A DNA stretch of 64,000 nucleotides from positions 8,164-72,163 of the forward strand of contig JAVVVD010000006.1 of assembly GCA_036652795.1 (NCBI GenBank), read 5' to 3'. The first letter of the stretch is position 1, and each line of letters begins with the position of its first letter. The DNA is from Clostridia bacterium. Its GTDB lineage: Bacteria > Bacillota > Clostridia > Christensenellales > CAG-138. Shown piece by piece: positions 1 through 64,000 of the stretch. Both the position numbers and the translations under genes were made by a program. Under the pieces are notes generated by a model, which searched no databases, had not been told where the DNA came from, and saw only the letters and a list, made by a program, of their open reading frames with translations.

Positions 1-1
1 T

Positions 2-124
2 TTGAATGCGGCTAAGGATTGTGCAATACACCGTTTGCGCCAATGCGAAGCTACGCTTACAAAGGAAAGTCTCGGCAACGACCGAATAATAACGCTCGCG
101 TATGCTGGGAAACGAGAAAAATAA
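2..124 (+). CDS. 3' end of an unidentified gene entering from upstream of the window (...AYAGKREK*)
   Basis: Frame 2 is open from the window edge to TAA at 122-124 and is followed by a hairpin terminator at 157-187. Forty residues are too few to assign a family. Confidence 0.25.
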   Translation: MNAAKDCAIHRLRQCEATLTKESLGNDRIITLAYAGKREK

Positions 125-156
125 AAGTAAACCGGATTACTGTATACCGACATACC

Positions 157-187
157 AAATACGGGCGCTTGCCCGTATTTTGTTGTT
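157..187 (+). terminator. Rho-independent terminator
   Basis: aaatacgggc-gctt-gcccgtattt forms a 10-bp stem, followed by tgttgtt. Confidence 0.6.
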
Positions 188-195
188 AATAAACG

Positions 196-224
196 ACAAA
201 AAGCGCGTAATTACGCGCTTTTTA
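196..224. terminator. Bidirectional hairpin terminator
   Basis: Perfect 20-bp palindrome aagcgcgtaattacgcgctt flanked by an A-run and a T-run. It lies 25 nt beyond the stop of the minus-strand gene at 249. Confidence 0.6.
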
Positions 225-248
225 GCATGATGATTGTCAAAAGTCAGT

Positions 249-1433
249 TTATATTTCAGCAAAATTACTGAAATAGTTTTGCACAAGTACTATAGGAGTA
301 CCCTTATCGCCGCTTCCACTGGTCAAATCACACAGTGAGCCGATAAGATCTACAAGGCGGCGTGGGGTTGTACCCTGTGAGGCCATGGCGCCCATCAGGT
401 TACCACTCTTTTGGCTGATGCGGGTGCGGATGGCTTCCTCAAGCGCTTTGCCGGTAAGCCCTGCAAATTCGTTATCAGCAAGGTATTTGAGCTTGAGCTC
501 ATTTGGCAGGCCGCAAAGTCCATCGGTATATCCGGGCGATACCACCGGATCAGCAAGCTCCCATATCTTGCCAACCGGATCTTTGAAGGCGCCGTCGCCA
601 TATACCATGGCTTCAACGCGCTTGCCGGTACGGCGCATAAGCTCTGCCTGGATTGCCTCAGCGACCGCCTGCGCATTTTTGGGGAAAAGCTTAATTGTAT
701 CCTCAGTGGCCTTGTTGCTTCCAAGCAGGCCGTATTGTGGGTTGAATCCGCTACCGTTTACCGATGCGGACAATATGTCGCACAGCGTGAATACACTTTT
801 TGCGCCGGCAGCGCTTAGCTTGCTGCTGGTACGCTCACGAGTATGAATATCACAACAGAGTACGCTATCGGTATAATCCAGTATGCTCCTGGGATCGTTG
901 GCCAGTATGATCTGCGCCTGTGCGCCCTCTTCTTGGATAATCGACGTATAATATGCTATGTAATCCATCTTGGTAAAGGGATGCAGTGGATTACCAAAGT
1001 GCTTGCGGAAGGTTGGCACATCCAGCACGTCAGTCCAGGGGTTAACGCCGCTTGCCTCCAAAGCATCCTGATCGAGCAGGGCATTGCCAACCTCATCCGC
1101 TGGGTAGCTGAGCTGCACAATCACGTGGTGGGCGCCACGCGCGATACCGCGCAGACATATGGCAAAACGGTTACGGGAGAGTATTGGGAACATTACACCC
1201 ACAGTGCCGCAGGGAAATTTTGCGCGCACATCAGCCGCAATAGCATCCACACTGGCATAATTTCCGTCTGCGCGTGCTACCACAGCTTCTGTAACGCATA
1301 CCACGTCACGGTCGTTGATGGCAAAGCCGTTCTTCTTGGCGGCCGACATTACCGCATCAGCGGTGATTGCCACTATGTCATCCCCTGCGCTGATGATTGG
1401 CGCGGGTATACCACGGGAAATGGTTCCACTCAT
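249..1433 (-). CDS. F420-0:gamma-glutamyl ligase (CofE)-like family protein, long Firmicute form; true substrate unknown
   Basis: 394-aa ORF with AGGAGG 7 nt upstream of the ATG. The layout resembles COG1478/CofE (GDDIVAITADAV..., LLGSNKATEDTIKLFP, MVYGDGAFKDPVGKIWELADP, GDKGTPIVLV). The family call is by eye only. Confidence 0.5.
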   Translation of the reverse strand: MSGTISRGIPAPIISAGDDIVAITADAVMSAAKKNGFAINDRDVVCVTEAVVARADGNYASVDAIAADVRAKFPCGTVGVMFPILSRNRFAICLRGIARGAHHVIVQLSYPADEVGNALLDQDALEASGVNPWTDVLDVPTFRKHFGNPLHPFTKMDYIAYYTSIIQEEGAQAQIILANDPRSILDYTDSVLCCDIHTRERTSSKLSAAGAKSVFTLCDILSASVNGSGFNPQYGLLGSNKATEDTIKLFPKNAQAVAEAIQAELMRRTGKRVEAMVYGDGAFKDPVGKIWELADPVVSPGYTDGLCGLPNELKLKYLADNEFAGLTGKALEEAIRTRISQKSGNLMGAMASQGTTPRRLVDLIGSLCDLTSGSGDKGTPIVLVQNYFSNFAEI

Positions 1434-1722
1434 GATCTTACCTCCTATATATCTTTATAATAATATCAGTGCTGTTGGGGCGCGCCGAGTGCGCTGATTT
1501 TTACCGCCACAGTATATCACGCCGGAAGAACGGCTTCAACACGGCGAGGATATAATAATTCGCTGGATCAACATAAGCGTAGGTTATATGATAATATATT
1601 TATCTAAGCATCGCTTATTCTGATCTTGCATGTGATTGGCGGAGATGCTATCATCATAGGGTTGGATAAAATGCGGCTGCAGATATTGCTGCCGTTAAAA
1701 ATAAGATTTTTTGGAGGCGACA

Positions 1723-2277
1723 ATGAACGTTACAGACGAAAAAACGGATATCAAGCGGATACTGTTCACAGAGCACCAGATAAAAGAACGCGTAAAGGAG
1801 CTGGGTGCGCAGCTAACTGCGGAATATGCGGATAAGAATCCTGTGGTGGTATGTATTCTTAAAGGTGCATCTTTTTTTTATGCCGATCTATGCCGGGAGC
1901 TTAAATGCAGGATATTTATGGATTTCATCTCCGTATCCAGCTATGGTGAAAACGCGCAGACCACGGGGGTAGTGCGTATAATAAAGGATCTTGATAAAAA
2001 CATAACTGGCCGCCATGTGATAATAGTTGAGGATATAATGGATTCGGGTCTTACAATGAAATATCTCAAGGATTTGTTTGCTTCGCGCAGACCAGCTTCC
2101 ATTAAAACGGTTTGTCTGCTTGATAAGGACGGTAAAACCCAGTGCGAGGCGCGGCTGGATTACTGTGGCTTTAACATACCGGATTGCTTCGTAGTAGGCT
2201 ATGGGCTTGACTATGCGGATTATTATCGAAACCTGCCATATATAGGTGAGCTGAGGGAAGAAGCGTATATGCAATAA
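1723..2277 (+). CDS. hpt: Hypoxanthine phosphoribosyltransferase (copy 1)
   Basis: PRPP-binding loop VIIVEDIMDSGLT and the GYGLDYADYYRNLPYIG tail. GGAGG at 1713-1717 favours the ATG at 1723 over the TTG at 1711. Confidence 0.9.
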   Translation: MNVTDEKTDIKRILFTEHQIKERVKELGAQLTAEYADKNPVVVCILKGASFFYADLCRELKCRIFMDFISVSSYGENAQTTGVVRIIKDLDKNITGRHVIIVEDIMDSGLTMKYLKDLFASRRPASIKTVCLLDKDGKTQCEARLDYCGFNIPDCFVVGYGLDYADYYRNLPYIGELREEAYMQ

Positions 2278-2282
2278 ACATG

Positions 2283-2310
2283 AATATGGCGGCTATACTG
2301 CCGCCATATT
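2283..2310. terminator. Bidirectional terminator between convergent genes
   Basis: aatatggcgg-ctatactg-ccgccatatt, followed by gtttattt. Confidence 0.6.
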
Positions 2311-2316
2311 GTTTAT

Positions 2317-2550
2317 TTAGTCGGTTATCAGATATTGCCGCAATGATTCGTAGTCGCTTGGGTCGCTTACAACAAGCTCCACATTCTGCATACGTGCATC
2401 CTTGAACATCTGGGTCAGCGCGATATACTGGCACAGTGTGGATTTGAGATTAAGCCTATCACCCTCGCTGGTTACCAACTCAACGCGGCCACGGCAGGCG
2501 CCTACAGCTTTAAAAAAATGCTGTGGTTCCACAATGTCCTTTATATACAT
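2317..2550 (-). CDS. Small hypothetical protein (77 aa)
   Basis: ORF with GGAGG 7 nt upstream of the ATG at 2550 (MYIKDIVEPQHFF...). No family recognised. Confidence 0.5.
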   Translation of the reverse strand: MYIKDIVEPQHFFKAVGACRGRVELVTSEGDRLNLKSTLCQYIALTQMFKDARMQNVELVVSDPSDYESLRQYLITD

Positions 2551-2785
2551 GATTTTTCCTCCCAATGCATGATATTTATGATAAAACTAACTTTATAGCA
2601 TCTATGATATTCTGACTGCGATGCTATTCTAGCATAAATAAGTTAGCTTTGCAATTGGATTGAAGCCGCCATTATGCGCACCTTAGCCGAGCGCATTTTG
2701 CCTAATAAGCCCGGAATCACACACATGTGCATTTTTGTAAAATCTTAACTGGTTAAATAAGCGCTTATAGAATAATAGTCATAAA

Positions 2786-2820
2786 GACGCCCTTGCCGAT
2801 TATTAGAATCAGCAAGGGCG
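2786..2820 (-). terminator. Terminator downstream of guaA
   Basis: cgcccttgc(t/c)gat ... atc(g/a)gcaaggcg hairpin 18 nt after the guaA stop, followed on the minus strand by tctttatg. Confidence 0.5.
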
Positions 2821-2837
2821 AAATAGCCTTGGGGGCG

Positions 2838-4361
2838 TTATTCCCACTCTATAGTTCCCGGTGGCTTACTCGTGATATCGTAGACCACACGGTTCACATG
2901 AGGGACCTCCGCTATTATACGCTCCGAAATACCAGCTAGCACCTCATAGGGGAGCCTTGCCCATTCAACAGTCATAGCGTCAGTGCTGGTAACCGCCCGT
3001 ACGCCAATGGCATAATCATAGGTGCGCTGGTCGCCCATTACGCCCACGCTGCGCATTCCGGTGAACACCGTGAAATACTGCCATACCTGCTCGGCAAGGC
3101 CGGCCTTGGCAATTTCATCACGCAGGATAAAGTCGCTGTGGCGCAATATGGCAAGCTTATCCTCGGTGATATCGCCAATAATACGTATTGCAAGTCCTGG
3201 GCCGGGGAACGGCTGCCGCCAAACAAGCTCATGCGGGATACCAAGGCTTTCGCCCAGCACGCGCACCTCATCCTTAAAAAGCATCCTGAGCGGCTCTACA
3301 AGGCCAATAAAACCGATATCCTTTGGTAAACCACCTACATTATGGTGACTTTTTATCTTGGCAGAGCTGTCTGTTCCGCTTTCGATTATATCGGGATATA
3401 TGGTGCCCTGCAAAAGGTATGGGGCGCCACCAAGTTTTTTGGCTTCCTCTTCAAATACGCGGATGAATTCAGTGCCTATTATTTTGCGCTTTTGCTCAGG
3501 CTCAGTAACACCGCTCAGCTTATCCAAAAAGCGCTTCCGCGCATCCACTGCGATCACATTGAGCTTAAGCTTATCCCTGTAAAAGCTAATGACCTCTTTC
3601 GCTTCATTTTGACGCAGCAGGCCATGATCTACAAATATGCATGTTAGCTTATCGCCTACGGCCTTGTGTACGAGCACACTTGCAACGGAGGAGTCAACAC
3701 CACCGCTTAGCGCCCCCAGCACGCGGGCATCGCCAACCTGTGTGCGAATTTGTGAGATCAGCATATCGGCAAGACCCTGAGGCGTATAGTTGCACTCGCA
3801 TTTGCAGATGTTGCGCAGGAAGTTTTTAAATATTTGCATTCCGCCCGGCGTATGAGCTACCTCGGCGTGAAACTGTATGCCGTAAAGGCGGCGCGATTCG
3901 TCTGCAAAGGCCGCACAGCAGTTGCTGGTGTTGGCGATGCAGGAAAAACCATCTGGCAACTTGCTTACGGAATCGTTGTGATTCATCCATACAAAGCCAG
4001 CATCAAGGCCATCTAGCAGCGGATGTGACTGCATGGTAATGGGCGTCTTGCCATATTCGCGCACAGTGGAGGCGGTGATTTCACCGCCAAACATCTTGGC
4101 GATATATTGCATTCCGTAGCATATCCCAAGTATGGGCACGTTAAGGTTGAACACCGCTGGGTCACAGGCCATGGCGTTTTCGGCATACACACTGTCCGGC
4201 CCGCCGGAAAAAACTATGCCCGCGAGAGAATCGCCCTTTATCTGGTCGATGTCCGCTTTGTGCGAAAGCAGCTCGCTGTAAACGCCGGCTTCACGCAGTC
4301 TGCGCGCGATAAGCTGGTTATACTGGCCGCCAAAATCTAATACAACTACTCGCTCCATCAT
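2838..4361 (-). CDS. guaA: GMP synthase (glutamine-hydrolysing)
   Basis: N-terminal class I glutamine amidotransferase (ILGICYGMQ), ATP-PPase P-loop SGGVDSSV, and the conserved C-terminus KPPGTIEWE. Confidence 0.95.
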   Translation of the reverse strand: MMERVVVLDFGGQYNQLIARRLREAGVYSELLSHKADIDQIKGDSLAGIVFSGGPDSVYAENAMACDPAVFNLNVPILGICYGMQYIAKMFGGEITASTVREYGKTPITMQSHPLLDGLDAGFVWMNHNDSVSKLPDGFSCIANTSNCCAAFADESRRLYGIQFHAEVAHTPGGMQIFKNFLRNICKCECNYTPQGLADMLISQIRTQVGDARVLGALSGGVDSSVASVLVHKAVGDKLTCIFVDHGLLRQNEAKEVISFYRDKLKLNVIAVDARKRFLDKLSGVTEPEQKRKIIGTEFIRVFEEEAKKLGGAPYLLQGTIYPDIIESGTDSSAKIKSHHNVGGLPKDIGFIGLVEPLRMLFKDEVRVLGESLGIPHELVWRQPFPGPGLAIRIIGDITEDKLAILRHSDFILRDEIAKAGLAEQVWQYFTVFTGMRSVGVMGDQRTYDYAIGVRAVTSTDAMTVEWARLPYEVLAGISERIIAEVPHVNRVVYDITSKPPGTIEWE

Positions 4362-4933
4362 TCCTCCCTAAATACGATGCAGTTTTCATCGGCACTTTCA
4401 ATAATGGCGAGAGACTGTAGGTTTATGCCCGCCGCGCGCATCTTTGCACCGCCGGGCTGGAAGCCTTTCTCTATCGCCACGCCCATGCCAATGAGCTCTG
4501 CTCCGGCCTGATTCACGATATCCACAAGGCCGCGAAGCGCTTCGCCATTGGCCAGGAAATCATCGATTATAAGCACTTTGTCAGATGAGGTGAGCCACTG
4601 TGTGCTCATAAGGAGCGTAACCTTTTTTTTGTATGTATAGGAAAATATGTCGCTTTGATACAAGCCGCCCTCAATGTTATCAGATTTGGCTTTTTTCGCA
4701 AATATCAGCGGTACGCCGAATTCCTCAGCACAGATGGTGGCAAGCGCTATTCCACTGGCCTCTACGGTAAGCACTGCTGTGATTCCGGTGGCGTCGAAGA
4801 GACGTTTAAATTCATGCGCCATCTCGCGCATTAGCTTGGTGTCCACACGGTGGTTTAAAAATCCGTCTACCTTGATGATGTTGCCCGGCAACACGCGGCC
4901 TTCGCTGCGGATGCGATCCTGAAGCAGCTTCAT
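4358..4933 (-). CDS. xpt: Xanthine phosphoribosyltransferase
   Basis: MKLLQDRIRSEGRVLPGNIIKVDGFLNH... and VLIIDDFLANGEA PRPP loop. AGGAGG lies 7 nt upstream. The stop overlaps the guaA start (ATGA), so this is an xpt-guaA operon. Confidence 0.9.
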   Translation of the reverse strand: MKLLQDRIRSEGRVLPGNIIKVDGFLNHRVDTKLMREMAHEFKRLFDATGITAVLTVEASGIALATICAEEFGVPLIFAKKAKSDNIEGGLYQSDIFSYTYKKKVTLLMSTQWLTSSDKVLIIDDFLANGEALRGLVDIVNQAGAELIGMGVAIEKGFQPGGAKMRAAGINLQSLAIIESADENCIVFREE

Positions 4934-5218
4934 AAGTTATCCTCCTGCTAAAATAAAATTATATCGAACGCCCTACGGGATGTGCATGGCGTTTTCCAAC
5001 TGTGCATTGTGCATATTATCTCTCAAATCGTCACGCTTAGCAAGCAAAACGGTAATACTTTACTGCACGTTTTACGGCATGTTAACATAAGGCTGGGCAA
5101 AGGTGATTATTTCACATTTTTTTACCTATTTTTTCATCGGCGTAACGCAAATAAATGCTACACTTGCGATGAAAAATAGACATATGGCGATTTACTTACA
5201 AACCGCTGTATGCGTCAA
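4934..5218 (-). promoter_or_regulatory. Long untranslated leader of xpt-guaA with attenuator-like hairpin and TGTGCAT repeats; regulatory class unresolved
   Basis: There are 309 nt between the divergent xpt and clpB starts. On the minus strand, hairpin AACGCC-N15-GGCGTT plus a U-rich run (CGAUAUAAUUUUAUUUU) sits just before the SD. TGTGCAT occurs at 4981, 5001 and 5008. A possible TTGACG -35 lies at 5218-5213. Confidence 0.3.
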
Positions 5219-5242
5219 GTACTTCTGAGGGAGATGATATAT

Positions 5243-7831
5243 ATGGATTTCAACAAATGCACACAAAAAACGATAGCTGCTGTGCAGCAGGCGCAGAGCA
5301 TAGCGGTGGAGCACAGTAATCAGCAGGTAGATAGAGAGCATCTTTTACTTTCACTGCTGCGTGAGGAGGACTCACTCATAGCGAGTCTGCTTACACGTAT
5401 GGACACGGATGTAGAAGCATTGATATCCGCAGTGCAACAGCGTGTTGAGGCGCTGCCGCGCGTTACGGGGAGCCGTGAGGCGGACAAGGTATATATTACA
5501 CCGGAGCTGGATCGTGCGCTTAACGAGGCGCAAAATGCTGCAAAGCGCATGAAGGATGAGTATGTTTCTGTAGAACACGTATTTATCGGCCTGCTGGATA
5601 CTGCAAGCGCGGGGATAGCGGAGCTGTTTAATCGCTTTAAAATTAAGAAGGATGCATTCCTTTTGGTGCTTAGCGATGTGCGTGGCGGCGCAAGGGTAAC
5701 AACGGATACACCTGAGGATACCTATGATGCGCTTGGGAAATATGCGCAGGATCTCGTGGAGCTGGCTAAGCGGCAAAAGCTTGATCCAGTAATAGGCAGG
5801 GACGATGAGGTGCGAAATGTTATACGGATATTATCGCGCAAAACAAAGAACAACCCTGTGCTGATAGGCGAGCCTGGCGTTGGCAAAACGGCCATAGCTG
5901 AAGGGCTTGCACAGCGTATCGTACGTGGCGATGTGCCGGCTTCACTAGCGGAGCGGCGCATATTTTCGCTGGATATGGGCGCATTGATAGCGGGAGCAAA
6001 ATTCCGCGGTGAATTTGAAGAGCGCCTAAAGGCTGTGCTCAATGAAGTTAAGCGCAGCGATGGACGCGTCATACTATTTATAGATGAATTGCACAATATA
6101 GTGGGGGCAGGCAAAACGGAAGGCAGCATGGACGCAGGAAACCTTCTAAAGCCAATGCTTGCGCGCGGAGAGCTACACTGCATAGGCGCTACTACGCTGG
6201 ATGAATACCGCAAATACATCGAAAAGGATGCGGCACTGTCGCGGAGATTCCAGCCTGTGCTTGTGGAAGAACCTACGCTCGAGGATACAATATCGATTTT
6301 GCGTGGATTAAAGGAGCGCTATGAGGTGTTTCACGGCGTAAAAATAAATGATAGCGCACTAATCGCCGCGGCCACGCTTTCACATCGGTATATAAGCGAC
6401 CGCTTTTTGCCTGATAAGGCTATAGATCTTGTGGATGAGGCGTGCGCCTTGATACGCACCGAGATGGATTCCATGCCGACCGAGCTTGATGAGATATCCC
6501 GCCGCATAATGCAGCTTGAGATCGAGGAGGCGGCGCTTACCAAGGAAAACGATAAGCTGGCCGTGGAGCATCTTGCGGAGATACGTGTTCAGCTTGCCAA
6601 GGAGCGCGAGATGTTTGCATCGCTTAAGGCAAAGTGGGATGTTGAGAAGGATTCTATTAAAAATGTGCAGAGTCTGCGTGAGGAGATAGAAAAATTAAAT
6701 GCGGATATGGAGCAAGCGGAGCGTGCATATAACCTGAGCCGTGCGGCGGAGATCAAATATGGTGATATGCCTAAAAAGAAAGCGCAGCTTGCGGAGGCCG
6801 AAAAGCTTTTTGAGGAGGGCAAAACCTCTGGATTATTGCGCGACCGCGTCAGCGAGGAGGAGATAAGCCGCATTGTTGCGCGCTGGACGGGAATACCCGT
6901 GTCAAAGCTGATGGAGGGCGAGCGCGATAAGCTGCTCTCTCTGGATAAACTGCTGCATCAGCGCGTGGTAGGACAGGATGAGGCTGTGCAAACAGTGTGC
7001 GATGCAATACTGCGTACCCGCGCGGGACTAAAGGACCCGAACAAGCCGATAGGCAGTTTCCTGTTTCTTGGCCCGACAGGCGTAGGCAAGACGGAGCTGG
7101 CCAAGGCGCTTGCCGAAGCGCTCTTCGATGATGAAAACAACATGGTGCGCATAGATATGAGCGAATATATGGAAAAGCACGCCGTATCCCGCCTTATAGG
7201 CGCACCTCCGGGATATGTGGGCTACGACGAGGGCGGCCAGCTTACCGAAGCCGTACGCAGACGTCCTTACTGTGTGGTGCTTTTTGATGAGGTGGAAAAG
7301 GCGCATCCGGATGTGTTTAATGTACTGCTTCAGGTGTTGGATGATGGCCGTATAACGGATGCTCAGGGGCGCACGGTGGATTTTAAAAATACTGTAATCG
7401 TGATGACGAGCAACCTTGGCTCAGCCTATATTTTGGATGGTATAAAGGATGGATGCATCACGGATGAAGCAAAATCCAGCGTGGATGAGCTGCTCAAGCA
7501 GAGCTTCAGACCGGAATTTCTCAACAGGATAGACGATATCGTGTTCTACAAGCCGCTTTCAAGACAGGAGATATATTCAATCACTGAATTGCTTTTGGAC
7601 GATATCAGAAAGCGTATGGCTGAGCGCAGACTGGGAGTTTCGCTTACAGATGCCGCTAAACGCTATATCGCGGATACCGGCTACGACCCGCTGTACGGCG
7701 CGCGCCCGCTAAAGCGCCTGCTTTCATCAAAGCTTGAAACGCTGCTAGCGCGCACCATAATAGAAACCGATCCGGAGCCTGATACGCACTTTACTGTGGA
7801 TTTTGATGGTGAAAAGCTTATTGTGAAATAG
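5243..7831 (+). CDS. clpB: ATP-dependent chaperone/disaggregase ClpB
   Basis: Two AAA+ modules ([20 protein letters not shown]) with a long coiled-coil middle domain. GAGGGAG lies upstream of the ATG at 5243 (MDFNKCTQK...). Confidence 0.95.
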
Positions 7832-7845
7832 TGCGCAATAAAAAA

Positions 7846-7882
7846 ATAGTGGGCTGTCCGAAATTTTCGGATAGCCCACTAT
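7846..7882. terminator. Bidirectional terminator between clpB and the UPF0316 gene
   Basis: atagtgggctgtccg-aaatttt-cggatagcccactat, preceded by an A-run. Confidence 0.75.
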
Positions 7883-7894
7883 TGCGTATAAAGT

Positions 7895-8485
7895 CTATTT
7901 TGTTATCCGCCTTGCGCGGCGTGTTGCGGAGCTGCGCAGGTATCCACCCTTTTGTGTTTTAACATCGCTCACGGTCACAACGGCGCTAGGCACTGCTTTT
8001 TGGATGATTGAGAGCGCCTCGTTGGCAAGTTTACGCTTGATTGTGGTAAGCAGCATATAGTGCTGATCGTCCAGCCCCTGTATTATCAGCTGGCTCACGC
8101 CAAAGCCTTCCTTGCGCAGCGCCTTTGCAAGCAGATATGATTCATCCTGCGTCATTACAATGGCCTGCACAGAGCAAAGGCCGAATGCAAGCCGCTCTTC
8201 AAGCCGGCTGCCGAAGTAGTTGCCGGATGCGAAAGCGAAGGAAAACACCAATATCTTAAATACATCTTCCTGATAGCCAACAAGCACGCAGCCTGTAACT
8301 ATTAGCCACAGCAACATTTCAAAGAAGGCGATGATGCCACCCATAAGCCGCTCGCCGCGGTTTATTAGCACTATGCGCACCGTTGCAGCCACAACTTCTG
8401 CGAATTTGCCGAAGAAGATGAACAGATACACCCATATGGTGCTTCCGCTGGCAAACTCTGTCAGCTTTAAAAAGAATTCATTCAT
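7895..8485 (-). CDS. UPF0316 family membrane protein (DUF5698 + DUF2179)
   Basis: Three to four N-terminal TM helices plus a soluble C-terminal domain. The size and layout match YebE-like UPF0316. GGAGG lies upstream. Confidence 0.6.
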   Translation of the reverse strand: MNEFFLKLTEFASGSTIWVYLFIFFGKFAEVVAATVRIVLINRGERLMGGIIAFFEMLLWLIVTGCVLVGYQEDVFKILVFSFAFASGNYFGSRLEERLAFGLCSVQAIVMTQDESYLLAKALRKEGFGVSQLIIQGLDDQHYMLLTTIKRKLANEALSIIQKAVPSAVVTVSDVKTQKGGYLRSSATRRARRITK

Positions 8486-8513
8486 AAATATTAACCTCCT
8501 CAGGTTTTTTGCT

Positions 8514-8552
8514 TAAAAATAGCTGTCAGCATGGGGTTGCCATGCTGACAGC
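8514..8552 (-). terminator. Terminator of the SRP RNA gene
   Basis: GCUGUCAGCAUGG-CAACC-CCAUGCUGACAGC (13-bp stem) followed by UAUUUUU on the minus strand. A second small hairpin (GGGGA-GCUCGU-UCCCC) lies just upstream. Confidence 0.8.
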
Positions 8553-8579
8553 GGGGAACGAGCTCCCCTAAAAAATTAT

Positions 8580-8848
8580 GCCGCGCACCCGCTTGTCGAC
8601 AAAACACTTCCGGGCGGAACCCCGGTAGGTAGCTCGGACCAGGCGCACCCGCGGCACACCGGTTTTTCCGCTTAATGCTGCTTCCGTCAGGATCTGACAT
8701 GGTTCACGGACGCCGGTTGCACGGGACCCAGCCGTCAACACCCCTTACCGGTACCAAACCCCACAAGCGCTTGCCTCAAAGCGGGAATTAGACCCTGCTG
8801 TAGCGGATTGCAGGTACAGGACACCGCTAACTTCCCGCTTAGCGCGGC
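8580..8848 (-). ncRNA. ffs: Signal recognition particle RNA, long Bacillus/Clostridium type with Alu domain
   Basis: The minus strand reads GCCGCGCUAAGCGGGAAGUUAGCGGUGUCCUGUACCUGCAAUCCGCUACAGCAGGGU... then ...CCAUGUCAGAUCCUGACGGAAGCAGCAUUAAGCGGAAAAACCGGUGUGCCGCGGGU. This is nearly collinear with B. subtilis scRNA, including the domain IV GGAAGCAGC motif. The 5' and 3' ends pair (GCCGCG/GCGCGGC). End coordinates are +/-5 nt. Confidence 0.9.
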
Positions 8849-8861
8849 AAACTGGTTGACT

Positions 8862-8891
8862 AATATCATGCACATCATCAATAATATGCAA
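8862..8891 (-). promoter_or_regulatory. Candidate promoter for the SRP RNA
   Basis: TTGCAT (8891-8886), an 18-nt spacer, then GATATT (8867-8862), about 14 nt before the first paired SRP RNA nucleotide. The -10 is only a moderate match. Confidence 0.3.
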
Positions 8892-8954
8892 AGCTATACT
8901 TTTATATTCTAAACCACATTAAGTTTTTATGCAACATCAATATGTGAATAGATA

Positions 8955-8989
8955 GAAAACAAAAAACAGCTCCCATTATCTGGGAGCTG
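8955..8989 (-). terminator. Terminator downstream of the queG-like gene
   Basis: On the minus strand, CAGCUCCCA-GAUAA-UGGGAGCUG is followed by UUUUUUGUUUUC. Confidence 0.65.
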
Positions 8990-9113
8990 CTGAATCTTGG
9001 GTTGGTACTGAAAGGGGATTCAGCGCCATTGCCATGTTTCACTTGCAGATTTATTATAACCCATCATACGGGAAAAATCATCACAAAAATGTTACATAAT
9101 TCTCAAAGTTGTG

Positions 9114-10025
9114 TTAGCTTTCTGGTGTATTACTAAAATAATTGATAACAGCCCATTCCGATGCGCGCCTTACCGCCTCAAATGGGGAGGAGTGCGCTGC
9201 ACGTATCTCGGACTCAAAGCGGCCATCGCGGGCGGCAAAGGCAATCGCTTCAGCCGTCAGCTTTCCATTTGCAGACATGTTGCGCCCTACAAGCTTACGT
9301 GCAGCTGAGGCGTTGCCCATTATAAGCTGTTTTGTATCGAACGCTTTGAGCACGTTGGCATCGGGTTCAGCAATGGGTATATGGCTGTTAAAAGGACATG
9401 CAAACATACAGGCCTCGCACCCAATATACCAGCGTTGACGCCGCATTATATCCGCCGGGTGCAGAGCGCCATCCATAGAAAACCGTATGCAGTGTGCAAC
9501 GTGCAACCTATCGGTGATGGCATGTGATGGGCAGGCATCGGCGCAGGCAGAGCAGCCAGTGTGGCAATGCGGCGCAAAGAGCGATTCGGTGCGCGGCGGG
9601 ATATCGGTAAGCAGCGTATACAGGGTAACGCGGGAGCCGTAGGGCGGCAGGCGCAGCAGCCCGTTTTTACCGACAACGCCTATGTTATAATGCAAGGCAA
9701 GGGCGCGTGCGGGGAGCTGGGCAAGCTCGGCGTAAGCACCGTTTTCGCATAGCTCGGCCGCCAGCATCTTTGCGGCATGATATGCGGCATTGCTTGCCAC
9801 ATAGTAGGCGCCTATGCGGCTATCCTGCGGGTATGGCGCATATGGGAAAACCAGCAACACTACGCTTTGGGCGCGCGGATAAAGGGAGCTGATATCATGC
9901 TCAAGGTGTGTGCCGCAGCGTGTGGCTTGAGCCGCTATTTGCCAATCGTTAAGGGGGGTGGGCGGAAGAAAGAAAATCCGACCAAAGCCCAAGTGCTGTG
10001 CAGCTTTTTCAACAAATTCGTGCAT
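9114..10025 (-). CDS. Epoxyqueuosine reductase (QueG)-like 4Fe-4S dicluster protein
   Basis: Two Cys clusters (CHTGCSACADACP, CEACMFACP) and a HEAT-like C-terminus. It is shorter than canonical QueG. There is no SD; see the leaderless promoter feature at 10032-10083. Confidence 0.45.
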   Translation of the reverse strand: MHEFVEKAAQHLGFGRIFFLPPTPLNDWQIAAQATRCGTHLEHDISSLYPRAQSVVLLVFPYAPYPQDSRIGAYYVASNAAYHAAKMLAAELCENGAYAELAQLPARALALHYNIGVVGKNGLLRLPPYGSRVTLYTLLTDIPPRTESLFAPHCHTGCSACADACPSHAITDRLHVAHCIRFSMDGALHPADIMRRQRWYIGCEACMFACPFNSHIPIAEPDANVLKAFDTKQLIMGNASAARKLVGRNMSANGKLTAEAIAFAARDGRFESEIRAAHSSPFEAVRRASEWAVINYFSNTPES

Positions 10026-10031
10026 ACTGGG

Positions 10032-10083
10032 ATTATAATACGGTATACAGGCCGTTGCAACAATAAGCGGGGAGGCGTATACT
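10032..10083. promoter_or_regulatory. Back-to-back divergent promoters sharing one palindromic -35 hexamer
   Basis: Plus strand: TTGCAA (10055-10060), 17 nt, TATACT (10078-10083), 6 nt, ATG of copA (10090). Minus strand: the same TTGCAA, 17 nt, TATAAT (10037-10032), 6 nt, ATG of the queG-like gene (10025). Confidence 0.5.
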
Positions 10084-10089
10084 CCAAAT

Positions 10090-12582
10090 ATGAAAAAAGA
10101 AACATTTTATATAACAGGTATGAGCTGCTCGGCGTGTGTGGCTCATGTGGAAAACAGTGTAAAGAAGCTCAGCGGACTCAAGGATGTATCCGTAAGCTTG
10201 CTGACAAACTCAATGAGTGCTACATATGATGACGGCATATTGACTGCTAATGCGATATTGGCGGCCGTAAAGGCGGCGGGCTATGGTGCGAGTGCGCAGG
10301 GAAAAGGCGCGCGGGATGATACGTTGGAGAAGGATATGCGTATTATGCGCAGTCGGCTGCTGCTTTCAATTTTGCTGCTTGTGTTGCTGATGTATGTGTC
10401 GATGCAGCATATGACGCATTTGCCGCTGCCGGCGTTTTTGCTGGGCGTGCCCAATGCAGGCCGTTTTGCGCTTTGTCAGCTGTTGCTGACGCTGCCGATA
10501 GTTTATCTTAACCGTAAATACTATTATTCCGGCTTTAAGGCCATTATGCTGGGCGCGCCCAATATGGATTCTCTTATCGCCATAGGTTCGCTTGCGGCGC
10601 TGCTGTATGGTGCGTATGTGTTTATAAAGATACTCATCGGCCTTGCGTCAGGCAATATGGCAACGGTGGAGCGCTTCGCGATGGATCTTTACTTTGAGAG
10701 CGCTGCAATGATACTTACGCTGGTGACGCTGGGTAAATATCTTGAAACTCGAGCACGCCGCCGTACGGGCGACGCTATACGCAAGCTGATGGAGCTTGCG
10801 CCGCGCCAGGCTACGGTAAAACGGGATGTAGAGGTGATTGTTCCTGCCGATGAAGTGCAGATTGGCGAAACATGCATAGTTCGTCCCGGTAGCGCTATTC
10901 CGGTGGATGGGGTAGTAACGGCAGGATTTACTAGCGTAGATGAATCCGCATTGACAGGCGAGAGCATTCCGGCCGAAAAGCGATTGGGCGATAAGGTGTT
11001 TGCGGGCACTGTGAATGGTGCGGGCTATATAGAATTCAACGTGAGCCAAGCGGCGCAGGATACTACGCTTGCACGCATGATAAGGCTGGTTGAGGAGGCT
11101 GGAGCCTCAAAAGCGCCAATCGCCAAAACGGCCGATAGGGTTGCGGCGGTGTTTGTACCAGTGGTGATGGGCATAGCGGTGTTGACGCTTGCGATATGGC
11201 TTATAGCGGGTGAGGGCGCGGAATTTGCGCTGAGCCGCGCAATCTCGGTGCTGGTGATCTCCTGCCCCTGCGCACTGGGTCTGGCTACGCCTGTGGCGAT
11301 AATGGCGGGCACAGGCGTGGGTGCGCAACAGGGAATTTTGATAAAATCAGCAGAAGCGCTTGAAACGCTGCATAGGATAGACACGGTGGTGCTGGATAAA
11401 ACGGGTACACTAACCGTGGGAAAGCCAATGGTAACAGATATATTGCCCCGTGGCATAGATAATGAAAAACTGCTTGGGATAGCCGCGACATTGGAGACGC
11501 AAAGCGAGCATCCGCTGGCTGAGGCAGTGCTTACTGCTGCCAAGGCGCGGGGAATAAGGCTCAACAGCGCGGCGGACTTTACCTATACGCCAGGCCGTGG
11601 TATAGCGGCAAGCGTAGATGGCGTACCCTGTTTGCTTGGCAATGCGGCGCTGCTGAGTGAAGCCGGCGTGGACGCACAGGCACTGGAAGCGGATGCGCGG
11701 GCGTTGGCGCAGGAGGGCAAAACACCGCTGTATGTTGCAATGGGCGGCAAACCGGTTGGCGTGATAGCCGCCGCTGATCTGCCAAAGCCCAGCAGCCGAG
11801 CAGCCGTTGACGAGCTTATAGGCATGGGCCTAACCCCCATAATGCTAACCGGTGATAACAGGCGTACGGCGGAAGCCACGGCGCGGACGCTTGGCATAAA
11901 GCTGGTATATGCTGAGGTAATGCCTGAGGATAAGGAACGCGTGGTGGCGGAGCTTATGCAATCCGGGAAACGGGTTGCCATGGTTGGGGACGGGATAAAT
12001 GATGCCGTGGCGCTCATGCGTGCGAATGTGGGCTTTGCATTGGGTGCGGGTACGGATATCGCAATGGACAGCGCCGATATAGTGCTTACAAAAAGCGATC
12101 TCACAGCCGTGGCAAACGCTGTGCGGCTTTCACGTGCAGTAATGCGCAACATCAAGCAAAATCTTTTCTGGGCGTTTTTCTATAATTGCGTTGGTATACC
12201 GCTTGCCGCAGGTGCGCTGTACGTGCCATTTGGAATAGTGCTAAGCCCAATGATTGCCGCTGCCGCCATGAGCCTAAGCTCGATTTTCGTGGTTGGAAAC
12301 GCGTTAAGGCTAAAGCTGTTTAAGCCACACTTGGCGTATTACATAAAAAAGGATGGAAATGATATTATGACAACAAGACTGATACGTATAGAGGGAATGA
12401 TGTGTGCGCACTGCAAATCACATGTTGAACAGGCGCTCACGGCTATTGAGGGCGTAAGTGCCATTGTGGATCTGGCGGCAAACACCGCTCAGGTGCGTGC
12501 GCCACAGGGCGTTAGCGATGAAGTGCTTGCGGCTGCGGTCAGTGCAGCGGGTTATAGGGTAATGGGTATAGAGATAATATAA
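10090..12582 (+). CDS. copA: Copper-translocating P1B-type ATPase with N- and C-terminal HMA domains
   Basis: N-terminal [13 protein letters not shown] motif ([11 protein letters not shown]), DKTGTLT, GDGINDAP-like (GDGINDAV), and a C-terminal second HMA ([11 protein letters not shown], aa 760-830). Confidence 0.95.
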
Positions 12583-12596
12583 GGAGGAAGATTGTT

Positions 12597-13160
12597 ATGT
12601 TCTGTAGTAGATGCGGAAAACGCATGGAAGAAGGCTCGGTATTTTGCTCTGGATGCGGCTCGCATCTGGGTGCGGCGAATATGGAGACTGAATCGACCAT
12701 GCAGATAATTGAGGACGGCAAACAGGGTGCGCAGGATCAAAGCGAACATATGTATACGCCGGGGAATATACCGCCTGAAGATCATGGTGGCATCAAGCTT
12801 GACAACACCGCCATATGGATAATGGCATTATTGCCGGTAATAGGCATTATAGCCACGTTGGTGCTTATACCTGTAAGTATACCGCTTGCGATCTTAGTAT
12901 GTTTGCTTATCGTTGCGGGCGATGCGGCGCTGTATGTGATGGATAAAAGGCAGTTTGATGATGGTGCGCTAAGCGGGTGGGGCTGGACGGCTATAGTCGT
13001 GCCGGTGGTGTATCTATACATGCGCGCGGCGAAGTTCGATAAAAAATATGCTCCGGCAGTGACCCATTCGGTAATACTGGTCATAAACAGCATGGTAATC
13101 ATTATGTATAGCATGTTTATGGTATCCAGATACCTCTTTGAACATGTGCAGATGTGGTAA
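12597..13160 (+). CDS. Zinc-ribbon domain membrane protein
   Basis: N-terminal CSRCGKRM...CSGCG zinc ribbon, then about four TM helices. AAGGAGGAAG SD upstream. Confidence 0.6.
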   Translation: MFCSRCGKRMEEGSVFCSGCGSHLGAANMETESTMQIIEDGKQGAQDQSEHMYTPGNIPPEDHGGIKLDNTAIWIMALLPVIGIIATLVLIPVSIPLAILVCLLIVAGDAALYVMDKRQFDDGALSGWGWTAIVVPVVYLYMRAAKFDKKYAPAVTHSVILVINSMVIIMYSMFMVSRYLFEHVQMW

Positions 13161-13177
13161 TTATACCCCAATAGCAG

Positions 13178-13222
13178 AATACGCCGCGCTCACACTGGCT
13201 GTGGGCGTGGCGTATTTATATT
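13178..13222. terminator. Terminator between convergent genes
   Basis: aatacgccgcgctcaca-ctggc-tgtgggcgtggcgtatt (about 17-bp stem including G:U pairs), followed by tatatt. Confidence 0.7.
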
Positions 13223-13241
13223 GCTCCGTGATTTTTTACCC

Positions 13242-14492
13242 TTAGCCAATGGAAACATCTGGATCAGGAAGTATCTGCTCGCCATCTGTAGGGGGCTGCC
13301 ATACCTCAGGATCCTGAGGTATGTTAGGATCTTCCTCCCAAAGGTATTCATTTTCATATTGGGCCTCAAGCGCAAGCTGTGCCGCAATCGCTTCAATGGC
13401 GGAAACGTCTATCTCAGGGTCCACAACAACGTTAACACCGAACACATCCTTAACAAGCTGTTCGATTTTATTCGCCTTTACAGCCCAGCATGAGGCTTTG
13501 CCCACGTTAATCGCCCTGCCCTCTATTGTGTAGCGGTTAAGCTGATCCATATCCATGCGCAAGCCCACAAGCGCCAACGAGGATATCTGCACAAAGCTGA
13601 GATTTGTTGCAATGTTCGCCTGCAACGCCGTGTATACCTGAGGTATGTTGACTATCTGCCCTGAGGTTTTAAGCTGATCAAGTATTGCGGATAACATGCG
13701 CTGCTGCCTGTCTATGCGGCGTATATCGGAATCCGCCTTACGCATACGGCAATAATCAAGTACCTGCTGCCCGTTTAGGTGCTGGAAACCAACTTCAAGT
13801 GTGCGTCCGTTCATATGTATAGGCACGTCAACATCGTAATCCACGCCACCCATTGCATCCACTACCTGCTTCACGGCGTTCATGTTGACGCACATATAAT
13901 AATTAATGGGAATACCGCCAAGCATCATGCTTACGGTTTTCATGGTATACTCATACCCGCTCTTTTTTGCACCCCCACCTTTGGGAAATGCGGCGTTTAT
14001 TTTGTTGTAGGGCGAAAGCTCGTTAGCCAGGTTGCCCTTTGAGGTATATATTTTTACATAACTGTCCCTAGGCACGGATATCATATCTACCTTGTTGGTT
14101 TCAAAATCTATGCTTACAATTATTATCGTATCCGTACGGAACGAGCCCCAGTTTTCGCGCTCTGTACTCTCGTCAATGCCAAGCAGCAGGATGTTTACGC
14201 GGTTCTTCATAAATTCAATATCCGACTGCGACAACAAGACCACCTCGGGGTCAGGCGTGGGAGAGGGCGATGGGGTTGGTGCCGCGCTTGCGCTGGGTGT
14301 TGGTGCAATGGGCGGCGGCGTAGGGGTGTTTTGGTTAAACAGGCCAAGTGGGTTTTGTATATCGCGCACAAATTTTACACCAACGATTACGCCAACCAGC
14401 AACAGCGCGGTAAGCGTAAGCAATATCGCGGTGAGTACCGGCCTTTTTTTCTTTGTGTTTTTGGTTATCTTTTCCAATTTATATTTTCCCAT
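13242..14492 (-). CDS. LytR-CpsA-Psr (LCP) family cell-wall glycopolymer transferase
   Basis: N-terminal TM helix, a Pro/Ser/Thr linker, and the LCP core NILLLGIDES...RTDTIIIVSID...ISVPRDSYV. Confidence 0.85.
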   Translation of the reverse strand: MGKYKLEKITKNTKKKRPVLTAILLTLTALLLVGVIVGVKFVRDIQNPLGLFNQNTPTPPPIAPTPSASAAPTPSPSPTPDPEVVLLSQSDIEFMKNRVNILLLGIDESTERENWGSFRTDTIIIVSIDFETNKVDMISVPRDSYVKIYTSKGNLANELSPYNKINAAFPKGGGAKKSGYEYTMKTVSMMLGGIPINYYMCVNMNAVKQVVDAMGGVDYDVDVPIHMNGRTLEVGFQHLNGQQVLDYCRMRKADSDIRRIDRQQRMLSAILDQLKTSGQIVNIPQVYTALQANIATNLSFVQISSLALVGLRMDMDQLNRYTIEGRAINVGKASCWAVKANKIEQLVKDVFGVNVVVDPEIDVSAIEAIAAQLALEAQYENEYLWEEDPNIPQDPEVWQPPTDGEQILPDPDVSIG

Positions 14493-14762
14493 CCTTACAG
14501 TATGGCTTCTTTAGCGGCAAGCCATAACACATTACTTATAATATAGCGCAAAGCAAAATATAATGCCGGGAAACCGTGCTGCATTTGCACAGGCAGAGCG
14601 GCTGCACCAGACCCAACATAGATTATACTGCATTTTTTTGCTTTTACAACGACAAAATCTGTGAATAATCGATTAAAACTACCGCTAATCGACGCAAGCG
14701 TGTATGCTAAAATATAAGGGTTGATAGGTTATTTGAAGATAAGCATACTAATGATATGCGCT

Positions 14763-15854
14763 TTAGTGCCAAGGCAGCGGTAGCACAATGGTCTCATCGT
14801 CTGGATCGGCTGCATATTTCTCTGTTTGATGCTCGGGGGTATCATAGTATACATAGTCGTTTAGCAGCGGGGAATATGAAAGTATACGCATTTGCGCGGA
14901 TGCTTCATCGATCTGAATAAAGCGCATATAGCCACCGCCGCCCTGCGTTTGAGCCGCCTGATAGTTGCCCATTATCTGATATACGCTCCGCTCAGCCGTG
15001 CCGTTGCCATCATCGTCAAAATGGCTTACAGTATGGCCTATGTTGTAGCGGTGGCCGCACAGCAGCATATATACGTTGGGATTTTCGGAGATTACTCTAT
15101 CGAATATCGCCTGTCCGTTATCCGATAGCTCCATGGATGTTTTAAAGTAATCATGGGTGCATAAAATACCAACCCTGTCTGGATATGCTCGAAGCGCCTG
15201 ATTTACCCACTCGTAGGCCGCCGGGGTGGGCGGATATCCGATAAATACGAATATATAGTTGGTTTCACCAGCATCAATCAGGTCGTAGTGGCACCGGTTA
15301 TCCTCGAAGGAGCCGCCATAGTATGAAAAGTCCTCAAAGCGTGATTTGCCAAAATAACGGCAAAAATTGCTGTAATTTGCATTTGAAAAGTTTGAATCAT
15401 GGTTGCCGGCCAGTACGCCGTAGGGTATACCTTTAAGATTGTCCATGGCGGCAGAGGCTGTTTGCCACTCGCCCTCACTGCCAAAGTTATGTATGAGATC
15501 GCCCGTGTGCAGTGCATATCTAAGATCAAGCCTTTCGCGGTTGCGGGCAAGAAAATCGGTCATCACATAGAACACGCGCGGGTATTCCTCACTGTAATGC
15601 TGCGTATCGGATAGCCACGCAAAGGTATATACACCGTTTTTCACGCTAAGGGCATCCTGCTTGGGTGAAGGGAGCACATACGGTGCGATTGCTGGCGCGG
15701 CGGAGTGCTTTGGAATGGCATTGGATTGAGGCTCAGGGCATACGTCGATTACCTTGGGCTGAGCGTGGCTGCATGATGTTGTGACAAGCGCACACATGGA
15801 TGCTATTATGATGATACTGAGTAAAATCCTTTTCATGAGGATAATGTACCACAT
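14763..15854 (-). CDS. Calcineurin-like metallophosphoesterase, predicted lipoprotein
   Basis: Lipobox ALVTTSC, with FAWLSDTQH, HTGDLIH, AGNHD and CGHRY metallophosphatase motifs. The start could instead be the MKRILL ATG at 15836. Confidence 0.75.
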   Translation of the reverse strand: MWYIILMKRILLSIIIIASMCALVTTSCSHAQPKVIDVCPEPQSNAIPKHSAAPAIAPYVLPSPKQDALSVKNGVYTFAWLSDTQHYSEEYPRVFYVMTDFLARNRERLDLRYALHTGDLIHNFGSEGEWQTASAAMDNLKGIPYGVLAGNHDSNFSNANYSNFCRYFGKSRFEDFSYYGGSFEDNRCHYDLIDAGETNYIFVFIGYPPTPAAYEWVNQALRAYPDRVGILCTHDYFKTSMELSDNGQAIFDRVISENPNVYMLLCGHRYNIGHTVSHFDDDGNGTAERSVYQIMGNYQAAQTQGGGGYMRFIQIDEASAQMRILSYSPLLNDYVYYDTPEHQTEKYAADPDDETIVLPLPWH

Positions 15855-15899
15855 ATTAAAGGATTATAAAACAAAAAGAAGGGAATAAGCTGAGGAATA

Positions 15900-16832
15900 A
15901 TGGGTATCCATAAAAAAGATAAAAGAATAATAGTGGTGCTTGTATGCATGGCGCTTGCCTGCTTGCCGTTGTGCGGCTGCGTGCGCCAGGATGTGCCGCC
16001 CGCGCCGGTATCAACATTGACTCCAACGCAAACTGTAGAGCAACCGTCATTGCCAGCTGAGATGGGCAAACCAGGGGAAGCTACGATACTGTTTATAAAC
16101 GTTGGAAAAGCCGACGCGGCGCTTGTAAGCATCCAAGGGCGTAATTATTTGATAGATACGGGCAGCAAGGATTCAACAGGCGCGTTGTTTGCTGCGCTGG
16201 ATTCGCAGGGCATAACGCAGCTGGATGGGGTGTTTATCACCCACACACACTCCGACCATATGGGCGGGCTAAATAAGCTTGCTGAAAGCTATAAAATTAA
16301 CATGCTATATTGCGCGCAAATCTCCATGCCAAACAAAAAAGGCGAGCACAAAATACTAAATCGTGCCACCAAGCTTGAGCTGCCAATTACCGCGCTTGCG
16401 GCAGGGGATCAGATAGCCGCGGGGCAGGCGAGCTTCAAGGTGTTGGGACCTTTGGCACTCGACAAGGATGATGATAACGACAACTCGCTGGTTTTGCGGC
16501 TGAGCGTGAACGGTGCCAATATACTGTTTACAGGGGATATGCAGTTTGCCGAGGAAAACATGCTGCTAAATGCTGGAGCTGAGCTTTTATCAGATGTATT
16601 AAAGGTGGGGAATCACGGCAATCCGGATGCGACAAGCGATGAATTTGCCACTGCGGTGTCGCCGCGATTTGCGGTGATATCCACGGATACAACGGTGGAT
16701 ACGGATTCCGCAAATGTGCGGGTTAAGGATACACTTGCCGGCGCGCAGATGCATATTACGCAGGATTATCGACTTGGTGTGCGCGTTACGGTAGCATCGG
16801 ATGGTGAAATAAACGTGCATGAGGGAGAATAA
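15900..16832 (+). CDS. ComEC/Rec2-type metallo-beta-lactamase-fold hydrolase, predicted lipoprotein
   Basis: Lipobox LPLCGC, ILFINVGKADAALV, HTHSDHMGG, LFTGDM and LKVGNHGNPDATS. This pattern matches the COG2333 (ComEC C-terminal) MBL domain. Confidence 0.7.
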   Translation: MGIHKKDKRIIVVLVCMALACLPLCGCVRQDVPPAPVSTLTPTQTVEQPSLPAEMGKPGEATILFINVGKADAALVSIQGRNYLIDTGSKDSTGALFAALDSQGITQLDGVFITHTHSDHMGGLNKLAESYKINMLYCAQISMPNKKGEHKILNRATKLELPITALAAGDQIAAGQASFKVLGPLALDKDDDNDNSLVLRLSVNGANILFTGDMQFAEENMLLNAGAELLSDVLKVGNHGNPDATSDEFATAVSPRFAVISTDTTVDTDSANVRVKDTLAGAQMHITQDYRLGVRVTVASDGEINVHEGE

Positions 16833-16959
16833 TGCTAAAAATTGCCTGTTTATTAACGCCATATAGCGATGGTGTTAACGGTGTGTAAACATGGCGGGCG
16901 GGGCATTGAAAGTGGTATAGGGGCATAGTATACTCCAAATGAACAGGAGGTAGTATACC

Positions 16960-17322
16960 GTGAAAAAAACAGTAGTTTCCATTGTCCTTATAGTAGTAAT
17001 AATGCTGTGCGCATGTAGCATGGCAGCTAATAACAAGGCCAATCTTATAATAGTAAACCGCTCCGATGTGAAGGTAGGCACGGTAACAGCGGACGGCAAG
17101 GTGGCAAAAAATGCCAATGACTCTCCGCTTGTACTGGATCAATCGGTATCATTTGAATTTGGCAATGTGGATAGCTATACGTTCGACGTGGCGGTTGCGG
17201 ATGTCGATGATAGGATACTTACGCTAAACACCTTTACAATGACGTTTAAAGAAGGGGAAAAGCAAACGTTATACATCGTTGCCGATACTAACGGAACGGT
17301 GCGTGTAACGCAGGAGCCGTGA
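16960..17322 (+). CDS. Small hypothetical lipoprotein
   Basis: GTG start 9 nt after AGGAGG. Signal peptide with lipobox MLCACS. Confidence 0.55.
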   Translation: MKKTVVSIVLIVVIMLCACSMAANNKANLIIVNRSDVKVGTVTADGKVAKNANDSPLVLDQSVSFEFGNVDSYTFDVAVADVDDRILTLNTFTMTFKEGEKQTLYIVADTNGTVRVTQEP

Positions 17323-17342
17323 GCTTATAGATGGTGTAACAA

Positions 17343-17376
17343 TAAATGGCGTCGTTCTTAATGAACGGCGCCATTT
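17343..17376. terminator. Bidirectional terminator
   Basis: aaatggcgtcgttc-ttaat-gaacggcgccattt. Confidence 0.7.
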
Positions 17377-17407
17377 AAATATAATTTAATCCATATTGAG
17401 TGGATGG

Positions 17408-19309
17408 CTATAGTGCCTCCGCTTCATCAAGCCAAAGCCGCGAAGCGGCATCGCTGGGCATACGCCAATCGCCGCGAGGAGAGAGCGTGACAGAGCCAAC
17501 CTTAGGCCCATCGGGCATACAGGAGCGTTTGAATTGCTGTGAGAAAAAACGGCGGTAGAATACAATCATCCATTTTTTTATTGTGGGCCTGTCGTACTCA
17601 TTTGCAAAGGTGCGGCATGCCATGAAGAATATCTTTTCAGGTGAAAAGCCGAATCTGAGCATATTGTATATGAAAAAATCATGCAGCTCATAGGGCCCAA
17701 CTATATCTTCCGTGATCTGGGCATTATTTCCCGGCAGCAGCTCCGGGCTTATAGGCGTATGAAGTATTCCAAGCAACACATTGTGCAGCGTGCTTGACGC
17801 TGCGGCGCTTGCGCAGTGATCGATTATACTGCGCGCAAGCGTTTTGGGTATTGAGCCGTTAACGTTGTACATTGACATATGATCGCCATTGTAGGTTGCA
17901 AAGCCAAGGGCAAGCTCGGAAAGATCGCCTGTACCTATCACCATGCCGTTGGTTTTGTTGGCAAGATCCATAAGCACCTGTGTGCGCTCCCTAGCCTGCG
18001 CATTTTCGTATGTAACATCCTGTACGTTGACGTCATGACCTATGTCCTCAAGATGCTGAAGCACGCTTTTGGCTATATTAATTTCCATAAAGCTGACGCC
18101 AAGCTCATCGCACAGTGTTTTTGCATTGGTGTGTGTACGCTCGCTTGTACCAAAGCAGGGCATTGTCACGGCGAGAATATCGCGCTTATCGCGGCCACAT
18201 AGCTGCATTGCACGGGTGCATACCAACAGCGCCAGTGTGGAATCCAGTCCACCGGATATGCCTATCACAAGCTTTTTAGCATTTATGTGCTCTATACGCG
18301 ATTTAAGCCCATGTGCCTGCATTGTGAGAATTTCTTCACAGCGGGCGGCGCGGGTATCGTCGTTGCCGGGCACGAACGGGTGCTTTTCAAAGCTGCGGCT
18401 GCAATGTGCGTCGTTGACATCGCCAAGGGATATAACGGTATAACCCATAACATCATGCGGCTCAAACGTATTTCTGCCTATACGTTCTAGCGTCAGCTTT
18501 TCCACATCAACATCCGCAGTGATTATTCCATTTTCAAACAGCTTGCTTTCAGCGAGCAGCGTACCGTTTTCGGATATCATGTTATGCCCGGCAAACACAA
18601 CATCCGTGGTGGATTCGCCGTCGCCTGCGTCTGAATAGACATAGGCGCAGTTAAGCTTAGTGGATTGGGAAATTACGAGCATACGGCGGTAATCGCATTT
18701 GCCGACTATCTCATTGCTGGCGGAAAGGTTTGCTATCACGGTAGCGCCCGCTTCGCAGTGCTTGGTTGAAGGCGGGGAGCACACCCAAAGATCCTCGCAG
18801 ATTTCCACAGCAAGCACAAAAGCCGGTATGTTTGCCGCCGGGAAAAGGAGCTGAGTGCCAAACGGGATTTTTTGGCCAAACAAATCTATTGTTGAGGTAA
18901 GTCTGCTTGCGGGTGCAAAGTGGCGCAGCTCATAGAATTCGCCGTAGTTGGGTACGTTGGCTTTTGGCACAACGCCCAACAATTTACCGCCCTTTATCAC
19001 TGCGGCGCAGTTATAAAGCGTGCCATCCTTTGCCAGCGGCAAGCCAACAATTGCCACAACGTTAGTGCTTTGCGTATCGCGCAGTATATCCTCCAGCGCT
19101 GTTACAGCACCCTTTTGCAGGGCACTTTGCAAAAACAGATCTCCAGCAGTATAACCGGTTATACATAGCTCTGGAAACACCACGGCAGCACAGCCCAGCT
19201 TGTCCGATTCCAGAATTTGCTCTGTTATGCTTGCTGCATTATAGCAGGTGTCCGCAACGCCTATGTGTGGCGTTGCGGCGGCCATTCTGACAAATCCGTA
19301 TTTAAGCAT
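17408..19309 (-). CDS. nadE: Glutamine-dependent NAD+ synthetase
   Basis: N-terminal CN-hydrolase (nitrilase-like) domain plus a C-terminal NAD synthetase domain with the SGGLDS P-loop. AAGGAGG SD upstream. Confidence 0.9.
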   Translation of the reverse strand: MLKYGFVRMAAATPHIGVADTCYNAASITEQILESDKLGCAAVVFPELCITGYTAGDLFLQSALQKGAVTALEDILRDTQSTNVVAIVGLPLAKDGTLYNCAAVIKGGKLLGVVPKANVPNYGEFYELRHFAPASRLTSTIDLFGQKIPFGTQLLFPAANIPAFVLAVEICEDLWVCSPPSTKHCEAGATVIANLSASNEIVGKCDYRRMLVISQSTKLNCAYVYSDAGDGESTTDVVFAGHNMISENGTLLAESKLFENGIITADVDVEKLTLERIGRNTFEPHDVMGYTVISLGDVNDAHCSRSFEKHPFVPGNDDTRAARCEEILTMQAHGLKSRIEHINAKKLVIGISGGLDSTLALLVCTRAMQLCGRDKRDILAVTMPCFGTSERTHTNAKTLCDELGVSFMEINIAKSVLQHLEDIGHDVNVQDVTYENAQARERTQVLMDLANKTNGMVIGTGDLSELALGFATYNGDHMSMYNVNGSIPKTLARSIIDHCASAAASSTLHNVLLGILHTPISPELLPGNNAQITEDIVGPYELHDFFIYNMLRFGFSPEKIFFMACRTFANEYDRPTIKKWMIVFYRRFFSQQFKRSCMPDGPKVGSVTLSPRGDWRMPSDAASRLWLDEAEAL

Positions 19310-19347
19310 TAAAACCTCCTTAAAAAGTCAGGCTTGCAGTTGTGCTG

Positions 19348-21972
19348 TTATACACCCTTCTTGCGCGCTATTGCAGCCTCAATAGCTTTTGCAAGCTCCA
19401 TTATGGGGAAGGGGAGCAGACCAAGGCCAAAGGCAAATGCATATCCGGCAAAGCTTAGCTGAGTAAGGTTAAAGATCGCGGCCAACATTGGCAGAAATAC
19501 TACAATGCACAGCAACGCCATAGATACGGCAACAGCCTTGTTGAGCTTGCTGTTGCTGAATATGCCGATAAGAAACAGGCTGTGAACACTGCGCATGTTG
19601 TAGGATTGCACAAGCTGCGAAAACGACAGTGTGATGAACGCCATGGTGCGGCCAAATGCCATTCCGCCGATATTTTCACCAATGCGGAATGCAATCAAGG
19701 TGAGTATACCGAACATCATGCCTTGGAGTATTACCTTGACGCCGAAACCATGGGCAAAAATGCCCTCGGTCTTGCGCATGGGCTTGCGGTCCATAACGTC
19801 CGATTCAACAGCCTCCATACCAAGCGCTACGGCCGGCAGGCTGTCTGTTACAAGGTTTATCCACAATAGCTGCATGCTTAAAAACAGGCTCTTGTGCCAC
19901 AGCAGCATGGCTAGAAATACGCACAGAACCTCGCCTATGTTTGTGCCAAGCAAAAAGCCTACGACCTTACGGATATTGTCAAATATGCCGCGGCCCTCGC
20001 GCACAGCATCGACTATAGTGGCAAAGTTATCATCGGTAAGCGTCATGTCGGCGGCATTCTTGGCTACATCCGTTCCGGTTATACCCATTGCGCAGCCGAT
20101 GTCGGCAGCCTTTAGCGCGGGCGCATCGTTTACACCATCGCCAGTCATTGAAACGATTTCGCCGCGGCGCTGCCATGCGCGCACTATGCGGATTTTATCC
20201 TCTGGCGATACGCGCGCATATACCGATATTTCTGTTACGCGTTTGTCAAGCTCCATATCGTCCATAGCGGCAAGCTCAACGCCGGTTATTGCTCTGTCAC
20301 CATCGCGCAGTATGCCAAGATCCCTGGCTATTGCGGCGGCAGTGACCACCTGGTCACCGGTTATCATAACGGGTCGTATACCGGCGCGGCGGCATACAGC
20401 CACAGCATCCCTTACCTCCTCGCGCGGGGGATCTATCATGCCTATAAGGCCAATGAAGGTCAGCCCATTCTCAAGCGTTTCGCTGTTTAGCTCGTGGGGC
20501 AGTTCGTCTATATGCTTATAGGCAACAGACAGCACTCGTAGCGCGCTTTCGCCAAGCGTCACTACCATCTGCTCTGCAAGCGCAATGTTGCCGGAAATAC
20601 AGCGATCCTTTATGGATTCAAACGCGCCCTTGACTATAACCAACTTGCGGCCATCATCAAGATGCACTGTGCTCATCAGCTTGCGGTCAGAGTCGAATGG
20701 AAGCTCGGCTATGCGTGGATAGTCGGTATTTATGGATTGCTTATCCATGCCGTTTACATGTGCGGCAAGTATTATTGCGGTTTCAGTGGGGTCGCCTATG
20801 TGCTTGGCCACACCATCCTCAAACACCACACTGCCGTCACAGCACAGCGCACCGTACTTGAGCAGCCGTTTCACCTTATCTGATGTGCCATCGGATATCT
20901 CATCCGGCTGCGCCTCGCCATCGGCGTAGGCGTGGGTGACGGTCATCCTGTTCTGGGTGAGGGTTCCGGTCTTATCAGAGCAGATTATGCTTGCACTGCC
21001 AAGAGTTTCAACCGCCGGAAGGCGGCGTATTATGGCATTTTTCTTGACCATACGCTGAACGCCTATGGAGAGTACAATTGTGACTATTGCGGGCAATCCC
21101 TCGGGTATGGCGGATACGGCAAGCGAGACTGCGGTCATAAATATCTCGCGCACGGGTAGGCCGTTTAGCAGCCCCAACACAAATATTACAGCACAAGCCG
21201 CAAGTGCAACTATGCCAAGGTACTTGCCAAGCTTGGATAGCTTATGCTGAAGCGGTGTCTGATCGTCGTCGGCTCCCGCAAGCAGATTTGCTATGCGGCC
21301 CATCTCAGTACCCATGCCTGTAGCCGTAACTACCGCCCGCGCACGGCCATAGGTTATGCTACAGCCGGAGTATATCATATTGTGCCTGTCGCCTATGGAT
21401 GCATCTTCGCCTACATCGCCAACAGCGTTCTTTTCGCTTGGCACAGACTCACCGGTTAGCGCGGATTCCTCGGCTTTTAGCGAGGCGGATTCGATTAAGC
21501 GTGCATCAGCGGGGATGAAATCGCCAGCCTCAACCAATATTATGTCGCCAGGAACCAGATTTACAGCATCGATCACACTTTCAACGCCGTCGCGGAGTAC
21601 GCGCGCGTGGGGTGCAGACATGCTCTTTAGTGCATCCAGCGCTTTTTCGGCCTTGCTTTCCTGTGCAACGCCGAGTATGGCGTTGAGTATGACTATGGCA
21701 AGTATAAGCGCTGGCTCAAAGAATTCGTTTGATTCACCGCTTTTCAATGCCAGCACGAATGAGACTGCCGCCGCTGCGATCAGTATAAGTATCATTACAT
21801 CCTTGAATTGATCAAAAAAGCGTGCTAACAGAGTTTTTCTCTTCTGTGCCTTAAGCACGTTGTCACCGTATTTGAGCCGCTTTTCCTCTATCTGCGCGGC
21901 AGACAGACCTTGATGGGGGTCTGCACCCAACTCGCTTATTAGCGAGTCTATCGGTTCACTGTGAGAAGTCAA
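19348..21972 (-). CDS. P2-type cation (Ca2+-type) transporting ATPase
   Basis: TGES, ICSDKTGTLTQN, MITGD, TGDGVNDAPALK and 10-TM architecture. TTG start 8 nt after AGGAGG. Confidence 0.9.
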   Translation of the reverse strand: MTSHSEPIDSLISELGADPHQGLSAAQIEEKRLKYGDNVLKAQKRKTLLARFFDQFKDVMILILIAAAAVSFVLALKSGESNEFFEPALILAIVILNAILGVAQESKAEKALDALKSMSAPHARVLRDGVESVIDAVNLVPGDIILVEAGDFIPADARLIESASLKAEESALTGESVPSEKNAVGDVGEDASIGDRHNMIYSGCSITYGRARAVVTATGMGTEMGRIANLLAGADDDQTPLQHKLSKLGKYLGIVALAACAVIFVLGLLNGLPVREIFMTAVSLAVSAIPEGLPAIVTIVLSIGVQRMVKKNAIIRRLPAVETLGSASIICSDKTGTLTQNRMTVTHAYADGEAQPDEISDGTSDKVKRLLKYGALCCDGSVVFEDGVAKHIGDPTETAIILAAHVNGMDKQSINTDYPRIAELPFDSDRKLMSTVHLDDGRKLVIVKGAFESIKDRCISGNIALAEQMVVTLGESALRVLSVAYKHIDELPHELNSETLENGLTFIGLIGMIDPPREEVRDAVAVCRRAGIRPVMITGDQVVTAAAIARDLGILRDGDRAITGVELAAMDDMELDKRVTEISVYARVSPEDKIRIVRAWQRRGEIVSMTGDGVNDAPALKAADIGCAMGITGTDVAKNAADMTLTDDNFATIVDAVREGRGIFDNIRKVVGFLLGTNIGEVLCVFLAMLLWHKSLFLSMQLLWINLVTDSLPAVALGMEAVESDVMDRKPMRKTEGIFAHGFGVKVILQGMMFGILTLIAFRIGENIGGMAFGRTMAFITLSFSQLVQSYNMRSVHSLFLIGIFSNSKLNKAVAVSMALLCIVVFLPMLAAIFNLTQLSFAGYAFAFGLGLLPFPIMELAKAIEAAIARKKGV

Positions 21973-22225
21973 TTAATAATCCTCCTTGATTGTCTTGTAC
22001 TTAGTCAATTACTAAGCGCGTGGTTTGAATGTGCGCTACAATATAGGCAAACGATAAAACCAAGCTGCAATACGTGCACCTATATGGGCGGCCAATGGCC
22101 GCCCGGAATTTTTGTAGTCGACTATGTTCTATGCCTTAAGATTGTATAACATAATATGGTATAAATCCAGTATTTTGACGCAGGATTTAAGCATAACTGC
22201 CGCTATTTATGCGCGTAATTACATA

Positions 22226-23134
22226 TCAATCAATGTCTCCTAGTACATTGCGCATAAATCGTATCGTGGATACGCCGCTTGGCCGATTGAACCTGCCAAT
22301 GCCAAATAGGCAGTCCGCATCGCCCTGCGTTATCGTGCTGACCTTTTCATAGCAGGTGAGCGTGCAACAAAAGCCCATCTCCTTGAGATAACCGCGTGTT
22401 TCAGGGCTTATTTGACCAAACGGATAGGCAAAGATAACGCATTCTACACCGGAATTGCTCATCAGAGCATCCTGCATACGGCCTATGTCATCACAGAAGG
22501 CATTGCGATAGTCATTCTTACCTTCGCCTGCTCTGCGCATACTGCCAAAGCGTGCGCTCTGCGAATGCATGTTATAGGAATGATTGCCTATTTCAACATG
22601 CCCACTCTGCACAAGCTGACGTATTTCCTCCCAGGAGCAATGCCCATAGTTTGGATTTGGGTCGACACAGTCGGAAAAGGTTTGCGTAAAACTACCTACA
22701 ACGGATATCACTGCCTTCATATCGAGTTCTTCCAATATAGGCAGCACATATACGAGATTGTTGTAATATCCATCGTCCAGCGTGATGAGCACAGGTTTTT
22801 CCGGAAGCGCACCGCAACCGGATACAAAGTTAATCAGATCCGAAACAAATACGGTGGTGTAACCGTTTTGCTTTAGATATGTCAGGTCGTCCCTGAGCAG
22901 CTCTGGGGATATCACATATGTGCCTGCGCGTGTGGGGTCGCGCAATATGCTGTGATACATTATTGCAGGCAGCGGAATTTCACGCTTCGCACTAACGAGC
23001 GATGTGCGTGGCGCACAGGAGAGCATTGGTATCATACATAGCGTGATTATAAATACGCAACGCAGGGTGAAGAACAATCTGTTGAACATGTTGATTTTCA
23101 GCTTTTTCATGTTTTTATTTATATGCAAAAACAT
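22226..23134 (-). CDS. Polysaccharide deacetylase (NodB homology/CE4) family protein
   Basis: Signal/TM helix, then MYHSI..., VLITLDDGYYN and IGNHSYNMH motifs. The start is uncertain (alternative MKKLKIN at 23110). Confidence 0.75.
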   Translation of the reverse strand: MFLHINKNMKKLKINMFNRLFFTLRCVFIITLCMIPMLSCAPRTSLVSAKREIPLPAIMYHSILRDPTRAGTYVISPELLRDDLTYLKQNGYTTVFVSDLINFVSGCGALPEKPVLITLDDGYYNNLVYVLPILEELDMKAVISVVGSFTQTFSDCVDPNPNYGHCSWEEIRQLVQSGHVEIGNHSYNMHSQSARFGSMRRAGEGKNDYRNAFCDDIGRMQDALMSNSGVECVIFAYPFGQISPETRGYLKEMGFCCTLTCYEKVSTITQGDADCLFGIGRFNRPSGVSTIRFMRNVLGDID

Positions 23135-23215
23135 GGATATTAACCCATGCTTGGAAGCACCTCATTATTTATTGCGCATTTCAACTCAACAACGTAAAAC
23201 TATTACGCCATATAA

Positions 23216-23244
23216 TTGATAAAAATGCGGGGTTTTGATATACT
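23216..23244 (+). promoter_or_regulatory. Candidate sigma-A promoter of the pil operon
   Basis: TTGATA (23216-23221), 17 nt, TATACT (23239-23244), about 65 nt upstream of pilC. Confidence 0.45.
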
Positions 23245-23310
23245 AATAGGAATAAATGTAGCAATTTGGCATATTATGCATAATTTTGAAGATATCCGAA
23301 AGGAGAGCAA

Positions 23311-24510
23311 ATGCGGATATACAGATACACGGCCATTGACGCATCGGTACGGCGTTGCCGCGGGGTGATAGAAGCGAATGATACGGCGCAGTTTATGCAG
23401 ATATTGGAGGCTCGCGGGCTGTATTGCGAATCCTACCGTGTGCATGAAAAGCGCGATGGATTTATGCGCGCACCGTACCGCATGAAAACAGGAGATCTTG
23501 TGATATTTTGCCGTCAGATGGGGATAATGCTGCGCGCAGGTATGCAGTTGCCAGTTGCAATGGCTGTGCTGAGTGAAAGAACTACGAATCCGGATCAAAA
23601 ATATCTATATGAGCGCATGAGTGAGCGGCTACATACAGGCGATATGCTTTCAGGTGCGATGGAAGAACAGGGCAAGGCGTTTCCGTCCATGATGATACAG
23701 ATGATGGCGGCAGCAGAGGTATCCGGCACAATGGATGAAATGATGCTGGGGCTTGCTTCTTATTATGAGAGAGAAAAGGCAAGAAACATCCGAATAAAGA
23801 GTGCCACAACATACCCTATTGTGCTGCTTGTGCTGCTGGTGGGGATGCTGTTGGCTATATTTACGTTTGTTATGCCGCGCCTGTTGCCAATCATGAAGGG
23901 TGAGGATTTTTCTACGGGAATGAAAATCCTAATTTGGGTAACGGATTTCATAACCAACAGATGGTATGTGCTGGTACTGATAGTTGCGGGCGTTGTGTTG
24001 CTGTTTGTAACACTGCACAGTATACCCAAGGTGCGTGAGGAAATGCATAAACTTAAGCTTTTTATACCAGTATTCGGCAAATTGTGCCGCACGCTGTATT
24101 TGGCTCGCTTTTGTGAGGCATTTGCCACGCTGTACCGCAGCGGCATACGCATAAGCGACGCGCTGGATATGAGCGCTTCAACAATAATAAACGATTATTT
24201 TACACGAAAGTGCTCAGAGGCTCGCGCCAAGGTGGATGAGGGCGTAAGCCTTTCGGTTGCGCTGAGTGAAACGGGGTTGTTCGATGGCATGTTCATATCC
24301 ATGCTGCATGTTGGTGAGGAGAGCGGCGAGATGGAAGAGGTGCTGACGCGGTTGGCCTCATTCTACGATAAAGAAGGGCAGAGCGCGATGGATCGGGCGG
24401 TAGATCTTATACAGCCTATATTCATAATTGCAATCGCACTGCTGGTAGGTTCAATAGTAATAACCATAATGACGTCGATGTATGGTATGTATTCGAATAT
24501 GGGCGTGTAA
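23311..24510 (+). CDS. pilC: Type IV pilus platform protein (GspF/PilC family)
   Basis: Duplicated T2SS-F domain with three TM segments. AAAGGAG SD upstream. Confidence 0.9.
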   Translation: MRIYRYTAIDASVRRCRGVIEANDTAQFMQILEARGLYCESYRVHEKRDGFMRAPYRMKTGDLVIFCRQMGIMLRAGMQLPVAMAVLSERTTNPDQKYLYERMSERLHTGDMLSGAMEEQGKAFPSMMIQMMAAAEVSGTMDEMMLGLASYYEREKARNIRIKSATTYPIVLLVLLVGMLLAIFTFVMPRLLPIMKGEDFSTGMKILIWVTDFITNRWYVLVLIVAGVVLLFVTLHSIPKVREEMHKLKLFIPVFGKLCRTLYLARFCEAFATLYRSGIRISDALDMSASTIINDYFTRKCSEARAKVDEGVSLSVALSETGLFDGMFISMLHVGEESGEMEEVLTRLASFYDKEGQSAMDRAVDLIQPIFIIAIALLVGSIVITIMTSMYGMYSNMGV

Positions 24511-24540
24511 ATGCCTTGACCCTGAAAGGACTTGAAACAG

Positions 24541-25407
24541 ATGACGGTATCATTTGAAATCTGCACCAAAAGCGTTTCCATCGTTGTGGAGGATGCATTG
24601 CTTGGCACAAGCTCGGCTGTGGTTGCGTTGCCGCGTGGAATCATGCAGGATGGCTTCATTACGGATATAGATGGGGTATGCCGGCTGCTTTCACCCGAGA
24701 TAGCGCAATTGGGGGCGGCAAAGGTGCGCCAGTGTGAGTTTGTGCTGCCGGCATCCTTTGCGATAACACAGGAGGTAAGCCTGCCACGGGTAAAGAAAAG
24801 CAGAATACTTCCTCTGCTGCGTGGCCAGCTTGAGGGCGGCATAGCCGATATAGGCAGGTATGTTGTGGACTATATACCATTTTCAGACGATTTTGACACG
24901 TTGACACTGCTTGCAGTGCTGATGGAAAAAAAGCTTATAGGACAATACATCATGTTGGCCGAACGGCTTTCGCTTAAGTGCACGGGTATACAGCTGCGAT
25001 TTGCAAGGCTGCGGCGCATGATGATGCAAAATAAGGTGACGGATACCGCATTTGTAATCGCAGACATTATGCCGGGTGAGGCGGAGCTGAGCCTGTTTGA
25101 GGGTGGCAGCGTATTCGTGCGTTCCGTACGGATAGATGAGGCGGATAGCACACTGTCAGATTGGGGAATAGCCTTCGCTTCGGCAGGACCGGATATTACG
25201 CAGCAGGCGGCAATCGTGGCGGATGGGATAAACAGCCTGATCCAGTTTCAAGACAGCCGTAACCGTGATTTGCCTGTAAGCGCCATATATGCTACTGGGG
25301 ATACGGAGCGGTATAAGGAGCTGCTGAGCACATGCTCGCTGAGACTTGGCAGAAGCATAGGCCCACTAAATCAAAACGGCCAAGCTGTGGTGGAGGTCAT
25401 GCGATGA
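24541..25407 (+). CDS. pilM: PilM-like pilus assembly protein (actin-like fold)
   Basis: Position, size and absence of TM helices fit PilM, and it is followed by PilN/O-like bitopic proteins. The start could be the TTG at 24532. Called mainly from context. Confidence 0.6.
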   Translation: MTVSFEICTKSVSIVVEDALLGTSSAVVALPRGIMQDGFITDIDGVCRLLSPEIAQLGAAKVRQCEFVLPASFAITQEVSLPRVKKSRILPLLRGQLEGGIADIGRYVVDYIPFSDDFDTLTLLAVLMEKKLIGQYIMLAERLSLKCTGIQLRFARLRRMMMQNKVTDTAFVIADIMPGEAELSLFEGGSVFVRSVRIDEADSTLSDWGIAFASAGPDITQQAAIVADGINSLIQFQDSRNRDLPVSAIYATGDTERYKELLSTCSLRLGRSIGPLNQNGQAVVEVMR

Positions 25408-25982
25408 TAAAGCAGATTAGCAAGGATCTTGATATACTTTCCGCATACAGGACGCAGATAAAGGATAAGGAAAGAAAAACGGTGGTGCGGCGCGCGCTGA
25501 TAGGCGCCGTAGTGGCTGTATTGTTAATGGCGATGGGCGGCTTCTACATAATGATACAGACTCAAAAGCGTGCCGTTAGCAGCGAAATCGATAGTGTGCA
25601 AGCAGAGCTGAATTCACCGGAGGCGCTGGAGCGGGCGGAGCAGATACAGATATTAAACGACAGGTTGAGACGTCGCTTGGAATATAACGATATACTAAAA
25701 ACACACCTTACAACGCTTGGCGCCACATACCGTCCCACATCGGCCCTGTTTGCCGATATAGAGCGTGTATCGGTGGCACACAATGTGGAATGCACAGCGC
25801 TCACATATCTTGACGAGCGTGTTGTGCTGGAATGCAACAGCAAATCAGGTTCAGCGGCGGCTTTGTTTGCAAAAGCACTTGAGGACAAGCTTATGCAGGG
25901 CGTTTACTTTTATGGCTATTCGTGGATGAACGGAGTAGATCACTATGGATTCGCAGTACAGGGTATGCGGAGGGGGGAATAG
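25404..25982 (+). CDS. pilN: PilN-like bitopic pilus assembly protein
   Basis: ATGA overlap with the pilM stop, GGAGG upstream. Short cytoplasmic N-terminus, one TM helix, a coiled coil and a periplasmic-type domain. Confidence 0.55.
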   Translation: MIKQISKDLDILSAYRTQIKDKERKTVVRRALIGAVVAVLLMAMGGFYIMIQTQKRAVSSEIDSVQAELNSPEALERAEQIQILNDRLRRRLEYNDILKTHLTTLGATYRPTSALFADIERVSVAHNVECTALTYLDERVVLECNSKSGSAAALFAKALEDKLMQGVYFYGYSWMNGVDHYGFAVQGMRRGE

Positions 25983-25985
25983 CGC

Positions 25986-26582
25986 ATGAACGGTTTTACT
26001 AAACGCGAAAAGACGTTGCTTCTAATACTGCTTGTATTTGGTACGCTTGCGCTGTTTACAGCGTATGTGCTGGTACCGCAGATGGGCGAGCTAAAACAGA
26101 TGCGTATGGATCTGTTGGATGCGCAATACGAGTTTGATAAGCAACAGCTTGAGTTTGCAAATCAGCAGGCTGTACAGCAGCAGTTGGATCAGGCGGATGC
26201 CGAGGCTGTGGAGTTGTACGGCGAGTTGCATGGCAAAAAAACCTATGATACAGGGCTGATGCTATCCGATATGCTGGCAAGGCATTCGCTTGTGCCTATT
26301 AACCTTACAATAGGCGAACGCACGCGCTCGGCGCTGATGGACACGGTTGATGAAACCGGTAAGCCGGTTGAGGTGGATACGCAGTTTGCATATTGCCGCG
26401 AGGTAAGCCTGAGCTTTACCGGCCAGCGCTCCGATGCCGATGCGTTTACAGATGAGATAAGCGCGTTTGATACGCGTTATGTGTTGCACGGGCTCACGCT
26501 TACGCGCAGCGGCGAGAACACGGAATATACGATACAGCTCACCCTTTATGAGTTCGATGAGGCGGGCGCTGTAGAATTTTAG
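25986..26582 (+). CDS. pilO: PilO-like bitopic pilus assembly protein
   Basis: One N-terminal TM helix, a Gln-rich coiled coil and a C-terminal domain. Called mainly from context. Confidence 0.5.
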   Translation: MNGFTKREKTLLLILLVFGTLALFTAYVLVPQMGELKQMRMDLLDAQYEFDKQQLEFANQQAVQQQLDQADAEAVELYGELHGKKTYDTGLMLSDMLARHSLVPINLTIGERTRSALMDTVDETGKPVEVDTQFAYCREVSLSFTGQRSDADAFTDEISAFDTRYVLHGLTLTRSGENTEYTIQLTLYEFDEAGAVEF

Positions 26583-26591
26583 GAGATACGT

Positions 26592-28292
26592 ATGCAGCAA
26601 CGAAGGATAAAGATAGGCGATCTGCTCATACAAAATGGGCTGATAACGCCGGAGCAGCTTGAAGCGGCGCTGGAAAATCAAAAAGATGCCGATAATGATA
26701 AAAAAATAGGCGATATTGTAATTGAGCTTGGCTTTGTAAGCGAAGACGATGTATGCCGTATTTTGCACGAGAAGCTGTCGGTTCCGATAATCGATGTGCA
26801 GAATGTGCAGATATCGGCAGATGCCGTGAACCTAATACCCAGGGCGCTGGCCGAAAAACACTGTATGGTTCCTATCAGAATTGAAGGCGGGCTGTTGGTG
26901 TTGGCCATGGCCGACCCTGTGGATTATTATGTAATAGACGAGATGCAGCTGATTGCACGCAGGCAGGTGCGTCCAATGCTTTCCACACCAACACGCATAC
27001 GCGCTGCCATAGAGCGAGGATACAGGCAGATTGTGGATAGCTCTGTTATCGATAGCATTAACCGCTCTGCCCGCGTGCCTGATGAAAACGATGAAAACAC
27101 CGCGCGGATGGCAGCAATAAACGAGCGAACGGAAAATGCACCGGTGGTGCAGCTGGTAAATGCCATACTCAGACAAGCAAAAGCCATGCGCGCCAGCGAT
27201 ATACATGTGGAACCCGGCGCACAAACAGTTCAGGTGCGCTTCCGCGTGGACGGCGAGCTACTTACGGTTATGACGCTGCAACTATCGCTGTTTTCTTCTT
27301 TGATAACGAGGATAAAGATACTTGCCGGCATAGATATTGCGGAAAAACGTGTGCCGCAGGACGGACGATTTACTGCCAATGTGGATAACATGCCAATGCA
27401 GATGCGCGCGTCGACATTGCCAACCATATATGGCGAAAAGGTTGTGTTGCGCATATTCGGCGATAGCGCTATGCAGATACGCAGTACGCGTGAGCTTGGC
27501 ATGAGCGAGCATGAGCATGAACGCTTTGCCCGTATGTTAAGCGCACCAAGCGGTATAATCCTTGTGGCAGGCCCGACGGGCAGTGGCAAAACCACCACAT
27601 TGTATGCTGCGCTGTGCGAAATACTGCGGCCAGGCATAAACGTATCGAGCATAGAGGATCCGGTCGAAAAGGCAATTGCAGGCGTTAATCAGGTGCAGGT
27701 GAATCCCAAGGCAGGGCTAACGTTTGCATCTGGACTCAGAGCCATGCTCAGGCAGGACCCGGATATAATCATGATAGGCGAGATACGCGATAGTGAAACG
27801 GCCTCGATAGCAACGCGTGCGGCCATAACGGGGCATCTAGTGCTTTCAACCATACACACAAACGATGCTGCAAGCACGTTTCCGCGCCTTATTGACATGG
27901 GGGTTGAGCCGTATATGGTGGCGGCATCAATGGTTGGCGTGCTAAGCCAGCGGCTTGTGCGCTTACTTTGCCCGTATTGCAAGCGGGAATATACGTTAAA
28001 CGAACCTGTGCGCGGCCTTAATCAGGGCGAAAAGCTATTTCATGCGGTTGGGTGCGAGCACTGCAACGGCACGGGTTACTTTGGCCGTACCGCCATATAT
28101 GAGCAGATACTTGTGAGCCACGAAACACGCAAGCTTGTGGGTAGCTGTGCCACTACGGATATTATACAGGCGCAGGTAAAAAATGAAGCGGGCTATTCCT
28201 CCTTGCGCGACAACCTTATTGCGCTGCTACGGGCAGGCAAAACAACTATTGAGGAGCTTGATAGGCTAACGTATTCTATTGAGCTGGTGTAA
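26592..28292 (+). CDS. pilB: Type IV pilus assembly ATPase (GspE/PilB family) with N-terminal MshEN-type domain
   Basis: Walker A GPTGSGKTTT, Asp/His boxes, and a tetracysteine cluster (CPYC...CEHCNGTG). The N-terminus carries two 24-aa KIGDxhIxxGhh motifs. Confidence 0.95.
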   Translation: MQQRRIKIGDLLIQNGLITPEQLEAALENQKDADNDKKIGDIVIELGFVSEDDVCRILHEKLSVPIIDVQNVQISADAVNLIPRALAEKHCMVPIRIEGGLLVLAMADPVDYYVIDEMQLIARRQVRPMLSTPTRIRAAIERGYRQIVDSSVIDSINRSARVPDENDENTARMAAINERTENAPVVQLVNAILRQAKAMRASDIHVEPGAQTVQVRFRVDGELLTVMTLQLSLFSSLITRIKILAGIDIAEKRVPQDGRFTANVDNMPMQMRASTLPTIYGEKVVLRIFGDSAMQIRSTRELGMSEHEHERFARMLSAPSGIILVAGPTGSGKTTTLYAALCEILRPGINVSSIEDPVEKAIAGVNQVQVNPKAGLTFASGLRAMLRQDPDIIMIGEIRDSETASIATRAAITGHLVLSTIHTNDAASTFPRLIDMGVEPYMVAASMVGVLSQRLVRLLCPYCKREYTLNEPVRGLNQGEKLFHAVGCEHCNGTGYFGRTAIYEQILVSHETRKLVGSCATTDIIQAQVKNEAGYSSLRDNLIALLRAGKTTIEELDRLTYSIELV

Positions 28293-28353
28293 ACAGATTT
28301 CCAATGGTTAATGTAACTGTGGATATAAAAATAATAATCTAAGGAGAAAAACT

Positions 28354-28740
28354 ATGAAAAAAACAGGCAAAAACAAGGGCTTTACGCTGGTTGAGCTGAT
28401 TGTGGTAATCGCTATACTTGTGATTCTTGCCGCAATCCTAATCCCCGTGGTTTCAGGCTATATCGATGACGCTAATAATGCGGCCGGTCTTGCAAACGCG
28501 CGCACGGTATATGCGGCCGCAGCCGCAGCCTCAGCCGCAAGCCGTATGCCGGGCAAAACTCCGCTTACGGGCGAACTTACCAATGCAACAACTGAAATGA
28601 AAGACTATCTTGGCGGCGGCTTTACAGGTACTTATACTGCCACTTTGGGTGCTGATGGTGGAGTTACAAAAGCCACATGGAATTCCGGTGCAACTGGAGC
28701 AACCACCTATAACTACCCTGCAACAACCGTAGCCCCATAA
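28354..28740 (+). CDS. pilA: Major type IV pilin (prepilin-type N-terminal cleavage/methylation domain)
   Basis: MKKTGKNKG|FTLVELIVVIAILVILAAILIP with Glu+5; 128 aa. Strong SD (TAAGGAG). Confidence 0.9.
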   Translation: MKKTGKNKGFTLVELIVVIAILVILAAILIPVVSGYIDDANNAAGLANARTVYAAAAAASAASRMPGKTPLTGELTNATTEMKDYLGGGFTGTYTATLGADGGVTKATWNSGATGATTYNYPATTVAP

Positions 28741-28780
28741 TCCATAAATCATTTTTGACGTCAAATTAAGGGATATAAAG

Positions 28781-28804
28781 GGGGGGCCGCTTTGCGGCTT
28801 CCCC
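28781..28804 (+). promoter_or_regulatory. GC-rich hairpin after pilA (possible partial terminator or mRNA stabiliser)
   Basis: GGGG-GCCGC-ttt-GCGGC-tt-CCCC, 41 nt after the pilA stop. No U-tract follows. Confidence 0.35.
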
Positions 28805-28862
28805 ATATCAAAAACAGAGGCGACTTGCCCGCCATAGCGCACGGCAAAAGGGGATCAGCATA

Positions 28863-31800
28863 TTGAAGAAAAGGGATACAGGCTTTACATTGACGGAGCT
28901 GATAGTGACCATCGCTATAATCGCGGTGCTTGCTGGCGTCGCCATACCCAGTATCGCAGGGGCAATGAAGACGGCAAGGCTTGTGCGTTATGACGAACAT
29001 GCGCGCACGATATTCCTTGCGGCGCAAACCCGCCTGACCAACATGCACTACAGCGGTGAGCTGGAAAAAGTGAATATCGAGACTGAGACAAAACTGGTTA
29101 CTGCCGATAAGGTGGCGAATGTGCCGCAGAATGCGGATGTGCGCTACATGAGGATTGATTTGAACGATACTCTGCCAAATACGCAGCGGGATGCGCAGCT
29201 TGCGGATCTGCTTAAGTGGCAGCTTAACGATACATCGATGCAAAATGCCAGCGTATTGCTGGAGTACAGCGCCGTAACAGGGCGCGTATACGCCGTGCTT
29301 TACAGCGAGGAGGCAGAGGGCTTTAGATATGCCGATGAAGCAGGTGCGGGCTTCGTTAACGTATCCGTGCGTACGGAGACTGCGAAGCGCCGCGGTATGT
29401 TTGGCTATTATGGTGTGGATACGCTAAACGTGGGTGTGACTGATGCGGTGCTGGAGCTTGACGAAGTGAGCCTCGTGAATGCGGACAGGCTGTATCTGAC
29501 ATGGACGATTAAAAGCGTATCAGGTACGCTGCCAAACGACGCCAACGCAGAATACACCATTAAACTATATGACAAAAATCAGAAGGAATGCTACAGCTTT
29601 AGCGTAAATGGATCGCAAATAAACGCAAACAGCGTTGGTGCGCCGCTGCTTAACCTTTCAAATTATGACGTAACGGCGCAAACCAAGCGCGTAGATGGTA
29701 CAGCGCAGAATATGCAGCATTGCATATATAAAGAGGGCGCACGCTACTTCCTTGTGCTGGACGCAATGGATATTGGCGGCACATATGGCATAATAAAAAG
29801 ATATGCTGATATACCGGCTGGCAATATGTATGCCACGTTAAGCGTGGCAGCGGCAGGCGGCGCGCCAAGTGACCCAATAGTCACCGCCATGGAGCATACA
29901 CTATTTACAACCAAGGATAAAAGCGTAGATGGAGCGGAGCTTAAATTAAACAATAAACAATATGCAATAGCGTATCCGCGGCATCTATATAATGTGCGCT
30001 TTATGGATGCAAAAACGGACTATGTGCAGATAAGTGACGTGGATTTTGACGCCGCGGTAAAGGGAAGATATATAACTAACAACGGAGCAAGCCTAAGCGA
30101 AGGCCTGCTGCCTGTGCCAAGCTTTGGCGCTGCTACTAACGTAAAGTACAATGGCAAATACAGCGGGAAATACAACGGGATAGTGCATTCCATAATAGGT
30201 GCGCAGATACAGCGCATAGATGGATACCCTGCCGGATTATTTGGCGAGGTGGACAAACAGGGAAATGTAGTGGATCTTATTTTAAAGCGCGTCAGCGTTG
30301 TAGGCGTGCCGGTAGTCAGCAAACCAACCGGTGCCGTAGCTGGAATTAACAGGGGCACAATATCAGGCGTACAGGCGCTGGATATAAAGGTAACCGGGCT
30401 GGATTATGTTGGCGGGCTGGTAGGCTATGGCGAAATCATGAGCAACATAACGAATTGCTCCACCTCAATGACCCAGGACAGCGGTGCGCTTGTTTCAGGC
30501 AAAAGCTATGTGGGCGGTATAGTGGGCTATAATGTGGCGCAGAACAAGAGCAACGGAGCGCTAATTGGCCTTGTTAACAGGCTGACAGTTAAAGGCAGCG
30601 GGGATCATATAGGCGGCATAGTCGGATATATGAAGCCGGCGAATATTTCGTATAATGAAGACAATGTGAGTATAGCCGGGTGTAAAAATATGGGCAGCGT
30701 GAGCTGCACGGCAAGTGGTATGTCAAGAGTGGGCGGGATAACCGGAGAATGCCCTGACGGTATGCTGATAAGAAATTGCGAAAACTATGGTGATGTTAAC
30801 GGCGGAATGTATGCCGGCGGAATTGCCGGCCGCAATCTGGGCTGGGTATTGGACTGCATGGCGATGGGCGGCACTATAACATCAAGCAGTACAGGCGCAT
30901 GCATAGGCGGGATTACAGGAGTAAACAGTCTAATAGGAACAATAGAATACAAGTATATACAGCGCAATAGCGAGGGCTATCACGTGCTAGCCACAAATAT
31001 AAGAGCGGGCGGCAGCAACCAGTACGCGGGCGGAGTTACAGGCAAGAACGATGCGGATTCGATATTTATGACGGCGTTTAAATATTTTGACTTTGCAGGC
31101 ACTGCTACCCAGCTTGCTAATACCACAGGCGTTCAGCTTGGGGGGATAATAGGACGGCTGAGGGCCAATGAATTCATTTCAAATTGCACGTTAAGCGGCA
31201 TCGTATCGGGCGTTGACGGCTATACCGGCGGATTGGTTGGCTATAATGAAGGCAAGGTAGGCAATGTAACAATAGCTGGCCGCAAAAATGCACCACGAGT
31301 ATCGGGCGGCAGCAACGTGGGTGGTATCGCGGGCGGCTGCGGAAGTGGCGCGGCCATAACTGATGTGAAGGTAAACAACACGGATGGTGCGCTCAAGGCA
31401 ATGATAGTAACCGGAAGCGGAAACAATGTGGGTGGAATAACTGGAAGTGCGGCGAATGTAACAAAGCTGACGCTGAATAATATAGAAACATATGCATCCG
31501 TAAGCGGAAGCGGCACAAGGGTGGGCGCAATAGCGGGCAGCATCGTTGCAGGGAGGCTTAACTCTAAAGGGGCCGTGAGCATAAGCAAATGCCGCAACTA
31601 CGGCAGCGTTTATGGGCATGGCGTATCGTGCGGCGGTATAGCTGGCTTTATATCCAACAACGTAGGCAGCGCTGCGCCGTTGCTTATTGAAGATTGCCAT
31701 AACGGTGGACGCATACACAATACAGATGAACAAGTGGGCGGCATAATCGGCGGCAGCATAAATGCGATCGAGGTGTCTGGGTGCAGCAACATGAATAGCG

Positions 31801-33734
31801 GCGTCGTAACGGGTAATACAGATAGGATAGGCGGCATAATAGGGTTTGCTACAGGCTCGAATCAGGTTAAGATAACAAACTGCGAGTGCAATGGCAAAGT
31901 GGCCGGATTGAGTGCAGGGGGATCGAATCAAAGCGAGTTTGTTGCGGGTATAATAGGGTTTGTTGAAGGTGAAATAGGGACGAGTATAGCTGAGTGCACG
32001 CTAAGATCCACAGCAGATATATCGGCATCAAAATCGGTGGCGGGTATACTTGGCGGCAGCTTATTCAATAATGGGATGAGCATAACGCGCTGCGTCACAC
32101 AGACGGGCGCCTCGATTGTAGCGGAGCAGAATATTGCGGGCGGAATAGTAGCGTACGGCGGTAACAAAATTGCTATAACGGATTGCGTAAATAGCGCCAA
32201 TATCAGCGCTGCTAAAGCGGGCGCGGTTGGTGGTATCGCGGGGATTGTAGCAGATAACAGCAGCATTATTAACTGCAAAAATTATGGCTCCATCACAGCT
32301 GCAAGCGGTGTTGGCGGCATAGTTGGCGTAATAAGCCATCTGGCGTCAAATAACGGGACTGATGTGCGGGATTGCGCAAACTATGGCACGCTAAATGCTA
32401 TGGCGGACAATGCGGGCGGTATAGTGGGATGTATGGAAAGCAAAAAGGATAAAATTTCCGATTGCGTAAACTATGGCGCGCTTAAAATTAGCGGAAGCGG
32501 AAGCGTCGCGAGGTTTGGCGGCATAGTTGGGAAATCCTATGCAAGCACCATAAACGGCTGTGTGAATTTGGGCGCAATCGTCACGGCTGCCGATTCGAAT
32601 GCGGCAATCAAATATATAGGCGGAATTGTGGGCAATATGCCAATGGCGGCGGACAGCCTTGCTTCCTGCATAAATATAGCGCCAATCACAATAGGCGGCG
32701 TATCGGCAAGCTGTGTCGGTGGCGTAGTCGGCTCAAACGCAGGTATTGTTACGGGTTGCTCCGCGCTTATTACGGCCGAAACAACGCTTAGCGATGCGCT
32801 TAAGGCGGCAATTGCAGCAGCTGCACAGCTTGATGCGCAGTTATTTATTAAATGCCCGCCACAAAACGGCTTTGCAGTAGGTGCGGCTGAGATAAGTATT
32901 GCGCCGTATGCGGATTGCATAGGCGGCATTGCGGGTGAAAACAAGCTTGATGCGCAGATCATAAACGGGGTGGGTGCAAATGGCGTTGTTAGGAGCGAGC
33001 TCAATATTGCTACGGGAGATAGCGCTGATAAGCAAGGATGCATTGGCGGCATAGCAGGCTCAAACGCCGGCACCGTGCTTGGCTGCTATTATTCTGGAAC
33101 TATAAGCATAAATTCTATTGGCACGGCCTCCAGTGTGGGCGGCCTTGTTGGCACGGATGCAGAAGGAAGCAACAGTACAATAACCAATAGCTACTATATA
33201 GGCAACATGGCGGGCAGCGCACAAACGAGCGTATACCGAGGTGGAATACTCGGCGTTGCTGTAGATAATGGCGGAGTGATAATATCAGGTTGCGGATACA
33301 ACACAGCGGGCGTGCCGGAAACAACGGTGGACGGAGTAGCACAAAAGCGCATAATAGGCAATTATACAAACCAAATGCCGCCGTCAACGGGGGCTGTGGA
33401 GGGAAGCTTCACACAGGGGAGTGCTGTGGGCGCGATTATAGGCTATGTGCCAGGGGCCGCAATGATGCCGCCGCAGATTATTACCCCAACGGATATACCG
33501 CCGGAGATCACAACCCCAACGGATATACCGCCGGAGATCACAACACCAACGGATATACCGCCGGAGGTCACAACCCCATCGGATATACCGCCGGAGATCA
33601 CAACCCCATCGGATATACCGCCGGAGGTCACAACCCCATCGGATGTGCTGCTGGAGAAGCGAGAAATCTTTGCGAATATAGCGATGCAAAGCATTAAAGA
33701 TGGTATACGTGGTGCGGTAAGGAGAACGGCATGA
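28863..33734 (+). CDS. Giant modular pilin-like protein: prepilin N-terminus + about 28 GLUG-type repeats + Pro/Thr tandem repeat (1623 aa)
   Basis: TTG start 8 nt after AAGGGGA. MKKRDTG|FTLTELIVTIAIIAVLAGVAIPS has Gly-1, Phe+1 and Glu+5. Residues about 505-1490 carry repeated hxxCxNxG...xGG[IL]xG units. The C-terminus is (TTP[TS]DIPPE[IV]) x about 5.5. Confidence 0.85.
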   Translation: MKKRDTGFTLTELIVTIAIIAVLAGVAIPSIAGAMKTARLVRYDEHARTIFLAAQTRLTNMHYSGELEKVNIETETKLVTADKVANVPQNADVRYMRIDLNDTLPNTQRDAQLADLLKWQLNDTSMQNASVLLEYSAVTGRVYAVLYSEEAEGFRYADEAGAGFVNVSVRTETAKRRGMFGYYGVDTLNVGVTDAVLELDEVSLVNADRLYLTWTIKSVSGTLPNDANAEYTIKLYDKNQKECYSFSVNGSQINANSVGAPLLNLSNYDVTAQTKRVDGTAQNMQHCIYKEGARYFLVLDAMDIGGTYGIIKRYADIPAGNMYATLSVAAAGGAPSDPIVTAMEHTLFTTKDKSVDGAELKLNNKQYAIAYPRHLYNVRFMDAKTDYVQISDVDFDAAVKGRYITNNGASLSEGLLPVPSFGAATNVKYNGKYSGKYNGIVHSIIGAQIQRIDGYPAGLFGEVDKQGNVVDLILKRVSVVGVPVVSKPTGAVAGINRGTISGVQALDIKVTGLDYVGGLVGYGEIMSNITNCSTSMTQDSGALVSGKSYVGGIVGYNVAQNKSNGALIGLVNRLTVKGSGDHIGGIVGYMKPANISYNEDNVSIAGCKNMGSVSCTASGMSRVGGITGECPDGMLIRNCENYGDVNGGMYAGGIAGRNLGWVLDCMAMGGTITSSSTGACIGGITGVNSLIGTIEYKYIQRNSEGYHVLATNIRAGGSNQYAGGVTGKNDADSIFMTAFKYFDFAGTATQLANTTGVQLGGIIGRLRANEFISNCTLSGIVSGVDGYTGGLVGYNEGKVGNVTIAGRKNAPRVSGGSNVGGIAGGCGSGAAITDVKVNNTDGALKAMIVTGSGNNVGGITGSAANVTKLTLNNIETYASVSGSGTRVGAIAGSIVAGRLNSKGAVSISKCRNYGSVYGHGVSCGGIAGFISNNVGSAAPLLIEDCHNGGRIHNTDEQVGGIIGGSINAIEVSGCSNMNSGVVTGNTDRIGGIIGFATGSNQVKITNCECNGKVAGLSAGGSNQSEFVAGIIGFVEGEIGTSIAECTLRSTADISASKSVAGILGGSLFNNGMSITRCVTQTGASIVAEQNIAGGIVAYGGNKIAITDCVNSANISAAKAGAVGGIAGIVADNSSIINCKNYGSITAASGVGGIVGVISHLASNNGTDVRDCANYGTLNAMADNAGGIVGCMESKKDKISDCVNYGALKISGSGSVARFGGIVGKSYASTINGCVNLGAIVTAADSNAAIKYIGGIVGNMPMAADSLASCINIAPITIGGVSASCVGGVVGSNAGIVTGCSALITAETTLSDALKAAIAAAAQLDAQLFIKCPPQNGFAVGAAEISIAPYADCIGGIAGENKLDAQIINGVGANGVVRSELNIATGDSADKQGCIGGIAGSNAGTVLGCYYSGTISINSIGTASSVGGLVGTDAEGSNSTITNSYYIGNMAGSAQTSVYRGGILGVAVDNGGVIISGCGYNTAGVPETTVDGVAQKRIIGNYTNQMPPSTGAVEGSFTQGSAVGAIIGYVPGAAMMPPQIITPTDIPPEITTPTDIPPEITTPTDIPPEVTTPSDIPPEITTPSDIPPEVTTPSDVLLEKREIFANIAMQSIKDGIRGAVRRTA
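33481..33647 (+). repeat. 30-bp in-frame tandem repeat, about 5.5 copies (caaccccaacggatataccgccggagatca)
   Basis: Near-identical units at 33481, 33511, 33541, 33571 and 33601, plus a partial unit at 33631. Differences are a few single bases (a/t, a/g). Confidence 0.95.
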
Positions 33735-34198
33735 CGACAGCTTATAAATACAGGAGATGGGTGGCACTAAATAGTGCAAAGCAGGGGCAGCGCGGTGTTG
33801 CGATGGTGATAGTGCTGTGCGCGTTTGCACTGATATTGGCATTGGGTACTGGCGCGCTGGTTGCGGCCAATGCTTCGTATGCAACTACGATCAACAGCGT
33901 GTCGCAGCAGCAGGCATACCTTACGGCCTACTCATTTTGCGAGACATTGCGTACCGAACTTGAAAACAACGATAGTGCGATATGCGCAAAGCTTAAAGCC
34001 ATACCTGATGGCGGGCAAACGGATATGACTGGTGCTACCACGGATATGGGTAGCGCGACGGGTATTACAGAGCGCAGCGGCAATCGCCTAAGCGTTACGG
34101 TGGATGGCGAATATAATGGGATGCACAGCAAGATGCAAATGCAGTTGATATTGCAGAATGGGAAATGGGTATTCAATACCTATTTGCCGGTGGCATAA
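33731..34198 (+). CDS. PilX_N/GspK-like minor pilin (non-canonical leader)
   Basis: ATGA overlap with the giant pilin stop. The N-terminus QRGVAMVIVLCAFALILALGTGALVAA resembles the PilX-N/GspK hydrophobic segment and lacks a G|F-T-L-x-E site. Confidence 0.5.
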   Translation: MTTAYKYRRWVALNSAKQGQRGVAMVIVLCAFALILALGTGALVAANASYATTINSVSQQQAYLTAYSFCETLRTELENNDSAICAKLKAIPDGGQTDMTGATTDMGSATGITERSGNRLSVTVDGEYNGMHSKMQMQLILQNGKWVFNTYLPVA

Positions 34199-34206
34199 GG
34201 GTAGAT

Positions 34207-34524
34207 ATGAAAAGAGCGCAGATGAAAAAATACATATGCAGCGGCAACGCAGGAATGACGTTGGTGGAGGTAATAATCTCGCTGGCGCTGATGGTGCTGC
34301 TATTTTCAGTGTTCGCTGTGTTTATACAGGGCGCTACCGCGATGAATAAGCGCACAATACTTGCGGATACGGCGCTTAGCAAGGCAAATAATGCCGTGCT
34401 TATGGATATGGCTGGCGAGCCGGACACGGTCACGATAACCATTGACGGGATGGATTATGAGATTAATGTAACTAGATATGCTGGCACAGGGGACGATGTG
34501 ACGCTTTGGAGGTTTGAACCATGA
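34207..34524 (+). CDS. Minor pilin/pseudopilin (prepilin-type N-terminal domain)
   Basis: MKRAQMKKYICSGNAG|MTLVEVIISLALMVLLF with Glu+5. The ATG at 34207 follows AAGGGTAG. Confidence 0.7.
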   Translation: MKRAQMKKYICSGNAGMTLVEVIISLALMVLLFSVFAVFIQGATAMNKRTILADTALSKANNAVLMDMAGEPDTVTITIDGMDYEINVTRYAGTGDDVTLWRFEP

Positions 34525-35015
34525 TGGGCGTGCATAAAAAGCAGAATTCCCGCATTAACGGCTTTACACTTGTGGAGCTGATAGTGACGCTTGCAATACT
34601 GACAATACTCACCGTCGGGCTTGCGGCGATAACCCCGGCTGCGCTCAATACGGCGCGCCTTTCGATTACACTATCGGAGGATAGGATGATAGCGCAGACC
34701 ATAATGGAGCAGCTGGCTCGCGAGATAGCGTGCGCGCAGGATGGCGATGTGGTGATAGGCACGGATGGCGCAACAATAGAATTTACGAGTAAATTATATG
34801 GCAGGATAAGCGTAAGCACATCTGGAGGAAGGGTGCATGTGATGGGCGGCGAAAATGAAATGGGACTAGAGGATAAGGCATATATGCAGCGCACCGCAAG
34901 CGCAACATTCACAAGCCTTAGCGGTGGATTTGTCAATATAAAGGTGAAGATAGCACGCGCGCAAGAGCAAAGCTATGAAACGGAGCGGCTGATAAAGCTT
35001 ATCAACACCAAATAA
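34521..35015 (+). CDS. Minor pilin/pseudopilin (prepilin-type N-terminal domain)
   Basis: MMGVHKKQNSRING|FTLVELIVTLAILTILT with Glu+5. ATGA overlap with the preceding gene. Confidence 0.8.
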   Translation: MMGVHKKQNSRINGFTLVELIVTLAILTILTVGLAAITPAALNTARLSITLSEDRMIAQTIMEQLAREIACAQDGDVVIGTDGATIEFTSKLYGRISVSTSGGRVHVMGGENEMGLEDKAYMQRTASATFTSLSGGFVNIKVKIARAQEQSYETERLIKLINTK

Positions 35016-35038
35016 TCAAGTCGGCACATAATGGAAGT

Positions 35039-35812
35039 CTATAGTATAAGCGAAAGATAGGCTGAGATGATCGCTTCGCCAAAGCAAGCGGACAGCATCA
35101 AGCCAACACATAGAAACGGCCCAAAGGCTATAGCAGTTTTGCCATTGGCTTTTTTTGTTATAAGCAGTATGGCCCCCGCTATGCCGCCTAGCAACGCAGC
35201 CATGAGGAAAGCGGTTAAGGTGAGCTTCCAGCCAAGGATAAGCCCTGCGGCGGCCATAAGCTTAACATCGCCAAAGCCGAACCCATGCGTAAAAATGGCG
35301 ATTACAAGCATTGGAATACTGACGCAAACGCTGCCGATTAGCCTACTCGCTATTGTAAGCTGTGGCGGTGGGCAAAGGTATGATAGCACAGCTAACGCTG
35401 CTATGGTGATAACCAGCGCATCTGGTATGGTATGGGTATGTAGGTCGATGAAGGATATGGCTATAAGTGTACAGAAGAATAACCCCATAACAGGTGCGAG
35501 CGGCGTAAATCCATAAACAATGGCCGCCACAACAAATGCGGCGCTGCCAAGCAGTTCTACAAGCGGATATAGCGGCGATATGCGCGTGCCGCAGGTTCGG
35601 CATTTGCCGCGCAGAAAGATATAGCTTATAAGCGGCACAAGCTCATATGCTTTTAACTGTGTGTTGCATTTGACGCAGTGAGATCGGCCACGCGATATGC
35701 TTTCATTGCGAGGGATACGCCATATACACACATTTAAAAAGCTGCCTATAGCAAGTCCGAAAAGCGCCATAAACAGATAATAAGGCCATAGATACGGCGC
35801 GAATAGGGGCAT
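35039..35812 (-). CDS. pilD: Prepilin peptidase (A24 family)
   Basis: N-terminal CxxC...CxxC (HCVKCNT...CRTCGT), multiple TM helices and a GFGDVKL aspartyl-protease motif. AAAGGAG SD upstream. Confidence 0.9.
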   Translation of the reverse strand: MPLFAPYLWPYYLFMALFGLAIGSFLNVCIWRIPRNESISRGRSHCVKCNTQLKAYELVPLISYIFLRGKCRTCGTRISPLYPLVELLGSAAFVVAAIVYGFTPLAPVMGLFFCTLIAISFIDLHTHTIPDALVITIAALAVLSYLCPPPQLTIASRLIGSVCVSIPMLVIAIFTHGFGFGDVKLMAAAGLILGWKLTLTAFLMAALLGGIAGAILLITKKANGKTAIAFGPFLCVGLMLSACFGEAIISAYLSLIL

Positions 35813-35842
35813 AGTCAGTCTCCTTTGAGCTTTAAAAAAGCA

Positions 35843-36625
35843 TCATTGCAGTGTGGCTGGATCTACCTGCTGCCGCCCGGACGGCTGATCGCTGCTCTGC
35901 AAAAATGGATATAGTTCAACCTTTTGAGGTGATTCTGTTGTGCCAAATGTGAACACACAGATCTTATCGGCAACGAATTCAAATCCGGATTGCACATATT
36001 CCACACCGCTTATATAGATGGAAGCTGATACTGGTGGAATATGCAGCTGCGGCGCACTGGAATCGCCAAAGTCTATTATTATATCCTCGCTCATCTCAAC
36101 CGTAAGCGTGATATTTCCGTTTGTGCCAATGCCAAGCTTTGTTGGAACAACGGTGTACGGCTTATCAAGATATGTCACGGTGTAGCCGATAAGGTTGCGG
36201 CACTTGGCCGCCATAAGCGCGCAATCACGGTAGTCGCCAAGCGCTAGGAAAGCGGCTTCAGCGGCCTTCGGGTTCGTCTGCATAAGCGCTGTGGCGGATT
36301 CGTAGTCTGCTGCATTTTTAAGCTCCGCATTACACGTGGCGTCAAGCGCCGCAGAGTCCTTGTAGCCAGAAAGCGATGCGAGTATTTCGGATGCGGCGGC
36401 AAAATCGCTCTGCTGCATCAACCCCTGCGCAATGAGATAACGGCATTCAACGGCAAGCTGTGCGCAGTCGCGGTAATCCTCAAGCTCGTCAAACATGGTA
36501 ACGGCGGCTTGATAGTCTCCGCTCTGCATAAGCGCCGTCGCTTCATCGTATGCGTTGATTTTAGCACAACCGTATAGTGGCAGCAGCATAAGTGCAACCA
36601 TTAACAACATGAAAATACGTTTCAT
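35843..36625 (-). CDS. Hypothetical lipoprotein with three ~42-aa helical repeats
   Basis: Lipobox LPLYGC. Three repeats follow the pattern Y..A..LMQ....A...F..L.dYrDsA.....C, then a C-terminal beta-rich domain. Confidence 0.6.
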   Translation of the reverse strand: MKRIFMLLMVALMLLPLYGCAKINAYDEATALMQSGDYQAAVTMFDELEDYRDCAQLAVECRYLIAQGLMQQSDFAAASEILASLSGYKDSAALDATCNAELKNAADYESATALMQTNPKAAEAAFLALGDYRDCALMAAKCRNLIGYTVTYLDKPYTVVPTKLGIGTNGNITLTVEMSEDIIIDFGDSSAPQLHIPPVSASIYISGVEYVQSGFEFVADKICVFTFGTTESPQKVELYPFLQSSDQPSGRQQVDPATLQ

Positions 36626-36641
36626 TATAGCTCCTTAGATG

Positions 36642-37448
36642 TTAAAAAATTTGCCCTAAAATATTGCCGGCCACTGCCAGTCCGAAAAAAGTCCACATAA
36701 TTCCCCAAAGGTTTATGGCGACGAGCACCGACGATGTAACTATGTTCAGCGTACGCGCGGTGCGATATTGTCTTTCAAATTCATCGGGGTTCGCTGCCTT
36801 GGAGGAATTAACGGTTTTTACTATGGCGATTATTGGCATTGCCAGCCAATAGCCAAATACAGTGTTTACTATTGACCATGCAAGCATACCAGAGGTGTTT
36901 CTGCTGACAATTGACTTAGGCGCACATGCATGGGTTGTGATGCCGCTGGATTCTGATGCTGCATTGGCGACGGCTGTGCCACACATGCGGCAAAAATGCG
37001 CGTCAACTTCCAGCGCCGCACCACATGCCGCGCATACTGCGGGCGCTGCATACGCTGGTATGGTGTGGGTGCAGATGTCGCTAAGGCTGCTAAGCATATT
37101 CTGGCGCTTTGATCTCTCGTTAGCAAGTCCGTCATCGGTAAACTGCGCGCCGTTTCGGGGGATTATCTCTGTTTCTAGCAGTGTAGAGCCATTTTGCTCG
37201 GAGAGAACATATATATCATCCGCCCAGCTGCCGCGTATCACAAGACGGGTGTTTAGAATGAATTCGCATATTTGTGACGTGCCACCGTATTGACCGCCAA
37301 ACGTGATAGAGCCGCCATTGTGGAAGCTTGCCGCGATAATAGGTACACCGTACCAGTGCACCCAGCTTTGTTTATTTGTAAGCACCTGCCAAACCTTGCC
37401 GATAGGAGCATTTATGAGTGTGTCTGCTTTGAGCGATATTGGCGCCAT
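36642..37448 (-). CDS. SRPBCC(AHSA1/START-like)-zinc ribbon-CD225/dispanin-like membrane fusion protein
   Basis: The N-terminus INAPIGKVWQVLTNKQSWVHWYG looks like SRPBCC. The middle has CAACGAAL...FCRMCG. The C-terminus has two TM helices flanking an amphipathic loop. GGAGG lies 8 nt before the ATG at 37448. Confidence 0.5.
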   Translation of the reverse strand: MAPISLKADTLINAPIGKVWQVLTNKQSWVHWYGVPIIAASFHNGGSITFGGQYGGTSQICEFILNTRLVIRGSWADDIYVLSEQNGSTLLETEIIPRNGAQFTDDGLANERSKRQNMLSSLSDICTHTIPAYAAPAVCAACGAALEVDAHFCRMCGTAVANAASESSGITTHACAPKSIVSRNTSGMLAWSIVNTVFGYWLAMPIIAIVKTVNSSKAANPDEFERQYRTARTLNIVTSSVLVAINLWGIMWTFFGLAVAGNILGQIF

Positions 37449-37569
37449 TGCTTTTACCTCCTGCATGGTTTAATGCGATGCGAATATAACAAACTATTCG
37501 CACTATATAACTGTTATTATACATACTTTTTGATTAAAATTCTACTGCGCATACAATATTCTGGATCGG

Positions 37570-37598
37570 TTGAAAAAAACAATCATCCAGATTATAAT
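37570..37598 (+). promoter_or_regulatory. Candidate sigma-A promoter giving a (near-)leaderless mRNA
   Basis: TTGAAA (37570-37575), 17 nt, TATAAT (37593-37598), 8 nt, ATG at 37607. No SD precedes that ATG. Confidence 0.45.
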
Positions 37599-37606
37599 TG
37601 AAATAT

Positions 37607-38611
37607 ATGGCAAGGCAGAAGGGGGGGATGGCGCGGACGCTTACCGCGCCAGGCGCTATGGCAAAGGATACGGGGGTAAAGAGCACAGGCAGGACCATGT
37701 CAAATGAAAATACTGCAAAACAAGAAAAGAAACTTGAGGAATTAAAGGCAAAAGCCGCAGCCGATGAAAAAAAAGCGCGCGAAAAGCGGGAAAGCGCGAA
37801 GACGGGTGCAGCTAAAAAACCACAGGCCGATGCAGGCATTGACGGCGATGCGCTTAAGGGCGTGGTAGCGGCAGCGGGAACGGCGTTGCTTGGCAGCATA
37901 GGCAATAAAAAAACGGGGAAAAGCAAGAAAAAGGCTAAGAAAAAACTAGTATCAGCATTGGTGCTAATAGCGTTGGTGGCCGTGGCCGCATTACTGTTTG
38001 GGCCAAAACTTAAAAGTGTGTTGGGCATAAGTGCGGGCTCCATAATACCAGGTTCGCTGGATGCGATGAAGGCGGATGAGGTGATGGGCTATACCAAGGT
38101 GGATTTTCAAAACGCAATACTGGGCGAGGCGGCCGGCAAAAAAGAGCTTATAGTTATGGAACTGCCCGTGCAGGTGGACAGCGAAGTAAGTCAGGCGCTT
38201 GCAAACATAGAGCTGTTTAAAAAAACAAAGCGCATCCATTCATTTGGCACGGGTGTGTATACGGTTGATATGAGCGGCATAAGCGCGCAAAGCATAACCG
38301 TGGATGACGATGAACGCACTGTTAGCGTGAAAATACCCCATGCAGTGCTGCAATACATAAACAAGGATATTGAAAAAACGGAATTTGAGGATACCGAGCG
38401 CGCGCTGCTGGGGTTAGGGGATTTTAAACTTACGCCGGAGCAGCAGAACCTTGTGGACATATCAATTGAGGCCTCTATGCGCGAGGTGCTGGATAAACAG
38501 GAGCAATACGCAAAGGCGGACGAGTTTGCACTGCTTGAGGTGCGCGAGATATTTCAGCCGCTGATATCCGCTGTAAGCGAAGAATATCTTGTGAAAGTAA
38601 TGATGGATTGA
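37607..38611 (+). CDS. DUF4230-like membrane-anchored protein with Lys/Ala-rich N-terminal region
   Basis: Lys-rich cytoplasmic region, one TM helix (LVSALVLIALVAVAALLF), then a C-terminal domain resembling DUF4230 (ELIVMELPVQVDSEV..., GTGVYTVDMSGI). The start is ambiguous (37598 TTG, 37607, 37628 or 37697 ATG). Confidence 0.45.
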   Translation: MARQKGGMARTLTAPGAMAKDTGVKSTGRTMSNENTAKQEKKLEELKAKAAADEKKAREKRESAKTGAAKKPQADAGIDGDALKGVVAAAGTALLGSIGNKKTGKSKKKAKKKLVSALVLIALVAVAALLFGPKLKSVLGISAGSIIPGSLDAMKADEVMGYTKVDFQNAILGEAAGKKELIVMELPVQVDSEVSQALANIELFKKTKRIHSFGTGVYTVDMSGISAQSITVDDDERTVSVKIPHAVLQYINKDIEKTEFEDTERALLGLGDFKLTPEQQNLVDISIEASMREVLDKQEQYAKADEFALLEVREIFQPLISAVSEEYLVKVMMD

Positions 38612-38717
38612 GAGTATGTGATTGCGCTTTTCGTTATTCCATTATGTATAAAAACGTAGTATAATTTACAAAACAGATCAATGTTGATAACATTGCGATT
38701 AGGAAGGAGCTTATATT

Positions 38718-39083
38718 ATGGGTATTTTTGTGATTCGCGAACATGATTCGGGCCTTTCGTTTGTCCTAAAAGCAGGCAACGGGGAGGTAATCGGCACTTC
38801 TGAAATCTATTCGAGCGAGGCGGCCTGCAAAGGCGGCATAGAGAGCGTAAAGAAGAATGCGCCCATAGCCAAAATAGAGGATCAAACAGCAGAGGGCTAT
38901 GAAACCGTGGCGAACCCAAAATTCGAAATATACAAGGACAAGGCTGATGAATTCCGCTTCCGTCTTAAGGCAAGAAATGGCGAACCTATCCTTGCATCCG
39001 AAGGGTATAAGGCAAAAGCAAGCTGCAAAAACGGCGTGGAGAGCGTGATAAACAACGCTGATTCAAAGGTAGAGAAAGCATAA
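38718..39083 (+). CDS. YegP family protein (tandem DUF1508)
   Basis: Two repeats of F.L+A.NGE.I..SE.Y.S...C..GIESV.+NA. Strong SD (GGAAGGAG). Confidence 0.8.
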   Translation: MGIFVIREHDSGLSFVLKAGNGEVIGTSEIYSSEAACKGGIESVKKNAPIAKIEDQTAEGYETVANPKFEIYKDKADEFRFRLKARNGEPILASEGYKAKASCKNGVESVINNADSKVEKA

Positions 39084-39100
39084 AAGGCAAATGCATATAA

Positions 39101-39145
39101 AAGGGCTGTGGAATATCGAAATCCACAGCCCTTTGTGTTTTTGGG
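39101..39145. terminator. Terminator between convergent genes
   Basis: aagggctgtgga-atatcgaaa-tccacagccctt, followed by tgtgttttt. Confidence 0.75.
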
Positions 39146-39202
39146 TTAGCGCGCAGCTAAATACCTGGCGCATATAGCGCATGAGTAAGTATGAACACGG
39201 TT

Positions 39203-40426
39203 TTATTGTGCCGCAGTGCGCTTGCGGCGTTTGTGGCGAATAATGATGGCGGTTATGAGCGCCGCTGCCCCAATCATCACGACAGCCGCGATTATGCCAA
39301 GCTTGTATACGGATGGTATGGAGTGAGTGGCAAACAGATGGTAACGAAGTGCGTCCAACCCGGATATATCCAGATAATCATTAAAGCTTACTAGCCGGGT
39401 CCTGTAGGCCTTTATGTTATCGGCTGCAAGCTCAACCATACGCACACCGCGAAGGTCAGGGTCGTTATAGCTGCAAAATGTGCTGCCTGGAACTGCCACA
39501 AGGTCTATGCCGCGATGTTCTATTATGAACGTGTTGGTGTGGTCATGCCCGAAAAAAGCTGCGAACACATCGCCTTGCGCTTCCCAAGCTGCGAATTGTC
39601 CGTTATTTACGGCAGGCGGGCATGGTGCTTCGTTTATAGCGCCTGAAATAATAGCGGTAGATTCAGGTGAAAAATATTTTGCCTCACCTACGCCCACGCG
39701 CGATACTGCGCCGGGTGTGTCCTTTTGAACCTCATTGAGCGTATCATATATTTCGGGCACGATTATATGTTGAAATGCTATGGCCGGTATGGGCTTACCA
39801 TACTGCGCTTGCAGCGATTCGGCGGTGGCGGAGCACCACGCTATTTGCTCTTTGGAAACACAGGCATAATTTCCGTCAGCATCATAGTCAAGCGAATCAA
39901 TAAGATAAAGATTAACAAGCGGCGTTTTACCGTCCGCATCATATACAAGCAGATTATATGTGCCTGCACCGGGCATGCATTCCCCCTCGTCGACGGCAAG
40001 GCAGTTTGGATAGTCACGATATAGCTCGATTAGCCGTTCACGCGACAAACCCGATTCTGCATCGTGATTGCCAAGCACAACGGCAAACGGTATGTTACGC
40101 TGCACCATTGGCGTAACTATGTTGCGTATTGCATCGGCGGCATTTTTATCTGCGTCACCCAGCTTCATGCAGGGCCGCCAGGCCTCAAGCTGATCGCCTA
40201 GCAGTATTACCATATCTGGCGCTTCGTCATCAAGAACTGCATTGAAAGCGGATAGAAAAAATTTTGATGTAAAGCGTATATCCTGCACGTCTGATACAAG
40301 CATTATACGGAAACCGCCGTCATCCGTGAAACGGAGTTGGCTATTTTGTGCTGCCATCGCACTGTGTATCGGAAGCAGCATAATTACGGCGAGAGCACAG
40401 GCAAGTATTTTTTTTACATTTTTCAT
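39203..40426 (-). CDS. Exported calcineurin-like metallophosphoesterase with C-terminal membrane anchor
   Basis: Signal peptide (LPIHSAMA), MLVSDVQD, LLGDQLE, LGNHD and FGHDHTN motifs. The C-terminus has a TM helix plus an RHKRRKR tail. Confidence 0.75.
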   Translation of the reverse strand: MKNVKKILACALAVIMLLPIHSAMAAQNSQLRFTDDGGFRIMLVSDVQDIRFTSKFFLSAFNAVLDDEAPDMVILLGDQLEAWRPCMKLGDADKNAADAIRNIVTPMVQRNIPFAVVLGNHDAESGLSRERLIELYRDYPNCLAVDEGECMPGAGTYNLLVYDADGKTPLVNLYLIDSLDYDADGNYACVSKEQIAWCSATAESLQAQYGKPIPAIAFQHIIVPEIYDTLNEVQKDTPGAVSRVGVGEAKYFSPESTAIISGAINEAPCPPAVNNGQFAAWEAQGDVFAAFFGHDHTNTFIIEHRGIDLVAVPGSTFCSYNDPDLRGVRMVELAADNIKAYRTRLVSFNDYLDISGLDALRYHLFATHSIPSVYKLGIIAAVVMIGAAALITAIIIRHKRRKRTAAQ

Positions 40427-40724
40427 ATAAATACCATCCCAATTAATTATTGCTTTTGCAACTGAGCATAACCGGCGAAATCATTTGTTGACATGATATC
40501 GGCATCAAATGCGTATCCTATCCATACATATATTAGCGTATTTTTCATATGAGTGCAAACTTTGCGCAAAAGCATGGAACTAAATTGACCAGCCAATGCA
40601 TGATGATAAAAATTATGCAGCATGTGCACTTTGATTAGCGAATCACAATATAAAACATCGAATAGTGCATAGTTTAGCTGTTGCCTGAATATCCTAAGCT
40701 GGAATAAGCTTTGGAGGTATATGC

Positions 40725-41564
40725 GTGAAAAAGACACTTGTGCTATTGATAGTAACAATTTTACTATGCACATCATATCTAACATCTGCTTTGGCATATG
40801 GCGTACAGGGCCAAATACAGATGCAAAATAATCATGACGACGATTATGACGACGATTATGACGACGATCATGACGACGATTATGATGACGACCATGACGA
40901 CGATTATGACGACGACCATGACGACGATTATGATGATGATCATGACGGCGACCATGGAGAAAAGACGCCCAAGCCCACACGTTCGCCTAAGCCCACACGC
41001 TCGCCTAAGCCCACATGTACACCCAAGCCTACATGTTCGCCTAGACCTACGTGCACATCAAGACCTACGTGCACACCAAAACCCACGTGCACACCAAGGC
41101 CTACGTGCACACCAAAACCCACGTGCACACCAAAACCTACGTGTACACCAAAACCTACACCAACTCCGGAAGTAACGCCGCCACCACCGCCGACGCCCAC
41201 ACCAACTCCGGAAGTAACGCCGCCACCACCGCCGACGCCTACACCAACTCCGGAAGTAACGCCGCCGCCACCGCCGACGCCTACACCAACTCCGGAAGTA
41301 ACGCCGCCACCGCCGCCGACGCCCACACCAACTCCGGAAGTAACGCCGCCACCACCGCCGACGCCTACACCAACGCCGCCGCCACCGCCGCCGACATTTA
41401 CACCAAAGCCGTCTCCGCGGCCGGATCCAACAGAAAAACCGGAAATACCTGGAACGCCGCAAACAGGAGATATAATGCCTACTATGCTGCTTGGTGGTCT
41501 TAGCGCAATAAGCATGGCGGCAACGATTATAAGCTATGTAAGCTATAGACGTAAAAAAGACTGA
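40725..41564 (+). CDS. Repeat-only, probably sortase-anchored surface protein (HDDD/YDDD tract, KPTCTP x10, [14 protein letters not shown] x5)
   Basis: GTG start 7 nt after GGAGG. Signal peptide ...TSALA|YG. C-terminal TPQTG, then a hydrophobic stretch and RRKKD, which is the layout of a sorting signal. Confidence 0.75.
40833..40952 (+). repeat. 12/24-bp tandem repeat encoding (H/Y)DDD x10
   Basis: Units catgacgacgat / tatgacgacgat are repeated with minor third-position changes. Confidence 0.9.
40971..41150 (+). repeat. 18-bp tandem repeat x10 encoding (K/R)PT(R/C)(S/T)P
   Basis: aagcccacacgttcgcct ... aaacctacgtgtacacca. The first two units encode Arg and the last eight encode Cys at position 4. 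Confidence 0.9.
41157..41366 (+). repeat. 42-bp tandem repeat x5 encoding [14 protein letters not shown]
   Basis: acaccaactccggaagtaacgccgccaccaccgccgacgcc(c/t), five near-identical copies. Confidence 0.95.
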
Positions 41565-41670
41565 CAGCCATAGCCAATGCAGGCTGAGATAGATGATGCA
41601 CAGGGGTGTCGGGGCTTGAAAATAACGACACCTCCTTGTGCTTTGCTTTAGCTAATTTGTGTTTGCGCAT

Positions 41671-41716
41671 AAAGGTTTGCCGCTAAACTTAAGTTTACTG
41701 CAGCAAACCTTTTGTA
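41671..41716 (+). terminator. Long interrupted hairpin terminator downstream of the repeat protein gene
   Basis: aaaggtttgc ... taaactt/aagttta ... gcaaaccttt, followed by tgt. Confidence 0.5.
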
Positions 41717-42075
41717 GGCCTTATGATTGATTTTAAATTCATGGATTGCTGGAGATTATCGGGGGATACAGAGCCAATTAATTATATCGCAAAAAACATT
41801 AGCCTTATGGCATTCCGGGCTATTGTGGTGGTGATGCTGGCGTTATATGGCCGCGATACAGTGCTGATACCAGCTTTTATCTATGCGTTTGGTAGACCGA
41901 TATGCTGTGGAGGGAAGTAATTTGAAGCTTGAGTAGTTATGAACTCCGTATTAACAATAATGAAACACTACCATAAGCATGATATATATGGCGCCACAGA
42001 TGCTATAATGTCTGAGCGCGGATGAAGTGAAGTGTAAAAAGTACGCGTTTAAAACAAAAAAATTGGAGGTTGCTT

Positions 42076-42783
42076 ATGAAGAAAACATGCATTGCGATGC
42101 TCCTGGTCTGTGGTATGTTGATGACTGCCTGTAACGCAGCAGTGCCGTCCGGTGCACAGACGGGGACGGATATACTCGTGCCAAACGGAACAGCCCAGCC
42201 AAAGGTATCGTCTACGCCGACTGACGTATTGCCTACGCCGACGGACGTATCTACGGAGCCAATACCGGATGAGGTGGAGCAAAAGCTTAATGCAATGATG
42301 CCTGCGCTGGATTCAGTTATGCGCGCGATGGGCGAACAGACGGAGTATGCCCCAAAGGATCAGAATTTCTTTTGGTCCACACTGTATCTTATGGGTGCGA
42401 ACTGGTCTAAGGTTAATGCGCTGATAGAGTTAAAGGACGGGAAGATTCAAGTGCCGCACAAGGTGATGCAGGAGTTTGCGACTGGCGCATTCCTTGATTA
42501 CGGCGATCTTTTGCCGCTCCCTTCTTCTATGGAAGGCTCAATTAAGTATGATGAAGGCATGGATAAGTACGTGCTTTCTGCTTCAGATGCAGGGGATGCA
42601 TACGCGATGCTGGGCGAGCATACGCTCAACGCGGATGGAAGTATAACGCTTAGCGCGAGCCTGCTTGATTGGAATGATACGACAATCGGCACCTACACAT
42701 TTGAGTTAAAGGCTAATCCGTATGTCGATGGCATTACGGAACCTATATTCTATTATAGCATAGCATCTGCAAAGGCAGAATGA
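42076..42783 (+). CDS. Hypothetical lipoprotein
   Basis: GGAGG lies 6 nt before the ATG at 42076. MKKTCIAMLLVCGMLMTAC lipobox, then a Pro/Thr linker. Confidence 0.65.
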   Translation: MKKTCIAMLLVCGMLMTACNAAVPSGAQTGTDILVPNGTAQPKVSSTPTDVLPTPTDVSTEPIPDEVEQKLNAMMPALDSVMRAMGEQTEYAPKDQNFFWSTLYLMGANWSKVNALIELKDGKIQVPHKVMQEFATGAFLDYGDLLPLPSSMEGSIKYDEGMDKYVLSASDAGDAYAMLGEHTLNADGSITLSASLLDWNDTTIGTYTFELKANPYVDGITEPIFYYSIASAKAE

Positions 42784-42820
42784 TGGCGCAACAAGCTTGA
42801 ATAAGCAAAGCAAATCGCAA

Positions 42821-42865
42821 AAATCCGCCTTATCGCTTTAAGCGGCAGGGCGGATTTTTATTTAA
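42821..42865. terminator. Terminator between convergent genes
   Basis: aaatccgcc...ggcggattt with inner cgct-ttaa-gcgg, followed by ttatttaatt. Confidence 0.7.
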
Positions 42866-42935
42866 TTGATAACGGGAATGGAAATTATCCGATCTGAATT
42901 TTTATAGGTGTACAAACGTATGTGCAGACCAATTA

Positions 42936-43616
42936 TTATAATATATACTTAACAATATTTGTGATGTCGCTAACAACGTGCGCTTTAGTGGCCAACAATG
43001 TTTGGACGCTCTGATGTCCCTTTGCAATCAATATGCAATCGCAGCCTATGGCTTGGGATACCTCAAAATCATGGATAGTATCGCCAATAAAAAGGGCTTT
43101 TGTGCAATCAACATCATGCGCGCTAACCCAGCTTTTTGCCAGCTCCACTTTGCTTTCTGCATGGTGATCGTCTATCCCTAGAACATAGTCAAAATATTTT
43201 GCCATCTCAAATGGCGCCATCTGCTGCTTCAGATGGTTTATTTCCGTTACAGAAACAATTAGCTGCTGTATGCCGCCGGCGTTCTTAATGCGCCGTATAA
43301 CATCGATTGCACCATCATAGAGCTTACATTGGCTGCAAGCTACGGCATATTTTTCGATGAAGGTTGTGGCAAGGGTATCAAAGGTATCCTTTTCAAAATC
43401 AAAGTGTAGCTTTGCATAGTACTCTTTTACAGGGAAACAAAACAATGCCCTGTATCTATCTATATCGGAAATTGGTCTGAGATTTTTTTGCAGCAAAATC
43501 TCGTTCATAACGCTGATACATACCGACATATCATTAAAAAGCGTTCCGTTCCAATCCCACATTATATGCCTGTATTTCAATATATTACCCCACAAAAAAT
43601 CTGCACGCTCCCGCAT
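42936..43616 (-). CDS. HAD-superfamily hydrolase (subfamily IA-like)
   Basis: Motif I-like IMWDWNGTLFND and FIGDTIHD (motif IV). The start is uncertain: 43616 lies in a hairpin loop, and 43562 is the alternative. Confidence 0.6.
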   Translation of the reverse strand: MRERADFLWGNILKYRHIMWDWNGTLFNDMSVCISVMNEILLQKNLRPISDIDRYRALFCFPVKEYYAKLHFDFEKDTFDTLATTFIEKYAVACSQCKLYDGAIDVIRRIKNAGGIQQLIVSVTEINHLKQQMAPFEMAKYFDYVLGIDDHHAESKVELAKSWVSAHDVDCTKALFIGDTIHDFEVSQAIGCDCILIAKGHQSVQTLLATKAHVVSDITNIVKYIL

Positions 43617-43672
43617 TGGCTTTAGGGAGCGTGCCCTGTGCCTATGATATTAATGCTAAAGGCTGATTGCGC

Positions 43673-44635
43673 TTATGGCTTCTTATATAGCTGGCGGTTA
43701 TCCAACGCCCACTGACGCTCAGTAAATTCGCCGCCCTTGGCTGCGGACAGCGCATCATACATCTCAAAAAGCTTGGAGTCAATCAGATCCAACTCGCTAA
43801 CGATCTGCGCCTCGGGGAACATCGGGTAGCGTGGGCTGCCGAATTCCGGCTGGTTGTGGTGGGATAGCAGTATGTGCTGCACTTGAAGCTTTGTTTCATC
43901 ATCTATCATAAGCTCCGCCGCGGCACGCTCAATGTTGGCCACGCCCATGCTGATATGTCCAAGCAGCTGCCCGCATTTGCTGTAACTGCCGGCAAGCCCA
44001 AGCTCGCCTACTACAAGCTCATCCACCTTGGAAATGTCGTGAAGTATTATGCCGGCGTATACAAGCTCGCGGTCTATCGGATATAGCTTGCCATACACGT
44101 CGCACAGCGCCTTTGCGCCTTCAAGCATTGTGCAGGTATGATATAGCAGACCTGCGCGCACAGCGTGGTGCAGCTTTAATGCGGCGGGCCATTTAATCAG
44201 CTTTTCGTGGTTCTCACGCAGTATATACTGGGTGAGCATACGAAGATCAGCGTTTGTAAAATTCTCGGCTGTGGCGAACAGTTCGTCATACATCTCCTGC
44301 CCGGGGCGTGGCGCGCAAGGGACAAGCTCTGCCATATCCACATTGTCATCGGCGGCCAGATTGCGTATGCGGTCTATCTTGAGCTGCTCGGCATCTTTCC
44401 AAAGGTTTATCGTGGCGCGGATTTTTATTACAGTATCAGGATAGTATTGGCCGTGCTGTTCCACAGAATAGTCCCACAGCTTTGCATCCACCTCGCCGCC
44501 CGCATCGCATAGAACAAGGTCAAGATAATCACTGCCCTTAACATTGCTTTTTAGGGTGACGCTTTTGATTATGCAATAGCCCTCCACCTGTGTGTTGCCG
44601 CTTGAAAATTTGTTTAGCAGCTTCATTCTGCCCAT
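43673..44635 (-). CDS. yhaM: 3'-5' exoribonuclease YhaM (OB-fold + HD domain)
   Basis: OB-fold N-terminus (GYCIIKSVTLKSNVKGSDYLDLVLCD) and an HD domain (LLYHTCTM..., ILHDISK). GGAGG lies 8 nt before the ATG at 44635. Confidence 0.8.
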   Translation of the reverse strand: MGRMKLLNKFSSGNTQVEGYCIIKSVTLKSNVKGSDYLDLVLCDAGGEVDAKLWDYSVEQHGQYYPDTVIKIRATINLWKDAEQLKIDRIRNLAADDNVDMAELVPCAPRPGQEMYDELFATAENFTNADLRMLTQYILRENHEKLIKWPAALKLHHAVRAGLLYHTCTMLEGAKALCDVYGKLYPIDRELVYAGIILHDISKVDELVVGELGLAGSYSKCGQLLGHISMGVANIERAAAELMIDDETKLQVQHILLSHHNQPEFGSPRYPMFPEAQIVSELDLIDSKLFEMYDALSAAKGGEFTERQWALDNRQLYKKP

Positions 44636-44778
44636 AACCATTACCTCCTGTGTTGTGGCATACGCCTTTATATAGTTCAATTTAGTTAGTATATCAGAAA
44701 CCGGATGCGAATAAAACAACAAACGGTCTGCCGAAAGCAATTGACCGGCAGACCGTATATATTTAGTTTGAATTGCCG

Positions 44779-45528
44779 TTATACCATACAGAGCAATATT
44801 TCCACAAGCTCTGCGTACTCAAGTACGTCGGCCTTTACGAGAACATATTCCGTATCGGAGGTTTGCCACAGCGCCCAAATCTGTGTATCGCCGGCGTCTG
44901 TGCGCACATCTTTCATGCATACTTGACCTATTTCGATTATTGGCGCATCACAGGGGAATTTGGTATAGCTGCACTTGCCGATTGTCTCGCCATTACCGTA
45001 GAATGCCGCACAGCTATCGAGGTTTGGCACGCCTATGGTGTACAGACGGCTGCTGCTCAAGGAAGGAAATAACTCGACCATCGTCTGCTCGTCCGTTGTT
45101 CCGGCGGTAGCGTTACTCGTTGAATAGCTTCCCAAGTCTTCGCCACTTTCTGCTAAGCTATCATCCACAATGCCGCAACCACTTGGTGCAGGCTGCTTTG
45201 GATCTGGCACTGCACAGGCGTCCGCTACTGGTGTGGGTTGATTTGGCGCTGGCGCCGCATAGGAGGCTGACTGTGGTTGGCTTGCGGGCGCGGGGGCAGA
45301 CTCAGAGCGGGCAAACTTATCGTTTTGGCCATGGGTGGTCATCATAACGCCAACGCCTATAAGCAGCACAAATGCGGCAGCAGCACTTAAGGTGCGTGTA
45401 AGCGACCATGTGTGTTTTGTGCGTTTAATTTGCTCGGCGGCAATGGCGGCGTGCAGCGCATCAAAATCCACCGCTGCATTTTCCACATCGGCAATATTTT
45501 GCATAAGCTCGTCAAATTTGTCAGCCAT
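44779..45528 (-). CDS. Putative anti-sigma factor (single-pass membrane protein)
   Basis: Overlaps the sigma gene stop by 8 nt. Short cytoplasmic N-terminus, one TM helix, a Pro/Ala-rich linker and an extracytoplasmic domain. Confidence 0.5.
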   Translation of the reverse strand: MADKFDELMQNIADVENAAVDFDALHAAIAAEQIKRTKHTWSLTRTLSAAAAFVLLIGVGVMMTTHGQNDKFARSESAPAPASQPQSASYAAPAPNQPTPVADACAVPDPKQPAPSGCGIVDDSLAESGEDLGSYSTSNATAGTTDEQTMVELFPSLSSSRLYTIGVPNLDSCAAFYGNGETIGKCSYTKFPCDAPIIEIGQVCMKDVRTDAGDTQIWALWQTSDTEYVLVKADVLEYAELVEILLCMV

Positions 45529-46036
45529 TGCTCACACCTTCTTTCAACAGGACGCAGAGCTTTTCTTTGGCTCGAAACATCCTGGATTTAATCGTCCCTT
45601 CGGTGGTGCCTGTAAGCTCCGCTATTTCCACATAGCCAAGGCCGGAAAAATAATGGAGTATTACAGTTTCACGGTACACATCTGGTAATGTGTCTATAGC
45701 GCTGCGCACTATCAGGCGCTTTTCAGCAGATAGCGCCGCGGGTTCAGGCAGCACGGCTTCGTCCGTGGCCACCATATCTATATCCTCATCCATGAGCAGC
45801 TCGCGCGAAAGCTTGCGCTTGCCGTCCAAACAAAGGTTTACCGTAACGCGATACAACCATCCCCTAAGCTGCGGGTCGGTCATAGTCTCCAGTTTTTTGA
45901 TGTGCTTGAGCACCCGTAAAAATACATTTTGCGAAGCGTCCATAGCGTCCTGAGCGGACTTGGTCACGCCGTACGCCGTCCAATACACCAGCCGCGAAAA
46001 ATCAGTATATATGGACTCGAAATCCCGAGTGGGCAT
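45521..46036 (-). CDS. ECF-type RNA polymerase sigma-70 family factor
   Basis: Region 2 (VYWTAYGVTKSAQDAMDASQNVFLRV) and region 4 HTH (GLGYVEIAELTGTTEGTIKSRMFRAKEKL). GAGGAAGG lies 9 nt before the ATG at 46036. Confidence 0.85.
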   Translation of the reverse strand: MPTRDFESIYTDFSRLVYWTAYGVTKSAQDAMDASQNVFLRVLKHIKKLETMTDPQLRGWLYRVTVNLCLDGKRKLSRELLMDEDIDMVATDEAVLPEPAALSAEKRLIVRSAIDTLPDVYRETVILHYFSGLGYVEIAELTGTTEGTIKSRMFRAKEKLCVLLKEGVSNG

Positions 46037-46209
46037 ATCCGTGCGCCTTCCTCTCATCAGTAATAATACGCAGTAAGCGCATATAAGGTTGCATAGATTA
46101 TATCACATACACAAAAATACACAAATACAGTTGCCATCCGTGTGGAATGAGATTAGAATGGATAAGTTATAAAGATTGAGACATTGTCTTTTATTTTAAG
46201 GGGGGCATT

Positions 46210-47694
46210 TTGAAACGTATTGGCTTTGATAACGACAAATATGTGTCGATGCAATCGGAACATATAATGGAACGGCTGGCGCAATTCGGAGGTAAACTAT
46301 ATCTGGAATTTGGCGGCAAGTTGTTTGATGATTTCCACGCGGCGCGCGTGTTGCCCGGCTTTAAACCGGACAGCAAGGTGCGCATGCTGATGCAGCTTAA
46401 GGATGAAGCAGAGATAGTAATAGCCATCAATGCAGCGGATATAGAAAAAAACAAGGTGCGCGGCGATCTGGGCATTACATATGATCTGGATGTGATGCGC
46501 CTGATAGATGCATTTCGCAGCATAGGCTTATATGTTGGCAGCGTGGTTATAACACGCTATTGTGGGCAGATGGCGGCGGACGCTTTTTGCCGCAGATTGG
46601 AATCCCTTGGAATAACGGTGTACCGCCACTACTCGATTGAGGGCTATCCGGGGGATGTAGAGCATATTGTGGGCGAAGACGGTTATGGCAAAAACGATTT
46701 TATAGCCACAACTCGCTCGTTGGTTGTGGTTACGGCGCCGGGCCCTGGCAGCGGTAAGATGGCCACATGCCTTTCACAGCTATATCATGAGCATAAGCGT
46801 GGCGTTCGCGCAGGTTATGCAAAGTTTGAGACCTTTCCAATATGGAATTTGCCGCTGAAACACCCTGTAAACCTTGCCTATGAGGCAGCCACAGCCGACC
46901 TTGCCGATATAAATATGATAGATCCCTTTCATCTTGAGGCTTATGGAAAAACAACTGTAAATTACAACCGAGATGTGGAGATATTCCCAGTGTTAACGGC
47001 TATGTTTTCCAGGATATTCGGTGAATGCCCGTATAAATCGCCAACGGATATGGGCGTGAATATGGTGGGAAATTGCATAACAGACGATGATGTGTGCTGT
47101 ACCGCTTCGCGTCAGGAGATAATCCGCCGTTACTATTCTGAGCTGTGCGCAGCAAAACAGGGGCTTTCCAGCGCAGGCAATGCAGGCAAGGTGAAGCTGA
47201 TAATGAATCAGGCAGGGATATCACTTTCAGAGCGGCCCATAATCAATGTGGCGCTTAAAAAAAGTGAGCAGACTGCTGGGCCGGCGGCGGCAATTGAGCT
47301 AGAGGATGGGCGCATAATCACGGGAAAAACCAGCAAGCTGCTCGGCGCGTCCGCTGCAATGCTGCTTAACTCGCTAAAGGCGTTGGGCGGCATACGGGAT
47401 GATATACATCTTATATCGCCAGCTATAATCGAACCGATACAAAAGCTTAAGGTAGAGCATTTGGGCAACCATAATCCGCGATTACATATGGATGAGGTGC
47501 TTGTGGCGCTGTCAATATGTGCGGCAACCAACCCAATGGCGGAACATGCGCTAAACCAGCTTGAAAAATTGCGCGATACGGAGGCGCATTCATCAGTGAT
47601 ACTCTCATCCGTGGATAACTCAGTATTTAAAAAGCTGGGTATAAATCTCACCTGCGAGGCACAGTATCAAACAAAAAAACTATATCATGGATAA
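46210..47694 (+). CDS. UPF0371/DUF1846 family protein
   Basis: MKRIGFDNDKYVSMQSEHIMERL...GGKLFDDFHAARVLPGF is characteristic of DUF1846. TTG start after GGGGGG. Confidence 0.75.
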   Translation: MKRIGFDNDKYVSMQSEHIMERLAQFGGKLYLEFGGKLFDDFHAARVLPGFKPDSKVRMLMQLKDEAEIVIAINAADIEKNKVRGDLGITYDLDVMRLIDAFRSIGLYVGSVVITRYCGQMAADAFCRRLESLGITVYRHYSIEGYPGDVEHIVGEDGYGKNDFIATTRSLVVVTAPGPGSGKMATCLSQLYHEHKRGVRAGYAKFETFPIWNLPLKHPVNLAYEAATADLADINMIDPFHLEAYGKTTVNYNRDVEIFPVLTAMFSRIFGECPYKSPTDMGVNMVGNCITDDDVCCTASRQEIIRRYYSELCAAKQGLSSAGNAGKVKLIMNQAGISLSERPIINVALKKSEQTAGPAAAIELEDGRIITGKTSKLLGASAAMLLNSLKALGGIRDDIHLISPAIIEPIQKLKVEHLGNHNPRLHMDEVLVALSICAATNPMAEHALNQLEKLRDTEAHSSVILSSVDNSVFKKLGINLTCEAQYQTKKLYHG

Positions 47695-47734
47695 CAGATA
47701 CAGCTTACGGCAGAAATTTTAAAAACTCTATAAT

Positions 47735-47770
47735 CAATAAACGGCGCTCGATAAAGAGCGCCGTTTATTG
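47735..47770. terminator. Bidirectional terminator
   Basis: caataaacggcgctc-gataaa-gagcgccgtttattg. Confidence 0.8.
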
Positions 47771-47785
47771 ATTATTCAGGTGTGC

Positions 47786-50029
47786 TTATAGCCTTGTATA
47801 ATAATTCATCAGGCATCCGTCAAGCAATATCTGTCGTTCGGTTGGAGTAAGGGCGGATATGTGCAGCATAAGCTCGCTTATCTTACCTCCGCTTATCGCC
47901 TTTGCAGGAATATCCGATATACCTTCTGCTACCGCCTGCCGTATGTTGGGCACATAGATATATTCGCCCGCCTCAAAATCAAAGGGCGTTAATTTATCGA
48001 TGGTGAAGGGCAGTATACCCCAGTTTATGCAGTTGCTGCGATAGCGTTTGGTGGCATATTCATAGCATATGTTAGCTCCGCCGCCAAGTACACGCTGACA
48101 GGAGGCGGCCTGTTCGCGTGCGCTGCCATCGCCGGGCTTGTTCGCAAACACGCAGGATACAAGCGCGCAGTATTGCGCTTGAGCGCCAACGCTGCGCATA
48201 ATGTCGGCTAATTCGGGTGGCGTATCGCCATCCCTGCGCAAAAGCTCCATTGCGTATACCGCTTTGCTGCGGCCGACATATTCAGGTACCCGGCGGGACA
48301 GCGTAAATTCGGCAAGGCGCAGCGGGTTGGAACGATATGAGCTTGTTTCGCCAGATGGGATAAGCTCATCCGTGGTGGTTACCTCATCGCGTATTACGGC
48401 GGCTAGCTCAAGCAATACATTATCGGTTAGGGGCTGTATGTTTGGCCAGTCGGTTATGTTTGGTCCCATGCGCAGCTGCTCATGTGGCTGTGGATGACCA
48501 AACCCATTGTATACTCGCTTTGCATACACTGACGAATCAAACTTGTATTCATAGTCAGGCTGCTCGTAATGCATCTGTGTAGCGGGGGTTATAACGCCGC
48601 CATTTCTTGCTGTGGCCGCTATGCTGCGTGCATCCATGAGCGCTACCATGGCAAGTTGGCCATCTCCTGGCTTTGCACCCTCACGGTTGGGGAAGTTGCG
48701 CGTTGTATGCCGCAGCGACAGACCATTGTTACTTGGCACATCGCCGGCGCCAAAGCATGGGCCACAGAAGCTTGGCTTTAATACCGCACCCGCACTAAGC
48801 AGCGATTGTGTTGCGCCCTGCTCTGTAAGCGCAAGGCTTACAGGTATGCTGGTGGGGTATACAGAAAGCTCAAAGTAGTCGTTGCCTATGCTGCCGTCCT
48901 TCAATATTGCAGCAGCTTGCATTATGTTGTCCATAGTGCCGCCCGCACAGCCAGCGATCACGCCCTGATCGGCGTATACGTGGCCATCCCTAAGCTTGGA
49001 CAAAAGATCCACAGATATTTTATCGCCAAACAGCACATGCGCTTCGGCCTCAACGCCCTCAAGCAACCGCTTTGCATTGTCGAGAAAATATTGTATCGTA
49101 TAAGCGTTACCTGGATGAAATGGCAATGCTATCATTGGCTCAACCTTATCCAGCTCAATATGTATCATACTGTCGTAATATGCGCTGGAAATTGGCGAAA
49201 GTTCGCTGTACGCATCAGCTCTGCCGTGCGCAGCATAATAATCCCTTACTGCGCCGTCTGTTTGCCAAATCGAGGAGAGACACGTTGTTTCAGTGGTCAT
49301 AACATCTATGCCGTTACGGAAATCCACCGATAGGTTTGCTATCCCCTCGCCAACGAATTCCAGCACCTTATTTTTTGCAAAACCGGATTTGAATGTGGCC
49401 GCCACCAACAGCAGCGCCACGTCATGCGGGCCCACGCCCGGCCTTGGCGCACCGGTAAGATTGACAAGCACAACCTGCGGGGCTGGCACATCATAGGTGT
49501 TCTTTAAAAGCTGCTTAACAAGCTCGGGGCCACCCTCGCCTATGCCCATTGTGCCAAGCGCGCCGTAGCGGGTGTGGCTGTCAGAGCCAAGTATCATGGA
49601 GCCACAGCGGGCAAGTGCCTCGCGCGCATAGGAGTGTATTACGCTTTGGTTGGCGGGAACGTATATTCCACCGTATTTTTTTGCGGCAGATAGGCCAAAT
49701 ATGTGGTCATCCGCATTTATTGTGCCGCCAACCGCGCATAGGCTGTTGTGGCAGTTGGTCATAGCATATGGCAGTGGGAATTCCAGCATACCGCTGGCGC
49801 GCGCGGTCTGGATTATGCCAACATAGGTTATATCGTGTGAGATCAGTGCATCGAACCTGATTCGCAGCTTATCGCCGCCGGATTCATCGTGCGCACGCAG
49901 CACCTGATATGCCATTGTGTTTTCACGTCCCTGCTCAGGTGAAATATCTGCGCAGTCGGTTATTTTGCCATCTTTATAGAATACGCCCGTATCGTGCAGG
50001 GAGATCATTGAAAGTTCTTCTTTTATCAT
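47786..50029 (-). CDS. Aconitase-family hydratase (aconitate hydratase-like)
   Basis: GSDSHTRYG, a CGPCFG Fe-S ligand region and a C-terminal swivel domain. Substrate is not assignable from sequence alone. Confidence 0.7.
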   Translation of the reverse strand: MIKEELSMISLHDTGVFYKDGKITDCADISPEQGRENTMAYQVLRAHDESGGDKLRIRFDALISHDITYVGIIQTARASGMLEFPLPYAMTNCHNSLCAVGGTINADDHIFGLSAAKKYGGIYVPANQSVIHSYAREALARCGSMILGSDSHTRYGALGTMGIGEGGPELVKQLLKNTYDVPAPQVVLVNLTGAPRPGVGPHDVALLLVAATFKSGFAKNKVLEFVGEGIANLSVDFRNGIDVMTTETTCLSSIWQTDGAVRDYYAAHGRADAYSELSPISSAYYDSMIHIELDKVEPMIALPFHPGNAYTIQYFLDNAKRLLEGVEAEAHVLFGDKISVDLLSKLRDGHVYADQGVIAGCAGGTMDNIMQAAAILKDGSIGNDYFELSVYPTSIPVSLALTEQGATQSLLSAGAVLKPSFCGPCFGAGDVPSNNGLSLRHTTRNFPNREGAKPGDGQLAMVALMDARSIAATARNGGVITPATQMHYEQPDYEYKFDSSVYAKRVYNGFGHPQPHEQLRMGPNITDWPNIQPLTDNVLLELAAVIRDEVTTTDELIPSGETSSYRSNPLRLAEFTLSRRVPEYVGRSKAVYAMELLRRDGDTPPELADIMRSVGAQAQYCALVSCVFANKPGDGSAREQAASCQRVLGGGANICYEYATKRYRSNCINWGILPFTIDKLTPFDFEAGEYIYVPNIRQAVAEGISDIPAKAISGGKISELMLHISALTPTERQILLDGCLMNYYTRL

Positions 50030-50032
50030 AAT

Positions 50033-50590
50033 TTAATCCTGATACACTTCTTCCTTCATAACGCCAACATATGGTATGTTACGATAGTAATTTTCACAGT
50101 CCAATCCATAACCCACAACGAACTCGTTGGGAATTACGAAGCCAACATAGTCCGGAGATATGGCACATTCGCGGCGCTCAGGCTTATCGAGCAGGCAAGC
50201 GATCTTAAGTGAGGCGGGCTGGCGCGCACGCAGCAGCTGCGTAAGGTGATTTAGTGTGAGCCCGCTGTCCATTATATCTTCAACGATCAGCACATGCCTG
50301 TCAGTTATGGACGAGTCCATATCCTTGGATATACGAACTATGCCGCTGGTTTTCGAGCTGTTGCCATAGCTGGAGATAGACATGAAATCCATCTCCATAT
50401 GGCAGGTGATCCTGCGGCTAAGGTCGCTAAAAAAGTGCACAGCACCCTTCAATATGCACACCAGTATCACATTCTTGCCTTCATAATCGTTGGAAATCTG
50501 TTCACCCATCTGCGCTATGCGCTCGGCAAGCTGCTCCTCACTGAGCAGTACCTTTTTGATGTCGTTGTTCATATTGGTTTTTTCAGCCAT
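50033..50590 (-). CDS. hpt: Hypoxanthine phosphoribosyltransferase (copy 2, tilS-linked)
   Basis: VLIVEDIMDSGLT and GYGLDCENYYRNIPYVG. It lies directly downstream of tilS, as in many Firmicutes. Confidence 0.9.
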   Translation of the reverse strand: MAEKTNMNNDIKKVLLSEEQLAERIAQMGEQISNDYEGKNVILVCILKGAVHFFSDLSRRITCHMEMDFMSISSYGNSSKTSGIVRISKDMDSSITDRHVLIVEDIMDSGLTLNHLTQLLRARQPASLKIACLLDKPERRECAISPDYVGFVIPNEFVVGYGLDCENYYRNIPYVGVMKEEVYQD

Positions 50591-50614
50591 AATTCCCTCC
50601 TGAATTAAATTGTT

Positions 50615-52003
50615 TTATTTAATATTAATTGTATAATCTGATGCTGTTGTATCATTGGACTCAGGACTATATGCTACTTTGAGCATGTGGCGGGTGGCGC
50701 AGGTCACCTTAACCAGTTCACTCACACAAAAGCCCGGTATGAATAATACCTCATCGCTGCACACAAGCGGCAGTTCGCGCATCTCACGCGGGATCTTTTT
50801 GTCTATAAAAAAATCCTTCAGCTTGCGCCTGCCAGGCGCACCTATGGGATAGAATCTGTCTCCATTGAGGCGGGTACGCACAGTAAGAGCCTGTGCAATG
50901 TTGTCTGCATCCATATATGCTGTGAATGGATCGCGCTCATAGGTGTTGCCATCGAGGGTATCCACAGTGAATATTCCATTTGGGGTGCGCGTTTGGCCTG
51001 CCATATTGAGCGTAATGCAAAAATTATCATGTGCCGGGGGATGCCCGAAAAAAATCAGCTCGTAGCTTGTCCACGCCGTGATGCGCGGCAGGTCAAGCAT
51101 AGTGCCTGTGCGGGCAGAAAGAAGCTGCACCACCTGTTGTACATGAGATCGCTCTATATCCACGGGCGCACCCGCTTGAGCTAATGCCAGGCGTATTGCA
51201 CGGCTTAGTATGGGCATTGGCAGCTTAATCAGCTTATCCCTGACAAAACCGCCGTTAAGGCTGGCTTTATCCAGTGCGTCGATGGATTGTTGCATAAGAT
51301 ATTGTTCGTCCTGGCAGGTGAGCTCGCCCGTGGCGCACAGCGATTCAACTATGCGGGGATTTATGTTTGCTTCAATATAGGGTATCACATCCAGCCGCAG
51401 CCGGTTACGCGTGCTGCTTAGTTCAAGGTTGGTTTCATCCGTGCAGTAGGACATGCCGCGATCCGATAAAAATTGCTCTATCTCATTCCGTCTCACCTTA
51501 AGCATGGGGCGTATCAGGTTACCGCGCCGCGGCAACATGCCGACAAGCCCACTAAGGCCGGTACCGCGCGTAAGATGCAGCAGTATGCTTTCCGCTTGAT
51601 CGTCCATATGATGTGCTACCGCTATGGAATCAGCGCAAAAGTGTGTGCGTGCGCGCTCTAAAAACTCATATCGTAATATACGCGCCGCCTGTTCAATCGT
51701 TTCGCCGCGCTCTTTTGCGCGTCTTGGGACATCTACGCATTCGGTAAGCAGCGGTATTGTGCGGGTGGCGCAAAGCTGGGCCACAAATGCAGCATCGCGC
51801 TCGGCGCTTTGGCCGCGAATTCCATGGTTAAGATGGGCTGCGCGCACGGTAAAGCCAAGCTGCGCGGAAAGCTCTGAAAGCACAATCAACAGCGCAACCG
51901 AATCCGCGCCGCCGGATACGCCTGCAACAACGGTTTCACCCTCGCTTATAAGGCCATATTGCCGGATGGCATTTGCTATTTTTTGCTGCATAACGCGCCC
52001 CAT
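50615..52003 (-). CDS. tilS: tRNA(Ile)-lysidine synthetase
   Basis: PP-loop VAGVSGGADS and the C-terminal TilS substrate domain. The start could be 51991. Confidence 0.9.
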   Translation of the reverse strand: MGRVMQQKIANAIRQYGLISEGETVVAGVSGGADSVALLIVLSELSAQLGFTVRAAHLNHGIRGQSAERDAAFVAQLCATRTIPLLTECVDVPRRAKERGETIEQAARILRYEFLERARTHFCADSIAVAHHMDDQAESILLHLTRGTGLSGLVGMLPRRGNLIRPMLKVRRNEIEQFLSDRGMSYCTDETNLELSSTRNRLRLDVIPYIEANINPRIVESLCATGELTCQDEQYLMQQSIDALDKASLNGGFVRDKLIKLPMPILSRAIRLALAQAGAPVDIERSHVQQVVQLLSARTGTMLDLPRITAWTSYELIFFGHPPAHDNFCITLNMAGQTRTPNGIFTVDTLDGNTYERDPFTAYMDADNIAQALTVRTRLNGDRFYPIGAPGRRKLKDFFIDKKIPREMRELPLVCSDEVLFIPGFCVSELVKVTCATRHMLKVAYSPESNDTTASDYTINIK

Positions 52004-52070
52004 ATCAGCGGCTGCCGCGCCGCATATATCCTACAAGAAATTATATCAAGTATAACTGCTCGCACTGGGT

Positions 52071-52099
52071 TTGACAAGGGACACCGACCAACATATAAT
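52071..52099 (+). promoter_or_regulatory. Consensus sigma-A promoter upstream of ychF
   Basis: TTGACA (52071-52076), 17 nt, TATAAT (52094-52099). Confidence 0.6.
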
Positions 52100-52146
52100 T
52101 GTAAGCAAATATGATTTTTAATCCAATTGGTTAGGAGATTTTACTT

Positions 52147-53235
52147 ATGAAACTCGGCGTAGTGGGACTTCCCAACGTGGGCAAAAGCACGCTTTTTAAC
52201 GCTATAACTCAAGCGGGGGCCGCTGCGGCGAATTATCCCTTTTGCACAATCGAACCCAATGTGGGTATAGTTGCCGTGCCCGATGAACGGCTAAACGTAC
52301 TGGCAAAAATGCACAACCCCGAAAAACTGACGCCAACCGCAATCGAGTTTGTGGATATAGCAGGACTTGTGCGCGGCGCCAATAAGGGCGAGGGGCTTGG
52401 CAATAAATTTCTTTCGTATATTCGCGAGGTGGATGCGATAGTGCATGTGGTGCGGTGCTTTAAAGATGATAACATTGTGCATGTGGATGGCTCGGTGGAC
52501 CCTGTGCGCGATATGGAAACAATCAATATAGAGTTGATATTTGCCGACATGGAAACGGTGCAAAAACGCATAGAACGCGCCGAAAAAAACAGCAAGGGCG
52601 GAGATAAGAAGTTCATTGCAGAGGCGGAGTTTTTGCGGCGCATATATGCAAACCTGGAAAGCGGCAAGCCTGTGCGCTCCATGACGTTTTCTGAGGATGA
52701 GGCGGAAGACGTAAAATCGCTGTTTCTGCTGACGGATAAGCCCATGATATATGTTGCCAACATTGCAGAGGATGAAATAGGCGAAAAGCTGCCCGCAGTT
52801 GATGCTCTGTATGCTGCCGCAAAGAGCGAGCATGCGGGTGCGCTTACCATATGCGCCAAGGTGGAGGAGGAGATAGCGGAGCTTTCACCAGATGAAAAGG
52901 CGCAGTTCATAAAAGAATTGGACATAGGCGAGAGTGGACTTGATAAGCTTGTGAAGGAGTGCTATTCACTGTTGGGGCTTATAAGCTACCTTACAGCCGG
53001 CCCAAAGGAGGTGCGCGCGTGGACGATTGAACGCGGCACTAAGGCGCCACAGGCCGCCGGCAAAATACATAGCGACTTTGAGCGCGGCTTTATCCGCGCT
53101 GAGATAGTGTCCTACGATGAGCTTATCGAGCTTGGATCTATGCAGGCATGTAAAGAAAAAGGGCTGATTCGTTCCGAAGGCAAGGAGTATGTGATGCAGG
53201 ATGGTGATATAGTACTCTTCCGCTTTAATGTATGA
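52147..53235 (+). CDS. ychF: Redox-regulated ATPase YchF
   Basis: GLPNVGKSTLFNA P-loop and the C-terminal TGS domain ending DGDIVLFRFNV. Confidence 0.95.
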   Translation: MKLGVVGLPNVGKSTLFNAITQAGAAAANYPFCTIEPNVGIVAVPDERLNVLAKMHNPEKLTPTAIEFVDIAGLVRGANKGEGLGNKFLSYIREVDAIVHVVRCFKDDNIVHVDGSVDPVRDMETINIELIFADMETVQKRIERAEKNSKGGDKKFIAEAEFLRRIYANLESGKPVRSMTFSEDEAEDVKSLFLLTDKPMIYVANIAEDEIGEKLPAVDALYAAAKSEHAGALTICAKVEEEIAELSPDEKAQFIKELDIGESGLDKLVKECYSLLGLISYLTAGPKEVRAWTIERGTKAPQAAGKIHSDFERGFIRAEIVSYDELIELGSMQACKEKGLIRSEGKEYVMQDGDIVLFRFNV

Positions 53236-53339
53236 TAGGCATTTCTCCTTAAAAACAAGCAGGCGGACAAATATAATAGCGCTTTATTATGGATGAAAAT
53301 AAACAAAAACAGAATCGCGCTGAGAAAGGATGAAAAACA

Positions 53340-53834
53340 ATGGATACAAAAATACCTGGATTTACAATACGCTTCGCACATGAGTCGGATACATCAACGA
53401 TATTCGGCTTCATAAAAGAGCTGGCAGCCTATGAAAAGCTGCCGGATGATGTGAGTGGCACACAGGAGATCCTGCATGAATCGCTGTTTGTGCGCCATGC
53501 CGCTGAGGTAATAGTAGGTGAATACGAGGGTGAACCCGTTGCATTTGCACTGTTTTTCTACAATTTTTCAACTTTTCAATGCCTGCCGGGACTGTACCTT
53601 GAGGATTTATTTGTGAGGGAAAGCTATCGCAGCCGTGGAATTGGCAAGGCTATGCTGGCATTTCTTGCAAACACGGCGACGCAGCGCGGATGCGGACGCT
53701 TTGAATGGATATGCCTGGATTGGAATAAGGACGCCATTGCGGTATACCGCAAGATTGGCGCTATACCGATGCAGGGCTGGACAATTCAACGTCTGGAGGG
53801 CGAGGCGCTTGCCGCGCTCTCCAGGGAAGCGTGA
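53340..53834 (+). CDS. GNAT family N-acetyltransferase
   Basis: Acetyl-CoA binding motif VRESYRSRGIGKAML; size 164 aa. Confidence 0.8.
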   Translation: MDTKIPGFTIRFAHESDTSTIFGFIKELAAYEKLPDDVSGTQEILHESLFVRHAAEVIVGEYEGEPVAFALFFYNFSTFQCLPGLYLEDLFVRESYRSRGIGKAMLAFLANTATQRGCGRFEWICLDWNKDAIAVYRKIGAIPMQGWTIQRLEGEALAALSREA

Positions 53835-53866
53835 TCTATCGTACACATTGAGCCAGTGCGCTTTAG

Positions 53867-54145
53867 CTATTGCTGAAATTGGAATTCGTCCCGATTGCGC
53901 TCGATGAATAGGGCAAATACCGAGTTAAGCACGGCTTCGTCTGTTACGCCGCAAAGCTCGTCATCTTCGTCATCTTCGGCAGAGAGTATCTCGAGTATTA
54001 CGGCCTCAGGCGCTTCGTCGCAGTCCACGGGTAGCAGCACGGCGTATTCGCTGTTGTCGTAAGGGACCACGTCAAGTATCTCAAAATCTATCTCATTGCC
54101 ATCCTCGTCTGTCATTGTGACGATGTTCTCATATTCTTGGGGCAT
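53867..54145 (-). CDS. DUF1292 domain protein
   Basis: MTDEDGNEIDFEILDVVPYDNSEYAVLLPVD... with an acidic core. GGAGG lies 11 nt before the ATG at 54145. The longer ORF would overlap fba. Confidence 0.7.
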   Translation of the reverse strand: MPQEYENIVTMTDEDGNEIDFEILDVVPYDNSEYAVLLPVDCDEAPEAVILEILSAEDDEDDELCGVTDEAVLNSVFALFIERNRDEFQFQQ

Positions 54146-54191
54146 TGCGGTTGTTACCTCCATATTTATAATGTTGCAACTGGCAGATAAA

Positions 54192-55127
54192 TTATGCCTT
54201 CCCGTTGCAGCCAAGCACATGCACCAACTTGTGAGCTACCATATCCTTTATGGCTTCACGTGCCGGCTTGAGGTACTGGCGTGGATCGAAGTGGGAAGGG
54301 TTTTCATCAAGGTATTTGCGTATAGTTCCTGTCATTGCAAGGCGCAGATCTGAATCGATGTTTATCTTGCATACCGCCATTCCAGCGGCCTGACGCAGCA
54401 TATCCTCAGGAACGCCTATGGCATCCGGCATATTGCCGCCATGCTCGTTTATCATCTTAACGAATTCGGGCATTACAGAGCTTGAGCCGTGCAGCACAAT
54501 AGGGAACCCTGGCAGCCTGGCTTCTACATCTTTGAGGATGTCAAAGCGGAGCTGCGGTTTTGTGCCGGGCTTGAACTTGTAAGCGCCGTGGCTGGTACCT
54601 ATGGCAATTGCCAAAGAGTCAACGCCTGTGCGGGTTACAAAATCCTGCACTTGAGCCGGTTCGGTATAGCTGCCCTGCCCTTCGGCCACCTTTACCTCAT
54701 CTTCAACGCCCTCAAGGCGTCCAAGCTCACCTTCAACCACAACGCCGTGGTCATGCGCGTATTCTACGACCTGGCGGGTAAGCTTTACGTTATCCTCATA
54801 CGGGTGATGGCTGCCATCGATCATAACGGAAGTAAAGCCTCCGTCAATACAGCTTTTGCACAGCTCGAACGTGTCGCCATGATCAAGGTGAAGGCATATC
54901 GGCAGATTTGTCTCTATTATGGCAGCTTCAACCAGCTTCATAAGATAAGTGTGGTTGGCGTACTTGCGCGCACCGGAGGATACTTGAAGTATAAGTGGTG
55001 CATTCTCCTGTTTGGCGGCTTCGGTTATACCCTGGATGATCTCCATATTATTGACGTTGAATGCGCCAATAGCATATCCGCCCGCATAGGCCTTCTTAAA
55101 CATTTCCTTGCTTGTTACCAATGCCAT
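54192..55127 (-). CDS. fba: Class II fructose-1,6-bisphosphate aldolase
   Basis: YAIGAFNVNNME, LHLDHG and VLHGSS motifs. Strong SD. Confidence 0.95.
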   Translation of the reverse strand: MALVTSKEMFKKAYAGGYAIGAFNVNNMEIIQGITEAAKQENAPLILQVSSGARKYANHTYLMKLVEAAIIETNLPICLHLDHGDTFELCKSCIDGGFTSVMIDGSHHPYEDNVKLTRQVVEYAHDHGVVVEGELGRLEGVEDEVKVAEGQGSYTEPAQVQDFVTRTGVDSLAIAIGTSHGAYKFKPGTKPQLRFDILKDVEARLPGFPIVLHGSSSVMPEFVKMINEHGGNMPDAIGVPEDMLRQAAGMAVCKINIDSDLRLAMTGTIRKYLDENPSHFDPRQYLKPAREAIKDMVAHKLVHVLGCNGKA

Positions 55128-55326
55128 AATAATATCTCCTTATGTTAATTTAGCTTTATCGCCATCATTAACCCTTATTATAGACCAACATGGTTAACTT
55201 TCAATAGAATTTATTTCGGCGGGCTATATTTTGGCGATATGATTGTAGCTTGATCGATTAGCGGGTATAATATTAAATAGTAACATATAACAAAATTCAA
55301 TCAGAATAAAAGCAAGGAGCCTGTGT

Positions 55327-56250
55327 ATGGAAAAGTTACTTTCCCTCATTGTGCCAGTATACAACGAGGAGGAGGTGCTGGAAGAATCCTTCAGCGCGAT
55401 GGATGAGGTGATGCGCGCGCTGCCGTATGAATATGAGATTGTCTATGTAAACGATGGCAGCAGGGATAGCACCATGCAGAAGCTGCGCGATATAGCGGCA
55501 ACAAATCAACGGGTTAGGGTGCTGTCATTTTCACGCAATTTCGGGCATCAGCTTGCGGTTACAGCCGGAATGGACGCTGCAAAGGGTGATGCGCTTATAA
55601 TAATAGATGTGGACTTGCAGGACCCACCTGAAATAATCGGGCAACTGGTTAAGGCATGGGAGGCAGGCGCAGACATAGCCTATGGTAAGCGCACAAAGCG
55701 CGAGGGAGAAACGCTATTCAAACGGTTTACCGCGTTTTGCTATTATCGACTGCTTACCAGCATGAGCGCATATCCAATACCGCTTGATACGGGTGACTTC
55801 CGCCTGATAGACCGCACTGTAGCGGATGCGTTTTTGACAATGAGGGAGCATAACCGCTTTTTGCGCGGGATGAGCGCGTGGATGGGCTATAACGCTGTGC
55901 CGGTGGAGTATGTGCGGCACGAGCGCAGGGCAGGCAGCAGCAAATATACATTCAAAAAGATGATGAAGCTTGCAATGGATGGTATGTTGGGATTTTCCAG
56001 TATGCCGCTGACCGCTGCGGGTTATGTGGGCGTGGGCGTGTGCGTGCTGGCACTTATGGGATTTTTGGCCGTGTTGATATGCAATCTTACGTATGGTGCG
56101 GCTGATTGGCTGTGGGGCTTGTGCGCTTTGACGCTATTAAACGGGATTACGCTTACGGCACTTGGAATACAGGGAGCGTACATGAACCGTATACTGGATG
56201 AGGTCAAGGGCAGACCTCTATATGTGGTAAAAGAAAAGCTGAATATATAA
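55327..56250 (+). CDS. GT2 polyprenyl-phosphate glycosyltransferase (GtrB/ArnC-like)
   Basis: LSLIVPVYNEE, NDGSRD, IIDVDLQDPP and two C-terminal TM helices. Confidence 0.8.
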   Translation: MEKLLSLIVPVYNEEEVLEESFSAMDEVMRALPYEYEIVYVNDGSRDSTMQKLRDIAATNQRVRVLSFSRNFGHQLAVTAGMDAAKGDALIIIDVDLQDPPEIIGQLVKAWEAGADIAYGKRTKREGETLFKRFTAFCYYRLLTSMSAYPIPLDTGDFRLIDRTVADAFLTMREHNRFLRGMSAWMGYNAVPVEYVRHERRAGSSKYTFKKMMKLAMDGMLGFSSMPLTAAGYVGVGVCVLALMGFLAVLICNLTYGAADWLWGLCALTLLNGITLTALGIQGAYMNRILDEVKGRPLYVVKEKLNI

Positions 56251-56282
56251 ACACACAATCAATGATAAAGGGGGAATTAGCG

Positions 56283-57398
56283 ATGAAGGATGCAAGGATA
56301 GAAAAGCTGGCAAAGAACCTGATCAATTTTTCGTGCAGGATGCAAAGAGACGAAAATATTCTTATCGAGAGCTATGGCGATTGCAACATGCTGGTAAAGG
56401 CGCTTGTACGCGAGGCGTATGCGGTAGGTGCTAACCCGTTTGTGTGGCTGCGCAGCACCGAAGTCAACCGCGAAGTGCACAGAGGCGCGAATGCGCAGCA
56501 GCTTGAGCTGATGTCAAAGGTGGATTGTGCGCTTATGGAAAACATGCAAGCCTATATAGGTGTGCGCGGCGGCTTAAACAGTGCTGAAATGAGCGATGTG
56601 CCGGAGGATAGAATTGCATTGGTAGGCAACAGATATTCAGAACCTCTGCACGGCAAGATACGTATACCGGGCACAAAATGGTGCGTTATGCGCTATCCAA
56701 CGCCAGGCATGGCTCAGCAGGCCGGCATGAGCACTGAGGCGTTTGAGGATTACTATTTTGATGTATGCTGCCTTGATTATTCAAAGATGAACAAGGCGAT
56801 GGATGCGCTGGTAGAGCTTATGCAGCGCACGGATAAGGTGCGCCTTACTGGAACAAACACGGATATTGAGTTTTCGATAAAGGGATTGCCGGCGATAAAG
56901 TGCGCAGGCGAAATGAATATACCTGATGGCGAGGTATTTACAGCGCCAGTGGACGGCAGCATCAATGGAAGAATAAACTATAATACCCCTTCATTGTTCG
57001 AGGGCTTTACGTATGAAAATATAACGCTTACCTATAAAAACGGCAGGCTTGTGGATGCGATGGCAAACGATACACAGCGTGTGCGCAAGGTGTTTGAGCG
57101 GGACGCGGGTGCAAAGGGCGTCGGCGAATTCGCCATAGGCGTTAATCCGTATATCACAAAGCCGATGAAGGATACGCTGTTCGATGAAAAGATAGCCGGA
57201 AGCTTTCACTTTACGCCAGGCTGCTGCTATGATGAATGCGATAATGGAAATAAGAGCGATATCCACTGGGATTTGGTATTCATACAGACCCCTGAATATG
57301 GCGGAGGCGAAATGTACTTCGACGGCAAGCTTGTACGTAAGGACGGATTATTTGTGCTGCCTGAGCTGTATTGCCTGAATCCAGAGAGTCTTAAATAA
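56283..57398 (+). CDS. M29 family aminopeptidase (AmpS/PepS-like)
   Basis: MKDARIEKLAKNLINFS..., NIPDGEVFTAP and HFTPG motifs. GGGGG lies upstream of the ATG at 56283. Confidence 0.8.
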   Translation: MKDARIEKLAKNLINFSCRMQRDENILIESYGDCNMLVKALVREAYAVGANPFVWLRSTEVNREVHRGANAQQLELMSKVDCALMENMQAYIGVRGGLNSAEMSDVPEDRIALVGNRYSEPLHGKIRIPGTKWCVMRYPTPGMAQQAGMSTEAFEDYYFDVCCLDYSKMNKAMDALVELMQRTDKVRLTGTNTDIEFSIKGLPAIKCAGEMNIPDGEVFTAPVDGSINGRINYNTPSLFEGFTYENITLTYKNGRLVDAMANDTQRVRKVFERDAGAKGVGEFAIGVNPYITKPMKDTLFDEKIAGSFHFTPGCCYDECDNGNKSDIHWDLVFIQTPEYGGGEMYFDGKLVRKDGLFVLPELYCLNPESLK

Positions 57399-58424
57399 AT
57401 GCCAAATGAACTGGATAGAATAATTGAGCGACACAAACAGCGTTATCCTGCCATGCAGCCACAAGATCTGGTAAAGTTGATATACCAGAACGAATTGGGC
57501 GGCGGGCATATGATAACTGATGGTTGCGCCGCTCTTTCTCAACTGATTGAAGAATGCAGCGATTTGGCGCCGGAATATGGCGAGCAGTTCGAAGATATAG
57601 GCAATGGGCATATGCGTCTGCATCTTCGTCCTGCGCTTGCTAGCGGCGTTGCCATGACCACGCTTTGCACTATGTTTATGGCAAGCGCGGTACGGCAGCG
57701 CGGCAGCATGAAGGCACTTGTGCGCAAGTTGAATACACTGCCAGAAAGCAGCTATGTTAAAAGTTATATAAACGACGGTTGCAATATGGTAAGTCACAGT
57801 AAGAAATATAGCGATGCGTATAAACCGGCTTATCGTGTGGTGGATTCTGCATATTCGATAATTTTTCAGCTGCTGTGCCGCATAGACACACTGCTGTGCG
57901 TTAAACCAACGGTTACGGTTGTGATCGACGGACATAGTGCCGCGGGCAAAAGCAGCCTTGGATCCCTGCTGGCTGGCTTGTATCCGTGCCGCCTGATGCA
58001 CATGGACGATTTTTTTCTGCCTATGGCAAAACGAACAGCCGCCCGCCTTTCACAGCCGGGTGGTAATGTGGATTATGAGCGTTTTAAAAACGAGGTGGTG
58101 GACAACCTGTCTAGCAGCATTGCCTACCGCCGCTATGACTGCGAAAAAGACGTTATGAAAAGGATTGTGATGAAGCCTACTCGCATATTAAACGTGATAG
58201 AAGGGGCATATAGTATGCACCCGTATTTTGGCGATTATTGCGATGTGGCAGTATTTATGGACGTTGATGCCGGCAAACAGCGCGCACGGATACTTGCGCG
58301 CAACGGCGAACGCATGCAACAAAGGTATATTGATGAATGGATACCAATGGAGCATACCTACCTGGATACGTTCAATATAGCGTCAAAATGTGATTTTGAA
58401 TATAAGTTTTCCTTATATATATAG
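57399..58424 (+). CDS. Uridine kinase-like P-loop protein with an unassigned ~170-aa N-terminal domain
   Basis: The C-terminal half has DGHSAAGKSSL (Walker A), MDDFF and VIEGAY, as in the PRK/uridine kinase family. The ATG immediately follows the upstream stop (TAAATG). Confidence 0.5.
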   Translation: MPNELDRIIERHKQRYPAMQPQDLVKLIYQNELGGGHMITDGCAALSQLIEECSDLAPEYGEQFEDIGNGHMRLHLRPALASGVAMTTLCTMFMASAVRQRGSMKALVRKLNTLPESSYVKSYINDGCNMVSHSKKYSDAYKPAYRVVDSAYSIIFQLLCRIDTLLCVKPTVTVVIDGHSAAGKSSLGSLLAGLYPCRLMHMDDFFLPMAKRTAARLSQPGGNVDYERFKNEVVDNLSSSIAYRRYDCEKDVMKRIVMKPTRILNVIEGAYSMHPYFGDYCDVAVFMDVDAGKQRARILARNGERMQQRYIDEWIPMEHTYLDTFNIASKCDFEYKFSLYI

Positions 58425-58462
58425 CCTGTGACCTCACAATATCAAAAGAAACGAAAAAAATA

Positions 58463-58491
58463 TTGCATAATGAGACTGAAAGGGATAATAT
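58463..58491 (+). promoter_or_regulatory. Candidate promoter of gap copy 1
   Basis: TTGCAT, 17 nt, TAATAT. Confidence 0.4.
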
Positions 58492-58545
58492 TATTACAGA
58501 TTTGATGTGCGAAATCTCGGCGTTCAGCCTTGATTATATTATTAA

Positions 58546-59583
<1,038 letters not shown>

Positions 59584-59614
59584 TAAAAGCAATAAAAGAA
59601 TAATCCAAAGCAAT

Positions 59615-59668
59615 ATACCCCCCTCCTTTGCGCGAAAATGCGCTAAGCGAGGGGGTATCTTATTTCTG
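59615..59668 (+). terminator. Terminator between the two gap genes
   Basis: atacccccctc ... gcgc-gaaaat-gcgc ... gagggggtat, followed by cttatttc. Confidence 0.65.
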
Positions 59669-59786
59669 CGTTAAATGTATACATTATAAATAATGATTTA
59701 ATTAGCATAATAAATTTAATTTGAGAACGATTTTGCGCCTACATAACTGAATTCATTCATTGCTTGATGGCTATAAGAAAAGTATA

Positions 59787-59816
59787 TTGGACTTTATATG
59801 CTACCTTTAATATAAT
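59787..59816 (+). promoter_or_regulatory. Candidate promoter of gap copy 2
   Basis: TTGGAC, 18 nt, TATAAT, about 68 nt before the ATG. The leader contains the hairpin gtgctt-gtgacaa-aagcac. Confidence 0.45.
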
Positions 59817-59884
59817 TACAACTTGGGAAGTGTGCTTGTGACAAAAGCACAAATTATGAGAATTTGTATTGGAGGGTGGAGAAG

Positions 59885-60904
59885 ATGGCTATTAAAATCG
59901 GGATCAACGGATTCGGGAGGATCGGAAGATCTGTATTGCGCATTGCCGCGGAGCAGCCGGAGAAATTCGACATATGCGGAATAAACCTGCGCAAGGCGGA
60001 TATCCCGTACATGGTCTACCTAATGAAGTATGATTCCGTGTTTGGCAGGTTCAATGGAACGATTTCGGAATTGCCGGATGGAATTTGCATCAACGGAAAA
60101 GATGTAAAGGTGTTTAGCGAATCCGTAGCGGCGGATATCCGGTGGGATAAATGCGGAGCGGAATACATAGTGGAATCAACAGGCGCATTTAACACCACAG
60201 AACTGTCAAAATCCCATTTGCTCAACGGCGCAAAAAAGGTGGTGCTCACAGCACCGGCACATGACGATGTTACGCCAACATATGTTATGGGCGTAAACCA
60301 TATGCAATATAAGTCCTGCTATGATGTAGTGTCAAACGCATCATGCACAACCAACTGCCTTGCCCCACTTGTTAAGGTGGTGCATGAGAGCTTTGGTATA
60401 GAACAGGGGCTTATGACAACGATACATTCCGCAACAGCAAAACAGAAGCCGGTTGACGCACGTGCAGGCCGCGATTATCGCACCGGGCGCTCGGTATTCA
60501 ATAATATAATTCCATCTACAACAGGCGCGGCAAAGGCTTGTACGCTTGTTATACCCGAGCTTGCTGGCAGACTCACAGGAATGTCGTTCCGGGTGCCAAC
60601 AAACAATGTTTCAGTAACCGACTTAACGGCAAAGCTGGCCTGCCATACTACATATGCTGAAGTCTGCAAAGCCGTTAAGGCGGCCTCTGAGGGCAGCATG
60701 AAGGGCATAATAGCCTATACTAACGATGATGTGGTATCGTCAGATATGCGCGGGGAAATGCACACCTGCATATTTGATGAAAAGGCCGGCATCATGCAAA
60801 ATGGTGATTTTGTTAAGCTGATCGCCTGGTATGATAACGAATGGGGCTATTCCAACAAGGTGCTGGATCTTGTAAGCCACATGGCTCAGGTGGACGCAAA
60901 GTAA
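59885..60904 (+). CDS. Type I GAPDH paralog lacking NAD-specificity residues (possibly NADP-accepting)
   Basis: [16 protein letters not shown] (no Asp), [10 protein letters not shown]-loop DARAGRDYRTGR (no Pro) and WYDNEWGYS. GGAGGGTGGAG lies upstream of the ATG at 59885. Confidence 0.9.
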   Translation: MAIKIGINGFGRIGRSVLRIAAEQPEKFDICGINLRKADIPYMVYLMKYDSVFGRFNGTISELPDGICINGKDVKVFSESVAADIRWDKCGAEYIVESTGAFNTTELSKSHLLNGAKKVVLTAPAHDDVTPTYVMGVNHMQYKSCYDVVSNASCTTNCLAPLVKVVHESFGIEQGLMTTIHSATAKQKPVDARAGRDYRTGRSVFNNIIPSTTGAAKACTLVIPELAGRLTGMSFRVPTNNVSVTDLTAKLACHTTYAEVCKAVKAASEGSMKGIIAYTNDDVVSSDMRGEMHTCIFDEKAGIMQNGDFVKLIAWYDNEWGYSNKVLDLVSHMAQVDAK

Positions 60905-60949
60905 AATATCGCAACGCACAAGATTACTTTTAATTATCTCAATAGAATA

Positions 60950-60990
60950 CATAGGCCGTCTGCATAATGATGCGGACGGCCTATGCTTTA
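60950..60990. terminator. Terminator between convergent gap2 and the MATE gene
   Basis: cataggccgtc-tgcataatgatgcg-gacggcctatg, followed by ctttat. Confidence 0.7.
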
Positions 60991-60995
60991 TAGCG

Positions 60996-62369
60996 TCAAG
61001 CAACTTGAAGCGGAATGATCCTTCGCCTGAATGAGCGTACAAGCAATAGTGCCGATATGGCAAGCGAAGCAAACTCGGCAAGAGGGTAGGCGTACCATAC
61101 CGCGGTAAGCCCATATGCCATAGCAAGTATATACGCGAGTGGCAGTATGACAATCAACTGACGGCAGACAGAAACGATAAGGCTGTATACACCGTCGCCG
61201 ATGGCGGAAAAGAACGTACCCGCCATTATGCATAGCGCGGCTGAGGGGAAGCACAGGCTAATTATGCGCAGTGCAGGGATACCTATCGAAAGCATACTTT
61301 CGGAGGCGTCAAACATGGCAAGCAGTTGGGGTGCGAATATCTCGAATACCGCCATACCAACAACCATTATTATGAGAGCATATAGTGCGCCAAGCTTGAA
61401 TGCATGGAGCAAGCGCTGCTTGTTTTTTGCACCAAAGTTATAACCGATTATTGGCATAGTGCCACTGTTGAGGCCAAACACCGGCATAAACACAAAGGAT
61501 TGCAGCTTGAAATACACGCCGAGCACGCTGACGGCTGTGGGTGTAAATAGTATTAGTATTTTGTTCATGCCGAAGGTGCATATGGAGCCTATTGCCTGCA
61601 TTATTATTGATGGAAGGCCAACTGCATATATCTGCTTTATTGTGCCGCCATGCGGACGGAAGCCTTTAAGTGTAATATGCAGCAGCTTATTGCGACTGTA
61701 GACAAAGTATACGCTAAGCAGCATACCTACAAACTGGCCGCCTACCGTGGCGATGGCTGCGCCCGCAACACCCAGCGCAGGGAAGCCGAGCAGGCCAAAT
61801 ATCAATATAGGGTCAAATATGATGTTGATAATTGCGCCAACAAATTGAATTATCATGGGATAAACGGTATTGCCTGTTCCCTGCAATGTTTTTTCGTTCA
61901 TTACCTGAAATATGCAGAATATACTGAATGTGCCGCATATAAACAGATAGGATGTTGCGTAATCAAGTATGCTTGCTTTATCTACAAACAGCTCCATAAG
62001 CGGACGCGAGAAAAAACCGAATATAACCATGAAAACTAGCGAGCTTAACAGCGCGAGAAACTGTCCGTTTGCGGCGGCGTCGTTTGCGCCGGTTTGATCT
62101 TTTTCGCCAAGGCGGCGGGCAACAAGCGAGCTTACGCCTATGCCTGTGCCTACGGCCACAGCTATTACAAGCATCTGAAATGGAAATACAAGCGATACGG
62201 CGGTAAGTGCGTCCTCGCTGATTCGGGATACGAATATGCTGTCTACCACGTTATATAGTGCCAACATAAGCATCGACGCCATCATCGGCAGTGACATAGA
62301 GATTATAAGCTTACTGATGGGCTGAGTTCCCATTTTATTTTCTTTTATGTCTGTTGTCCTTTGGTCCAT
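60996..62369 (-). CDS. MATE family efflux transporter
   Basis: 12-TM protein with the typical N-terminus (KMGTQPISKLIISMSLPMMASML) and internal duplication. Confidence 0.85.
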   Translation of the reverse strand: MDQRTTDIKENKMGTQPISKLIISMSLPMMASMLMLALYNVVDSIFVSRISEDALTAVSLVFPFQMLVIAVAVGTGIGVSSLVARRLGEKDQTGANDAAANGQFLALLSSLVFMVIFGFFSRPLMELFVDKASILDYATSYLFICGTFSIFCIFQVMNEKTLQGTGNTVYPMIIQFVGAIINIIFDPILIFGLLGFPALGVAGAAIATVGGQFVGMLLSVYFVYSRNKLLHITLKGFRPHGGTIKQIYAVGLPSIIMQAIGSICTFGMNKILILFTPTAVSVLGVYFKLQSFVFMPVFGLNSGTMPIIGYNFGAKNKQRLLHAFKLGALYALIIMVVGMAVFEIFAPQLLAMFDASESMLSIGIPALRIISLCFPSAALCIMAGTFFSAIGDGVYSLIVSVCRQLIVILPLAYILAMAYGLTAVWYAYPLAEFASLAISALLLVRSFRRRIIPLQVA

Positions 62370-62584
62370 AAATAATCATTATCCAATCAATACTATTTTT
62401 TAAAATATAACAGCGCAACAAGCCATTATAGCGCTTATAATAGCGGCTATTCTATACCTGTGCCAAGCTAAAAGTTTAAGCGTAGACAACTCTACGCCTG
62501 CATTTTTTGCTTAACGGGAAAACAAACAGCTCGCGCATATAAATGCATTAATGGCTTAGGTTAGCATAAAGCCTATTATAACAC

Positions 62585-62614
62585 AAAAAAGACCCCGCAA
62601 GGGGTCTTTTTTTG
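62585..62614 (-). terminator. Terminator downstream of ferredoxin
   Basis: aaaaaa-gacccc-gcaa-ggggtc-ttttttt; symmetric, so potentially bidirectional. Confidence 0.8.
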
Positions 62615-62623
62615 TTTAAAAGC

Positions 62624-62794
62624 TTATTCCGCATGGGGAGCGCCAACGGGGCAGGTGGCCTCGCAAGCACCGCAGTCGATGCAGGTAGCGGGATCGATGA
62701 CGTAGCGGTCATCACCCTGTGAAATAGCGCTAACGGGGCAATCAGCCTCGCAGGCACCGCAGCTGATGCACTGATCTGATATTACATATGCCAT
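62624..62794 (-). CDS. 2x[4Fe-4S] clostridial-type ferredoxin (56 aa)
   Basis: MAYVISDQCISCGACEADCP...CIDCGACEATCP. GGAGG lies 8 nt before the ATG at 62794. Confidence 0.9.
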   Translation of the reverse strand: MAYVISDQCISCGACEADCPVSAISQGDDRYVIDPATCIDCGACEATCPVGAPHAE

Positions 62795-62885
62795 TTGTTT
62801 AACCTCCATGTGTGTTATGTTGTGTATTATAACATGATTTTGAAAAAAATCAACCATATTTACCTAGGAACATAAGCGCTATCCG

Positions 62886-63863
62886 TTATACCAAATCCGT
62901 TGGGATGTCATCCTCGAGAGGCAGTTGAGTGCTATCAACATCCTGATCCTGCTGTTGCTCATATGCCGGATCTTCCGAGAAATCCGCTTTTTCCTGCGTA
63001 GGGTACTGCACCGCAGGCGGCACAGGGCCTGTGGGTTGCATACCAAAACGCTTGCCGTTTACAGATAGCTCACGGAAAGGATATCCGCGAACATCCAGCG
63101 TACCATCTGGCAGCATCAGCTTGATGCGAGTGCGCTCAGTTATAACATTGTTTTCAAGCACCACACCCTCGCCATCAGGCGATTGTACATCGCGGCCAAC
63201 ACGCGGCATTTGCTTGCGCATGGATTCGTAGCAGTCTTGTTCATATTTGAGGCAACACATCAATCTGCCACATATGCCTGATATCTTGGTAGGGGATAGG
63301 GATAGATTTTGCTCCTTAGCCATCTTAATGGATACAGGTTGAAAGTCTGCGAGGAACGCCTGGCAGCAGACGGGCCTGCCACAGGAGCCAAGCCCCCCCA
63401 GCATTTTAGCTTCATCGCGCACGCCTATTTGGCGCAGTTCTATGCGGGTTTTAAATACGGATGCAAGGTCTTTGACAAGCTCGCGAAAATCCACACGTCC
63501 ATCCGCAGTAAAGTAAAACACCACTTTGCTGCCATTGAAGGTATATTCCACATCTACAAGCTTCATATCCAGCTTGTGCGAGGTGATTTTGTCCATGCAG
63601 ATATCATAGGCTTCTTTTTCTTTTGCCCGGTTGCGCTCGCGTGTTTCACGGTCGGTTTGGTCGGCCACGCGTTCCACGCGCTTTAGTGCAGCCACAACCT
63701 GAACGTCATCCACCTCGTGCGCCCCTTGCACAACATCTGCAAATTCAACGCCGCGCGCAGTTTCAACGATAACGCCGTCGCCCGTCTGTATATCAAGTTC
63801 GCCCGGATCAAAGTAGTATACTTTGCCGCCATCCTTGAATTTTACACTTATCACTGTTTTCAT
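62886..63863 (-). CDS. ricT: PSP1-domain protein YaaT/RicT with acidic/Gln-rich C-terminal extension
   Basis: MKTVISVKFKDGGKVYYFDPG..., and a Cys-rich core CGRPVCCQAFL...GICGRLMCCLKYE. Confidence 0.85.
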   Translation of the reverse strand: MKTVISVKFKDGGKVYYFDPGELDIQTGDGVIVETARGVEFADVVQGAHEVDDVQVVAALKRVERVADQTDRETRERNRAKEKEAYDICMDKITSHKLDMKLVDVEYTFNGSKVVFYFTADGRVDFRELVKDLASVFKTRIELRQIGVRDEAKMLGGLGSCGRPVCCQAFLADFQPVSIKMAKEQNLSLSPTKISGICGRLMCCLKYEQDCYESMRKQMPRVGRDVQSPDGEGVVLENNVITERTRIKLMLPDGTLDVRGYPFRELSVNGKRFGMQPTGPVPPAVQYPTQEKADFSEDPAYEQQQDQDVDSTQLPLEDDIPTDLV

Positions 63864-64000
63864 CTATGTTATAGCCTCCGATATTTGTGTGAACAGCCTG
63901 TCCAGCGAAGCGCCTGCAAGCTGGGATGTTCCAAGCCGCTCCAAAGCGCCCGTTAATAATACTATGATACAGCCCAATTCACCGCTTGTAAAGCGCGCGC
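63864..64000 (-). CDS. 3' end of an upstream gene, possibly DNA polymerase III delta' (holB) by synteny
   Basis: The frame is open from the window edge to TAG at 63864-63866 (...LERLGTSQLAGASLDRLFTQISEAIT*), abutting the yaaT ATG. holB-yaaT is the common Firmicute order. The sequence is too short to confirm. Confidence 0.3.
   Translation of the reverse strand, partial: ARFTSGELGCIIVLLTGALERLGTSQLAGASLDRLFTQISEAIT

Follow-up and report, generated by a model that had tools for sequence, protein, structure and literature searches.

Two back-to-back, putatively leaderless promoters with a common palindromic -35 hexamer between copA and an Fe-S protein gene in a Clostridia MAG

The copA/Fe-S locus

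The stretch of DNA analysed here, hereafter the window, covers 64 kb of a Clostridia MAG. In it, copA and a gene for an Fe-S protein diverge from an intergenic gap of 64 bp (Table 1). The copA product carries the E1-E2 ATPase, HAD hydrolase and HMA domains of the CopA class, and its profile scores lie over the subfamily cutoffs (566.9 bits against 397 for TIGR01511 and 613.2 against 346 for TIGR01525). The copA ATG is secure: the reading frame contains no alternative start from the stop at 10036-38 to 10090, and the HMA domain runs from residue 5. The zinc-ribbon membrane protein gene that follows is probably co-transcribed with copA.

The Fe-S gene had been labelled queG-like, which holds in the sense of a distant resemblance. 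Judged by its sequence, the protein is a distant relative of QueG and of reductive dehalogenases, and the match to Bacillus subtilis QueG (5d08) is confined to residues 99-293 (E = 1e-13). The label does not hold in the sense of QueG itself, as the protein scores 54.7 bits with the QueG equivalog TIGR00276 against a cutoff of 200. The start of the gene is secure, M1 being aligned with the N-termini of 15 homologues. It is an ATG, and the lack of a Shine-Dalgarno (SD) sequence that the initial annotation reported is borne out by the sequence. Because a terminator-like hairpin lies downstream, the Fe-S gene looks monocistronic. A search of 9700-10400 against Rfam gave zero matches.

Table 1. Features of the locus and of related sites in the window.
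Feature	Position	Strand	Remarks
Terminator-like hairpin	8965..8991	-	Downstream of Fe-S gene
Fe-S gene (303 aa)	9114..10025	-	Two 4Fe-4S clusters (Fer4_16); predicted transcription start at A of ATG (10025)
-10 TATAAT, Fe-S gene promoter	10032..10037	-	17 nt past -35; 6 nt before ATG at 10025
GTATAC palindromes	10043..10048 and 10077-10082	.	First in Fe-S promoter spacer, second overlaps copA -10
-35 TTGCAA	10055..10060	both	Core of the 8-bp palindrome GTTGCAAC (10054-10061)
GGAGG	10071..10075	+	In copA promoter spacer, 14 nt before ATG; part of G-tract GCGGGGAGGCG
-10 TATACT, copA promoter	10078..10083	+	17 nt past -35; 6 nt before ATG at 10090
copA (830 aa)	10090..12582	+	Copper-translocating P1B-type ATPase; HMA domains at N- and C-terminus
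Zinc-ribbon membrane protein gene (187 aa)	12597..13160	+	14 nt after copA; own AGGAGG SD
Second promoter, TTGAAA-17-TATACT-CCAAAT	16906..16941	+	GGGG at spacer positions 9-12

Promoter geometry of the gap

Read directly, the palindromic TTGCAA is the -35 hexamer on both strands, with TTG read on each. On the + strand, a 17-nt spacer (10061-10077) leads to TATACT, and the six nucleotides CCAAAT separate this element from the ATG of copA. On the - strand, a spacer of the same length (10054..10038) leads to TATAAT, which is followed by CCCAGT and the ATG of the Fe-S gene (10025..10023). The initial annotation had given this double layout, and it is exact to the base. The length of the gap follows from it, because 2 x (6+6+17) + 6 (that is, 2 x 29 + 6) equals 64; 64 bp is the minimum spacer that accommodates two standard leaderless promoters back to back. 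With each -10 element ending 6 nt before an ATG, transcription would therefore be expected to start at, or about 1 nt from, the A of that codon. For copA, the predicted start is the A at 10090, and the two predicted start sites are 65 bp apart. The - strand -10 element is held in a palindrome of its own, ATTATAAT (10032-10039), and the + strand also reads TATAAT at 10034-39.

Hexamers near TTGACA and TATAAT at a separation of 16-18 bp, as in sigma-70/sigma-A type promoters, are thus present on both strands, with 9/12 consensus matches on the + strand and 10/12 on the - strand. A consensus scan of the gap alone returned exactly two sites, one per strand, where shuffles gave a mean of 0.1; in the scan around the site, the nearest other promoter-like sequence on the + strand was no closer than 9029-9057. 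Monte Carlo sampling of random 64-mers with the same base composition put the frequency of a promoter of leaderless geometry at 0.3% for a single strand and at about 3.5e-5 for the two strands together. That both promoters are much better than expected by chance is well supported. MerR/CueR-type promoters have spacers of 19-20 bp, and control of this type was set aside because both spacers here are 17 bp.

Evidence for leaderless starts in the window

Neither copA nor the Fe-S gene has an SD in the usable range, and both start with AUG. The GGAGG in the copA promoter spacer was read where the initial annotation had put it, at a distance from the ATG that exceeds the SD-to-start gaps of 3-12 nt in the window's 37 SD-bearing genes. 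Moreover, GGAG would pair with CUCC (10082-85) in a hypothetical leadered copA RNA. This motif is therefore probably not a ribosome-binding site; as the main SD of copA it was set aside because of its spacing and this pairing, and it survives within one of the alternatives considered below. In the predicted copA mRNA the first 17 nt are unpaired. The 5' 45 nt are weakly structured in both predicted mRNAs, and for the Fe-S gene almost every one of 200 shuffles is more structured (z +1.9).

Across the window, a -10-like hexamer lies 5-8 nt before the ATG in 8 of the 16 SD-less genes, against a background of 9.3% (binomial 3.7e-5), and a stricter cut (>=5/6 matches) retains 6 of the 16 against 2.4% (1.3e-6). 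About 6-8 of the 53 window genes (roughly 11-15%) carry the same leaderless signature, and the start codon is ATG in all candidates. Some of these candidates are ambiguous, for example 37607 versus 37628. Leaderless mRNAs are rare in cultured clostridia, at 2-4% of start sites or transcripts (PMC9045289, PMC5171806), and 15 leaderless genes are on record for C. difficile (PMC7438776).

Comparison across lineages

In 8 of 10 lineages of the Fe-S protein (homologues of 44-53% identity), a -10 hexamer lies exactly 6 nt before the conserved ATG and there is no SD. The same layout is found in 7 of 9 homologues (L001, L076, L077, L078, L079, L163 and L166) as opposed to 1 of 41 neighbouring genes (Fisher 2.8e-6). 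The two that do not fit are L164, with GGAGG-7-ATG, and L165, which is ambiguous. The gene opposite the Fe-S gene is a copper gene in four of the lineages (copA in the window, copZ in the other three), and all four have a 5-6 bp overlap of the two -35 hexamers. The three others (L076, L077 and L166) have a copZ-like gene in this position and the same LytR synteny as the window; there, too, the scan gives exactly two sites, one per strand, with -35 hexamers overlapping by 5 bp (TTTACAA), and copZ has a leader of roughly 50-60 nt. The -35 flanks are not conserved between lineages and the intergenic DNA is otherwise diverged. As the layout is kept across lineages, the leaderless Fe-S gene and the overlapping -35 look ancestral in these sequences.

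The nearest relatives have about 50% protein identity, too distant for a nucleotide-level comparison of the spacer, and this region does not differ among the four assemblies in which the locus was seen. Scanning genome contigs with the Fe-S protein gave 71 loci, 70 of which are ferredoxin-domain-only matches of 26-33% identity, mostly in Myxococcota MAGs; L001 was the useful one. Metagenome contigs scanned with alignment A1 gave distant relatives only, presumably of the QueG type and mostly at 24-33% identity; the cause lay in generic peptide patterns, and these matches were left out. Gene callers that look for an SD have annotated too short an Fe-S gene in at least two public assemblies, those of L077 and L001. 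The leaderless start kept in this family is for that reason of practical value.

The situation is different for copA. Its closest homologues (L080-L082, about 57% identity) have a leader with an SD and lie next to csoR, and a leaderless copA is therefore without comparative support. The initial annotation had both genes leaderless. For the Fe-S gene, where orthologues in 8/10 lineages keep the gap between -10 and ATG, the comparison supports predicted leaderless expression. For copA, a leaderless start specific to this lineage is plausible: it agrees with the geometry, the ATG, the lack of structure at the 5' end and a GGAGG that is out of range.

Possible regulators and related sites

The initial annotation saw no csoR or copY nearby, and the searches extend this to the entire window: tblastn found no csoR (E > 0.5), CsoR and CopY-type (CxC) motifs were not found in the window ORFs, and the cop box TACAnnTGTA was not found in the 64 kb. 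Of what would mark a CsoR- or CopY-regulated cop operon, the window holds only a G-tract half-site.

A second promoter in the window resembles that of copA. The two have GGGG at identical spacer positions and an exact 13-mer in common, G-TATACT-CCAAAT, which comprises the -10 element and discriminator and recurs at 16928-16940. The gene downstream encodes a 120-aa lipoprotein-like protein and has a roughly 19-nt leader with an AGGAGG SD. Since the same 13-mer drives this normally leadered gene, it suggests a working promoter core. No obvious metal-binding residues were seen in the 120-aa protein, and our searches gave no third site with this pattern; the gapped pattern used, TTGNAA-N8-GGGG-N4-GTATACT, was built from the two sites, so its zero expectation is no test. 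Elsewhere in the window, 15863-15870 may be a case of -10 sharing.

Both GTATAC palindromes are where the initial annotation had them, and its proposal that they are operator half-sites is weak: the window as a whole has 39 copies of the hexamer where 12.4 are expected, a three-fold excess. One of the two copies is merely a G plus the -10 hexamer. Searches for the palindrome AGTATACT and for GTATACT-N17-AGTATAC gave no further informative sites.

Interpretation

We think it probable, from the sequence and its comparison, that the gap consists of two back-to-back leaderless promoters of the sigma-A/sigma-70 type with a common palindromic -35. Polymerase with the housekeeping sigma factor would use TTGCAA in either direction, in each case with a 17-bp spacer and a near-consensus -10 (TATAAT or TATACT). 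Both mRNAs would be made without a 5' leader and SD, and ribosomes would recognise the 5'-terminal AUG directly; we infer the actual start sites, as well as translation without a leader, from sequence. The Fe-S gene would have inherited both its leaderless start and the overlapping -35, as its relatives that face copZ have the same layout. In this lineage copA would also have lost its leader, and the spacer would have shrunk to the minimum possible. Two polymerases would be unable to occupy the common -35 together, and vigorous transcription from one promoter would then reduce that from the other. Such steric exclusion is a reasonable inference, and its use as a regulatory device between copper export and the Fe-S enzyme, as the initial annotation implied, is hypothetical; at bidirectional promoters with a shared -10, polymerase competition has been reported to count only at high promoter activity (PMC12825309).

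A shared operator, at which a metal-sensing or other repressor lying across the -35, the G-tract and GTATAC switches both genes, is compatible with real promoters, would replace polymerase competition as the mechanism and would make their overlap a by-product. We consider it a possibility on the unlikely side. It draws on the pairing of Fe-S gene and copper gene in four lineages, on G-tracts, which resemble half of the C/G-tract palindromes adjoining csoR-copA in L081 and L082 and lie within the spacer of the copper-gene promoter in the window, in L077 and in L166, on the likeness of the copA promoter to the second promoter, and on the GTATAC pairs at both promoters. However, the regulator and cop-box searches of the window were negative, only a G-tract half-site is present with no dyad beyond GTTGCAAC, GTATAC is over-represented throughout the window, a third site was not found, the -35 flanks vary between lineages, and the co-marked lipoprotein-like gene encodes no obvious metal-binding residues.

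It is unlikely that copA is not leaderless and is instead transcribed from near 10046, using the + strand TATAAT of ATTATAAT, or from within the Fe-S gene, with GGAGG as a long-spaced SD and the + strand TTGCAA/TATACT secondary or unused. The + strand TATAAT is perfect, symmetric -10 elements often fire both ways (10.1101/2020.01.31.928960), and a start there could give a 44-nt leader that holds the GGAGG; the leadered copA homologues and the copZ leaders of the other lineages point the same way. Against this, the TATAAT has neither a -35 of >=4/6 matches nor a TG extension, the GGAGG lies farther from its ATG than any window SD and would be paired in the leadered RNA, and TTGCAA-17-TATACT is as good as many other promoters, its -10/discriminator 13-mer being reused in the window. 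The + strand TATAAT could nevertheless give a minor upstream start site.

Coincidental hexamer matches in a short, AT-containing spacer, with the real promoters elsewhere or served by another sigma factor, are extremely improbable: matches of 9-10/12 are indeed common (14 in the 5 kb around the site versus 6.6 in shuffles), but the chance probability of the joint geometry is 3.5e-5 and the layout is found again in independent lineages despite otherwise divergent intergenic DNA.

Under the favoured reading of two leaderless promoters, one could go further and see in the palindromic -35 a conserved, regulator-free toggle engaged by one polymerase at a time, with the copper gene and the Fe-S enzyme anticorrelated in single cells and the leaderless Fe-S family a dedicated copper-stress part in an uncultured group of Clostridia. 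This extension is very unlikely; if it were true, neither side would have a 5' UTR to modulate expression. The conserved association of this QueG-like Fe-S protein, so far uncharacterised, with copZ or copA suggests a connection to copper homeostasis.

Comparison with known systems

Back-to-back divergent promoters are familiar from lambda PRM/PR, where the cI mRNA made from PRM starts at the AUG and is leaderless. There, the start sites are about 80 bp apart, the -35 elements are separate, the OR operators are in control and cro is leadered. The qseC/qseM region of ICEMlSymR7A, like the C-protein controllers of type II restriction-modification systems (PMC8789080), has two divergent promoters with overlapping -35 regions, one leaderless gene and a compact switch-like layout. 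In both, a dedicated DNA-binding regulator acting at two operators sets the switch, and its gene is the only leaderless one. In the Clostridia MAG, by contrast, no regulator or operator was identified, both genes appear leaderless, the hexamer is fully shared, and the genes encode a transporter and an Fe-S enzyme.

In bidirectional promoters with a symmetric shared -10 (10.1101/2020.01.31.928960; PMC12825309), one hexamer likewise serves both strands and the orientation of the polymerase is exclusive. Their start sites are 7-25 bp apart, most commonly 18 bp, as compared to the 65 bp predicted here, and it is the -35 that is shared; the gap is thus not a bidirectional promoter in the sense of Warman et al. 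The leaderless transcriptomes of Deinococcus and Actinobacteria (PMC4007540, citing Cortes et al. 2013) likewise feature a -10 about 6-7 nt before ATG or GTG and no SD in many genes. In those phyla 25-60% of genes are leaderless, whereas the signature in this MAG marks the smaller fraction of window genes given above; in the Fe-S gene, unlike in its neighbours, it persists from lineage to lineage. The CsoR-repressed cop operons of Firmicutes, as seen in L081 and L082, have a copA of the same clade that likewise encodes HMA domains at its two ends, with a G-rich stretch close to the promoter; the locus described here differs in having neither csoR nor the C/G-tract palindrome in the window and in the predicted lack of a leader.

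Overlapping divergent promoters with leaderless transcripts are already known, and the packing of two promoters seen here is tidy and evolutionarily conserved, not fundamentally new. It is a clean natural case of the smallest possible spacer for two standard divergent promoters, from a phylum considered poor in leaderless mRNAs, and for both transcripts a leaderless start is predicted. The arrangement could serve as a compact system for studying how polymerases compete at a shared -35, which would complement the recent work on shared -10 elements.

The two genes and the gap between them

The protein encoded by the Fe-S gene falls below the cutoff of TIGR00276 (54.7 bits against 200), and its best solved relative, B. 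subtilis QueG (5d08, E = 1e-13), covers residues 99-293 only. Judged by sequence similarity it is a distant QueG relative; its closest relative shares 53% identity, and none is close. CopA exceeds the cutoff of TIGR01511 (566.9 bits against 397). Its second, C-terminal HMA domain (window 12382-12582, residues 765-825), also present in the nearest CopA homologues (P0063, P0064 and P0174), looks like a fused CopZ-like module. Both start codons are secure, because no in-frame copA start lies between the stop at 10036-38 and the ATG at 10090, the HMA fold of CopA starts at residue 5, and most of 15 aligned homologues begin at the position of M1 in the Fe-S protein (MHEFVEKA; consensus MYE.IE).

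The initial annotation read 10023-10092 as two divergent promoters sharing one TTGCAA, with 17-nt spacers and -10 hexamers 6 nt before the ATGs. This reading is exact, as is its placement of the copA GGAGG. A consensus scan of the gap picked out these two promoter-like sites and no others (0.1 in shuffles), and both promoters with leaderless geometry (transcription predicted to start at the ATG) arose in 3.5e-5 of random 64-mers in a Monte Carlo simulation with the gap's own composition. The gap's 64 bp, or 2 x (6+6+17) + 6, make it the shortest spacer able to hold two standard promoters firing at both ATGs. This minimal arrangement entails complete overlap of the -35 hexamers, and no hexamer but TTGCAA reads TTG on either strand.

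Features of the window and of homologue loci of the Fe-S gene (L numbers)
Feature	Position	Strand	Description
Terminator-like hairpin	8965-8991		downstream of Fe-S gene
Fe-S gene	9114-10025	-	303-aa protein, double 4Fe-4S domain (Fer4_16)
Intergenic gap	10026-10089		64 bp, between divergent Fe-S gene and copA
Fe-S gene promoter	10060..10025	-	same TTGCAA, 17 nt, TATAAT 10037..10032, 6 nt, ATG 10025
copA promoter	10055-10090	+	TTGCAA 10055-60, 17 nt, TATACT 10078-83, 6 nt, ATG 10090
GTATAC copies	10043-48, 10077-82
GGAGG	10071-75		inside copA promoter spacer, 14 nt from ATG
copA	10090-12582	+	830-aa copper P1B-type ATPase, HMA domains at N- and C-end
Zinc-ribbon membrane protein gene	downstream of copA		own AGGAGG
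LytR-family gene	14492	-	CATACT-6-ATG, no SD
Second promoter	16906-16941		TTGAAA-17-TATACT, GGGG at spacer positions 9-12
DUF4230 gene	37607	+	TTGAAA-17-TATAAT-8-ATG, no SD
ECF sigma factor gene	46057	-	TATTAT-5-ATG, no SD
MatE gene	62369	-	GATAAT-8-ATG, no SD
Upstream of Fe-S homologue	L001		TTGCAA-17-TAACAT-GGGCGT-ATG
Upstream of Fe-S homologue	L076		TTTACA-17-TATAAT-CCTTTT-ATG
Upstream of Fe-S homologue	L077		TTTACA-17-TATACT-GCTCTT-ATG
Upstream of Fe-S homologue	L078		TATAAT-TATAGC-ATG
Upstream of Fe-S homologue	L079		TTTACT-17-TATCAT-GGAGCC-ATG
Upstream of Fe-S homologue	L163		TATGAT-AAGCTC-ATG
Upstream of Fe-S homologue	L166		TTTACA-17-TATAAT-CGCTTT-ATG
copZ leader palindrome/hairpin	L076 ~3420-3440		GTGGCCCAC
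copZ leader palindrome/hairpin	L077 3386-3398		GCCGCAAAGCGGC / AAGCGGCCGCTT
copZ leader palindrome/hairpin	L166 ~2400-2420		GCGTG...CACGC

Leaderless geometry in homologues and in the window

The main new result is the comparative evidence. Nine homologue loci of the Fe-S gene were retrieved and the DNA before the alignment-fixed start was read. In seven of them a -10 hexamer ends exactly 6 nt before the ATG, without an SD; the homologue in L164 has an ordinary GGAGG-7-ATG, and L165, with an unclear upstream reading, stands outside the seven. Among neighbouring genes in the same loci, most of which have clear SDs, 1 of 41 carries a -10-like hexamer 5-8 nt before its start (Fisher 2.8e-6). This argues that the predicted leaderless geometry is a conserved property of the Fe-S gene family, and the gene in the window is probably leaderless. 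For two homologues, P0008 and P0010, public annotation places the start at a TTG further downstream (L077 3474-3501; L001 3989-4001) and so loses the conserved N-terminus, the outcome to be expected of a caller that looks for an SD. Starting from the upstream leaderless ATG recovers this N-terminus (MYERIERAALELGF in L077).

A crude list of 53 genes in the window contains 37 with an SD 3-12 nt from the start. A -10-like hexamer lies 5-8 nt before the ATG in 8 of the 16 SD-less genes, against a background of 9.3% (binomial 3.7e-5), and matches at at least 5 of 6 positions in 6 of 16, against 2.4% (1.3e-6). All eight candidates start with ATG, and some are ambiguous (for example 37607, which competes with an ATG at 37628 preceded by a G-rich tract). 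Leaderless geometry is seen at the LytR-family, ECF sigma factor, MatE and DUF4230 genes listed above. The signature marks roughly 11-15% of the window's genes, above the published figure of 2-4% in cultured clostridia (PMC9045289, PMC5171806); C. difficile has 15 leaderless genes (PMC7438776). A 45-bp divergent spacer (15855-15899) separates a metallophosphoesterase gene (minus strand, ATG 15854) from a metallo-beta-lactamase-fold gene (plus strand, ATG 15900). Its minus-strand TATAAT (15868..15863), 8 nt before the ATG without an SD, overlaps a plus-strand TATAAA (15865-70), and the spacer looks like a bidirectional promoter with a common -10.

Is copA leaderless?

For copA a leaderless transcript is only somewhat favoured. 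The geometry and the ATG start codon fit, and predicted folding leaves nucleotides 1-17 of the predicted mRNA unpaired. The GGAGG is the sole SD-like sequence; it lies beyond the SD gaps of the 37 SD-bearing genes, would be absent from RNA made from the copA promoter, and would base-pair with CUCC 10082-85 in a longer transcript. No other plus-strand promoter-like site was found between 9057 and 10055 by consensus scan. Against this, the nearest homologues (~57% identity) are leadered and adjoin csoR, with C/G-tract palindromes after the -10. Moreover, the palindrome ATTATAAT (10032-39) also reads TATAAT on the plus strand, without a -35, and could give a minor start near 10046.

Also in favour of a leaderless copA, its promoter shares with the second promoter GGGG at the same spacer positions and an exact 13-mer of -10 plus discriminator (G-TATACT-CCAAAT; GTATACTCCAAAT), a recurrence with a chance of ~0.002 within the window. 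The second promoter serves a 120-aa lipoprotein-like gene (GTG 16960) with an ordinary leader and AGGAGG as its SD. This SD is bracketed by a perfect 7-bp inverted repeat, GTATACT(16928)-N17-AGTATAC(16958), which might work as a shared operator or as a hairpin that sequesters the SD.

Overlapping -35 elements and possible regulation

The gene opposite the Fe-S gene in L076, L077 and L166 is copZ-like (68 aa, HMA), and a LytR-family gene lies further out; the window matches this neighbourhood with copA in place of copZ. By consensus scan each of these spacers (105-116 bp) holds exactly two promoter-like sites, one per strand, against 0.0-0.1 in shuffles, and the -35 elements overlap by 5 bp, plus-strand TTTACA and minus-strand TTGTAA forming the heptamer TTTACAA. 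The overlapping -35, like the leaderless geometry of the Fe-S gene, is conserved. The copZ genes have leaders of ~50-60 nt with a weak SD, and the window version looks like a further compaction, with a 6-bp overlap and the copper gene's leader also lost. A GC-rich palindrome or hairpin, different in each locus, lies in the copZ leader and might act as an operator or form an RNA structure. The order LytR-family gene, aldose epimerase or zinc-ribbon gene, copZ or copA, facing the Fe-S gene, spans four lineages sharing only ~50% protein identity (window 9114-14492; L076, L077, L166). This conserved neighbourhood hints at a functional link between the Fe-S protein and copper handling.

Mutual exclusion of RNA polymerase at the shared -35, proposed in the initial annotation, can fairly be inferred, because one 6-bp element cannot hold two sigma region-4 domains and, with the predicted start sites 65 bp apart, the two polymerase footprints overlap broadly. 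It might carry regulatory weight; at shared -10 promoters, competition arises only under strong activation of one side (PMC12825309). The two GTATAC copies, exact in position, had been proposed as operator half-sites. This idea is weak, since GTATAC occurs 39 times in the window, mostly inside genes, against 12.4 expected from dinucleotide shuffles, one copy in the gap is the -10 plus a G, and window searches with extended motifs found no further sites. The excess might stem from bias in codons or dipeptides, or from a history of methylation and restriction. The operator idea is kept alive by the second promoter, which has two copies of GTATAC. Neither csoR nor copY was found within the 64-kb window, as first noted. 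Overall, the initial interpretation holds in part. The case is strong for the leaderless Fe-S gene and for the -35 that both promoters use, while a leaderless copA is plausible, mutual exclusion unproven and the operator idea weak.

Comparison with known systems

The shared -35 arrangement is neat and conserved, and unsurprising in principle. The classic leaderless, back-to-back case is lambda PRM/cI. The qseC/qseM and restriction-modification C-protein switches resemble the gap in their overlapping divergent promoters, with overlapping -35 elements and a leaderless transcript (PMC8789080), and use of one symmetric hexamer by both strands is established in the case of the -10 (10.1101/2020.01.31.928960). 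Unlike in these systems, the -35 is completely shared, a leaderless transcript is predicted for each of the two genes, no dedicated regulator was identified at the gap within the 64-kb window, and the host belongs to the Clostridia.

Follow-up and report, generated by a model that had tools for sequence, protein, structure and literature searches.

An orphan gene of an uncultured Clostridia bacterium encodes a repeat-only exported protein with a sortase-type sorting signal

The gene at positions 40725..41564 on the forward strand of a 64-kb window (the whole stretch of 64,000 nucleotides that was analysed) is a genuine, lineage-restricted orphan gene of an uncultured, spore-forming, gut-type Clostridia bacterium, and its product is unusual in composition and ordinary in design. 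We propose, with about even confidence, that this product is an unfolded stalk, anchored by a sortase and bearing at its end a cation-binding tip with a charge of -30. If this is true, the protein would be a minimal Gram-positive surface protein in which the whole passenger is a polyelectrolyte, made up of an acidic metal-binding tip, a basic ladder of thiols and a spacer of polyproline. It would further offer a natural instance of thiols set at regular intervals on the surface of a Firmicute, a member of a phylum that generally disfavours cysteine in exported proteins. The gene is a curiosity confined to one uncultured species, with a function that we infer, and the locus illustrates how repeat-only genes escape the databases: their products are absent, antisense frames are called in their place and assemblies are broken within the arrays.

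The reality of the gene is supported by its ribosome-binding site, its GTG start, the 279-aa ORF and the hairpins downstream. The ORF listing gives a GTG-started frame whose product is identical to the one described in the sequence-only reading, and the sequence GGAGG, read directly at 40713..40717 (+), lies 7 nt before the GTG. Beyond the stop codon, RNA folding predicts a terminator-like hairpin at 41598..41649 (+), formed by GCACAGGGGUGUCG...CGACACCUCCUUGUGC, then UUUGCUUU, and a second hairpin at 41671-41715; the fold of the region 41560-41730 amounts to -55.7 kcal/mol (z -2.7). The first hairpin went unflagged by a simple terminator consensus scan, and consensus scans for promoters and terminators gave signal at background level. 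An Rfam search of the 5' region returned no match, that is, neither a c-di-GMP nor a metal riboswitch, and a scan of the divergent intergenic region revealed no inverted repeat and no operator.

The ORF translation and the unit tables bear out the module layout of the earlier reading, a signal peptide followed by three repeat tracts and a TPQTG tail, all on the forward strand. The signal peptide (aa 1-24, 40725..40796; followed by Y) has, as expected of a sortase substrate, a basic n-region (KK), a hydrophobic core and an A-x-A cleavage site (ALA), as judged by reading of the sequence. A unique mature N-terminus without database match (aa 25-36, 40797..40832) leads into ten (H/Y)DDD units (aa 37-76, 40833..40952), for which the Tandem Repeats Finder (TRF) and the unit table show a 12-bp array built of 24-bp superunits (HDDDYDDD). 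Ten units had been counted before and ten are present, but the tenth is HDGD and is followed by HGE. The tip as a whole (aa 25-79) has a calculated net charge of about -30. After the junction HGEKTP (aa 77-82, 40953..40970), ten hexapeptides of the form (K/R)PT(R/C)(S/T)P (aa 83-142, 40971..41150; 18-bp array) carry a net charge of about +13. The codon table places Arg (CGT/CGC) in units 1-2 and Cys in units 3-10 (41007-41150; three TGT and five TGC), giving eight Cys at an exact spacing of six residues, or 3.6% of the mature chain. The consensus first given for the Cys units holds for their number, but one unit is RPTCTS, in which the Ser is replaced by Pro in another metagenome-assembled genome (MAG). 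A 14-aa polyproline unit beginning with K or T then follows in five copies (aa 143-212, 41151..41360; 42-bp array), and this tract is a probable wall-spanning stalk. The five copies keep the same peptide and differ in DNA at CCA/CCG and CCC/CCT; their number agrees with the original count, but the first has K as its initial residue and the fifth is followed by a degenerate sixth. A degenerate Pro-rich spacer (aa 213-243, 41361..41453) connects this tract to the sortase recognition pentapeptide TPQTG (aa 244-248, 41454..41468), behind which come D and the hydrophobic segment (aa 249-274), the RRKKD tail (aa 275-279) and the stop codon (together 41469..41564). The charges of the three modules are strongly segregated (-30 / +13 / -4).

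That the product lacks a globular domain, as had been claimed, is confirmed by a Pfam search of the 279 residues, which returned 0 families, and by a single-sequence AF2 model with a pLDDT of 59.9 and a pTM of 0.21. The only helices in this model are the signal peptide (aa 2-35) and the C-terminal anchor (aa 247-278), while aa 98-128 form an extended hairpin of low confidence.

The tripartite sorting signal proposed from the sequence proved real, with aa 245-279 scoring 17.2 bits in the NCBIfam model TIGR01167 (LPXTG_anchor), above its cut-off of 15.9 (E 0.0058). Sortase substrates are recognized by an xPxTG motif that lies 17-45 residues before the C-terminus, a hydrophobic segment and a run of two or more basic residues (PMC4155245), and the TPQTG tail has each of these: 31 residues follow its Gly, comprising a 25-residue hydrophobic stretch and then RRKKD. 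The motif had been singled out as a non-LPXTG (xPQTG) form; it is indeed present, but it is the normal clostridial flavour and not an oddity, because a Leu-free xPxTG is an established sortase signal in C. difficile, where SrtB has been shown experimentally to cut (S/P)PXTG, including SPQTG, between T and G. The motif begins with Thr here, where the C. difficile SrtB substrates have Ser or Pro, a difference that reads as conservative but counts against the anchored reading. PPQTGD and APETGD tails were found in other proteins with Pro/Thr (PT) linkers recovered by our searches. Also against it, a regular-expression search of the window in all six frames gave no ORF with a TLxTC signature, and the Sortase Pfam family is absent among the genes called within 10 kb beyond either window end. 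In another organism, the genes around a PPQTGD protein likewise included no sortase. In favour of anchoring, the host reads as a Gram-positive-type Bacillota, as indicated by sporulation genes, a large SRP RNA and an LCP-family protein.

Several other kinds of protein were considered and set aside. A spore-coat or exosporium protein is ruled out by the signal peptide together with the sorting signal. The Cys in the signal peptide is preceded by L-L, so there is no lipobox, and this rules out a lipoprotein. The Sec signal and the anchor also rule out a RiPP precursor, in contrast to the GG-leader peptide P0038. Metallothioneins have dense Cys-x-Cys or Cys-Cys clusters that form metal-thiolate clusters and amount to about 20-30% Cys, unlike the 3.6% found in this Pro-rich, exported protein with its Cys six residues apart. 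A sortase-polymerised pilin would have Ig-like (CnaB/CnaA) domains, which are absent, and a pilin-motif Lys with an adjacent class C sortase, but no sortase was found nearby.

We weighed whether the coding sequence could be an assembly artefact of mis-assembled repeats, or whether the true gene could be an antisense ORF; we regard either as hardly credible. The three blocks of tandem repeats reported earlier (12/24, 18 and 42 bp) are real according to TRF: the 12/24-bp array spans 40831-40956 (scores 168/187), the 18-bp array 40966-41158 (scores 100/179, with a higher-order period of 54 bp) and the 42-bp array 41154-41378 (5.4 copies, 95% matches, score 415). Elsewhere in the window the only array with a TRF score of at least 80 lies at 33468-33644. 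The repeat counts in the gene are insecure. The 14-aa unit is present in 2 copies in GCA_036649195.1 compared to 5 in the window, a run of N spans the repeats in GCA_036651855.1, and three Logan short-read contigs terminate within the arrays, so that gaps or breaks in short-read assemblies do lend something to the idea of an artefact. The sequencing runs SRR25820366-68 contain the locus. Strain-to-strain variation in length is to be expected because each of the three modules is a tandem DNA repeat prone to slippage.

The locus recurs in three further MAGs assigned to this species (labelled 'Clostridia bacterium' at NCBI). In GCA_036655635.1 the ORF is intact and its product identical, and in GCA_036649195.1 the ORF is also intact, with an in-frame deletion of 126 bp and one Ser/Pro change between flanks of 99.83-99.89% identity. 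The sense frame is therefore open in two independent full assemblies despite a length difference of 126 bp, which argues against an artefact. On the antisense side, gene callers chose ORFs of 191 aa or 106 aa on the opposite strand in two of the three MAGs (GCA_036655635.1 and GCA_036651855.1), and every frame is open across the repeats. Codon differences between units fall mostly at third positions, yet this pattern does not separate the strands, because the antisense ORF 40940-41515 shares its wobble positions with the sense frame; the two frames score alike, with 85/58 against 80/58 synonymous/nonsynonymous differences. What does separate them lies in the unique sequence on either side of the repeats, where only the sense frame has a ribosome-binding site and signal peptide upstream and an above-cut-off LPXTG-anchor domain downstream, while the antisense ATG at 41515 has no ribosome-binding site and its product is a Gly/Val repeat without terminal features. 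A further antisense ORF, 40450-40797 (-), called in one Logan contig, has no Pfam match and was treated as spurious.

The protein had been said to belong to no described family, and it is without a homologue in any protein collection that we searched. Searches with the full-length product returned low-complexity linker matches or nothing, the Cys segment alone and the sorting signal alone gave no homologue, and a PDB search gave low-complexity matches only. A phmmer search of aa 1-145 against 1.84 billion representatives likewise found no homologue and linker matches only (512 matches at E<1e-3, led by P0040, P0041 and P0046). Exact look-ups of the products of 279 aa and 237 aa, starting with either M or V, found them missing from a collection of 15 billion proteins, and no publication was found under the assembly or run accessions. 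The matches are to ordinary linkers of the KPTxTP or TPTPEV type that lack Cys; KPTxTP linkers without Cys are plentiful, KPTRTP units among them, and aa 80-145 share 55-70% identity over 60-66 residues with many PT linkers. The middle module reads as a Cys-substituted form of this very common KPTxTP linker.

Cys-bearing KPTCTP stretches are much harder to find and recur rarely, as linkers in unrelated exported metagenome proteins. Of 187 proteins that were retrieved, P0038 and P0069 alone show seven or more Cys with a period of 6 in Pro-rich surroundings, and when 241 million metagenome records were scanned by DNA pattern, 9 contigs with the Cys-bearing PT pattern came up. The Arg codons (CGT/CGC) and Cys codons (TGT/TGC) of the ladder are one C>T transition apart, and therefore the ladder may have arisen from a KPTR(S/T)P linker by a single C>T change followed by amplification of the unit. 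Retention of all eight Cys is statistically indistinguishable from recent amplification.

These observations bring forward the strongest alternative to a functional stalk, namely that the gene is a young, essentially neutral, low-complexity orphan whose slippage-expanded linkers, His/Asp tract and Cys ladder have no specific role. Such a gene could be the remnant of a surface protein that has lost its globular passenger, and its product might still be made and anchored. We consider this unlikely but a serious contender. Linker matches in place of any homologue fit it, as do the confinement of the gene to one species-level MAG group, the unstable copy number, the single transition that separates the Cys from the flanking Arg units, and the sporadic occurrence of KPTCTP as a mere linker in unrelated proteins, where its copy number also varies (it differs between L020 and L022). 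No orthologue that would point to evolutionary constraint was found for another species in the searched collections. Against neutrality, the three regular modules with their segregated charge are more ordered than random linker drift would produce, and the ORF stays in frame and intact across strains. Synonymous differences between units that keep the peptide (TGT/TGC, CCA/CCG, CCC/CCT) argue in the same direction, if weakly.

Returning to the proposed anchored stalk, its workings can be sketched as follows. A housekeeping sortase, as expected from the sortase family, would cut between T247 and G248 and join the mature chain of 223 residues to peptidoglycan. By its composition this chain would stay unfolded: about 105 Pro/Thr-rich residues next to the anchor would form an extended stalk across the wall, a basic segment of 63 residues with the KPTCTP units (+13) would display eight thiols at a fixed spacing of six residues, and the outermost 55 residues would make up the polyanionic His/Tyr/Asp tip (-30). 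The protein would then act as a surface polyelectrolyte, most likely binding Ca2+ and Mg2+ through its Asp runs and, by way of His, Tyr and Asp, also Zn, Ni or Fe, and the captured cations could serve in metal buffering at the surface or in cation-bridged adhesion. It is the composition that suggests binding of metals, cross-linking through disulfides and attachment to a matrix or mineral. The thiols would probably bridge neighbouring chains, through metal or through disulfides formed on contact with an oxidant; if the segment is rod-like, it cannot chelate one ion within a chain with thiols six residues apart, and interchain action is therefore likelier. A Lys or Arg would lie with each Cys on the same face of a polyproline-II (PPII) helix, and this speaks against a ladder that simply chelates cations.

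The same geometry allows the emphasis to be moved from the tip to the ladder. The protein could be a redox-responsive stalk in which eight thiols on one PPII face, alternating with Lys/Arg, form interchain disulfides on exposure to oxygen and so stiffen the surface layer, or in which the thiols are a sacrificial antioxidant; we judge this improbable. A polyproline-II helix has 3 residues per turn. With the Cys exactly six residues apart, positions i and i+6 would thus share a face, and K/R would stand there at i-3. The host is apparently a strict anaerobe that tolerates Cys in its exports, and the exported phosphoesterase encoded next door has 7 Cys; exclusion of Cys from exported proteins is weaker in anaerobic than in aerobic Firmicutes (PMC2823432). 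On the other hand, the AF2 model shows the low-confidence extended hairpin in place of a PPII rod, and a gene for a thiol-disulfide oxidoreductase was not found among the ORFs annotated nearby. Such a stalk would work in the manner of the IgG3 Cys-Pro hinge or of the SPRR proteins. Very doubtful, in our estimate, is a wall-anchored, metallothionein-like or redox-active rod of a new type, in which eight thiolates, flanked by Lys/Arg on the same PPII face, stand about 19 Å apart behind a metal-collecting His/Tyr/Asp tip. On the surface of a strictly anaerobic cell such a rod might capture soft metals, nucleate metal sulfides or transfer reducing equivalents, and the recurrence of KPTCTP ladders in other metagenomes would then reflect convergent selection and not chance.

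The tip could instead be that of an adhesin, with the acidic His/Tyr end binding mineral, plant fibre or host matrix and the remainder serving as its stalk. Sortase-anchored adhesins are typically laid out with their functional end held away from the wall by a Pro-rich stalk, and poly-Asp tracts bind calcium minerals. Neither Pfam nor AF2 gives a folded binding domain, no similarity to any adhesin family appears in Pfam, NCBIfam or the PDB, and the neighbourhood suggests no substrate, and we accordingly give an adhesin little credence.

Of the neighbouring genes we note one, purely as context, a divergent metallophosphoesterase at 39203..40426 (-; Pfam Metallophos, E 8.7e-9), which NCBI names 'MAG: metallophosphoesterase [Clostridia bacterium]'. 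Its product begins with a signal-like stretch and has a membrane segment towards the C-terminus, and its 7 Cys are in the mature part. The repeat gene had been described as lying next to an exported metallophosphoesterase, and a Metallophos protein does adjoin it, but the pairing is not conserved. A search of genome contigs, in a collection where the host species itself was not found, gave three relatives of the phosphoesterase (32-34% identity) in three other Clostridia MAGs, and none of these has a comparable repeat-protein neighbour.

Among the closest known systems are the C. difficile SrtB substrates (e.g. CD2831, CD3392), which come from the same class, Clostridia, and share the signal peptide, the Leu-free xPxTG followed by Asp, the hydrophobic segment and the basic tail, such that SPQTGD and PPKTGD there correspond to TPQTGD here. 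They differ in having folded passengers (collagen-binding domains, hydrolases, a nucleotidase), of which the repeat protein has none. PT linkers, the tandem Pro/Thr-rich hexapeptides of exported proteins, share the KPT-x-TP and TPTPEVTP units, but they join folded domains, whereas the repeat protein consists of linkers alone with no folded domains to connect. Their variable position holds A, N, K, R or T, whereas here it is Cys in eight consecutive units.

The Ser-Asp repeat proteins of staphylococci (Sdr/Clf) and E. faecalis PrgC-type LPXTG proteins are sortase-anchored, have acidic repeats encoded by slippage-prone DNA and vary in length between strains. In Sdr/Clf the acidic repeat is a stalk under a folded ligand-binding A domain, while in the repeat protein the acidic tract is the distal tip. 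The two are without sequence similarity, and the present protein differs from these MSCRAMMs in having (H/Y)DDD and not SD repeats, with no Pfam domain and no AF2 fold. IgG3, with its Cys-Pro hinge, and the SPRR proteins of the cornified envelope use Pro-rich repeats with regular Cys to cross-link parallel chains. They are eukaryotic, unrelated in sequence and found in oxidising compartments, in contrast to the surface of an anaerobe.

For the tip itself, alternating His/acidic unstructured tracts like this one occur in RcnA, ZrgA, ZnuA-type loops and the eukaryotic histidine-rich Ca-binding protein. The NCBIfam matches to RcnA (E 0.0014, 17.9 bits against a cut-off of 195) and ZrgA (E 0.67, 9.5 against 185) are confined to the low-complexity loop, and the likeness is one of composition only; such loops lie inside folded transporters or binding proteins. 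Among the proteins retrieved in our searches, P0054, P0055 and P0098 have a signal peptide, an H/D/E-rich tract and a Pro-rich linker in that order.

The repeat gene is best filed as encoding an orphan, repeat-only variant of a familiar sortase-anchored surface protein. Its open reading frame (40725..41564, + strand) starts at a GTG with a GGAGG ribosome-binding site 7 nt upstream and specifies 279 residues, an exact match to the sequence described in the sequence-only reading, and the peptide repeats are present as claimed there. An acidic module of ten (H/Y)DDD units, the final one HDGD (aa 37-76), precedes ten (K/R)PT(R/C)(S/T)P units, eight of which (units 3-10) carry Cys (aa 83-142), and five copies of a 14-aa polyproline unit that begins with K or T (aa 143-212). 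A degenerate, Pro-rich spacer then leads to the sorting pentapeptide TPQTG (aa 244-248), after which come D, 25 mostly hydrophobic residues and RRKKD. At the DNA level, Tandem Repeats Finder reported all three of the separate repeat blocks that had been noted: 40831-40956 (period 12/24 bp, scores 168/187), 40966-41158 (period 18 bp with a higher-order period of 54 bp, scores 100/179) and 41154-41378 (period 42 bp, 5.4 copies, 95% matches, score 415). Outside the gene, one array in the whole 64-kb window scores at least 80. RNA folding placed two hairpins 3' of the stop codon, with UUUGCUUU after the first.

All frames are open across the arrays, and an antisense Gly/Val-repeat ORF, annotated in two of three NCBI MAGs, lies at 40940-41515 (- strand) in the window, at 8912-9487 in L002 and at 2124-2440 in L013, the last two being other MAG loci. 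The repeat units differ mainly at third codon positions, but a codon-position test cannot choose between the strands, since the antisense ORF shares the wobble positions and the split of synonymous to nonsynonymous differences is the same (85/58 versus 80/58). The call that the sense strand is coding rests instead on features in unique, non-repetitive sequence, namely the ribosome-binding site, a predicted signal peptide (KK, a hydrophobic core, and ALA followed by Y) and the C-terminal anchor segment. The antisense ATG has no ribosome-binding site and its product would be a Gly/Val repeat.

The ORF is reproducible between assemblies and its copy numbers are not trustworthy, as the assembly comparison gave intact copies, a run of N and contigs ending in the arrays. 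GCA_036655635.1, with 99.99% identity to the window over 21 kb, encodes the identical 279-aa product, whereas GCA_036649195.1, with flanks 99.83-99.89% identical, encodes 237 aa; this shorter product has two polyproline units rather than five (a 126-bp length difference that keeps the frame) and Pro in place of one Ser, and retains all eight Cys. In GCA_036651855.1 the repeats are covered by the run of N, and three Logan short-read contigs of the locus end inside the arrays. An exact look-up in a 15-billion-protein collection found neither product on record.

That the protein is sortase-anchored is well supported, short of finding the sortase, by the predicted features of its C-terminus. The LPXTG cell-wall anchor domain (NCBIfam TIGR01167) matches there with 17.2 bits against a curated cut-off of 15.9. 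In surface proteins of Gram-positive bacteria, a Pro-rich stretch beside the sorting signal is classically the part that spans the wall, and sortase anchoring is common in spore-forming, Gram-positive-type anaerobes. The sortase-substrate layout proposed earlier thus stands, while its non-LPXTG motif is no oddity and is the expected clostridial form, because TPQTGD is close to SPQTGD and tails such as PPQTGD and APETGD are frequent among the PT-linker proteins we retrieved. In C. difficile, the one sortase present, SrtB, cuts (S/P)PXTG peptides, SPQTG among them, at the T-G bond and leaves LPETG uncut; the predicted SrtB substrates carry SPKTGD or PPKTGD near their C-terminus, then a hydrophobic stretch and a basic tail (PMC4155245). 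The SrtB substrate SPQTGD differs from our TPQTGD solely by Ser in place of Thr. No sortase signature was detected in the 64-kb window, nor did any gene in the 10 kb on either side of it encode a sortase.

No homologue was found by a full-length search, by phmmer with aa 1-145 or by a DNA-pattern scan of metagenomes. The first gave 37 weak matches (at most 53 bits), all of them TPTPEVTP-type linkers on unrelated domains. The second, run exhaustively against 1.84 billion representatives, gave 512 matches at E<1e-3, led by Cys-free KPTxTP linkers such as PKPTNTPKPTATP, some with KPTRTP units. The earlier view that the combination belongs to no described family is borne out, the searches having returned only low-complexity linker matches. 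At least seven Cys at a period of six in a Pro-rich context occur in only 2 of 187 retrieved proteins, which are unrelated to each other and assigned to no family: P0038 (74 aa), in which a double-glycine leader (…QVSGG) precedes (PKPxCx)7 and which resembles the precursor of a bacteriocin or RiPP, and P0069, a 130-aa secreted protein with a signal peptide and (PxPVCx)8. The DNA scan, with an 11-residue Cys/PT pattern, found nine contigs among 241 million records, and their KPTCTP stretches are linkers in unrelated exported proteins. Two of these contigs, L020 (ORF at ~9153-9232) and L022 (ORF at ~7693-7892), encode near-identical proteins with an ice-binding-like domain (NF045625, E 2.3e-27, below the family cut-off) that differ by 40 residues in the Cys-bearing linker, so the copy number of such linkers varies elsewhere too. 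In a further metagenome contig, L025, a 127-aa ORF (~909-940) has an N-terminal hydrophobic or signal segment, a (S/T)PKPTCTP ladder with ~8 Cys and a C-terminal hydrophobic membrane tail ending in K; it shares the ladder-plus-anchor layout with our protein, but the sequences are unrelated. A signal peptide followed by an H/D/E-rich tract and then a Pro linker is likewise seen, without homology, in the retrieved proteins P0054, P0055 and P0098. Each module, as judged by these comparisons, has ordinary or recurrent counterparts; their combination, and a protein made of such modules alone, appears nowhere else in the collections searched.

After both cleavages the anchored chain would comprise 223 residues (34% Pro, 20% Thr, 13.5% Asp and 3.6% Cys), with charge sharply segregated along it: -30 in the distal tip (aa 25-79), +13 in the KPT/Cys segment (aa 80-142) and -4 in the polyproline part (aa 143-249). 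In agreement with the proposed absence of a globular domain, no Pfam family matched, and a single-sequence AlphaFold model was poor (pLDDT 59.9, pTM 0.21), with helices only at the signal peptide and the C-terminal anchor, which is consistent with an unfolded chain. A polyproline-II helix has three residues per turn and rises ~3.1 Å per residue; if the KPTCTP segment adopts it, all Cys would lie on one face, ~19 Å apart and alternating with Lys/Arg. Thiols so spaced could not chelate a single ion within the chain and would suit contacts between neighbouring chains. On physico-chemical grounds, a run of 29 Asp interrupted by His and Tyr should bind divalent cations, which is a candidate for its biological role. 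Exported Cys is not forbidden in this host, as the neighbouring exported phosphoesterase has seven, and anaerobic Firmicutes keep Cys out of exported proteins less strictly than aerobic ones (PMC2823432).

To produce the Cys ladder, it would be enough for one KPTR(S/T)P linker unit to undergo a single C>T transition and then be amplified. Arg is encoded by CGT and CGC in its two units and Cys by TGT (three) and TGC (five) in its eight, the remainder of the unit being common to both. The transition would convert Arg to Cys in one unit, which would then be amplified singly or in threes, the latter giving the 54-bp period. The Cys units differ synonymously (AAA/AAG and AGA/AGG, CCC/CCT/CCA, ACA/ACG, TGT/TGC) and none has lost its Cys, a retention that with eight units is statistically indistinguishable from recent amplification. 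The acidic His/Tyr tip and the thiol ladder, unusual in their chemistry, may be adaptive or may not; the protein, at present of moderate-to-low interest, would gain in interest with proof of metal binding or redox cross-linking.

The gene diverges across 298 bp from the exported metallophosphoesterase gene (39203-40426, - strand) that the sequence-only reading had placed beside it and whose product is membrane-tethered. The intergenic region contains no riboswitch and no operator-like inverted repeat. The phosphoesterase is sequence-identical in several assemblies, all MAGs labelled 'Clostridia bacterium' by NCBI, and has relatives of 32-34% identity in three other MAGs (Ruminococcaceae bacterium, uncultured Clostridia bacterium and Clostridia bacterium from goat omasum). 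Beside these relatives no neighbour like the repeat gene is present, and a functional link between the two genes is not supported. Just past the phosphoesterase lies a 121-aa protein with two DUF1508 domains (38718-39083, +; E 2.9e-41). Next downstream of the repeat gene is a putative lipoprotein (42070-42783, +; signal ending ...LMTAC), assigned to no family, in which a 21-bp tandem repeat at 42205-42251 encodes a PTDV-type Pro/Thr-rich segment. Three kilobases downstream of the repeat gene, at 44779-46057 (-), a 178-aa ECF-type sigma factor (Sigma70_r2/r4_2) overlaps by a few bases a family-less 249-aa ORF with a central hydrophobic segment, likely a sigma/anti-sigma pair.

The gene content points to a spore-forming, Gram-positive-type anaerobe as host, on account of the SRP RNA, the wall, pilus, sporulation and germination genes and the MAGs of the phosphoesterase relatives. 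The RNA is of the large (Bacillus-type) bacterial class (8581-8847, -; RF01854, 212.7 bits); no other Rfam family in the window exceeds its gathering score, and no tRNAs were found there. In the window and its flanks are genes for an LCP-family wall-polymer ligase and for a polysaccharide deacetylase, a cluster of type IV pilus genes and, for sporulation and germination, SpoIIR, YpeB and a SleB-like hydrolase.

In the pilus set (23311-28292 and 33731-35812), the first stretch holds a T2SSF/PilC-like gene (23311-24510) and a gene for a T2SSE/PilB-like ATPase (26592-28292); the second holds an N_methyl pilin (34521-35015), additional to the giant one below, together with an A24 prepilin peptidase (35039-35812). 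Within the cluster sits a giant pilin-like protein of 1623 aa (28863-33734, +). Its N-terminus has the prepilin-type methylation motif (N_methyl, E 1.3e-6), a GLUG motif is weakly matched, and at the 3' end of the ORF a 30-bp array (33468-33644, score 284) encodes six copies of PPEITTPTDI. Two P-type ATPases lie ~20-30 kb from the repeat gene, one of the heavy-metal type with two HMA domains (10090-12582, +) and one of the Ca/cation type with Cation_ATPase_N and Cation_ATPase_C (19348-21972, -). At 13242-15854 (-) an LCP (LytR-CpsA-Psr) protein adjoins a Metallophos-family protein, the window's second besides the neighbour of the repeat gene.
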